A DNA stretch of 64,000 nt from Laetmonice hystrix (taxonomy: Eukaryota): contig OZ249436.1 in NCBI GenBank assembly GCA_965235115.1, positions 21,144,001 through 21,208,000 of the forward strand, read 5' to 3'. The notes beneath the pieces are model-generated. The model had not been told where the DNA came from. It made no database searches and saw only the letters and a list, made by a program, of their open reading frames with translations. Shown here in pieces: positions 1 through 64,000 of this stretch; position 1 is the first letter of the stretch, and every line of letters begins with the position of its first letter. The position numbers and the translations under genes are program-made.

Positions 1-3000
1 CTGACGGCCACCTATTAGTTCCAGGCCTGTTGCCTCTCCCATGCCTTACCGCGACTTTTCTATACACAGCTCACAATGTTATGTCAACCTCGGCCGCTGC
101 CATGTTTCCCCCCTCCACCCAGATCAAAGAAGGACCCACTCACCCGCTCACCCCTCTACCTGTCAGCAGGTGAGCTGAATAGTGAATGAGGTAATACCAT
201 ATGGGAAAGACGGCGTTTGGTTAGGCCTGCACGGCTGGCTGCACGCCGATCTCAGTACTCCCCTCCCTCCTCTCCTCTCCCTCTTCCCCATCCAAACTCA
301 CTGATCCCGGTCCGTACTGTAGACTGAAGCATATCTGGACAACCATACCTCCCAAACATTTTAACATAATTCATCTGGCAGGATGATAAAATAATATAAT
401 TCACCTGACATGGAATTATCGCTGTGTGATAATGAAAATAATTCAGTCCTAATTCGTCATGGGACTATTTCCTTTTGAACTCCGACCCCCAGACCACCCG
501 CCCGAGATTGCTCGCACCCATCTGCCTCTGCGGGGACTGAAAAACGCTTGTCCACATCACAGGGTTTTCCTTCAAACTGGAATAGTGTCTAGCGACTTCT
601 ATTGATAGGATGGCACAGCTCAGGTTATAATAGGGAGGATCCCCCTGTCTGATTGTCTAAACTGTTCACGTTACTGCAGCTAACCATGGGTTCCTGAATC
701 CAATATCCCTGTGGTCGGCATTGGGATCTGACCATGCCTGTGTGACAGAGATATATGAACACGGGTGGAGGGTACATTGTGTATATATATATGATGTAAA
801 TTAGCTGCCACCTAAGCATCCTTAGCATATTTGCAGGCAAGTTGACCACACTGATGACTCATACTGGTGGGAGTCTAAAAATACTACACGAGAACGGTTG
901 CGTCCTTTAGACCCTTAACTAGGCAGACAGACGTCACCATATGAGGTAATACGGTATTACATCAACAGCAATGACCGTATCACAAGGTGCTGACAACTTG
1001 TAAACTAGCTATCTTCTTTGTCATAATACTCTACTCATGTATTACTCTCGTACCTCGGAAGGGGTCTCTGCATCACTAGAGAAATACGGTCCGAGAAATA
1101 CACGTACACTCAAACTCAACCAGTACACAACAAATGTATGGAGAGTCCAAGAAAATACCAAATTCAAGCTTTTAGAAATTCTCGCAACTGGCCTCAATAA
1201 ATGAAACTGTACCTTGTGGGGATTTTTGGCAATTAACTCAGAACAAAGGGTGTCAAATGAGATCCGTTTAGAAAATTAATCTGTGAGGGGAAATGACAGG
1301 CCTTTGGCTTACCGCAGTGTGAAAGACTGACTCACACAGCCTGAGGCTATAGCGGACACAGCCCGAGTCTGCATTCAAGGCTTCACTGTACAGTTTAAGG
1401 TTTCCTTATCAATTGAAACAGACTGGGTGTAGTTTCGATCTTTGTACCTACCCCCCAGACCATACAATACGGGTTTGGCTACATGTTGTGGGGGTGGAGA
1501 GGCTTTGAACACCCCCCCCCCCCCGCCCTCCGGGTATCCCTACGTAACCAATATGTGAGCCCGAGACCGGTGGTTTAACCATTAATACCATGACCACCAT
1601 GACACCACATCATGTGGTCATGCTTCCATCTTGTCGGGGTCAAAGGTTAGTAAATCTAACCTCCCCCGCCTTGTATCTCCCCAGACCACTTCCTGTGTGA
1701 CTCCCAGAAACTTGATGTTGCAAACACAAGCCTTACTTCCTCTACTCTAGTTTATCCAAACACAATCCGTTAACAAAGCTTACTTCCGCCAACACTTCCT
1801 GGCACCCACTGATAGCGATTAGTTCAACACCGTACAATTTCACGGAGGTTTTGAGCCAACCAGAATGGAAATGATCCCAGTTACATTGTTAAAAACACCA
1901 ACAACCGCTCAAACTGACCGATAGATGCTATATGTATATGTTGTACATAATTTAACACCTTTGAAACATTATAGACTGTTTTCCCAGTGGAAGTAGTATG
2001 TTCAATATAAGAAACTCCAATATCTATGATTGTTAGCAGGTGCAAGTACTGTACTTGGACCACTGGGACCAGGCTGGGACCACGTTACCCGACCACGTGG
2101 GGAGACCCGCCAGACTCGAAACACAAAGACAGAAAAAACCCATCTGGTAAGGATTCCGGGCCGCAGGGGGGCGGGGCGGGCCGGGCCGCAGGGGGGCGGG
2201 CCACGGAGGCTGCAACTCACTTCTCTGATCCTTGGGGATCCTTGCCTCAATCCACATGGCAACAACATGGTCGCCTTGTCAAACTCGGGAGTAACACGGC
2301 AACATGTGGCTTTCTGTTAACATAAGGTCGGCAAGTTCAAATCTAACAGTTTTATTACCAGCACGCTCAACTGGAAGACATTTTCCCGTCTGACCACCCA
2401 AATTCCAAAGGCAGTTTTTTTTTAAATATAATAATATTTTTAATACAATGTCATATCGCATACCAGTGAAGTGCGACCGTTGGCGATGTTTTTCAGTCTA
2501 AATTTTACACACACTTTTCAAGGCAATCGGAGTTAGGTCCAAGTCATGACTCTTCTACATTCATAACTGAGGCACCTTTTTGGATCTAAAAGCTTGAAAA
2601 AAAACCTCTTCATAAAAAGCATTCAAATAACATCGAAGAATGGCCTCCCATTTCTGGTGCTCAGAGTTTCAAATAACCTAAACTTCAATAAAAACATAAT
2701 GCAAGAGTTAAAATAGTATCTAGCAGATCGGACAAGTCCTATGTCCCTGTCATTTTGTTAGATACGAATGGGACCCACAGGAGTCTGCAACCATACACCG
2801 CTAAACTTGATACCAGCAACAGCTAATTGCGCAAGTATCTAAAGACTGGTTGCACAGACAGTACTCAGACCTGCAGCTGTGACCTACCAAGACACCTGTC
2901 TAATAGAGCTCACCTTACATCATCTGCATTCATTTAATCGGTCCCTAGTTACTGGCTCTACCGAATATCACGGGACGCCATACATCAACTACTAGGATTC

Positions 3001-3696
3001 AGTTATATTATATCTGTCCGACTACTTGTCTGAATAATGCTGTCAAACAGATACCATCTAGATGTTCCAGGCAGAGGAATGTTTAAATTCCGTGAAAAGT
3101 ACCAACTTCAAAGCATGATATCCTCAAAAATATACACAAATACATGCACTTATAAAATTTAGAAAGGAATTAAGAATAACCCGATGAACCGGTAACGGTG
3201 ATATTCCGTGAGAGGGGCACATCTACCCCCCCCCCCCCCCCCGTCCATCCACCCACGGACACAGACCTTCACACTGCCGACACATTGATCCTCCGGGGTT
3301 ACAGTATTGATCTCCTGTCTGGATGTCTACACCAGCGTGAACACCTGAAGGACATCCATGAGCAGCTGTTCTCCGGGCGTAGTCTCTGAGAAAGCCTTCC
3401 CCACTTAACCCTTCACAGACCAGTAATCACCGATTTATTACCCAAGTACATGTACCGCACATGTCAACCTCAATCCCGGCCAATTCCTCACCAAATCCCG
3501 CTGCTACAGCCACCGAGTTTCAAACGTAGTGCGATCATCTGCGGCCAGGGTAGAAAATCTACAGGCAGTGCTAATAATCAGCTGGGGACCAGACACTGTG
3601 ACGGGTCTATTCAGCCAGGTCTCGCTGGCCGGAGGCAGACCAGCCAGACTGAGATGGGCTAGACGGCAGCCGTCAACTCGAGAACAGACCGTGCGT

Positions 3697-5097
3697 CCAC
3701 ACCGACAGGGCCCCAACACCTGATGGCTGTTGTCCACACAGTGTTATATAGTCACCCTGTCCAGGTCTGCGGCCCCATGCCCACACACCGACAGGGCACC
3801 ACCACCTGATGGCTGTTGTCCACACAGTGTTATATAGTCACCCTGTCCAGGTCTGCAGCCCCATGCTCACACACCGACAGGGCTCCACCACCTGATGGCT
3901 GTTGTCCACACAGTGTTATATAGTCACCCTGTCCAGGTCTGCGGCCCCATGCCCACACACCGACAGGGCACCACCACCTGATGGCTGTTGTCCACACAGT
4001 GTTATATAGTCACCCTCTCCAGGTCTGCGGCCCCATGCTCACACACCGACAGGGCACCACCACCTGATGGCTGTTGTCCACACAGTGTTATATAGTCACC
4101 CTGTCCAGGTCTGCGGCCCCATGCCCACACACCGACAGGGCACCACCACCTGATGGCTGTTGTCCACACAGTGTTATATAGTCACCTTGTCCAGGTCTGC
4201 GGCCCCATGCCCACACACCGACAGGGCACCACCACCTGATGCCTGTTGTCCACACAGCGTTATATACGGTAGCCACCCTGTCCAGGTCTGCGGCCCCATG
4301 CCCACACACCGACAGGGCCCCACCACCTGATGGCTGTTGTCCACACAGTGTTATAGTCACCCTCTCCAGGTCTGCGGCCCCATGCTCACACACCGACAGG
4401 GCACCACCACCTGATGCCTGTTGTCCACACAGTGTTATACATGTAGCCACCCTGTCCAGGTCTGCGGCCCCATGCTCACACACCGACAGGGCACCACCAC
4501 CTGATGCCTGTTGTCCACACAGTGTTATACATGTAGCCACCCTGTCCAGGTCTGCGGCCCCATGCCCACACACCGACAGGGCACCACCACCTGATGGCTG
4601 TTGTCCACACAGTGTTATATAGTCACCCTCTCCAGGTCTGCGGCCCCATGCCTACACACCGACAGGGCACCACCACCTGATGGCTGTTGTCCACACATGC
4701 AGTGTTATATAGTCACCCTGTCCAGGTCTGCGGCCCCATGCCCACACACCGACAGGGCACCACCACCTGATGGCTGTTGTCCACACAGTGTTATATAGTC
4801 ACCCTGTCCAGGTCTGCGGCCCCATGCTCACACACCGACAGGGCACCACCACCTGATGGCTGTTGTCCACACAGTGTTATATAGTCACCCTGTCCAGGTC
4901 TGCGGCCCCATGCCCACACACCGACAGGGCACCACCACCTGATGGCTGTTGTCCACACAGTGTTATATAGTCACCCTGTCCAGGTCTGCGGCCCCATGCC
5001 CACACACCGACAGGGCACCACCACCTGATGCCTGTTGTCCACACAGCGTTATATACGGTAGCCACCCTGTCCAGGTCTGCGGCACCATGCCCACACA
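3697..5097. repeat. 86-bp minisatellite, ~16 copies
   Basis: Unit caccgacagggcaccaccacctgatggctgttgtccacacagtgttatatagtcaccctgtccaggtctgcggccccatgcccaca; ACCGACAGGG recurs at 3701, 3787, 3873, 3959 and onward. Confidence 0.98.
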
Positions 5098-5149
5098 ACA
5101 CGTCTGGGAGGGCAACAAACATCTTATTTGGGTGATCACAGGAACTCCC

Positions 5150-5255
5150 CTTCGTGTTTTATGTGAGAAGGTTTATATTTACTTGCTACAGGGTCAGTGG
5201 TTTTGCCCGGGTACCCAGGTATCCCAACTGACCACCTCGAAATGACCATAGCAGC
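5150..5255 (+). mobile_element. Degenerate SINE remnant (Meta/V-type conserved core)
   Basis: ggtcagtggttttgcccgggtacccaggtatcc...aactgaccacc resembles the GGTTTTCTCCGGGTACTCCGGTTTCC core of aquatic-invertebrate SINEs. Confidence 0.5.
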
Positions 5256-6252
5256 TGATCTCATCACCGATTCCCACCCATCACACCAACGAAAGTAGAC
5301 GAAACGACACCATCTCTCCGAATAAAAAAAACTCTTTCCCCTTCGTTTTAAACACTGTACAGGCGGCCGTCTAGGTACCCTCAGTTTGAGAGAACCTTAG
5401 TCCTTTATACAGAATCAGACTCAACCCCAGAATACCGGTAACGGGACAACCATTACAACTCCTAACGTGCACTCCCCTCAGGGTCTGGAGTGGTTTCCCC
5501 GAGAATATTTCAGTTAGGCAAGTGAACTGGGGGGGGGTTAACCCCTTGAACTTTCTCCCTCTTCCTTTCCATGCCCACTGCCATCAGACAGGGACTGTAT
5601 CAGTGTATTAACGTTCCGTCCAGTGTGGATAAAGCCACAGCTGCTATTAATTTACAAACGTCAATCTCATAATGCACTGACATCGTGACTCCAATTGACA
5701 CAATACTCCCTAACTAGACACCAACCGGCGTGCAGTTGTCTAGGCAAGGGAAGGCGTTAAGACTGTTTCTTATGTACCAGAACATTTTGTTCTGGTCGAG
5801 TGAGTCCATATCTTGGGGAGATACATAATGGTCGCGATTCCTCTGAGGCTCATGCTATTCGAATCGGTGTGAGTTCGATTCAACTGGGTTGCTTTGGGAT
5901 ATTTTAAAAGTTAACTGGGTTAACCCTGATATCCGTGCACAGTAGGGGAAAGAATAGAGTCCTGCTGCTATCTGCCCTTGGCGAAAAAACAGACACATTG
6001 ATGATTGGCTATATGCAAGCGATCGTCTGGTCTCCAAAATAAATAATTCTTACCATAAAAAAAAACTACGGAGTAATTGGTGCCTCACTGTACAATAACA
6101 CTTTCTTGTCTATTACAGTAACCTGTCATAGTTTAGTGCATACACATTTGTAACCCTGGTAGTGGTCATTCAGTGCTGGAGAGGCCTGGGGAGACTAGCG
6201 CGTGCCATCTGTCTTCACGCTCCAGGCTCACAACCCGAGGCTGAGCGCTCTG

Positions 6253-6333
6253 GCTGCTGATGCTGATGCTGGTGCTGCTGGTGGTGCTGGTGCTGGTGGT
6301 GCTGGTGGTGCTGGTGGTGGTGGTGGTGCTGGT
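6253..6333. repeat. (GCT/GGT)n trinucleotide microsatellite
   Basis: gctgatgctgatgctggtgctgctggtggtgctggt... Confidence 0.92.
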
Positions 6334-7351
6334 TGAGGCGCACTGACTCCACTCACAGAGAACATGTCGGAACCAGCCGACCAGCCAAGCCCTATCTGTC
6401 TGGGTGCTAAGTGGATGCTTCCAAAACCACACCAGCTGCTACATCTGCAGCACGCATAGATGCGACTCTTGATAACTACTGCTCACAAAACGTCGACTGT
6501 CTGGACGTTACGGTTATAATGATGTTGGCACCCATGGGGCCCATTGGGCAATGCAAAATTTATGTTACCTGGTACATGTATAATCATTACTTTGATAACG
6601 TGGAGGTAGATCAGTAAGTCTCGAGCTAATAGGTTAGAAACGATCTTAATACTGAATTTTAACGTTTCAATAAATTTCGTTGTGCACAGTATTTTGTTGG
6701 GGTTATGACAGGATCTGTCTCTGACAGGGCCGGAGGTTTGGCCAGGAAAAATTCCTTGTACGCCCACATTACCGGAAACACAACCAATTGTCATCATTAT
6801 CATATTAATTAAAGAAATTCTAAAGTTCTTAATTACGTTGTTGGCAGCCAGGGATATTTGTTATTTCTTCTAACAAGTATGAAAAACGTCACAAATGTAG
6901 TCCCTTTGACTTGAACTAACTGATTGGGCGTCGTCGACCTCCCTTAATGTACTCTACTCGCATCCTTTTTTTTAAGTTGTCTTTTTACCGAAAGTAATGA
7001 CACGGCGAATAATGGGTCGAGCGGTGCAGAACGAGCACTCTACCGGCTGGGTGGAGTCAGTGTGATGATTGACAAGGTGGGCGTGGCTCCGTGTGACAGC
7101 TGTCTGCCTCTACCGTCCTCCCACAGAGACAGACCGACTTCCAAGGTAAATTCTACACTCAATCCTCTCACGTGGTGAAGATACTTCACCTGTAGATGCT
7201 TCCAGTGTAGCAGTCCGACCTACGGGAACGGTGCTGTTCCTGCTGTTCCTGTTTTCTGGTCATAAACCACTCACTTTCCGCTAACGTAATTCACCGACCA
7301 GTTAAAAACAATGTCTGACTTCTCAAACTATTTACATAATCGTCGCAATCA

Positions 7352-7630
7352 TGCATCCTCCCAAAACGCATCCCCTACCCCTCCCATCCTCCCAACACGC
7401 ACCCTCTCACCCTACCATTCTCCCAACACGCACCCCCCTCCCATTCTCCCAACAAGCATCCCCTCCCCCTCCCATTCTTCCAACACGCACCCCCTCCCAT
7501 CCTCTCAACACGCACCTCCCCTCCTATTCTCCCAATATGCATCCCCTCCCCATTCCATTGTCCCAACACGCTCCCCTCCTCCTCGCACTCTCCCAACACG
7601 CATCCCCCTCCCATTCTCCCAACACGCCCG
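7352..7630. repeat. Degenerate ~30-bp C-rich minisatellite
   Basis: Recurrent ccattctcccaacacgca(t/c)cccctc, ~9 units. Confidence 0.9.
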
Positions 7631-8897
7631 TTTTTAAAGGGTACAAACACACGAAGATGTAGAACATGGCAGGTACCGGTATTGGTGACACTATATATTC
7701 ATGACGTAATCAGTTTACATCAATGAAAAAACTCATACTCGGGTCAATTCTTCTCCAACAGTTCGGTATCACCGCGAGGTCTGGGGATCCTCATGACTGA
7801 AGGGGGGACCTTCTGGAGAATTTCTTGTCATGATCTGAAGTTTATAGACGTCTAGAGAGAGATAAACGTGTGTCCTCGGTAGCTGTGACCATAGACATAG
7901 AGTCTACTCTAGGTCTATGCTGTGACGTACTGTTCGTCAGACTTCGTCAGGTATTTAATGTTCCTCATACAGTTTTTAATCTCGGGTCCCCTATGTGTTC
8001 CTCATTAAGTACTTATCTCAGGCGCCTGCTGTATTAAATCATTGCTAATCAGGTACTTACGATGTCTTCCATCTGCTGCTCCTGACTAAACACTGACTAG
8101 CTATTTACCATTCCAGCCTCTGTACCAACATGTCTCCACAAATCCAACTTAATGACTCACCTGTAAATAATATAACACACGAAGGTCACATAATGAAACA
8201 ATTGTAAGATGATAATAGCTCTTAATACGCCAGCCATTACATAGTTGTCTGACTTTCCCCACTAATTACCCCTCCATCATTGCAAACTGCAGATCAAAAG
8301 ACTAATTGCGTGTCTTAAGGCAGTCCAAATTTCGCTTGAGGCCATTGGGCTCTTGATAACATTCATGGACAAAAACTACAATTCCATCTCATATTCAAGT
8401 ACGTGTAGTGTCATGGAATATTTCATGGCAAAGCGGTACGAACAAAATGTTTTTAATCATAATTGTAAGGGCAATTTTCTAGATTTAGACTTGTTCCGGG
8501 CCCCGTTTCTGGGTGCAAGTAACTGCTAGAACTCATGAACTGTAGATTAAAACCATTCCATCCAATGATCTACAGTTTCAGAAGATATATATTTATACAT
8601 TTTCTACACAAGTCTTGGAATAAATGCTGTCATAGTGTCAGGTATTCTCTCGTTCTACTTTAGAAACTGTGTGAGGGAGAGGGAAACACACATACTCATC
8701 CTCGCGATCATAACACACAAAGGTTAAAAAAACTGTAATTCGATATATTTAAAGAGACCTATGCGTACAATCGTCCTGTCGATGATGTTGGGAGCAAGTA
8801 TTAAATATTTAATGTTGGTATCATACTGCTTCTGAATCTTTAGAAAAAAACGACTGCATCTTGCTTGGACTGATTCGGTCCGACTTACTGACGTTTA

Positions 8898-9522
8898 AGC
8901 CTGATACACACGATCCAACTTTTTGTTGGACCCAACAAATCTGATGAAAAGTAGGATCCAACTTGAGCCACACACACGATCACACTTTTCTATCCAACCT
9001 CATCCAACACACAGTGGATTTTCCCTCCATTTCTTGACATCTATTATAAAATTTATAAGTATATCACAGACAAGGCCAAGGCTATTACTTAGCTGATGCT
9101 GTAAAGATGGAGTCAGATAGGCGGGCCACGATAAAGGTATAGCATCACTGGGGATCATGGGATTATTATTATTATTAATAATAATTATTCATTATTATCA
9201 TGGCCCTAATTATTCGGAAGAGGTACCAGCATTTCGTTAGACCATGCACATCTCGTCTGCTTCCCTGACGCTATTTTGCTGACCTCAAACCATGTGGCGC
9301 GGGGTCACATATTTGCTGGAGAACTTCTGATTGGTTCTTGTAGTGTTCTGACATTTGACACCATCCAACTTGTTGGATGAAGTAGAGACGAGTTCAACTT
9401 CATCCAACCAAAAAACTTGTTGGATAGAGGCTGTTTGATGATATCACACACGACCCAACTCCAACCAACAAGTTGGATCCAACCGTGTTGGGTCCAACTT
9501 GTTGGATCGTGTGTATCGGGCT
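8898..9522. mobile_element. PIF/Harbinger-like MITE
   Basis: TIR AGCCTGATACACACGATCCAAC / GTTGGATCGTGTGTATCGGGCT; flanks TTA and TTC; many internal TCCAAC/GTTGGA subterminal motifs; no ORF. Confidence 0.8.
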
Positions 9523-12500
9523 TTCACTACTGGACACATCCACATGTCGTACGCGCTGACTTTGTTTACATTCCCATTTGTTTACACTCCGATTTCAAAC
9601 CATTCTTTGCTAACATTTGTAGCGATTAACGAACAAAATTATCACTAAGTTCTATGTTAGGATGGGTTGATGTATTGTTGACTACATGGGTTTAGAAATA
9701 CGTCCTGTCCATGTACTGAGGGGATCCCCACCCAGGACTCCATCCCGAGGCTCTGTCCCCGGTCACGTGCTCACATGTCGGGGGATGCCCAGGTCTCCGA
9801 TGAAACGAGCATCATTAATTCTGGATGCTGCCACAACAGCCAGGTGAGTTAGCTAGTGAGGTGAATACCTGGGTGCCAGGTGGTAGCCAGGTGTACTGCA
9901 GCTGTCATCATCTGGTAGTTAATAATCTCTCAGTATCGGGGCGGCATCAAGTCCGTCACAATAACAATCATCATTGGGTGATATTTTACGGCTATGATGT
10001 TTCAAATCCATAAACATCCGTTAATCCTTGCTATATACCATCAAAACGATATCAACAGTAACGGTAACACCCCTTCTTTTGTTTCCTGGAAGGACCTCAT
10101 GATATGAGATTGTTTTCTTACGGGAAACCCGATTACTTTTCGGGAACCTGACAAAAAGATCCAGTTTTTACTGATCGCATGTCTTTCACTTTCGTTTTAC
10201 TTACACGATATGTGATGACAATCTGCGACCTTGACTCAAGGTAAGAATCAATACACGGGTCAATTCACTGCCCTCAGTCAAAGCTGCTTATAGCAACTTT
10301 TTCTAAAAACACACTTTGCTGTACATCTGGTACCGTCATCTGATAGAGAGTGATAGCTTGAAGAGATTTCTCCACAGCCACTCCTGTCAAAGGTGTGCCA
10401 CATACAGGAATGCGATACTCTTGTCCCTCAGTGTCGGATTGCTTCAAAGTATTGTGTTGAAATATCTTTGCGTAATTTGTTACAGTTCATGGCCTTTCGT
10501 CCCAAACACAACATAGCCATTTACAAATGTATACTGAGGTGACGCAGTGTCCTAACGTTGCTACTGTCATATAAGCGTTTTACTTCTCTCAAACTGTTGT
10601 AATATTTCATGAAGCATTCGTGTTTTTGGTGATGTTGATGAAGTGCAGGGTCATAAATCCCTGGTATTCCCTAAATCAACCACTAAACCTATGCGATGTT
10701 TAACACTACCCTGGGATCCCTGGCATACATATATTATATACATGTTTTTGTACTTATATACAATACAAGGCCGAGCACCGAGAACCTGTCTAGTGTAGTA
10801 CAAAACTCTGTAACAGTACTAAACTTGCCCAAACATTCAGCCATACCAGGTTCCTCGGCTGAGTAAAGTTAATTCTCTCACTACTGTGGCCCAGTGGATC
10901 GTGACGTCAGGAGTACAATGTAAGTGAAGGTAAGAAAACCCTGACAAAAGTAGTCTCACCAATGTGGGGGGGGGGATTGGCTGGGGCAGGGACGGTTGTA
11001 CACAGGTAGCTCTGTGCTCACTGCCAACCAATGTCATCTGCCGCCTTGGGAATGTACAGTCGTAGTGATATATAGTACAATCGATGAGTGGTGAGGGTCA
11101 ATGAACTTTGGTACGGTTTCCTTACCCGCTCACAACTGGGTGAGAGTCAGGAGAATTCAGCCAATGTCCCTGTTACACTTGATCTCAGAGGTCACGAGAT
11201 GAGTTCATGAGAGAATTTATCCCGGTTGTGTACGTAGACAGGGAGGAGTACAGTTATTTAGGAAACCTATTAATGAAGAGTCCACGCTTGATGCAGAAAC
11301 AATCCTTCACCAAATGTCTGCATGGTCAGTGTGGAAATGACGCGCCATGTCTTGGAGCAAATCGTAGAAAAAAGGGCAACATGGCTGCGATTACGATACG
11401 TCTATCGCAGGACAAGATGACGGCGCCATGAGTGCGATGTCACAGTATAGTGGTGTCACCTTACTCATCTGTGACAGTAAATAAGTCATGTTAGGGAATC
11501 CATGACCCGAGCCCAGTGCGGGCGGGTTACCTGGGCAAGGCGCTCAGTTAGTATTAAAGCCCCCCCCCCCCCAAGTCTTCACCGCCTCACGCCACAGTTC
11601 ACAACGGCTGCCATTAACTAAATCTAGGTACTTCTCAATCATAACTTACAAACAATAATCATTCGGACAGATTTACAGATTTACATTGCCAGTAGTCCGT
11701 TGCTAATATTACCTATAAGACATTCAATCATAATCTTTGTTAAAGATAAATTGTTTATAGCTGAATGCAATTTACTACAGGGTATACATACTGATATTAT
11801 CAGGATCTGGTATTCACAACTGTATAAAATTTTCCAATCAGGAAGTTTAAAATTTAATAGTAGAGTATTTAACGTTTACTGTGAGCCACTGAAGGCACTC
11901 CACCTCCCAGCCCATAAACCTGAAATATATAATCTTTCACTGTATAGACATCTTGAGTTTATCATGTATGGGTTGTCAAGGGACTTTTATTTTATGAAAA
12001 TGGTAGCAAACAATCACACATGAGGGCCCGTAGTCCCGTCACTGTGGGATCGGCAAAGATATAAATGATGAAAACCTCTGTTGCCAGATGTTTACGTATT
12101 TACTATTATGACATAGACAAGCCGATAACGGTTTATCTCAGAGGATCACAGATGATTTGTTGTATTGTGTCTCGCAGTTGAAGTTCTGAGACAATTGATT
12201 AGATTACGAAGTCGGTTCAAAATACGCACAAAAACACATAATGGCAAACCATTAATAAAATTATAGATCCATAGACATGAAATGTTCTTAGATAAATCTG
12301 ACAGAAGACTATCCATAATTGGTCAAATTAATTCAACTGACCTTGGTTTCTCAATGGCCCTATCAGCTGTGACAAGTGACTGGTGTACGAGTAACAAAGT
12401 ATGATATCATTGTGGAACCGGTTGGCCGGGGAAAAAGGTTGCCAAAACGAAACATTACATCACGGCCCTGAATCCAACTCCCCCAACAACTCCCAGGCCT

Positions 12501-12849
12501 TAAAAACCGACTAATAACCTAACGCCCTCCACGTGTCAATAAGTCAACAGCTGCACCTAACCTTGGTAGTTTTTTTTCCGCGTAATTACAATGTCCTACA
12601 AAAGCAGACGTCTCGGGAAGAAGTGTCACCTTAGTCGACTGCTGGCTGCTTGCCCGGTTTACTCGATGAGCTTGTTTACGCGTTCTGCCTATTCTGGGAA
12701 ATTAATGTTATGCAAATAATCAGATCCAACCAACAAATGATTGTTGCTGTCTGTAGCAATATCAGTACCGATATACAATGTATACATGACGGGCTAACTG
12801 TGAGGGTTGGACCACCATGGTCAATGTACGGGCCCATTAGGATTGATGT

Positions 12850-13860
12850 GAGACTATACGGCCAATGTGAGGGCCTCAGACTATGGTCAATGTGAGGGCA
12901 TCAGACTACGGTCAATGTGAGGTCGGGCCGCAGACTACGGTCAATGTGAGGGCATCAGACTATGGTCAATGTGAGAGCATCAGACTACGGTCAATGTGAG
13001 GTCGGGCCGCAGACTACGGTCAATTTGAGGTCGGGCCTCAGACTACGGTCAATGTGAGGGCCTCAGACTATGGTCAATGTGAGGGCCTCAGAATACGGTC
13101 AATGTGAGGGCCTCAGACTACGGTCAATGTGAGGGCCTCAGACTACGGTCAATGTGAGGGCCTCGGACTACGGTCAATGTGAGGGCCTCAGAATATGGTC
13201 ATTGTGAGGGCCTTGGACTATGGTCAATGTGAGGGCCTCGGACTACCGCCAAACTGAGGGCCTCGGACTATGGCCAAACTGAGGGCCTCGGACTATGGCC
13301 AATGTGAGGGCCTCAGACTACGGTCAATGTGAGGGCCTCAGACTACGGTCAATGTGAGGGGATCAGACTATGGTCAATGTGAGGGCCTTAGACTAGTATA
13401 CGGTCAATGTGAGGGCCTCAGACTACAGTCAATGTGAGGGCCTCGGACTACGGTCAATGTGAGTGCCTCAGACTACGGTCAATGTGAGGGCCCCTGACTA
13501 GGTCCAATATGAGGGACTGAGACGACGGTCTATGCTCGGTCTGAGACTACCGTCGATGAGAAGGCCGACTCATTCCGGTCTGTGACTTACTCAATGTCAG
13601 GGCCCGTTGAGCTCGATGTGATACCCCGGTTAATCTGAGGGCCTGCTGAGCTTAGTCTGAGACCTCAGTCAATGTGAGGGCCCGCTGAGCTCAGTACGGA
13701 CCCCCGTCAATGTGACTTCTGGCGCGCACATCTCAGTTTGAGACTTACTCAACGGGAAGGCCCTCTGAGCTTGGTCTCACCGTCTGAGACAGTCAACGTG
13801 AAGGCTGGCCCGCTCATCTCAGTCTGCAACTCACTCAATGTGAGGGTCCGCTGAGTTTGG
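12850..13860. repeat. 25-bp minisatellite (~26 copies to ~13510) decaying into a related longer-period tail
   Basis: Unit gagggcctcagactacggtcaatgt, some 29-bp variants; TCAATGTGAGGG persists to ~13845. Confidence 0.95.
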
Positions 13861-15181
13861 AGTATTTAATAATCTTTGATCTAACCTCTTGACTGTAATG
13901 TTTACTGTGGGAGTATACCCTTATATATTGTAGGATAAGGCCAGTGACTGAAGTGGTCGGACAGTAGGGCACTCACTCCATGGGTCGGGCGGTACGGGGC
14001 TGTGCCAGATGGCACGCTACCAACATCCATACAACACCACACCTCCGCCTCCTCGCCTTTCTAAATAGGGAAATACTCACATCACAACACATCACACGAA
14101 TGGGACGTGTCCCACAATCTGCTTCGTGCCGGTTGATACGGAACGTATCTCTACCGTATTCAGGAGTGTCCATCCATAAACTGTGTTGTCTCAATGTCAT
14201 GGAGGATACCAGCTCCAACAATGGCGCCCCCCCCCCCTATCTCAAACTATGCCGGTTCGTCGGAAGTATCAGGTTTTCAGTGATGCTCAAAAGCAAATCA
14301 TTCAATTATTTCTTACACCCTTATTAACTTTGGATATTTGGCAATTGGTTACAAAACTATGCTCCAAGAAACATGTCAAATAGGTCGGTGGAAATCAAAA
14401 TACTTTGACCAAGTATGGTATAACTTGTGTACATAGTACTGAAAAATGGTGAGATGAAAAAGGATCAGATCTTGGCCAGGGTGCCAACAACCGGAGGAAA
14501 AAAGACCACCCACCTCGGGGCAAAGTTGAAAGTCAGGTGTAATTTATGCTCATCACTATTCTAGTACATCACTCAAGTGATTAAATTCACGGCAAGTTCA
14601 CAAGAGTATACCATCTTAAACATTCCCACAACATTCCATCCTTAAAAGGAAACAATCTCAGAGTGCCTCCTGAAAATATCATCAGGAACGGAAGATTAAT
14701 AGTTTAGCTGCCTAGGGCCGTTGTCTTCTGACCGGGGAATGCCAGTCAACTTTGGCAAACCTAACTGGATGTTTACGACGAAAACTAACGACACAGAGAC
14801 AAACGGATTTCATCAATAAACATGTTTATCCTATAGTATTACCTTAAACTGCGACAAAAGGTCCTTTATCTCTCGCCCAAGCACAACTAATCAATAAATA
14901 AGAGGAAATAATACAACAATAATTCAGTTTAAATGAAGTTGCCTACAAGAGAATGGTGTGAACATAAAAGACCGACCTCTCCCACAGGACTAAGCCCATA
15001 TTTTGTAGGGCCGCCCTGGGGCTCAGAACAATGCCCCACATCAAAGGGCGCAGTATGTCCGACTTGGTGGTGGGTGGGTGGGTCGGTGGGCGGACTCCTT
15101 ACCCTGGCAGCACAACCAAATCGAGGAGTGAGCGGGAATTGACGATTTTAATATGCGCCGTGTTGGCAACTACGGTCATCT

Positions 15182-15440
15182 GGACGGGAGACTGTCCTAT
15201 TGGCCGGTCGGTGGTCAGTAACCAGACTCTAGACTCCCTCAGTGTCAGACAGTAGCCGGGATATCTATCTCCTAGTCCTAGACACGTCCTGTCTGTGTCC
15301 ACCACATGACAGGACCAGGGTTCGGGTAGACGGGACGGGAGACTGTCCTATTGACCGGTCGGTGGTCAGTAACTCCCTCAGTCTCAGACAGTAGCCGGGA
15401 AATCTATCTCCTACTCCTAGACACGTCCTGTCTGTGTCCA
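15182..15440. repeat. Two-copy tandem duplication, 150-bp period
   Basis: ggacgggagactgtcctattg...ggtggtcagtaac...cctagacacgtcctgtctgtgtcca at 15182 and 15332. Confidence 0.92.
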
Positions 15441-18400
15441 GTACACCCCAAACATCACCCCACATTCGGCGCCCTAGGACGTAGATCCAAACTGTCAACA
15501 GACTGCTTGTCACATTTCCTGCTCACCGTTGGTCTCACTGACAAATTATCCCCAACTCTTAATCCACTTCACGCATACCTGTTCTAGCATCACTATATTT
15601 TTATAGCATTTCAATCATTTCCTGTTCGACTTCAAAATTTCAAACTGAATTTTAATGGTTGTAAACCATTACAAATTGGAATGGCATTGCAATGCACGAC
15701 ACTTAGCTTACTTGTACTCGTATGACCAAGCTGTGCCAAGCGATCCGACTGATCATTTGTTTGGCTGTGTTGACTGATCTGATCATATATAATCACCCGG
15801 CCCGGCAGACAGCCCAGTCACCGATGTATTTCCTGCTCACGTCGTCAAGGTGACTCATTCACACCTGCCCTGCATAACAACATAGACGAAAATGGTGGCA
15901 ACTTGTTTAGTTATTTTCTTAACCTGTGGGTCCGACACACATGAACCCTATCAGTTTACCATTATCATATTTCTGAAGTCAAAGAACGACACTAAGTGCT
16001 TGGAGAAATGAACGCAAAACAAAACCCCCCTTTTTTTAGAGAGAGTTCACCCCTCCGGAGCATACAACCATTTACCCGTTCTCGATGGCCTACACATCTG
16101 TACCCGACGCCCTGGCCTTGGAGCGGATCAAATTATGTAAACGCTGTATAGTAAAGTTCTACATACCTACCACACTGTGACACAACATCAACACCTCGGG
16201 AACTCCGACCTGCTCCCAACTCCCAATCACCATTCCGACTAGGTTAATCAACTGTTGGAAGGGAAATGAATATTATATGTCCTTTCTTTTCTCATTTATC
16301 ACTGGAAAATATACCTCGGAACTGTACTGGGGGTTGCAGGGTTTCACCCCCTACATCCGTAACCCGCAGCCCCAGTATCTTCACTATCTTTCTTAGGGCA
16401 TTTAGTATCTGGCGCCGGACACCACGTCTACATCAAGCCTTTTATCATCTCGGAGCCCGTTTTAGAACTACTAAAAAAACTATGGAACCCAATGATCTCG
16501 AGGGCAAAGTTCTAGCTCCCAACTCAGACCACCCTACTCCCTTAATGAACACCTTTTTCCAGATCAAGCCCTGTAAGTACGCCTGACCTTCAAGTGACCT
16601 CTCAAGGTGGTAGCAGGGTAAAGGGTAAATATCCAATTGAAACCTTATGTCTGACTCCCTACCCATAATCCATAGTGATGTTTATGCCGCTCCTGCGCTT
16701 TGAAGCGATTGCGACCTTTACTTCACCTTTCAATATCTGAGGGACCACCGTCAAGCTATCCAACTAAAACAGAACTCTTTTCAACATTTTGCAGAGAGTG
16801 CTTTTACTTCAGCGACTTTTTCAAAAGTGAAACGTATCCTGGTGAATATTCAAACACAAACACGAAAAAAACCCAGCCATAAACTCTTTATATTACCTAA
16901 GTGGAAACAGTAATATTGGCGACTGAATGGCAAGACACTCAAACGTACATCCTACAACTGCATTAGGAATACTCATACTATTAAGAATTACCCTAGATGA
17001 ATTCATTTCTTTTTTTTTCTTCTTCTCTTTTTTTATTTGATCTGATTTTATCTTTTTCCCTTTTACTTTACTTACACGTAATTAAAGAACTTCTAGCGTG
17101 GCGGATAGAGAGCGGAGAGAGGAACCCGGTGAACACCTTGTAATACGAACCTACAGTCAGGGTGCACAGAGTAAGGTGTGACTCATCTGATGACTTAAGG
17201 AAGCAGACTACGACAACAGGAAACTACCTTGTACCTAACCAGACACGGATCCTCACTCGAATGAAGCTATCCAGTGACCTCTCAACCTGTCAGTGGAAAC
17301 CAAAACGTCAACTTTCGCCACCTTTTGGTGACCGTAAGAAACCTATCAGGTCAAATTTGGAACAGATGCTTCCAACATTACGTGCTCAAGATCGCCACTG
17401 GATGCCTAAAACAGGTCAATAGGAAAACGGCTCCTTTGGCCTGTGACTGCAGCCAGTCGTCAGTCAACCCGTGTATTCCTTCTAGACAACCCACTTAGGG
17501 TCCAGGTGGGGACCCAGCCAAGAATTCCTCAGTCCTCCACAGCCTACTGACAGATGGACCGGCTGAAGGGCCGAAATGACCTCAGTAACGTATTACTGTA
17601 AAGGACTCTTTCCCCACCTCCTGGCTGCCCACATGTCCAAAGCCATGCCTTGTGTAGTCAATGTGGTTTGCATTAGTTCCACAGGAATACTAAGGTAGAA
17701 CCTGTTCTAACTTCTAGTGGTGAGGCACTTGTAGAGATAGAACCGTCAAGTGCGTACCTCAACCACGAATATTCCTCTCTCCACCTTCTCTAAACCAGCC
17801 AGCTCATAATATCCCAATTCACCAATGTCCATGTGCGGCATAAAGCCAGAAAGCTGGAGGGGGGGGGGGGGGTGACTGAGTGATCTTTTTTTTTTCTTTT
17901 TTTTTTTTTGGGGGGGGGGGGGTCGCAGGGCGAGGGGCGTGGGGTTATCTTGGTTACAGATGGTAATAGCACCACGCTGTGTAAGGTTAGTTGTGTAATG
18001 GTGATTAGGGCGGTCTAGTCCAAGCCAGGATATACTGCCCTCATCATGGCCGGGTGCCTCTGGTCGCCCCCCCCCCCCTCCCCCGGCTGGAACAGGCTCT
18101 TCTCTTACCGGTCATTATAAAAAAAAAGTCAATATAATAAACGTCGTTTGTATTTACCATGACGATAATCATGAAGATAAAAAGAAATATGTCAAGCCTG
18201 GACGGTTGATCTGTGGTAGAGGAAGGCGCGCAGTGGAAGGCGTCTAACTTTACTCTGACCTTAGTGTTAACATTGCGTGTTCTCCAGGTGGGTGGGTGTG
18301 TTCTTCTCCCCTCAAAGGTATGTCACGCTAGTTTGAACTCTTGTGGTTTTTTTCTCTGTTTACCTTTGATATGGACATTCTTCTGGTGTAACTATTGAGA

Positions 18401-18754
18401 AGGTGGCTGGTGTGGTGGTTGACTCGGTCTGGGGGAGTGCTGTCACCTGTACCAGGACCTCCGAGTCCTCCTCACACAGGCAAAACTTCCGGGAGCACGC
18501 ACCCACCCGGCAAATAAAGTTATCACTTCAGCTGGTCTGACCCACATCAAGTGAGACACTTGACACACAGCTCAATCTATCTGATGCCGACAGGTATCTC
18601 TTATAACATGTACCAACCCTATCTATTCAGTATCGCCATTACTTTTTACAAACTGCGAACCTGTTCTCCTACTGCAATTCTTTGAATTGAAATTTAAGAT
18701 GCCTTTATTAATTGCATACAAAAAAGTCGTTTTACAATAAGGAATATAATAGGA

Positions 18755-18870
18755 CCATAGCGGAGAAACCCCGGAGTACCCGCCGAAATCCACCCCTTGC
18801 AGCAAGTGACACACAAGTGGTATTCCTCCAAGTGCTCTGACAAGATTCGAAGGAGACGCCACCATACATC
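18755..18870 (-). mobile_element. Degenerate SINE remnant (Meta/V-type core)
   Basis: Plus strand ggagaaaccccggagtacccgccgaaatccacc...gcaagtgacacacaa is the reverse complement of the same SINE core. Confidence 0.5.
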
Positions 18871-19540
18871 CATCTAATTTGTTCCGGTAAAACTTGACTG
18901 CCTCATCGATAAATGATTTAGGGGATATGTGGTGGTATGTAGTGTAGTACCAATGTCCCTGTAATTAATAATATGACCCCACATACACACACACACAGGG
19001 CAGGAGAATTTGGTATGAATTTGTTCCCCAGACACAGACGACCAAGTCGTACTAAAGTACGTTCATCCATATACACATTGACATTTACTCCCTCTGGAGA
19101 AAATAACAACCTCCATGATCGTCCTGTAAATCTTGTTTCCGTTTTTCTTTTTTAAGAGGCATGTCACATGTGTTTTATGCCAAATGAGGCCATCTCCTTC
19201 AGCCATTCGTTACACCCCCACCGCCATGTAATAGTTTCCAGAACCTCGGGACGAACATTCCACTAGCTCTTTCAGTTTCATAGTTCAAACTGTGCATTTT
19301 CCAGATAACGACCCCCCCCCCCCCATTTCTATCCCAGTATCAGGCCACGTTCGGACAGGCCGACCCGAAACTTTACCCCTTCCCCTCCCCGCACCATCAC
19401 CTATCTCCCGGTGTAGATAAATACAGCCATCTGTAAACCTCAATGTCGGTGTGGGGGAGCGGCCTTCCTGCCTTCCTTCACTCAGTTCAGTAATCATTAG
19501 AGCTCTGTCCACGTTATCTAACCTCATGCCTTTACTCGCT

Positions 19541-19702
19541 CACCAACATTACCCAATGGTGTACAGCTGCTCCCACCAACATTACCCAATGGTGTACAGC
19601 TGTTCCCACCAACATTACTCAATGGTGTACAGCTGCTCCCACCAACATTACCCAATGGTGTACAGCTGCTCCCACCAACATTACCCAATGGTGTACAGCT
19701 GC
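19541..19702. repeat. 33-bp minisatellite, ~5 copies
   Basis: Unit caccaacattacccaatggtgtacagctgctcc. Confidence 0.97.
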
Positions 19703-22700
19703 TTACAAGTTTTAATCCTATTGCACAAGATATGTTTTGCCTATAAATAGGAGATATAAGTTTTCATACTCGTACGGTTCACCTTTACGGTAAGCACGAC
19801 TATCAACATTTACAGGCGTGGCTGAAATGATCACAAATATGTTAAAATAGAAAATGCAACATTCTAGATTCTAGCTCCCAGCGTGCACCTCAGGAATAAC
19901 GTGGTCCCTGTCTCAAATGAAGTACGTCTCTTGTAGTTCCATCATCTTTGTCCTTTGTCACCGATCAGATAAAAACTGGGACTGGTAACATTTAGTCCAC
20001 TTCCGCAACTGTTGACATTTTGCCTCCCGGTATTCTATCCAAGTACATTTTATTCCACATTTTCACCTGCCATTCTCCATTCTTACATTTGCAGGCCAAA
20101 TACCATGGAACAACCGCGCCTTCTATTTGACATGCGGTAAATGCCATAAACACGATTACATGATCCATTTTTACAAGGACCAAACCAAACCTAAAGATAT
20201 GCTCAGGACGCCTTCGACCTGCACGTGGTTAGTCAATGATTTGTCCTGGTGTACAGGTACAAGCGTGGGTGTGTGGGTGGGCGTGGGTGTGTGGATGGGG
20301 GGGGGGGCAGGTGCGGCGAGCGGCTGTCCAAGAACATAGCTGACATAGCTGTGACATAGAGCATTAGTAGCTGGCAGGCCACCCAGCAGGCACACAATGG
20401 TTAGCCTGTTCTAGGGGACTTCCCTGGGTCAGTCCCTCCACTCTACCCAACCGCCTGCTCCACAGCTCCCAGGGAGAACCTACACGCGATAACAAACATA
20501 GATTTCATGTCACCCGGTACACAGACACACACCTCCCTGGAGGCTACACTTTATCAAGGCGGCAAGAACTTTTCCAACATTTTCCACTCGAAACTTATAA
20601 ATGGCCGGCCCCATGAGGACACTGACCAACAGTGTCCGGGAAACACGGCGAAATACCATGGGTAATTGAGTGGTTACTAAGCTCTCTCAGAAGAGAATAT
20701 TCTGAGTGTCTAATCCCTCTCACAGAACCCCCCACTACACACACCCCTTACCCCAGCCCACCTCTACCCTCCAGCACCCTTCAGTTCATAGAAGTTGACT
20801 TTTAGACACACTGTGTGGTCAATCATGCCCTTAGTCTTGATTCGTGATTCCTGCTGTCAAGGGCCGCCCCAAAGTCACGTGTTCTCACGACTGTACTGAT
20901 TGGTCAACCCCTTCTGACGCCAGTTTTCCATGAAGGATGACGTGAGCCGATCCTCTGAACTGACTGGTTAGCCATTCTCTGCTCGTGATATTCTATCACA
21001 AGATGTTTTGATATCTAAATCTTCATGGTTCCCTGAAAACTGGGCAAGGGGAAAAAACACTTCAAACGCGAGTTGGGACTGAATGGAGCCGATGCAGTAG
21101 AGGGCCAGACATAACAAACATGTGGGCAGAAAATCAACCTGGCTCTTCCTTTGATGTGCTATACTGGTGAACTTTAAGTTCATGAGAAGTATGGCAGGCC
21201 CTTCAGTAGTCAGGTGCGCCATCTTAATTGATCACCTCCCAGAAAATTTCGGGAATATTTGGGCTCATCTGCACAGTCCTGATGTTGATGGCAGAGCACA
21301 GGTAATACATCAAGAAGACAAATTATTACTTACAAGATGGCAGTATAGGACATCAATCCGAAAAAAAAACATATCCAGATAAAACGCCTCAAGCGGGGCC
21401 TCTGAAAGGTCCAAATTGGATACCCCGCTGAAGTTTTTACTTCTTTTAAACACTGCTTTATATACTCTAATTCATTGAAAGAGGTCTGAACTAGAGGTTA
21501 TGTTCACGTAGTCCATTATCTCGACTTTACAATGGTAAAGGTAAAAACATACAAAACCATTGTCTCTACCTAGCTAACATACAATTCCCTATGTACATGC
21601 GACCACAACACACTACCTCCCACTCACACCAGGTTTTTCATGGTCAAACAAAAGGAGAACTGGGGGAAAAGGCAATGATTTGTATGCAACACCTGCACTG
21701 CCAGCTTTGAACTGACAAGATCCGCCTGGGGTAAAATAGATCAAGATATTCACAAACTATCACGGCAATCCACGGGTATTTGTGTGCACTCATCCTGTGT
21801 ACATACGTCTGTGTTGTGAGTTGAGGCACACAGACCAAACAAGACAAGTCGGCCATGTTTCAGTTAAACTCACTCTACCTGTCCATATAGCCGTCCGTAC
21901 ATGAAAACTAGATAAAAATGAGCTCGGCCCTGGATATCTTGTCCTCATCCAAATCTGTCATCGTCCAGACAAACCCGATGACCTTCTTGGTAGAGATATT
22001 CACTGCCACCTTTCAGAAACCATGTAGATACAAGTTCTGACAGCCGTAACAGAAACCTCTAGTTCAACCAAATTCCGAAACGTGCCCTTGCCCACGGTAT
22101 GCTTGGTTCATTCTAAAGCAACACTGCCGTATGCGGCCAATCCGATTTTTTGGGCAGGATAAAGGGTGAGAAATGAGGTTCGATACCCACTTTAGCTGAC
22201 AGGAAGTTGGAGAAATTCCTTTCATGCACTTTTTTTCGTTCAGAATATTCCACCATCTCTGACATCAGCAATACGTAGTCTCAGTGATATTCAATCATAC
22301 CCAGTTTAGGTGGTTCTCAATCAAACCCAGGTGATTCTCGTCTAGGCAGGATGAGGATTATCGTTTACGGGCTGGATATCCAGATGAAACACCTCGATTA
22401 TTAATTAACTTTCTCTCCAGAATGACTCGATGTTTTTTGCTTTCCAATCACATAATGTACAATCATCCATACCTTGGCTGAGGATGGGCGATGGGGAAAA
22501 AAGACGACAGAAAACGGGGAAAAAAGAAGACAGAAAACAGGAAAAAAAGAAGAAGACAGAAACGACAGAACTGCCCTCCAAAAAAGATACTCTGCAATCA
22601 ACGAAAACAGAGCCAGCCAGTACAGATAGAGCGGGCCCCAACTCGGTGAGGAGGGAGAGGGCATTGACCTGATGTCAACGACCTAACGACAGCTTCCACT

Positions 22701-25700
22701 CCTGCCTTACATACATCTGGTTTTAACCAGAACCAGCCTCAAACTAAGATTACTAAACGCCACACGCCAGGCCAGAAAACGTTCTGCTCCGTGTAAGCTA
22801 ATTTTTGCCAGATAAACTTCTGTTTATCCAGCTGTATAATTTTGCATGTAATTATTTGTAAATTAGAGGAGTAACCCTGTGGCCACCATCCGTCATACGA
22901 GGCAAATGACGTTCACAGAGTTTTACACCAAGCTTAGGGAGTCATTTACCAACCGGCAGATACAATGTTAGGTTCACCCCATACTATGCAATCGCTTGCA
23001 TAATACCAGCGGTGCTAACATCCCGTGATTTTCTCCTTTAACACCCCCGCCCTGGAGCAGCCTACTCTTGGCCTTATCTCGTGCCGACTTCCTGGCCTCC
23101 TGATCGTTCCTCCAGCCGTCCCCCATCATGCTCCCAGTCCTCCGGGCTTACGGTCCATCACCTACTGAACGCTAGCAGAGTCCTCCGTTTCCGCCTCTCT
23201 AACATATGGCAGCTGACGGAGCTTTAGCTGACAATGCCCATCACCTGGCAGGTTGTAGTGTCCTGGCGGGCAAACTACCCCGGCCTGCTAGGGTCTGGTA
23301 GCGGTATCCATTTGGTAATGGGATTTTACCAGCCAGCGGGAGCACACGCAGCCAGGCTCTATGAACCATCAGAAGGTGGCAAAGTTTGCCAGTCATTTCA
23401 CAACGTATTTCACATGTGGAGTCTGTACTCACACAGATGCTTAGATACTATAATCTAGCAGATTAAATATATACACCTGTTTGCATATATCTGACAATCT
23501 ATATCAGATGAATGCCGAGATACCGTTGAGGGAGGCAGAGGCAGGCACAGTCCAGAGACCTGTTACTATTTACGGACTACCTTCAGAAGTCAAAGATAAG
23601 GGTATTATCGAAGTTTAGATTGTCTGGCAGAAAGTTCCATCACGTACCAGTTCAATCACTTCTCAATCTCATTTTTACACATTTTTCAGGCAATGAAATA
23701 ATTCTGTGCCGATACCTGCATATTTATTAATCTTTTCTGGAAGAACTGCCTTTTGTCTGGGGGTACATGTACTCTCGACGTCAACAGACCCAGGTTCTGA
23801 TGGCACTCCAGTCCACCAGCCGCCTAGGGCAATGGGGTCAAAAGGTCAAAGGTCATGGGTTGGACCATCTGGAACTTACCTCATCTTATTAGAAATGAAA
23901 TATGACAGCTACAGCCACAATCTGACCATATCTAAACTTGACATTGTCCGAACCATTTCCTTTTGTAGGGGTGGTAAATGTAAAGGCCAAAGCAGGAGTG
24001 CTCTGACCACAAACCATGGAAATAGTGACAAGTGCAGACATTTATATCCTAACCTTGGATGAAGGGTCATCTTGTAGCTCAAGGTCAGTTCCTGTAGCTC
24101 AAGGTCAGTTCCACCTCTTCTCGATCCAGGAAACTTCACCTCATTAGTTTAAAATGATTTCTATTTGACACCCTACACCTTAAACGCATACATTTAGTTT
24201 CTGGGTGGCTGCTTTCAGACTGCAACTCCTCGATGAAGAGGACTTCCCACCTCTGTCCGTTAATATTTATAGAAATAATGATACCCAGCTACCACAAGGT
24301 GGATTCTCTTACAGAGGCAAACAGACCTCAACAGCGACACTGACCACTCTACTGCTGGTCTCCTTAGCCTGTTACTGTTAATACTGTAACCCCCGACCCC
24401 CACACCCTCATCCAAGCAGAGTCTTTGAGTAGCTTCATGCACGGCCTGTCCACCACTAGATCTAAACCCAACCCAGTTACAGAGCTACAGTCCACATCTT
24501 TACACAGCACTTCACTGGCCCGGTCTGTCCAGAGTAGGTTATTAATAATAACAACATTAAAATATTGACACCCACATCACTGACCCAACCAAAAGTCACA
24601 ATGGCCACTCGGCCGGCCAGCAAACGTTGAGAACTGACAGAGATTCTCCCTGAATAAAGCTATTTATTACATGATATATGTAAGACAATATATTGCAATA
24701 ACTAAAGTAATATCCGAGTGTGGAGGATGCCTGCGGAGACGATGGGTATGGTTACAGTAATGAAATGATATCATGCTGAGGTTAAACTAAGAGTTCATCC
24801 ACAATCTAACCGAGGAAACCATTCCGCCCCTGCTCCAACCCCCACCCCCTCCCCTTCCTACCCATCCTGGCCGTGCCCAGCGGGTACGAGGAGGCCACCG
24901 TGGTGGGAGAGCCAAATAACAGGAACTCCTACCACGCCCCACACATACCACAACACGCTGGTCGGGTGAAGAATGCTGCTTCCCTGGGATTACGATAAGC
25001 CTGCGATAGCCTGGGTAGAGAATACGGCAGTCCATCACATTCATGGTTATAGCTACTACATTGTATAGAAATTCCCATAGTGGAAACTACTTCAGGTATT
25101 ATTATGTAACCCGTCAAGGTAAATAAGGATGGCAAATGCTTTACATTGAACATCTAACAGTAAACGTACGGCTCCTCCTTCCTCACTTAATGAATTAATT
25201 CAATATATTTATACACTTGGGGCAGAAACGTAGGTTACACTTACACCATCATTTTTATCAGGAGATCTGATAGCAATTCGCCAACTTGATGCTCGCCCGA
25301 ATATTCATACCTTTTTAGATCAATGTTTCCCCACACCAGCCGATCTAACAACGACAGAAGGTGGGGCGGTGTTGTTTTCACCACTAGTGTGACTTTCGCC
25401 ACTTTCATGTTGACCCCTCTCGGATGACCTTTGGCTCATGACCTCTTGTGACTCTGTGGACTACAGGTGGGAGTATGTGTCCACCTGATGTTGTCGTAGT
25501 AACCAGGTGTGTGACCCAAACAGGCTACCTGCCTGGGATCCCGGTTCTGACTACTGGCGGCGGGTAGAATTGGGTACCTTGTCCAGGCTATATAGGCAGC
25601 CGGCTCCTTCAACCTCCCTGGACCAGGGCAGACTCTGATGATGGGGTCACTGGGCGCCCTGGTCAGAAGGTCATGACCCCTAGCATCACGTCTCCCAAAC

Positions 25701-27029
25701 AGAGCCTGCCATCAGCAGTTAACCCCCCACCCCTGCTATAACCTACTGCCAGTCCCAGTCAGTGGCTGATGTCATTATCAATATCTTGTAGGACCCTCTA
25801 CACACACCAAACTGTGCCCATATAACCAGAATACTGCCAAACTACGGAGGGACAACTAGTGAAACCAAATAAATTTGGTCGCCCAGGTGGGACAAACTTT
25901 GGAAACACTGACTAAACCATTGCAATACATTCTGTATGCTTTTCTGTTGATTGAAAATAAGGCCTTTTTGAGAGAAACTGACCTATATCTGGACTTAAGA
26001 GTAAGACTGAGTTAGTTCCAGTTTACGTCTTCCAAAGTCTCCAATGATCACTTGATTTAACTGCCACCTTCTTTACCCCAGACATACTTAATTTATTTCA
26101 AACCTATATCCCCACTTGTACGGAGAATTCGGCTTTCCTCAGGCTCCTGATTTAAAAGCAATAGACCCCCTTTTTTGAAGACCCTACTTGACACATCTCA
26201 GGCTGATTTCCAGGTTTGTATTTCAAAACAAAAATCAATGTATAAACATTTGTCTAAGAGTGAATGACACAAGGTTATCTTTCTAGAATGGGACCCCTAC
26301 TAGTAAATAAGAATATTGCCAATTTAAAAAGTTCAGGGAGAACTTTGTTGTGGTAACTGATGTATATCTACAACTCTGGGCCCACTAGGCCACCCAACAA
26401 AGTGTATCAATGCTATACATCACTGGAAGGAGCCGGCTCTTGGCGGTATCATTTTTCTTCTTACCCACTAGGAGGCGGGCCAAGAGCAACAACTGATACC
26501 TCAAGTGGCTCACTCCCCTTCTCCCGGATCAGGACCCCCAACACAACTATCCGGTGACCCCTAGCACACCTACACCATGACCCTAGCACACCTTTGGAGA
26601 TACACAGGTATGAACCCTACATGTTCCCATCCTACAGGATGACATGGAGGTACACTGGTCCAAGTGACTCTTCTTAATGTTGTTTTTAGGTTAACCCTAC
26701 CCAACCGGCACTCTACCTGAGATAGACCACAGCCGTGCCTTCATGTCAACACTCCTCCCAAAAACTCTTGGTGCGCCTTCACCTTATCAACTACCCGTAA
26801 TACATACTTGGCGTATCTGAGATTACAGACAACAACCATCGACCATGCCTTCTTTTTTTTTTTCTTTTTTTTTTTGGGGGGGGGGGGGGTTCTTTTCCTC
26901 AACCCAGAATGTTGTAATGTGCACCAAAAGGTTTCTTTATCTATTCCCCAAAAACATACCTGATGGAGAATGTGGTTTGATTCTCACCGATGAAACACAT
27001 TGAATGTCTCAAATATAGTGGTTTAACAA

Positions 27030-27187
27030 GTCTGGGGCCCGTCTCACTAAGGCTGGTTAATAACCAGATCGTTAAGTTAACATAGCAGTGAATGGTGGCT
27101 GTAACCAGCGGCCTTCCATTCACTCCTATGTTAACTTAGTCTTAACGATATGGTTATTAACCAGCCTTAGTGAGAGGGGCCCCAGAC
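27030..27187. mobile_element. Small foldback MITE (Harbinger-like, CWG flanks)
   Basis: gtctggggcccgtctcactaaggctggttaataaccagatcgttaag ... cttaacgatatggttattaaccagccttagtgagaggggccccagac. Confidence 0.85.
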
Positions 27188-29103
27188 TGTGTACTTCCTA
27201 AGTATCCATGGATAAATGGGCACCAAATCCTCCTGTTACATATCAGAGTTTTTTACTGCCCTAATTTCTTCCACCACACTGTTCATGCTGTTGTGACCAT
27301 CCTTCTTGTCTGGACATGATGTATTTTGTGGGTTCTCCAGGCTGATGAAACAAGACACATTTTCTTATAATTTACTTTGCCACTTCATACTTTGCCAATA
27401 CAATGTGGCAAACAGCTACTGGCAGCCAAGAAGAGGGAATTTAATTATACAAACAGTTTGGCTGGTTACGTTGTTGCACCAGGATATATTGCTCATGTGT
27501 AGTGCTCCTGAAGAAATTGACATATTAAAAAAAAACCTTTATAAGAACAACGAATCTTCTTTACAAGGCCACTTACTTGCAGTAAAGTTAAATGGGAGGG
27601 TCTAAAACCACTTGACCAGCATGTACATTGTATATTATGCAAATTAATGTTATAGTACCGGTACTTAGAAACTTATTAAGAGATACTCCCCCTGGCCTCG
27701 GGGGGGGGGGGGGGGCACAGGTGTATGGGTGGATGAATGGATCCATATAGCTACCTGACATGGGCAAGGGTCACTCAGTATAGGGTGACCAGAACCCTGT
27801 TTTTGAAACATTTCGTGGGGGGCCCCCTGTGCCCCCCCCCCCCAAATCCGCCACTGCAGATGTGATCAATGTAAAATCTTACGACTAGGCCCAGTTTTAG
27901 AAAGATACTTGCTTGCTAGGACAACTTGGTACTAAGCCTTTAGTAAAAGCACTTGAAATACAAAAAAAAACTTAAGAATAACTCATACTTAAACTACCGT
28001 AGTTTGGTCAGATAAATCTAATTGGTTGGATCACACAGACCATCAGCTAAGGTGGTAGATCTCACTCACATTCAATGCAGATCTGTCAAAGCCATCGCAA
28101 AATTATTTATTATCAGTAATGCCACCATTGAGGCTCTATCACTGCCACCTTGACCAATTCAAGTTGCCCTGATCAAACCAAATATTACACAAAACAAAAT
28201 TACAGGACTCCTTGATGAAACTACAGGTACCTTTAAAATATGTTTTTTAATCATTAAAATGGGCTAATTAATAAACTTTTATTTACACATGATATAACTT
28301 GCTTTCAAAATTTTTAAATAAGTTATTAATAACTTGTAGAATGTGTGTACTTGTAATTTATATAAACCTCAATAAATAAAGTACATAAACACAGACAACA
28401 TTAAGAGAAAAAATCATTATGCTCATCATTCACATTGCTACAACATTACGGTATCATTTCTCTGTTTATTTCCTTTGCAATATTTTCAGCCTGGACCACT
28501 TTAAACCTAAAGCTACAGGTTTTAACGAACTAGGCTCATATTAGATCAGTTCCCATTCACCTGATTTTGTCATCATTTATCGGCAATGTTATTAAAATTT
28601 ATTTCAAATAGACATCACCATGATTTAGAGCAATGGATCAATGCTGCTTTGATCTCTGTGGCAGACTGAGGACCAAAAATTACTGTTTACTGAAGTGGTT
28701 ATGTCACAAAAGCGCCGAGACGCAATGGACTATCACTCAGTCCAGCATATCCTCTCATGCTTGCACAGTGATGCATGTCGGCAGGCACACGGATGGCTGG
28801 TCCCCACGATAGACAACAAACACGACGAGGAAAATGTCCACCACGGGCACGACACAGCCGCCCTCATCAAGCAATTCTTCATCGGCATTCAAATTATAGA
28901 AATAACCATCTCTACCACAGAAAACCAGTCTAGTATCACCAGAATGTATCACTGAACATTTTCTCATCGTTACCGGCTTCTATTGGGGGATCTATTCCGT
29001 GAAAATTGCCACGGTCGTATCGAACAGGTTTGACAGGCCATGGATGAGTCTCCGAGTCGGGTCTGACTGGAGCTGTCTGCTACCACCTAGACAGATAACT
29101 CAC

Positions 29104-29295
29104 CTGCTACCGGAGATAATTTACGTATGACACACCACCGCGCTTTCCACTGAAAATACAGAAAAAAAACACAATGAGTACAAACAGTACTCCGCTTTCG
29201 ATCCGTACCGATTAATCCGACCTAAAAGCGGTCTGTACCTTCTTTCCATCGCGATGTTTCAGGGACCCCTCTAGCACTATGTTCATGTCAGCCAT
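29104..29295 (-). CDS. DOK7: Dok-7-like adaptor (PH-PTB), first two coding exons only; gene continues beyond the left edge
   Basis: Exon 1 29295-29239 MADMNIVLEGSLKHRDGKK|gtacag; 89-nt intron; exon 2 29149-29104 WKARWCVIRKLSPVA G|gtgagt (46 nt). Closely parallels the DOK7 N-terminus VEGQVKLRDGKK|WKSRWLVLRKPSPVA, including both intron positions. I did not find a convincing exon 3 in 1-29103. Confidence 0.88.
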
Positions 29296-29434
29296 GTTTG
29301 GTCCCTTGTTTGAATCTCTCGCAGTGAATGGCCCGGCGCCATCTCATTGGTTGATAATTCGTCGGGGGGCCTGGATGAGTCGGTGGCCGCTAGATGGTGC
29401 TAGGAGCAGGTGCACGTCTTTCTTGTCCTGGGGA

Positions 29435-29449
29435 AGCAGCAGCTCGCGT

Positions 29450-29480
<31 letters not shown>

Positions 29481-29548
29481 CTGCCAGCAGCAGTAGCGTC
29501 AGCAGAAGCAGCAGCCGCAGCAGAAGCAGCGGGGGCGGCGGCAGCGGC
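29435..29548. repeat. Interrupted (CAG)n/(CTG)n microsatellite upstream of the DOK7-like start
   Basis: ~10 pure AGC units at 29450-29480 with degenerate flanks. Confidence 0.95.
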
Positions 29549-30284
29549 TCGAATCTGATGCAACGGGCTGAGACATGGGCAAGCACCACGGACCTTGCAG
29601 TTGCACTGTGACTGTCTGTGTGGCATGCACATGGTACTCATCGGGCATCGATGACGATAGACTGCATAGATTATTATTTCTAGATCGAGGATCGATCGGG
29701 TCATGTTTTGGCAGTATTGAAGTTTGTTATGGGACTAGTTAGGCTTAGCCAGCCTTAGTCTTAGACAAGTTAGGGCCTATATAATACGCTAGCTGTGTAG
29801 GATATCCAGGTTAGATTACCTAGTACTAGTAGACAGCTGAATCATGGGAACTTTCTTTTGGCCATGGAAAGTGGGGGGGGGGGGGCAAATGAGTGACGAA
29901 GGCGCGAAGCATAGCTGGGGGGGGGGGGGGGTCAGGGGTGCATGGTCCCCAGGAATATTTTGAAATTTCAGGTTATTTTGGGGACTTATATACTATACTA
30001 TAGTGCATTTTAGAACATAGCTGGGGGGGGGGCGTCTGGGGGCATTGCCACAGGAATATTTTGAAATTTCAGGTTATTTTGGGGACCTACATAGGCTAGT
30101 GCATTTTAGAACACAAAGGTATAGCCTATGGCAGAGACGTTAAGTTTTCCTTAGTAAAAAGTGGGGGCCAAAAGATACCCTGCCCCCCACCCCCACATGC
30201 CCCCCACCCCCACCCCTTTGCTACGCCCCTGTATAATGATACTAGGCTAATATAACAGGAAGGTGACAAGAACTGGGGGGGGGG

Positions 30285-30487
30285 GGGGTAAATCGCCCAT
30301 GATAACTTAAACCCCACGAAATTTGGCGGAAGGTAAAGATCCATGGCCCTGACCTTATCCCTAACCCCTAACCCCAGTCCCTACACCTCCCAAAAACATA
30401 TCCCTATCCCCATCCTTGACCTTAAGGCTTAACCCTAACCCCTGCCCAAACATTTCGTGGAAAGTTATCATGGGGGAAGAACCCCGG
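30285..30487. mobile_element. MITE with internal TAACCC-like repeats (related copy at ~48870-49010)
   Basis: IR CCCATGATAACTT / AAGTTATCATGGG enclosing ccctaacccctaacccc; a similar core lies upstream of MELK. Confidence 0.6.
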
Positions 30488-31298
30488 GGGGGCACACAGT
30501 AGGCCTATCTCGGGCGCGGATCCAGCACTGACGGCTATAAGTGCACTAAGGGAGGGGGGGGGGGCGCTAGAAGATATAGACGTCTATAACTTAGGTACCG
30601 GTACGCCACCGGAATGTAGGTACCGTGCCCATGGCGCCCTCGAGCGCGGAAGGCGCGATACGAACACGCGTGTGGGGTTGGGGGGGGGGGGTGCATTAGG
30701 CCTATTGTTTTCCTTCCACAACCCAAATCCAGCCTAGGACCAAGTTTATAGGTATACGAAAATCATTGGGGAACTTTGATAGACAATTCGTCATTTATCA
30801 GCCAGTTGGCGCCAGGCATACCTGGTCCTGGCTGATTTGAAATATCCCAGAAGCAGTTTGTTACTCGTCCGCCAGGTTGCGTCAGCAATACCCGGGTATG
30901 AATGGCGATCAGCCATTATTGAAGTTTCCCATTGGAACAAACGGGGAAGACGAAATCAATGTTAGATAGGCCTAATCAATTTTATTCATCATTTGACAAG
31001 TTTGACATGGTTGGTGCAGAAAAATTTGTCCAGTCCTATCATGGGGCGGATCCGGGAGTTTGGTGGGGGGGGGGGGATAGGGGGTAAATAGGGGAAGAAT
31101 TTACTTTAGGGGGTACAGCATGGACAATTCAGAAATGTCTATACGGGAAATAGAGAAATCGGTGCCAAAAGGGGGTTAACCCCCCCCCCCTGATTCCCCA
31201 TCCGCCACTGCAAGCATGCCTAGGTAGGGGTATACATTATAGGTAAAATTCGACACGCCGACACGGCCGTAAAATGAAGGGCGACATCTTCTTCTTAA

Positions 31299-31828
31299 AG
31301 GGGCATGCTATGAAACACGTTTTGGAGGATTTCCGGCAATTATCCAAGATGACCGTGTACTAGGGATCCAAGTAAATAATCCTGCCATAGCATTTTGTCC
31401 TCCGACGTGTTTTCGCTGCGTATGCAGCACAAGTAGATTCTATACGACCAAACCTATAGATTTCTCCCGATAGCACATCTCCCGCCATAATTTGCTATAG
31501 ACAACCTCCCATCAACCCGTGTAATTGCATACTGCGTCACATCCTGCGTGTGCACTCTCTGCATGTGCTTAGTCACGTGCTTCGCTTAGTTGTAAACAAT
31601 TCAGCAGTTGCACTCGATCGTCCGGCATCAGAATGCCACCCAAAAGATATTTTACGAAATCAGCAGAAAAGCGGGCAAGGGAGCTTCATAAACTTCGATT
31701 TCTCACACAAAATGTAACTGATCAGTCTGTCTTTGTTTACCAAGCAATATTAATGAAGGATCTCTTTATGAAAACAGCAAAAGTTCTTTGAAATACCGAT
31801 TTTTCACGTTTCCTCATAATATGCCCCT
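31299..31828. mobile_element. Kolobok-like MITE
   Basis: TTAA|AGGGGCATGCTATGA ... TCATAATATGCCCCT|TTAA. Confidence 0.8.
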
Positions 31829-32227
31829 TTAACGACGGACACAGCTCCCAAATGGCTGATAAAATTCGACGTGAGACATCCAGAATTGCAATAAAAATAG
31901 ACATGAGACACATTGATTTACTTAAACACACGATATCGACAATTATTAAATAGCGACGTGCGACGTAGGCCTACCGTAAAAGAGACATAGGCCTATCTGC
32001 CATATCCATCTATATAGGCCTAACGTTACATCTCTTACACTGTTACAGTCTTGTCTTACACTGGAGCCAGTCTCAGTCTTAGTCTTAGACTGGAGCTTAA
32101 ACAGTGACACAAGACATAATTGAATCGTTTTAAAAAGTGACATGGGACATGGACAAATTTCTTATCATGTGACACTGGGACACGGGCATAAAAAACAGGA
32201 CCCATAGGCCCCTAGGTCTATATACCC

Positions 32228-32410
32228 CAGGGCCGTAGCCTGCGGGGGGCAGGGGGGCAGCTGCCCCCCCCCCTGGGATTTCCAGTTTTTTGTGTTTTTT
32301 TAACCAACACACCGGGCCAGCTCGACCGGCGCAATGACGCGCTATCACTTGGCAGGCCTACTGCCCCCCCCCCCCCCCCCCCCACGCATTTCGGCCAGGC
32401 TACGGCCCTG
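32228..32410. mobile_element. hAT-like MITE
   Basis: TIR CAGGGCCGTAGCCTG / CAGGCTACGGCCCTG; TSD not clear. Confidence 0.7.
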
Positions 32411-33327
32411 TAGGCCTACCCCTCTAGCTCGAGGGGCCTGGGCCGAGGCCACAATGGATCTCATTACCTATAGAAGGTCAGTAGGCCTAATTCTGATTCT
32501 TCGAAATTATGGACCAGGGAGACATGAAGGCCTATAGATGCACCTTTGCTGACTCGGGCGTTTTTAGGCAGGCCTGATATAACCTGTAGGCCTACCTTTG
32601 CCTATTATAATAATAGGCGATAACCGGCCTAATATCCTAGGCCGGGGGTTTGCCATAGGCCCCTTAACCCCTTTATCGTAGACCCCAATCACAGAGTTCT
32701 TTGTGGTCTGAATTAGGACTACTATATCTAGCTATTTGGAGTACCCAACTCGCCCCTCTTGCAATATTTTTGTGATCCTCGCGGAGAGGACTCAGAACGC
32801 CGCGAGAGAAGATGCTGAAGCGCCATCTAGTGCGAACTATCGTCATTTACCGCCTTGGCTCAACAGGGCCGGGTCAAGGAAGTTATGGGGGTTACCACCT
32901 CTCCTGCTTGGGGGCATTTATCTTTCTTTTTATCCAAGATAGTTGTTCTTTTCTTTCTTTTCTTTTTTTACTATGCAAAGTTCCAACCCAAGCCTTCCTC
33001 CCTCGGGGGCTGATTAGGCCTACACGTAGCCTAGTCCGATCAATTATAATACATGTATGCTTTCTTTCAAAATTTGCCAACCCCGTAACCCCCACCCCAC
33101 TGAAACGGCCACTGGCCTACAAGACAAACACCACGTAAATCAATGCTTGGGCCAAGACCAGAGTTTCTACTAATACCTATGAACCTATTATTGACGTTCG
33201 ATGTAATTAGGGCCTACTTATATTCGCAAGACATTATAACCAGTTACTCCGAGTCGAGCAAGGATGAATCCAAGACACGGTTGGTTTGGGTATAGATACG
33301 GGACATACCATGGAGGTTCAAACTCGT

Positions 33328-33377
33328 AATAAATAAACAACAAAACCAGCATGTATTATGAAAATATATCCTTTATT
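33328..33377 (-). terminator. Probable poly(A) signal of the uncharacterised gene (implies a ~3.45-kb 3'UTR)
   Basis: Minus-strand AATAAA at 33377-33372 followed by U/GU-rich gctggttttgttgtttatttatt; marks the change from AT-rich UTR-like DNA to intergenic DNA. Confidence 0.5.
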
Positions 33378-34240
33378 TCTTTTGATTATATATGGTTGGA
33401 CTAGAAATTCCTGCTAGGAATGCGATTTTGACTTTCCTTTCTGAAAATAATACTGATAATCTGAATTGGGAAAAGAACGCGAATCCACTGATGGGGCTCT
33501 CCAAGGATCTAAAGAGAAATTACATCATTAAATTCTTCCACTATTCTTCAATTTCGTTTATGGAATTGAAAACCACAAATGTAATGCCATGATGGGGCAC
33601 AGTTGCCACAGAGACACGAAAACGTATAGCTTAAACTTCATTGATGCGAAATGCTGTTTTTTCCTCGTTCTTTTCACGTCCATGAACGACCTGCAAAAGA
33701 AAGCTGATCACAAGAGAATGGCGAAGAAATCCGATAACGCAAAAGGCGCAACTTTGTGTACATCCACGCTGTGTAGTGGTTAAGAGGTTCCACTGAAAGC
33801 AGCAACCAACTGTTGTTTAAATCAGTGCAGCATCACAATTACTTTTTTAATCCTCCACGTTTTTATCTAATAAGTTTAATCACAACCTGAGGGGGTTGTG
33901 TCATTATCAGCATCATGCATGCTTTTCTGAATTGCACTGATGATCTGCATTTCATTCTTCCTTCTAAAATGTGGCAGTAATTTGGGAACAGTGACTGAAA
34001 AAATCGTACGTAAAAAGTAGTACATGCATGTAAAAAAAAATACAATACTTTCGTAAAGTTTCACCCATGCAATTTTCTCCCTTAAAGATTTTCTTCAGTT
34101 TAGCAACTGATGATTCCCAGTTTACTGGAATAACTTTTTCCTTCAAAAATCTGTGAAACTACATGTATAAAAACATTAAAGTTTTCGACCTGCTTCATAC
34201 CTATGTCTAAATACGCTATGTAAATTAGGGAAGATATTAA

Positions 34241-34486
34241 AGTGACACCAACAATTCCACAGATGCTTACCTTTAAAACCCAGTGACATTTTAAAATTTC
34301 TGGTTCAAGCGATAAACGAAACATGACTTATGTTAGGGCTCCGAGTTATTTTCTGAAGCCAGCCCTGGCTAGGAACTGTGGTAATCTATGTATAGATTCT
34401 TAAAATACATGTGCTCGAACCTGAAAATTTAACATGGCGTCACTGGGGTTCAAAGCTAAGTATTTGGGGGAATTCTTGGTGTCACT
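34241..34486. mobile_element. Kolobok-like MITE with ~75-bp degenerate TIRs
   Basis: TTAA|AGTGACACCAACAATTCC...GGAATTCTTGGTGTCACT|TTAA. Confidence 0.82.
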
Positions 34487-36822
34487 TTAAGAATATTTAG
34501 CAACTAATACGTAAAACTATGGACTAGTTTGGGACATGAGATCCTATCCTATACAAGGAGCTTCCTTTCAAACATATCCCATCTGGAGGATATATCTGTC
34601 CCGAGAAATGGACGATTACGCAAGGACGGAAACTGGTGATACGAGAACATCAACCCTGTGGAAGCGAAGAAAAAAAACTCCCAAGTTATCAGCTACACAA
34701 CGGTCACAAGGCCCCTACTGATGGCTGACAAGTTAATCTACATTTCACAATAATAAACCTTCCCAGTGTACCCAAGGCCCAAATATGGAATATTACTGAG
34801 CATAGTAATGTAACCAAAAGTCCTGGGGCCTTATTCACAAAGCAGACCTGCAAACTATTATTATCCAGCTGTTTAATAAATAGGTCTGCAAGTCTTGCGT
34901 GAACAAAGACCCAGGACTCCTGGCAGCGAATCTCATAAAACGGATACACTATCTTAGTTGCGTTAGGTATATAAAACTTTTTGCATAAATTTTGCTTTTG
35001 TCGTGACATCACAATTGGAACAAAGTGGTTTCAGAAGAATATAAATGCTGCCTGTATACTCCCTTATATACTTTAAATGCTGAGCTTCCCTAGATGCGAA
35101 AATATAATATATGATGCGACTGTGATACTAGTGAACATCTGAAAATGGCAATGCTGTACTGATAACATTGTTCCAGCACTGTAATATCACTGTGAGATAA
35201 CAAGATGGTATGAAAATGATGCGATGACAAAAATGACTACTCTGCAGTAATCAACATGCAAAATAATACCATTCCAGATAAACAATTATGGATACCAATT
35301 CCTTTACTTTCACACACCATGCCTACTCAAAATTTCAAATCAAGCTCAGACCCATTTACAGTTCGAGCGTCTAAGTTAAAGACAAAAATGCCATGGTTAC
35401 ATTGGAAATGCTGCAATCTTACCAGTCCTGAGGTAAGAAACCACAAGACAGGGTTGGAAGACAATTATCAAATCCCCCAGATGAAGCAAACAATAGGGTA
35501 CATGAACATTAGGCTTAATAATGTTTAAAATAGATCCATGTGGGGTAACACCATCGAAAATTTTGTATGCATCCCTAATATCGAATTCGTGGATTTAATT
35601 TAAAATAACTAAACTGTAAAACCTTTGATTAGGATCTTGGAACAACCTTTTTTGAGTAAAAGTAAATTTCCAAAATTTAGTTTTTGTTTAAGAGTTCACA
35701 CCTTTCGAACTCAGCAGTCCCTGTTGTAATCATGCACTCAACAAATAGTTTCCAGTAAAATGTGTGGTGTGGTTCCCCAGTCATGCCAGCTGACTGAACC
35801 ACATTTGTCGCAGCAAGAAAAGCTTTCCACCAACATTGGGCTGCCCCATCATTTCCAATATTTTTAGTATAAATTACCGGTATTCCAAAATGTCCTACAA
35901 CAATGTTTATCATCAGCAGTCTTGGAATATTTTGCAGTCAACTGGACATTTTAACAGGACAATCCTCCATTGGTAAGAAGGCAGATTAAAGATTACACAG
36001 TAAGGTAACTAAATCTCTACATCTTACTGAATATATAACTATACACTTCATAACGAGGAAACAACCTAACTTTTCTCCTTCAAGGCAGTTGACAGACTGA
36101 GCAATAACCATATCGCTTCCTTTTGTTCTATAATGTGGGTGTCGATTCAAAAACATGTTTATTGCAATCTTCTTCCTGTACAAATACACAGACTGTAAAT
36201 CTACATTCACAAAGTATATTCCAAAAACTACAGGCTCAGCATCTATGTGATTCGCCAATACATGTACTTCTATTATGTCAAATAAATGAGTACCTGGAAA
36301 GCGATACTTCAATGCAATCCCGACATCACCATAGACACCATACTGAATAATGTATGCAGCTGTGTATAAACTGACGACATCAGCAGATTTGTAGTCTCTA
36401 TAGGATTCAAATATATTGTCTGCTATTGAGGCATTACAACAATCGTTCTTGACATCCTGGCAGTGAAATTCTTAGTGCTTCGAGCAACCACAAAGTTAAT
36501 CTGAGCAGTTCTGCCACACTCTGCATACTAATGAAATTGGTAAATCAAAGTTTCTAACGATACTTAAGATATATATCAAATGTAAATGAACTAAACAAGT
36601 CTGCAAATAAACGGATGGAAAGTTTTGAAGACGTTTCTCATAAATATGAATCAGTATGACGTTGTCCCACACTTGTCTGTGTTCAGGCCACAGACACGCC
36701 ATGCTCTAGAGAACCGACCTGACATCTGGCGATAGCGTTCCAAACCGACGTGGTGAGGATTAAACATAAGGGGGCGCTAACCATAGGCACCGCTGCTGTC
36801 TATAAGTTGACGAAGCCTGGTA

Positions 36823-36956
36823 TCAGTTTTGGAGACCGTAACGTTGTTTGTAGCGTTGTTTGTCACGCTCCACCTCCTCCTTACGCTTCATAATGGCTGC
36901 ATTCTGTTCCTGAATGCGGCGGATACGAGCATTCAGCTCGTCCTCATCAGCGCCTC
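36823..36956 (-). CDS. Uncharacterised gene last exon, coiled coil (GADEDELNARIRRIQEQNAAIMKRKEEVERDKQRYKQRYGLQN*)
   Basis: gttcttgaag| acceptor, phase 1, TGA at 36825-36823. Not in the ORF track because it is under 60 aa. Confidence 0.87.
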
Positions 36957-39900
36957 CTTCAAGAACATGGAATGTTCAGTTAAAAAAATTATGTGATGCT
37001 GATATTAGCTATGGTGTTAACACACAACTCATGCTAGGTTTAAGTTAAAAAGGTTGTTAGAAAAGTTGTCTCATCTGTTTATTAATATAAATGTATTATC
37101 TCTCAAAGAAACAGTCTTTGAAACAGAAAAAATATACATTATTTATACGGCCTGCAAAACTTTCTATATTACAGTCCCACCGAAGGATTGCATGCACTGC
37201 TATCAAATAAAAGATAAAAACCAAACTGATTTCAAGAAACATGTTAATTACAGATTTCCACATAATAATAGTATTGGAAAAAATGAAACAGGAGCTCCAG
37301 TGCATGTTAGTACATACCCAGTGTTTTTCTCATCTTGCTGCCTTTGGACGGTCCATCTCCTTCACCTTGAATTTCTGAACGTTCCCGCTTCCTTGGGTTG
37401 CTGGAAACCTTCCTGTCCAGATCCTTCTCTGAAGCCCCTGACGAGCCTCTCTCACTCCGACTGACTTCTATGGGTGTCCTAGATGACCACACTCCAAACC
37501 TCCTCTCCAAGCTCTTCCCACTCGTACTTTCCCCTTTCTTCTCTGCCTCACAGTCGCCTGCTGCCGCCTCCCTTGGTTGACTGCGATTCGACCACACATT
37601 ACGCCTCTTCTCGAGACCTTTACTCCTCACCTCACCAAGTCTTTCCTTCACAGTCTCTCTGCCAACTTCAGGCGGAGATTTGGAGCAAACGCCCAGGCGT
37701 TTCTCAATGTTTGATTTGACAGACTTTCCAGGACTTTTATCTAGTGTTTCCCCATCATCATGATCACTGCCATCACCTAGCATTTCTCGGCTTGACCACA
37801 CAGCGAGTCTCTTTGCAGTCCCTCTGTCCTTTTTGTTCAATTTCTCCTGGACGTCTGCAGTAGCATCCTTATGTGGAGACCAAATTCCAAGACGCTTTGT
37901 CACACTCTTTCTTGGCTTCTGCTCCGAATCACTCAGGTGGGGCTCCGGCGAGGTACCAGCTATGACCCTTCGGTGCACTTGGACCTGATCTCGTTTTAAT
38001 CTCTCAGATGAGGAACGTTTGACTGGCATGCCAAGACGTTGATGGACAGAAACTCGGCTCTTCATCTTGCTTTGATCCATCAGTGGGTCTGGGTGACAAA
38101 AGACATTTAAAGTGATACATTATAAAACGAAGAAGGGTTGTGTCAGGTATGACGAAGACTCGTTTTAGAGAAGTTACAGAGGCTCAGAATGTTCACAAGA
38201 TTGCACCAGATTACACCCTTTTTTCCAAAAACCCCTCCTGCACCCTCCTTTTCAAAAAACCCCTCCTGCATCTTCCCTGTGCCGGGATCACATAGCACTA
38301 ACGGGCAGTTACCCCCATGCTGAGATTTTGTTCTAGCTAAAACACTGGTACCATTGTAGCTATTTTAAGAATAATTAATATACCAACCTTCATTGAATGT
38401 GATGTTGATTGTGGGACTGTGACTGCGTTTTTCATCCTCATCCATTTTCCCACTATCTTCTTCACCCTGACTTTCACCCTCCTTTTTGTGTTTCCGCTTC
38501 AACTGGGCAATAACCTCCCGTGCATCTTGACTGTCTGTTGCTGTATTTTTAATGACCACACGAGATGTTAGAGATCCGGGGCCATCTTGATGCCTTGACT
38601 TTGACCTTGTATGTGTGGCTCTGTTCTGCCGCTCCTCACCTGAATGGGATTTAGACTGGGGCAGATGGGAGGACGAACTTTCTGGCCTTCTTCTAGAGGT
38701 AGAAGACACACCTTCCTGCAATTTCACTACACTCGTGATGGACTTCACCCTCTTTTTGGAGGTATTTTCTTCACTATCAGTGTCAGTGCTACTCTGTGGT
38801 TCTTTTCTGTGTATTCTAGAGCTTGAATAATCAGTTTGTTCCCTGGAACTACCACGTGAACTTGCTGCCTCTCTCGAATGGCCACCCACCTCCTGAGACC
38901 GGTGTTGTTCTCCCTTTTCCTTCGAACCGACACGGTCATCTATTGTCTCCCTAGATCTGCTACGTTGTTCTTTTGTTGCTCTAGAACTGCTCTGCTGGTC
39001 TCTTGATGATCTAGACCTGCTAGGTGCTACATTTTCTCTAGTACTGCCATGCTCTTCTACCCTTTCTCTTGTATTGCCTCGTTGGTCTGTCTTCTCTCTC
39101 GAACTGCTCCGATGGCCAACCTGCTGCTTTGACCTGTTTTTCTCTATTTTCTCTTTAGATAAACTATCCCCCTTCTCTTTTGGGTCCAATTGCTCTCTAG
39201 AACTGGCATAGTACTCTGCCCTTTTAGAATTGCTAGAGCGGGCTGTTAGTTCTTTAGGCACAGCCTCAACCGAGTCTGTTTGCCCTTTGCTAGTTTTCAC
39301 TTCCTGATTGTTTTTTGCCTTTCTCATAATATTTTCCTGAGACCTGGAGGATCTGGACTCTTCCTGCACTTGTTTACTTCTAGATAGATTTCCTACTGAT
39401 CTAGCACCACCACGTTCCCTGCTTGTGGGAGGCCCTGGCCCCTGATGATTCCTACCCTCTGGCCCACTGTCCCGTAACCTACCACTATCTCGCGACCTCC
39501 CTTGATTAGGTTGATGCCTTCTCGCATCACCCAACCTTTCATTACGTCTCCAGTCTGATCCTTGACGACGATCACTGTAAGCACCATCTCTTGAACGGTG
39601 GGGATCACGACTATCGGTCCTCTGACCACGTCGAACATCGTGAAGCTGGCGACTGGCCTTATGTCTTTCCTCTCCCTCTTTCAGCACGCGCCTACGACGT
39701 TCTCGTTCTATATCATCTCTTGCTCGCTCCTGACCCACAGAATATTTATCTCTCCGTTGTTCTGAGTCAGACTCAGAGTCACTATTACTAAATGAGAGTG
39801 AACTAGAGCTATCCGATTCACTTTCTGAATCACTACTATTACTTGAAGACGATGAACTGTCACTTGACTGAGATGTCCCATTGACCTTGATTGATTGTAT

Positions 39901-42900
39901 CTGGGTACCTCCCGAGGCTGCCGGGGTGGATATAGGTTTTACATTGTCACTTTCACTTTCACTTGGTTTTTGTGTTTCAATCTTTGTGCCTGATTTACCT
40001 GTGTCAACTTCTGAACCTTTATCCGTCGCAGCCAACCTGCTGCTTTCTACTGCAGCTTTCTCCGAGTTGGCACTACTTTCTAATTTTGAGTCTACTCTTT
40101 TCCCTAATCTGTCTTTTATACTCAATTTTGGCTGGACGTCACATTTAGTGGACTTAGACTCTAATTTTACTGTGGATCTAGAGAGTAAGTCCATAGGCTT
40201 AGAGTCTGTAGGTTTAGGGCTAGTATCCGACACAGTATTAGTAGACTTTAGTTGGGGCACAGTTTCATTACATCCAGAAGACACTTTTCCTGTTGACTTT
40301 TCCTGAGGAGGAACCCGTTGGGGTTGGCTTGGTTGGCACGGTACAGAATGTTCAGGAGATGCTGGTCTTGGTGGAGTGCAAGCTGGGGGAGGGACTCGAG
40401 TGTAATCTGGCTTGGCCATTGCAGTCACACTAACTGTCTCCACAGCCTCAGTCCCCACATCTGCTTTCTCCATCTCAACTTGGCTTGTCTCAGCCTCATT
40501 ATTGACTGAAACTGGTTCTGTGGGGGTTGGATTCTCTCCAGGGGAAGGAGATGTGGGAGATGGCAGATCGGAAGATGTCTTTTCAACATCTTTGTCTTCT
40601 AGATTTGTACTTGTGTTTTCGGTTTTGTCTTCATTTTCATCCGAGTTGTTCCCAGACTCTTCAGCGGAGGAGATAGAAGAACTGCTGTCTGATTTAGTAC
40701 TTTCACTGTCAGAGTCACGGTCACTTTCCTCATCGCTCGAATCAGACTCAAATCGACTGAATCTTGCTGGCACTGTTATGAAGGAAGAGATGAAGATGTT
40801 TGTGTGAAAATATAAAAATTTATAGTAAATATTGCATAACTTAGCATTATAGGAATCCTGTCAATTTTTGTAGAAAAGCATACTTATTAGGTTTATGGAT
40901 TCTTCAATAATTCTGTTTTAGGATGACATAGTTCTACTGCATTTAGATATCAACTCCACAACAAAATTACATGTAAATGATATCCACCCGAGTTATATAA
41001 AGTTTACAACTCTTCATTATTCTGTTCTTACCTTTTGGTTTTTCAGGTTTAGATACTGTTTTCTCTAGTCTGAAAGAACTGGCCCACTTGTCTTGAGGCA
41101 TAACTAAACTTGTCTTGACGACATTTGCTGGCTCTGTAGTCTGTATCACAATCAAATTACTCGGCCTGTTCTGTCCCGGAAACTGTGGACGCCCAGACCC
41201 TTTGGTAAAGTTACGCTGTGCTCTGTAAGGTTGTCGGTGTGGAGAGCCCTGCCTTGGTACTGTTAACTCACGCAGTGGTGAATTCCTTGGACCAATATTA
41301 TGTACTGTCTCTTTTAAAGGAACTTCTAGTTGTACTGGAGAAACCTGCAAAACATAAACTCTAGCAATGTTAAAGTGATCGAAAACAACACTGAACCTCT
41401 CAAACGTAATATTGGAAAGAAAACTATTTTTTCATTAAACCACGTTACGTACTACATGGTGTACATCTAATGTTGACAATTTTCCTATATTTCCCCCAGA
41501 CGCATTCAACATCAAGCAGAAATGCTATCAAAGATAATACCTGCCTTTAGGTGAGAAAAGAACGATAATCTAGACACAGATGGGGGTGTCACGAGTGACC
41601 GGGAACTAATAAAAGTTAGAATGCTCAGGACTAGTATAGTCAAATGATATCATTCAGGTTGGACAGAACCAGTTTAGGCTTCTAAAAGTGCACGCACTCT
41701 GATCCCTTTTTAAAATAAACCAAAAAATATCTGACTAAATGTCCCGGTACATTTGAACATGGAATGTTCCAACCTGAATGTTACTATGCTTGACTCTCGG
41801 TTCATGTGAAGGTTTTTTTCAATTCCCGCTGGAGCTCCACCACAGGTTTCTAAAAATTACTAATTTATTATTTAAGACATACCTATATTGGATGTATATA
41901 CCCACAGACTGAATTTAACCTGTAAATTATTATGTAAATCCATTTATTTTAAGCCCTTCACGTCCAGTCAGTGAAACAAAACTTGAATATGAGCTTACAT
42001 GTATAGGTTTCTCTCCCGATGGTTGCTTCTTTGTCTTCAGCGCTGCTAATCGCAGAGCTTCCAGATCACAATCTTCTTCCGTTTTCTTCGAGAGAGGCAC
42101 TGGTGGAGCTTTCTGAAAAAACAAATGTGTGTGAGCCTAAGTTGTTTTTATAATCTCTTTTATTGTTACAAGGATAATATAATATGCGTTCACCAGGATT
42201 TGTGCAATTTTTCTGTGTATTTACACATAATATGAAACTGGCAGTTCCGGGACACAAAATTCAAATGTATTACTGCACCTTTTACTTTCCACTGAAGACC
42301 TCCTAAACTTCCGGAAGTTTTTACACAGCACAGGGCTCGAAATACTTTTAAAATTTTGATTCGCAATAATTAATAGAGTTATTTGGTTTGTAGAAGCAGT
42401 AATACTAATTATTAATAGGCAATATTTTGCGACTCATCTTTTAATTTGATTTGCAATAGACTGATTTTGGCATGCAAATTGCGATGTGAATCTGGTTAAT
42501 TCAAGCCCTGCAGCAAAACTTACTGTTTTCATAGAAGCCAGGACAGCATTTCGTAGCGCTGCTAAATCTTCTTCCTGCACATACACAAAGAAATAATACT
42601 TCATCTGATCCTGTTTATCAGCACTATGAACTGTAAAATTGCACAAAGTAACTAAGCCTTGGGTCTTGAGTAAACGCCATCCAAGTCAAAGGGTCAGCTG
42701 GCTGTCCTATTGACTTCTTTCCTGACATTCATTAGATAGTGCATTATTGCTGTGCCAACATTAGGCTACCGCCCCTTCCTTTTGAACTGAAATGAGCTTA
42801 GGACCATTCAGTAGCTCACGTACATCATTTTAAAGTCTCAGTGATACCTTTTGGGCAACAACTTGGAGATGCGGAGGATGACCTCCCCCCACTGTCCAAT

Positions 42901-45900
42901 TTGGAAATGAGGAAGCAAAGTCATGCCTTGGGAAGTTATGCCTTCCTGTGCATAGAGCATCAGCTGTGGTGGTCAGAATTAAAACTAATATTTTAAGGAT
43001 CAAATACTTAAAGAATGCTAAGCTCGTTCACAAAACTCTTATAATATCGCCAATAGCTGTCCTCTACGTCTTGCTGATCTGGGATGACCATCACCCCCAG
43101 AGGAGTCACAAAACTCTATAGCGGCGATGGCCATCCCGGATCAGTTATTTCGGTTTCGGTTATGCAAACAAAATTGAACTACGAGTTACGCAAGCCAATA
43201 TACGAGAACGGTTTTTGTCAGACATCATCCAATAAGAATCCAGTATTGCAGTCACATGACCCATCCATACGCAGGCAGAATAACTACTGCCTTTTTTTAA
43301 ACAAATATGTATTCTTGGATGCCGACACCCAGACGTGGGCTAACATCCAGCACGCACGCCAGCAGGTGCCGTGGCACCACGGCCAGTTCTCACACCTAGC
43401 CGGCCACACAGCAAGCACTAACTGCTAAGCCTGGCGACCAGGCGATGGTCATAGGGTACATATCAACTGAGTGGGTGGCACATTCCGACTATCCCTCGGT
43501 TCATTCCGACTAGGGGTACATTCTTGCAGCGGTACACTCCAGGGATCGAAATTGGCACCTCCTAACCTGGGGCAAATTTTAGCCCCTTGGTATATGGGAA
43601 AAGGATGGGACCAGGGGCTATTCTCCAGGACCTGGGCCACATGGGGCAGATAACAATGTGCAGGTTCTTGTGGTAAGAACTGAGTGTCTTGAAACAGGAA
43701 GGGACCTGGCGATATTTATAGTGTCAGACACTAGCTGAAAATAGAGGGGCCAGGGGCTTTTTACTGGGGACCATGCGCTAATAGCGCCGAGGCGCCAGGT
43801 TATTTCCATCCCTGACACTCTGAAACCTAGCCTCTAACATAGGCCGTGTGTATACACGGCCTATCCTCTAGCGATCGGGCTACGAGACCAAACGTTCAAC
43901 CCGCAAAATGAATGCGCGTCCGCACCTCTTCCATCACTTCAAATAAAAGATTGCCTTTACCTTCAGCTACTGAGCCCAATGAACTTACTTGGTGTTCCTC
44001 TAAGCAACAGATTCGGCCAATTTTCCAAACCAAGCGACCACTTTCCATAGTCTTACAACCGACGCCATTTCTGTAAATTCACATCCGGGGTCAAGCTCAC
44101 GAAGGGAGCGACCATTTCAGACGTTGGCTATTAGTTTGGCGCCATAATGGAGGAATTGCTCTTTGGTCTAGAATAATGAATGCTCCCCTGCTGGTCGCCA
44201 GTGCACATGTTTTGAACATGCGCAGTAGAACAAACAGTATGGTGGCTAACGGCAGTGAACCAGCGCGATTCGGAATTTCGAAAGTCTGGTTTATTAAAAC
44301 TTTGGGCAAAAATCCTCGGAAAAGTGTGCAGCAGAGGAACAGAAGATGGGCTGCGTTAGAATTGACACCTCAACTGGCAGTAGTTACGATGGATTTTGGA
44401 CAGCGAGTGATTAACATAGGAGGTAGGGTTTTTCGCGTTAACGCTGTCCGTCCCTATACACTGGGGGGACGATACTCCGTCTATCTGAAACCACATAGCT
44501 CTTCACAGAGTGTCCCAAGAATCGCTGGGCATGGAGAACTCGACAACTAAACGGTGTTCTGGAAGACACCGTCAGGGTTCTCGCCAGAAATTTTTGACAG
44601 CGTAGTGGTCAAACCAAGCGCAGAGCCCTGGTTAGGGGTACAGGGTAGGCCGCCCTACAAATGAGTACGATTTCGACATGTTCGAACGACATTTTACCAG
44701 TATTCCTGTGGGTTCTGTTGAATTTAGACAAGGCTTTACCGCTCCGCTGTTCAAGAGACAACGTAACGGCCTAATAGACAGCGTAATTTCCCTGATAGAC
44801 AGCGTAGCGGCCCGCTACGCTGAAAATGGCTGGCGAGAACCCTGACCGTTCATTACATTTAGAAACTGGGGTGCGTTTCACGAATGAAAGACATCTTTAG
44901 CAAAGAGTCAAAGACGTCTTTAGCAAAGAGTCAAAGACGTCCTTGGAAAGACATCTTTGCAGGGCCAATGTTAAAGAATAGGTGGTTAGTGAAACACCCG
45001 TCGCCCCAAAGACCTCTTTGGCTCAGCGACCATTTCAAAGACATCTTTCGGGCTTAGTGAAACGCACCCCTTAACTACTCCCATTCCATGCTGTGTGGGT
45101 GGCCTGGCCTGGCCCTGGTTTTTAGTTTGCAAACCAAGCTCCTGGCTCCTAAAGACAAATCTGTGCGAGTTTTGTCCGTCACTGTCGTTATGTGTATGTA
45201 CCCTTGAGACACCTGGGGTGCGTTACACAACAGGCTGTCATGCGTAAAATAGTCGTAAACTGTCAACTTATGACAGAAGTGTTTCACAACCCCTGTCGTG
45301 TATTAAAACCTGTACGACGGTGTCGTAAACCAAGGCCAAAATAAAGACATCTCTGACCCTGTAGTTAAGCTGTGCCGTAACGAAAATTAATCAATCCATT
45401 TATCTGGCATGTAATTACTGATGTTTTCGGCTCCATATGGCCTCTTTTAAGAATTGCACGGCCAAAAATCTCTAAAAAGCAAGGCGGATCGCTGAACCCG
45501 TCCGAATCGCGCAATGGTCGCACAACGTTGCACGACTTGTCGCACAACAGTCTCATGGTCGCAGGACACATTTTCCAGGATGCATGACTGATCGCCATTT
45601 GTAGCTAGCACTCGTGCGACTGTTGCATGACCTCCGGCTGATCATGCGCGATCTTTCAGTCACACATGATCGCACACGGTCGTGCGATGGATCGTACGAT
45701 GATGGATCGCACGACCGTCTGCAACGGTCGTGCGACGGTCGTGCAACAGACTGTGATAATTTTGGTTGCACCAAGTCGCCTCTGAATTTTTGACATGTCA
45801 AAAACCCAGCCGCGACCGGTTAGATGCGCTTGCAGCCCTGCAACTGGGACGATCGCTCGCCCGACACCATGCGAGTGGTCGTGCAACAGAAGCGATTTTC

Positions 45901-48122
45901 TGTTGCAGGTGGTCGGGAACTGGTCGTGCAACAATTGTGAAAGGGGCTTAAAAACCGGACCCTGGGAGCGGACAACAGTCGACCATAATCGGCAACCACG
46001 CACACTCGACACTGTCCCGATTTTGGTCAACTGCCGTTGAGCCGCTTGGACTTGGTTCCCGATTCGTTTTTCGAATCAGTTATGATTTGCTCCAACTGTA
46101 GTCGGGAGCCATCGGGAGCAGTCGGGAACAAAGTTACCGACTCGAGTTAGGCAAAATCGGGAAGGTGTATGGCAGGCTTTAGGCCTACTCAACTAGGCCT
46201 ATTATAATATACTACCGCATGTGCCATGTGTATACTCAACACAGACTCACTGTCAACCGGTCACCTGTCTTCAGACAGTTACAGTATTTTTCTTTTGAAA
46301 TGCACGGGCATCAGGGGTAACCCAATTACTTTGACAATGTCCCTAAAGAGAAAAGTTGTATAGTCCTCTACAGGAATCGAACCCCGGCCCCAAGATTATG
46401 TGAGTAGGGTGTGCGTCCATTTCGGCCGCCTGCCGGTTCGGCCGCCCATATACTGATATAGTTAGGGTGGTGTAGGCCTGGTACCGTGGTATCCAGAGGA
46501 GTCTGCTACGCGAGGAGTGTGCTACGGTATTTTCAGAGGAGTGTGCTACGCCACCTCTGCCGGGTCGGGCAAGGTTTTGGGGCGGCGTGGTGGGAGTGGG
46601 CGGCCGCGGACTGGAGCCGGGGCCGACGGGTCTGGAGGGGAGGGTGGTGCCGGAGTGGAGCCGTGACCGGCGGGCGGCGCGGTGTGGAACCGACGGGTCT
46701 GGAGGGGGGGGGGGGTGCGGGCCGACGGGTCTGGAGGGGAGGGTGGCGCCGTGACCATCGTCACCTCGGCTGCCGAACGTGTCACTGAGTGGCAGCCCGA
46801 TGGCCGGCAGTGCTCTGAGAGGGACGGCGGCGTCACGGTTCGCCCCGCGGGAGGGAAGGCTGCCGCTGGCACACACTCATTTTGAACTCGCGATTTTTCA
46901 TAAACTACGCTACGCATCGTTATCACTATCAGACTTAGAGTAGTCGAGGGTCTACAACATAGAAATGTTCATGCTAGTGTAAAGTTCGAGTAAATAGCAC
47001 CCCTCCTTATACGCGTGTTAACGGGCACAGGGTCCGGGGAGGGGCCGCGGCGGCCCGGCTGAGTCGCGCATAGCACAGAACGAGTAGCACACTCCTCGCG
47101 TAGCAGACTCCTCTGGCAACCGGTACCGTAGGCCTATAGCTATACACTACAGGATCTGGCCGCCAACAAAACGGCTGCCAACTCTATTATTTTTATTCCG
47201 TTCTCTTTCTCTCTCTCTCTCTCTCTTATGTACTCGACCAGGGCTTAGGCAGTTAAAATTTGGCCTACGGTCAGTGTTCCCGCCGGTGTCGCGGTCTCAG
47301 ATCTCCGTGGTCTCAGATCTCCGAGAGGTTAGCTGCATCGCTGTGTGTTCTAGTCTAACTATCCGAAATATCAGCTCTCAGTTGAGTCACACGTAATAAC
47401 TCTCATCTCCTCTACGATACTTGGTTTACAGTTTACCTATCCAGACTCTCCTTTAGTCTTGTTTAGAAGAAAACTCCACCACCCATCAGGTAGCAGACGA
47501 CCGGAGGTGTGAGCCCAAACAGCGACTCGCGCATGCTCACTTAGTCAGATTCAGCATCTAAACAATAGGAAACCATGCCCCCGGAGTTCTGAGACCAACG
47601 GAGATCTGAGACCGCGACACCGGCCCGATCGTCCGGGTAGCATCGTCCGTAGGCGTAGGTTATTGCCTCTCGCAGTCTCGGCGGCCGTTTGCTGGCGGCC
47701 GGATCCTGCTCAGCTGTGCCACCATTACTTAGCATTAGGGTTAGGGTCAGGGTTGGTTTAGGGTTAGTACAGACAGTGTGAGTGACCAATAGCACCGCGG
47801 CGGCGACCCGTGGCAAAGCTTGTCATACGGGCGGCCGAACCGGCAGGCGGCCGAAACGACTGGCGAGCGTGAGTAGACAGACAACTACTCACAGTCACAG
47901 TAACGAAGTAGTCAAGACTCAAGCTCAAGTCAAGGACAAGGAACATACGTTCGCTTTTCAAGAATATATTCGGTAGTGATGCAAATACGACATTTCTACT
48001 ACATGAAGATATATTCAGTGTTTCAGAGTAGACTCTAAATATCAAAAACAATTCTTAAACATGAACAAATCCTGTTTTAAACATCGCTGTTCAAAAAGAT
48101 CCCCTACCTCGTCGTCCGCCAT
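36823..48122 (-). CDS. Uncharacterised ~1260-aa Ser/Arg/Glu/Lys-rich, largely disordered protein with RLG repeats and a C-terminal coiled coil (probable nuclear RNA-processing factor)
   Basis: Minus-strand join 48122-48108, 42574-42524, 42112-41999, 41344-41032, 40772-38388, 38088-37318, 36956-36823 = 3783 nt, all GT-AG, phases 0,0,0,1,1,1, single terminal TGA. Includes the 802-aa and 257-aa ORFs of the track. Confidence 0.85.
37318..38088 (-). CDS. Uncharacterised gene exon with ~7 xxRLG(V/I)WS-type repeats
   Basis: ttttgtcacccag|...KTL G|gtatgt; 771 nt, phase 1-1. Confidence 0.9.
38388..40772 (-). CDS. Uncharacterised gene, giant 2385-nt exon (acidic/Ser-rich then RS/RE/RD-rich)
   Basis: Open for 795 codons; acceptor cataacag, donor G|GTTGGT; phase 1-1. 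Confidence 0.93.
41032..41344 (-). CDS. Uncharacterised gene exon (contains SNLIVI, LVMPQDKW)
   Basis: ttttgcag|...KPEKPK G|gtaaga; 313 nt, phase 0 to 1. Confidence 0.87.
41999..42112 (-). CDS. Uncharacterised gene exon (KAPP...EEDCDLEALRLAALKTKK...IH)
   Basis: tttttcag|...|gtaagc; 114 nt. Confidence 0.88.
42524..42574 (-). CDS. Uncharacterised gene exon (EEDLAALRNAVLASMKT)
   Basis: gtgcag|...|gtaagt; 51 nt, phase 0-0. Confidence 0.85.
44057..44068 (-). CDS. Candidate alternative first coding exon B (MASV)
   Basis: aaATGGCGTCGGTT|GTAAGA, phase 0; ETS-like CCGGATGT, NRF1-like ACTGCGCATG and a CTCF-like motif lie just upstream. Confidence 0.45.
44573..44844. mobile_element. hAT-type MITE with 5-bp TSD
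   Basis: ACCGT|CAGGGTTCTCGCCAG ... CTGGCGAGAACCCTG|ACCGT. Confidence 0.88.
44868..45070. mobile_element. Harbinger-like MITE
   Basis: TIR GGGGTGCGTTTCAC / GTGAAACGCACCCC; internal AAAGAC(A/G)TCTTT repeats. Confidence 0.82.
45365..46180. mobile_element. Probable truncated non-autonomous DNA transposon(s) with GGTCGTGC/GCACGA subterminal repeats
   Basis: CpG-rich with many TCGTGC(A/G)A motifs; right end ...GTGTATGGCAGGCT|TTA is Harbinger-like; a matching left TIR was not found. Confidence 0.5.
46488..47121. mobile_element. Merlin-like MITE with 8-bp TSD
   Basis: GGTACCGT|GGTATCCAGAGGAGTCTGCTACGCGAGGAGTGTGCTAC ... GTAGCACACTCCTCGCGTAGCAGACTCCTCTGGCAACC|GGTACCGT; GG termini; GC-rich interior. 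Confidence 0.8.
47283..47623. mobile_element. Unclassified MITE, CCGG termini, 4-bp TSD
   Basis: CCCG|CCGGTGTCGCGGTCTCAGATCTCCGT ... ACGGAGATCTGAGACCGCGACACCGG|CCCG. Confidence 0.85.
48108..48122 (-). CDS. Candidate first coding exon A (MADDE) of the uncharacterised gene
   Basis: acaATGGCGGACGACGAG|GTAGGG, phase 0, giving MADDE-EEDLAALR; lies in CpG-rich promoter-like DNA. Confidence 0.65.
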
Positions 48123-49199
48123 TGTGTATTTGCGGAGTGCGCGTGCTCGAACCTTAAACTCTGCCGGACTTCGGTGCGGTTTCGGCGGGGTGTTTAGTTT
48201 TTTTTATGTTTTTTTCTTCGTCTCTCTTGTTTCTTTATTGTGTCAGTTGCGTATTAAAATGAACAAACGCTTTACTTTTCCAAAATCTCCAAGATCGCTC
48301 TGTTTTGGGGCTTGGAGGGGTTGTCGTGAAAGCATCTGGCCAAAGCATCTACAACAAACTAACCGATCAACATTATTTTTTTGATTCATTGGATGCCTAA
48401 CATTTCCATATGGGCAAGGGCTAGGCCTACAGTTTTCTATAGACAGAGCGTGATAGAGATAGAAGGCCACTTCCTCTTTTTTTAGCGAGGGGAGGGAGTA
48501 TACAATTAAGAAAAGAACTAGCCTACTAACATAATAGATAGCCTAGGCATAGCCATAGATAGATCTGTACTGAGAGAGTCTATGGCTGCATAGTCTACTA
48601 TCATCTACTGATCTAGATCGATTCTATGCATGGTTTACCATGAATTATAAACCACAGTGTCCTCAGGCATAGACCTGTAATGGGTCTCTTCACAGCATGA
48701 TCCATGATTATGACTATGTTAGCCTATAACAAATTATAAAGATCATTCAGTGAGAGTTTACATTTCTCCAGTAGTAACGTTAATTAGGCCCTATGCTATG
48801 TCTATGACGTGGTCAATGGGTGTACCCCTATACACTGAAATTTGGTCGAACGTAAAGAGCCATAGCTCTGCCTTTATTCCTAACCCTTAATCCCGGTCCC
48901 TACTCCTCCCAATTAACATATATCCGGATTCCCTATCCTATCCCGTAACCGAACCCCTTCCCCAAAAATGTTGTGGGGAAGTTAGCCTAACATTAGATCT
49001 ATCATGGGCGGCATGGCCATGCGCATGGCCAATGATGCCGTCAATGATTTCGATATTCAGTAGCAGAGCAGATCCAGAGTGGGGTTGGATATTAGCCCCC
49101 CCCCCCAACCATTTTTCTGAAATCTTGTGAAGAGTTTTAAAATACAATGTATATGGTGGCCAAAAACGGGGCACGTCATGTGAAGGTCAGGACTACTCC

Positions 49200-49300
49200 A
49201 TCGATTGGTAGGGCACCTGCTTCGCGCACCTGATTGGTCCAAGGTTTTGGGGGCCATATTTGAATCAGAGAAGAACACACGGATTTTAAACAAGTCAGGT
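49200..49300 (+). promoter_or_regulatory. MELK promoter: two inverted CCAAT boxes, E2F-like site and CDE/CHR element; probable non-coding exon 1 ending at 49298
   Basis: ATTGG at 49204 and 49233, TTCGCGC at 49221, GGGGGC-cata-TTTGAA (CHR 49259-49264), donor CAG|GTAGGC at 49299 (a second possible donor GTAAGC at 49549). Confidence 0.65.
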
Positions 49301-50509
49301 AGGCTAACTCCTCGGGTTTCTTCACAATATTTAGAAACCAGACGCAGCAAACTTTTAATAATAACGCGTCCTTATCACAAAGAGCTTCACCTTATGCGTG
49401 TCATTTCGGTTAGTTCCTGACAACTAGACCGGAGGCTAGCGTGAAACTTTGGCCAGGCCTAGATCTAAGTTGGGCCGCTTTACGCCCTCGGCGAGACGGT
49501 CAGTGGCAGCGGGTCAGCGGCAGTGCTGCCAGGGTCAGCGGCGGCAGAGTAAGCCTGTCGGGGCGAGGGACCGCCACCTCTGCACTCCGTCCAATTAACA
49601 ACCAAATTATTTGATCAAGACTAATCTTTTTTAGGCCTTTTTGAGTATGTCTCTTTACTACTTTAGTCTAGCCTCTACTAGTAGTCGTTACTAGTCTACC
49701 CTGTCTCTAACACAGCAACAGTCTCTATACAGACACTAAGTTACGTTAGACTAGTCTTCACATTTCTCATGAGTCACTCATGACATGATGCTCATGCTGG
49801 CACACACTGTGACACAGTCTCACTCTTAGTCCAGTCTCAGGCACTCACTGAGTGCCTGAGACTGTAAGAGTCAGACTCGGTCAGTGTCACTGTGGTCCCA
49901 TCACTGTAGTGTCGCTGTCACTAGTAGTACTAGTAGTGTCAGACTCACTGAATCAGTTCATCAACGTCACACTGTATCACTTGCTGACAGTGGGTTTGAA
50001 CTGCAGCCGGAATCTTGGGCTTCATACAAATCCTTTATTTTAAAGGAATTTCCTTTAAATTCCTTTATTTTTATGAAAACCTTGAAAATTCCTTTATTTT
50101 TGTGAAAAATTCCTTTATATTTTTTTAGGGTACGGTAGCAAAAATGTTTGAACCTCATAAAATAACCCGTCATATCCTAAAATGCACAAAATTCCAACAT
50201 TTTGAAACACTAAATCGTAAAATTTTCCAGCAGCTGCACTTGCAAAATATCATCATTTTTATCACCGAAAATTGCACCAAATATTGCTTTAGTCACCAAA
50301 TTTACTTGTCTAATCAATCATAGCCAAGCCCAAGGCAAAGGCTATACCGTGCATTGAAATTGAAAACATAAGTTCGCCTTGGCTTTAAGTTTAACTTTGT
50401 TATTTGGTGAAGTAAGGTAACAACTAACATGTCGTTAGAGAGAAAGTACAGTATCTGGTGATATGATATGAGGAGTCTGATTTTAATTTAATAATCGTCA
50501 TGCTGAATT

Positions 50510-50880
50510 CATACCTGTCAACCCTTCCACATTCTGCGGAATCTTTCCGCATTTGAATGAGGAATTCCGCATTCCGCATTACTCTCTAAATATTATGGAA
50601 TCATAAAATTTACAGAATAAGTATAGATCCCTCCAAATACATGTTAAATCTCTCGCTCATGGCAGAGTTTCACTGGCAAAAAGATCGTTTATGGTCCCTG
50701 CCATATAATAAGATCTCTAGACTACGTTTAGTAAATCAGAGCTGTGCTTTCTGTCAGTAATGGAGAGGAAGAGAGAGAGATGGATAAAAGAAAGGGGGCC
50801 CATATTAGTTATTTAGAAAGAATATCAAAAGTCAATTTGGGATGATTCCGGATTCCGTCGACCAAATGTTGGCAGGTATG
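50510..50880. mobile_element. hAT-type MITE with 6-bp TSD (MELK intron 1)
   Basis: TGAATT|CATACCTGTCAAC ... GTTGGCAGGTATG|TGAATT. Confidence 0.85.
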
Positions 50881-50999
50881 TGAATTATTTTAATATTCCT
50901 TGTGCTGTAACTTTATGCATGTTGAAATAATAATTCTCACTGTATATTTCATGGTTTTGATACATGACAGGTTGCAGCTGACACACTGATGTAGCAGCC

Positions 51000-61897
<10,898 letters not shown>

Positions 61898-64000
61898 TAA
61901 CTGAGTTTAGGGTCTGCAGTAACACATACTGCAGCCGGTGCTGCTTGAATCACCCTGCAGATTTCATGTACTTTTTTAGTTTTCATGAGGATACACAAAC
62001 AAGGTATAAACAAGACTGCATGGACCTCTATTAAGTGAAATGTTTCTTGAATGGACTCAAATTCTTTCTGATCCTAGACTCAGACATTTTTTTATTGAAT
62101 TGTTTGGTTTCAAGGTATTTTAGCTCAATTATCTGTGGGCAGACTAACCGTGTTGTGCTTTTCAAGTCATAATTTCAAAAATGAGAAACTCCAACTAAAC
62201 TGTTCATGGACCACTGATAATGGACCATGTATTTTTAATCGTGTCGCAATGCCAGCGGTAATTACCTGATTCTATTGGAAAGGTAGAATTTCTTAACCTA
62301 AGGAATGGCTGTGAAGGGCCCCTCCCCCGTCTATGTGCAGATGAACCACCTGAAGACATGTTGGCAGTCTGAATTGCCGGTACATGGTTAGTCTGATCGC
62401 ACCAACTGCCGCGTTCTTCGCAAATGTTTACATTATGTGCTTGAAACGTAAACCTGCCACTGGCACTGAATGCAAGGCTGAGACTGACTTGATGTCGTCG
62501 ATTTCCGCTAGAGGGAGATCGCGTTGGGATTGTTTGCTTTTATACCGCCAGAGGGCAGCAATGACGTGAATTATCCTGGTTTGAGAGTCGACTTTTCTGG
62601 CCGGTTCTTTCTCCCGGGTGAAGACAGTGAAGCGAGCCTGTTAGATTTTTAGCTCCTTTCTTGGGGGCGAGTGCTGCTAAAATAACCACAACACTGATGT
62701 CGTTAAAATCGATACAAATTGGTTTAGACTGCACATGCGCAGGGAACCAAGCACTGATTACAAAAATTCATGGAACACTCTTGAGAATATGCAACTAGTA
62801 CACTTTTCTACAGTTCTACTTTCTACAGTTCTACTTCGTATAACGATTTCGGTCACAGTACTGGAGTTCTTCCCCAAATGTAACATTTGGGCCAATACAC
62901 TGTAATTACTTTATTAATTTGATGAAACTGTATGTGTGTCATGGTCTATGTGTAGGGTAGTCTTGTGGCGGTGTACTGGTGTCAATGTGTGAACCGCCGT
63001 GCCCACGCTCAGTGTGTGAACGTTACTGGAGTTGGTAGGGCCAGGGCCAGGCCGGGGTGGGTTGTCTAAACGGTCAGTCTCGCTGCTCTCACTCACCGAC
63101 TCGCGGTGACAGAGGTCGGCTGTTAGCGCTGACCCGAACCCTGACTTGACGCGGTTCTGTCCCGGGACACTGCCCATCCTCTATACCCCCACCTCTAAAC
63201 CAACTACGCCGTTATTATTCCCCATTCATGGCGGGTTGACATTTCCTATGGCCAGAAACTCGGCACTCAAACCTCGTAATTACCACGATAATTTTGTTTA
63301 TGGGACCCGGGAGAAAGTTACAACTCGTCGAGTTGTTGGGTACACGTTCAGACGGTCGGGTTGACAAGGTTTTAAGTCTTTTACTGTACGTAGAAATCGA
63401 GGAAAGGCTTTACCGGTTATGTTCCATTCAAACCTGCCCAGTTTTTATCTTTAAAAGTTACATTGACATACAGGCTGACAATGGGGCAATGTAATGCGGG
63501 CACACAAAGCAGCCAAAAGACTATTTTATCAGTCGATATTTTGATCCTAGCAATATAATATTTTTACCGTATAAAAGAGTAATCAATTCAGCGTGCATGT
63601 ATAGATGATTTTATAAAGTGCACTGAAATGGATGAAGTGACACATGTATGTTCCTGCATAAAAGTAAATGAACAAGCATGTTGGGTTGTACCCGGTTGTC
63701 AATCATGAAGAAACGCATGTCGGAATGCATGACACGGTGCAATCGTAGAGAAAAAAACGTGTGTCGAAACTTTCGGACATGTATATTTCAGTGGTGGTGC
63801 CGACAGATTGTAAATATTAAAAACGTGTTCATTTTATCATGTTGCATATCTAAATGTATATAGAGGAAGTTTTAAAGACGCATATGCTCTTTGGTATTGA
63901 CTGGGTAGACTGCTGAGCCAGAAAGGATGCCGTATGTGGTAGCATCCTGAAACGTTTATAATCATTTTATATGTAAGCAATGGTACCTTGAGCTGGTGTC

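What the first reader, a model, noticed from the sequence alone, without database searches (positions are those of the whole stretch)
36823..48122. Unnamed ~1260-aa disordered protein built from a set of short motifs typical of nuclear RNA-processing factors
Seen: a phase-consistent 7-exon CDS with no recognisable globular domain. It carries two N-terminal helices (EEDLAALRNAVLASMK, DLEALRLAALKTKK), isolated hydrophobic words (SNLIVI, LVMPQDKW, RFSRFESDSS, TINITF), long Ser/acidic and RS/RE/RD tracts, RLG repeats and a C-terminal helix DELNARIRRIQEQNAAIMKRKEEVERDK. From recall: that last helix resembles the N-terminal ELDKRIEALRRKNEALIRRYQEIEEDRK helix of the EJC-associated protein CCDC9, here at the opposite end, and LRxxAL helices occur in ZFC3H1. 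Inference: an uncharacterised invertebrate scaffold linking mRNP/EJC and nuclear RNA-decay or export factors. This is the best candidate for an undescribed system in the window.
Basis: partly seen in the sequence, partly recalled or inferred. Interest (0 to 1): 0.7.

Follow-up and report, generated by a model that had tools for sequence, protein, structure and literature searches.

The report
Ancient unnamed disordered motif-scaffold protein
The gene is real and belongs to an undescribed family of long, unfolded animal proteins found in corals, abalone and a priapulid worm; the family keeps a fixed string of short docking motifs resembling those of human mRNA-packaging helpers, so it may be an overlooked adaptor of that machinery, though no binding partner has been shown.

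Summary
Observation confirmed. The minus-strand gene has 7 exons with GT-AG introns and encodes 1260 aa. One junction is seen spliced in a run that behaves like cDNA. It is not an orphan. Three abalone proteins (956-963 aa, named only by composition) keep all eight named motifs in the same order and share an intron position. Coral, Priapulus and an unnamed animal contig keep subsets, always with the same C-terminal helix. No Pfam domain was found and the AlphaFold model is 86% disordered. Best reading: a nuclear short-motif scaffold on the mRNP packaging/export (TREX-ERH) side. (1) Its conserved strand (I-N-I-T-F; abalone L-S-V-T-V) resembles the CIZ1 strand that binds ERH. (2) The C-terminal helix gives a weak lead to CCDC9B. 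(3) hu.MAP 2.0 places CCDC9B and C19orf47 in one TREX complex. No interaction was shown; every partner is inferred. It fails membership tests for CCDC9/9B, ZFC3H1, NCBP3, SRRM1 and SARNP. No vertebrate or insect orthologue appeared, but the searches were too weak to exclude one.

The parts
48108..48122 (-). Exon 1 (coding part): start codon, aa 1-5
   Evidence: GT donor, phase 0; abalone orthologues start alike; single-copy depth; no spliced read seen
42524..42574 (-). Exon 2: N-terminal helix 1 (L-x-A-L-R-x-x-x-L), aa 6-22
   Evidence: conserved in abalone aa 10; helix 3-22 in the abalone model
41999..42112 (-). Exon 3: N-terminal helix 2 at 42067-42026, aa 23-60
   Evidence: abalone aa 35; 10 of 11 residues identical to coral P0007 aa 49-59
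41032..41344 (-). Exon 4: N-L-I-V-I strand (41161-41144) and P-Q-D-K-W motif (41107-41084), aa 61-164
   Evidence: both motifs in abalone at aa 196 and 235; the phase-1 intron after this exon lies at the same place in abalone (inferred from P0012/P0013)
38388..40772 (-). Exon 5 (2385 nt): F-S-R-F motif plus acidic/Ser tract (40764-40735), first RLG (40122-40102), Ser tract, basic R/S/E/D region, R-V-V-I strand (38565-38548), I-N-I-T-F strand (38412-38395; candidate ERH-binding strand)
   Evidence: open frame of 831 codons; motif places; abalone, coral and Priapulus matches; an X4 contig ends at the donor 38388
37318..38088 (-). Exon 6: S-V-H-Q-R-L-G (38050-38030) and five further RLG-type repeats (37906-37493), expanded in this species
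   Evidence: one copy in abalone and Priapulus, 16-20 aa after the strand
36823..36956 (-). Exon 7: C-terminal helix (36942-36859) and stop codon
   Evidence: intron 6 seen spliced in run X4; single helix 2-39, pLDDT 91; invariant L7 R10 I11 I14 N18 R24 E27 in 7 rows
36062..36822 (-). Probable 3' untranslated region (end not defined; AATAAA at 36163, ATTAAA at 35599)
   Evidence: an X4 contig covers 36062-36900; signals; contigs cannot show an RNA end
42575..48107 (.). Intron 1 (5.5 kb), mostly high-copy repeats
   Evidence: summed depth up to 263,000 against about 55 in single-copy parts; no Rfam match in 35000-50000

Best explanation
Shown: a real, intact, spliced gene for a 1260-aa intrinsically disordered protein. 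It belongs to an unnamed animal family older than the coral/bilaterian split. The family keeps a fixed, ordered set of short motifs while the linkers drift. Inferred: the protein is a nuclear multivalent adaptor that works like human C19orf47 and CCDC9B on the mRNP packaging/export (TREX) side. Proposed steps, all inferred: (a) the basic R/S/E/D region and the S-V-x-x-R-L-G repeats hold it on nuclear RNA or in speckle-type condensates; (b) the conserved hydrophobic-x-hydrophobic-T-hydrophobic strand adds onto ERH as a beta-strand, as CIZ1 and SAFB2 do; (c) the C-terminal helix is the module also found at the start of CCDC9/CCDC9B and docks on a still unknown mRNP protein, since its invariant R, N, R and E point to a specific partner and not a plain coiled coil; (d) the two N-terminal L-x-A-L-R helices and the N-L-I-V-I, P-Q-D-K-W and F-S-R-F words are further docking sites with unknown partners. 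Odds: gene and family 0.95; nuclear RNA-processing role about 0.7; ERH binding through the strand about 0.5.
For: Orthology: a profile of the C-helix found coral P0007 (E 1e-18) and abalone P0008/P0009 (E 2e-8, 6e-8), 3 of 8000 scored candidates. Abalone keeps all eight motifs in order; pairwise BLASTP gives three colinear blocks, E 2e-9, 6e-5, 7e-5; one intron has the same place and phase (inferred from genomic-type ORFs). Priapulus P0006 keeps N-R-I-V-I, F-S-I-T-L, S-V-H-E-R-L-G and the helix in order. 11 of 256 metagenome matches are relatives: 10 coral-like, 1 other animal-like. Disorder: 826 of 956 residues of the abalone model have pLDDT <50; only the end helices are confident; no Pfam family at cut-off. 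[quoted passage not shown] The strand sits 20, 17 and 16 aa before S-V-H-x-R-L-G in window, abalone and Priapulus. CCDC9 link: Atlas lead 0.77 to C15orf52.
Against: No partner, localisation or phenotype is shown. The strand pattern alone is not rare (shuffle P 0.04-0.15 per protein), and the ERH paper itself says there is no fixed consensus. Solved ERH ligands SAFB2 and CIZ1 form a beta-hairpin with a key Arg (PMC13288104, passages). Here the R-x-V/I strand is not enriched and lies about 30-55 aa from the Thr strand, against about 13 in SAFB2. In coral the Thr strand is at aa 253, far from the R-L motif at aa 655, so the cassette is not universal. The Atlas scores are under 0.9, which a third of shuffled proteins reach or beat (0.8 or more). 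The full UAP56-binding consensus is met in 0 of 9 sequences tested. Coral lacks P-Q-D-K-W, F-S-R-F and one N-helix; its orthology rests on two helices plus weak words. That C19orf47 carries RLG repeats is recalled, not from a call.
Confidence: 0.55

Rival explanations
1. It is a decay-side scaffold: the two N-terminal helices and the strands act like the disordered arm of ZFC3H1 (PAXT) and connect RNPs to MTR4 and the exosome.
For: ZFC3H1, LENG8 and ZC3H18 use isolated helices and short strands in disordered regions in just this way (PMC12873606, PMC13391367, PMC13322074, passages). L-R-x-x-A-L helices in ZFC3H1 are recalled, not from a call.
Against: No ARS2-binding motif in any member. No zinc finger or helical repeats. 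The ZC3H18-binding helices have L-x6-I-x3-L spacing, whereas the C-helix has an invariant Asn at the third place. The Red1-Iss10 interface uses Phe/Val residues absent from the N-helices.
Confidence: 0.13
2. It is a diverged or rearranged orthologue of a known gene (CCDC9/CCDC9B, C19orf47, NCBP3 or another), so its function is already partly known.
For: Helix resemblance to CCDC9B (lead only). No vertebrate or insect proteome could be searched exhaustively: two word-based searches were empty (0 of 26 and 0 of 37 candidates), the third scored only 8000 candidates, and a 43-aa query reaches E 0.001 only near 50-60% identity.
Against: No Pfam family in the window exons or in full-length abalone and coral proteins. 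The helix ends the protein in every member. NCBI names all members by composition only. All named hits were non-chordate.
Confidence: 0.12
3. It is an SR-related speckle or chromatin scaffold (SRRM/SON/SAFB-like) acting in splicing or transcription and not in mRNP export; ERH, if bound, would tie it to that role.
For: Ser-rich, acidic and mixed-charge tracts with 52 RS/SR dipeptides. ERH also binds SAFB2, CIZ1, DGCR8, THRAP3 and BCLAF1, so an ERH strand does not name the pathway.
Against: No PWI, RRM, SAP or G-patch domain; no long pure RS run; the closest leads (CCDC9B, C19orf47) are TREX-linked.
Confidence: 0.17
4. The 7-exon model is an artefact: exons of different genes, or a wrong first exon, were joined.
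For: Only junction 6 is listed as spliced; exon 1 is 15 nt and lies 5.5 kb away.
Against: Single abalone proteins carry the motifs of exons 1 to 7 in the same order. Among the listed variants, 18 exonic substitutions give no stop, and the one exonic indel is 3 nt while four intronic ones are 1, 2, 4 and 7 nt.
Confidence: 0.03

Closest known systems
CCDC9 / CCDC9B (C15orf52)
   Same: Largely disordered, RNA-associated proteins (CCDC9 with the EJC; CCDC9B in a TREX complex).
   Different: The helix is at the C-terminus here and N-terminal in CCDC9 (recalled). No DUF4594 match. About twice as long. N-terminal helices and RLG repeats.
C19orf47
   Same: Uncharacterised protein without known domains, in speckles and close to TREX factors (bioRxiv 10.1101/2024.07.03.601239, passages); predicted ERH binder by a Val/Thr-rich strand; S-V-x-x-R-L-G repeats (recalled).
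   Different: No sequence match was shown. C19orf47's N-terminal helical domain (recalled) is absent here. The terminal helices are this family's own.
ERH ligands CIZ1 and SAFB2 (beta-strand addition, PDB 7X39)
   Same: Strand pattern: CIZ1 S-L-K-V-T-I-L, SAFB2 I583-S584-V585; abalone S-L-S-V-T-V, window T-I-N-I-T-F, coral D-I-S-I-T-I, Priapulus F-S-I-T-L.
   Different: Those ligands form a tight hairpin with an Arg strand; here the Arg strand is 30-55 aa away. CIZ1 and SAFB2 have folded nucleic-acid-binding domains.
ZFC3H1 / Red1 (PAXT/MTREC scaffold)
   Same: Long disordered arm carrying single helices and strands as docking sites.
   Different: No ARS2 motif, zinc finger, MTR4-binding domain or C-terminal helical repeats.
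SARNP and NCBP3 (UAP56-clamping motif)
   Same: K/R-x-x-x-R-x-x-[RK]-F, short of the final Gly, occurs in the window protein (aa 164-172) and in a predicted helix of abalone (aa 507-515).
   Different: The two sites are not homologous. The window site has a Pro, and abalone's matching site has Lys at the invariant Arg. Coral has none. No SAP or RRM-like domain.

Membership tests
CCDC9/CCDC9B | DUF4594 domain (PF15266; accession and its place in the library recalled) | tested here: not met
   no Pfam family at cut-off in 6 window exon frames or in P0007-P0009
CCDC9/CCDC9B | Conserved helix at the N-terminus | tested here: inconclusive
   a similar helix exists but ends the protein; Atlas 0.77, 164 shared features, lead only; no CCDC9 sequence came from any call for a direct alignment
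CCDC9/CCDC9B | Association with EJC or TREX | not testable with these tools
   needs AP-MS
ZFC3H1/Red1 | N-terminal ARS2-binding E-[ED]-G-E-[IL] motif | tested here: not met
   0 matches in 9 sequences (motif from PMC9402713)
ZFC3H1/Red1 | C3H1 zinc finger/MTR4-binding domain and C-terminal helical repeats | tested here: not met
   no Pfam hit; no folded domain in the model; feature list from PMC12873606
NCBP3 | RRM-like domain plus ARS2 motif and UAP56-clamping motif | tested here: not met
SRRM1-type SR-related proteins | PWI domain (recalled) | tested here: not met
   no Pfam hit
SARNP / UAP56-clamping proteins | K-x-x-x-R-x-x-[RK]-F-G with invariant R5 and F9, in a helix | tested here: inconclusive
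   full consensus 0 of 9; without G10: window and 2 abalone proteins, at non-homologous sites; coral none (consensus)
ERH beta-strand ligands | Val/Thr-rich strand in a disordered context | tested here: met
   one copy each in window, abalone, coral and Priapulus; same place relative to S-V-H-x-R-L-G in three of the four lineages; the class has no fixed consensus
ERH beta-strand ligands | Second strand with an Arg forming a tight hairpin (SAFB2, CIZ1) | tested here: inconclusive
   R-x-V/I strands present but not enriched and 30-55 aa away (feature)
ERH beta-strand ligands | Physical or predicted binding to ERH | not testable with these tools
   no ERH sequence was available from any call
C19orf47 | Sequence homology (N-terminal domain, repeats; recalled) | not tested
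   no C19orf47 sequence came from a call; Pfam scans gave no family

The most novel reading that the evidence does not exclude
This is an ancient animal mRNP adaptor, present from corals to lophotrochozoans and priapulids and lost in the usual model organisms. It joins in one chain an ERH-binding strand, RLG repeats, a pair of L-x-A-L-R helices and the CCDC9-type helix, modules that vertebrates spread over CCDC9, CCDC9B and C19orf47. The helix would then be an undescribed portable docking module for a TREX/EJC surface, and its invariant residues would point to the unknown binding partner of human CCDC9/CCDC9B.
Probability: 0.25. Interest if true: 0.72.

Novelty: new variant of a known kind. 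Interest (0 to 1): 0.47.

Why it matters
Nuclear mRNA packaging and sorting is run largely by short motifs in disordered proteins, and these are known almost only from human and yeast. A domain-less protein that has kept eight such motifs in order between this animal and abalone, and its end helices back to corals, is a ready list of selected interfaces. At least four of them (the L-x-A-L-R helices, P-Q-D-K-W, S-V-H-x-R-L-G and the C-terminal helix) had no described partner in the papers I searched. If the helix is shared with CCDC9/CCDC9B, the family gives conserved residues to test on two poorly understood human mRNP proteins. The kind of protein is known and no mechanism is shown, which limits the score.

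Tried and rejected
Sequencing-run search: no RNA holder listed. No whole genome is held, so paralogues, ERH and CCDC9 could not be sought in this genome. Word-based homolog searches with exon 7 and exon 4 alone: 0 of 26 and 0 of 37 candidates (weak). Of 6 phmmer hits, 2 were dropped as repeat/coiled-coil noise (P0001, P0002); P0003-P0006 were kept. Pfam: only sub-cut-off coiled-coil matches (INO80F E 0.005, SKA2). PDB sequence searches with the C-helix profiles and an abalone N-terminus: best E 0.16-0.69, nothing meaningful. A PDB search with the strand-plus-RLG cassette was not run, so that comparison stays open. Atlas on the abalone N-terminus: no usable hit. Viral contigs: 0 of 261 pattern matches encode the helix. 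Idea that the N-helices pack on the C-helix: complex prediction gave no answer (score 0.02), no evidence either way. Red1-Iss10 and ZC3H18-type helices as models for the helices: rejected on residue pattern. W-x-H-D, ULM, PP1 R-V-x-F and ARS2 motifs: 0 matches in 9 sequences (the first three patterns recalled). No ERH chain was found for a complex prediction. Other first exons: the best alternatives near 44050 lie in high-copy repeat. A first try at the exon 6 donor (37314) broke the frame and was corrected to 37318. Rfam 35000-50000: none. Papers: 0 name any of six orthologue accessions; 0 for PWI + helix + RBM26/SRRM1 terms; none of 19 listed mRNP-structure papers mentions CCDC9. The library lacks most subscription papers. 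One hit for 'PWI' was a false match. The supplement of PMC12873606 was unreadable. The bioRxiv supplements with the ten ERH motifs (Fig. S11, Table S4) were not seen; they bear directly on the ERH claim.
Full report
1. The observation. The region holds a minus-strand gene with exons 48122-48108, 42574-42524, 42112-41999, 41344-41032, 40772-38388, 38088-37318 and 36956-36823. They join to 3783 nt, 1260 aa plus stop, with six GT-AG introns in phases 0,0,0,1,1,1. R[LF]G occurs 7 times against 0.36 in shuffles, and the L-x-A-L-[RK]-x-x-x-L helix pattern twice against 0.00 (patterns drawn from the sequences, so optimistic). The protein is 16% Ser and 35% charged. It has an acidic stretch near aa 170-300 and a basic R/S/E/D stretch from aa 500 on; there are 52 RS/SR dipeptides but no long pure RS run.

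2. Is it spliced? Four runs hold the stretch, all at most one sample of one study. A contig of run X4 skips the 361 nt of intron 6 with GT-AG ends, and X1-X3 do not show this joint. Two more X4 contigs leave the window at the exon 5 donor and near the exon 4 acceptor, though their joints are not among the 15 of 28 rows shown. An X4 contig also covers 760 nt past the stop. X4's kind is not on record; I read it as cDNA from these joints. Among the 40 of 105 variant rows shown, 18 fall in exons: 6 synonymous, 12 non-synonymous, no stop. The only replacement touching a candidate word is H998Q, next to R-R-V-I, and the one variant in the C-helix is synonymous. The one exonic indel shown is 3 nt, while four intronic ones are 1, 2, 4 and 7 nt. 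That fits an intact gene with loosely constrained linkers. Exon 1 has no read support.

3. Relatives. phmmer with exon 7 against 1.84 billion representatives gave 6 hits at E <= 0.001; 4 share the helix and 2 were dropped as repeat noise. One is Priapulus caudatus XP_014675117.1 (192 aa, perhaps partial). A profile of these found 3 proteins among 8000 scored candidates: coral Oculina patagonica XP_078369683.1 and abalone XP_067671897.1 and XP_046330153.1; a third abalone protein lies in the same cluster. All are named only by composition or as uncharacterised. The abalone proteins keep, in order, helix 1 (aa 10), helix 2 (35), N-L-I-V-I (196), P-Q-D-K-W (235), F-S-R-F plus acidic tract (263), L-S-V-T-V (843), S-V-H-D-R-L-G (860) and the terminal helix (927). 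The window has them at 9, 39, 123, about 143, 168, 953, 973 and 1224. BLASTP finds three colinear blocks, E 2e-9, 6e-5 and 7e-5. Two genomic-type ORFs of the abalone cluster break off and resume just where window intron 4 lies, in the same phase, and again just before the last helix (inferred from translations). Coral keeps one N-helix (10 of 11 identical), I-S-I-T-I, S-V-K-E-R-L and the helix, but not P-Q-D-K-W or F-S-R-F. A metagenome scan gave 11 relatives among 256 matches: 10 are coral-like, and one (L010) is another animal-like sequence with a Ser/acidic tract, R-K-R-K-F, S-L-K-D-R-L-G and the helix as last exon. An earlier unchecked note calls the window's genome probably annelid, which would fit the closeness to abalone. 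No chordate or insect member appeared, but the searches cannot exclude one.

4. Structure. No Pfam family reaches its cut-off in the window exons or in full-length relatives. The abalone model has 826 of 956 residues under pLDDT 50; helices 3-22, 33-50 and 921-955 stand out. Exon 7 folds as one helix, pLDDT 91, with L7, R10, I11, I14, N18, R24 and E27 invariant in 7 rows (some rows are close kin). PDB sequence searches found nothing.

5. How it most likely works. Shown: an old, domain-less protein whose selected parts are short helices and strands, the anatomy of a short-motif scaffold. Inferred: the partners. The best lead is ERH. [quoted passage not shown] SAFB2 uses I583-S584-V585 (PMC13288104, passages). 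Each of four lineages has one such strand, and in window, abalone and Priapulus it lies 16-20 aa before S-V-H-x-R-L-G. Against this: each match alone has shuffle P 0.04-0.15, the class has no fixed consensus, the Arg strand of the SAFB2/CIZ1 hairpin is not close by, and coral separates the two words. The second lead is the C-terminal helix. The Atlas ranks a C15orf52 (CCDC9B) cluster second at 0.77, below the level that counts. C19orf47 is a speckle protein near TREX factors (10.1101/2024.07.03.601239, passages). A near-match to the UAP56-clamping motif (consensus from PMC10508174 and PMC12823420, passages) occurs in window and abalone, but at different sites, without the final Gly and not in coral, so I give it little weight. 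Taken together I favour an adaptor on the mRNP packaging/export side (0.55). Rivals: an SR-type speckle or chromatin scaffold (0.17), a PAXT-like decay scaffold (0.13), a hidden orthologue of a known gene (0.12), or an artefact (0.03).

6. Comparison with what is known. It works like C19orf47/CCDC9B by analogy, but fails or cannot pass membership tests. There is no DUF4594, zinc finger, PWI, RRM or SAP domain (family features partly recalled) and no ARS2 motif. Its helices do not fit Red1-Iss10 (PMC9402713, passages) or the ZC3H18-binding helices of ZFC3H1/ZCCHC8 (PMC12873606, passages). PMC13391367, PMC13322074 and PMC10605862 were read as passages and show only that single helices and strands in disordered regions are the usual currency of these complexes.

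7. Novelty and verdict. No paper in the library names any of six orthologue accessions, and the CCDC9 searches (listings, with passages of the papers named above) showed no account of the helix. The library misses most subscription journals. The family appears undescribed, but the kind of protein is familiar and no interaction is shown. Verdict: a real gene of a new family, a new variant of a known kind, interest 0.47. It would rise to about 0.7 if the helix proves to be a module shared with CCDC9/CCDC9B and the ERH and TREX contacts hold.

Noticed in passing
window 55357-60904 (+): Exons of a protein kinase (Pfam Pkinase E 3e-13 and 4e-12); the sequence looks like MELK (recalled). A possible non-coding first exon near 49500-49550 would make it head-to-head with the studied gene, about 1.4 kb apart (inference).
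   Followed up: partly
window 29100-29313 (-): Two small exons that read like the start of a DOK7-type PH domain (name recalled, not tested with Pfam).
   Followed up: no
window 42972-48108: Intron 1 is packed with high-copy repeats (summed depth up to 263,000), with many contig joints and short tandem units, suggesting nested small mobile elements. The same repeat words recur near 31200-32000.
   Followed up: no
window 37493-38050 (-), exon 6: The R-L-G word is expanded to six spaced copies, several followed by V/I-W-S; abalone and Priapulus have one. A lineage-specific gain in valency.
   Followed up: partly
P0008 aa 507-535; L010 173-919: Abalone and L010 share a helical R-K-R-K-F word followed by K-K-T/V-I/S-S/V-L/K, close to the UAP56-clamping core; the window protein and coral lack it. 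Motif turnover within the family.
   Followed up: partly
P0005 (83 aa), L003-L009: Coral members carry a degenerate partial duplicate of the C-terminal helix start about 45 aa upstream of the helix.
   Followed up: no
window 4088-5245: Tandem repeats of about 90-100 nt with open frames on both strands; probably a minisatellite.
   Followed up: no
window 29390-29560: A GCA/CAG triplet-rich stretch just upstream of the DOK7-like start codon.
   Followed up: no
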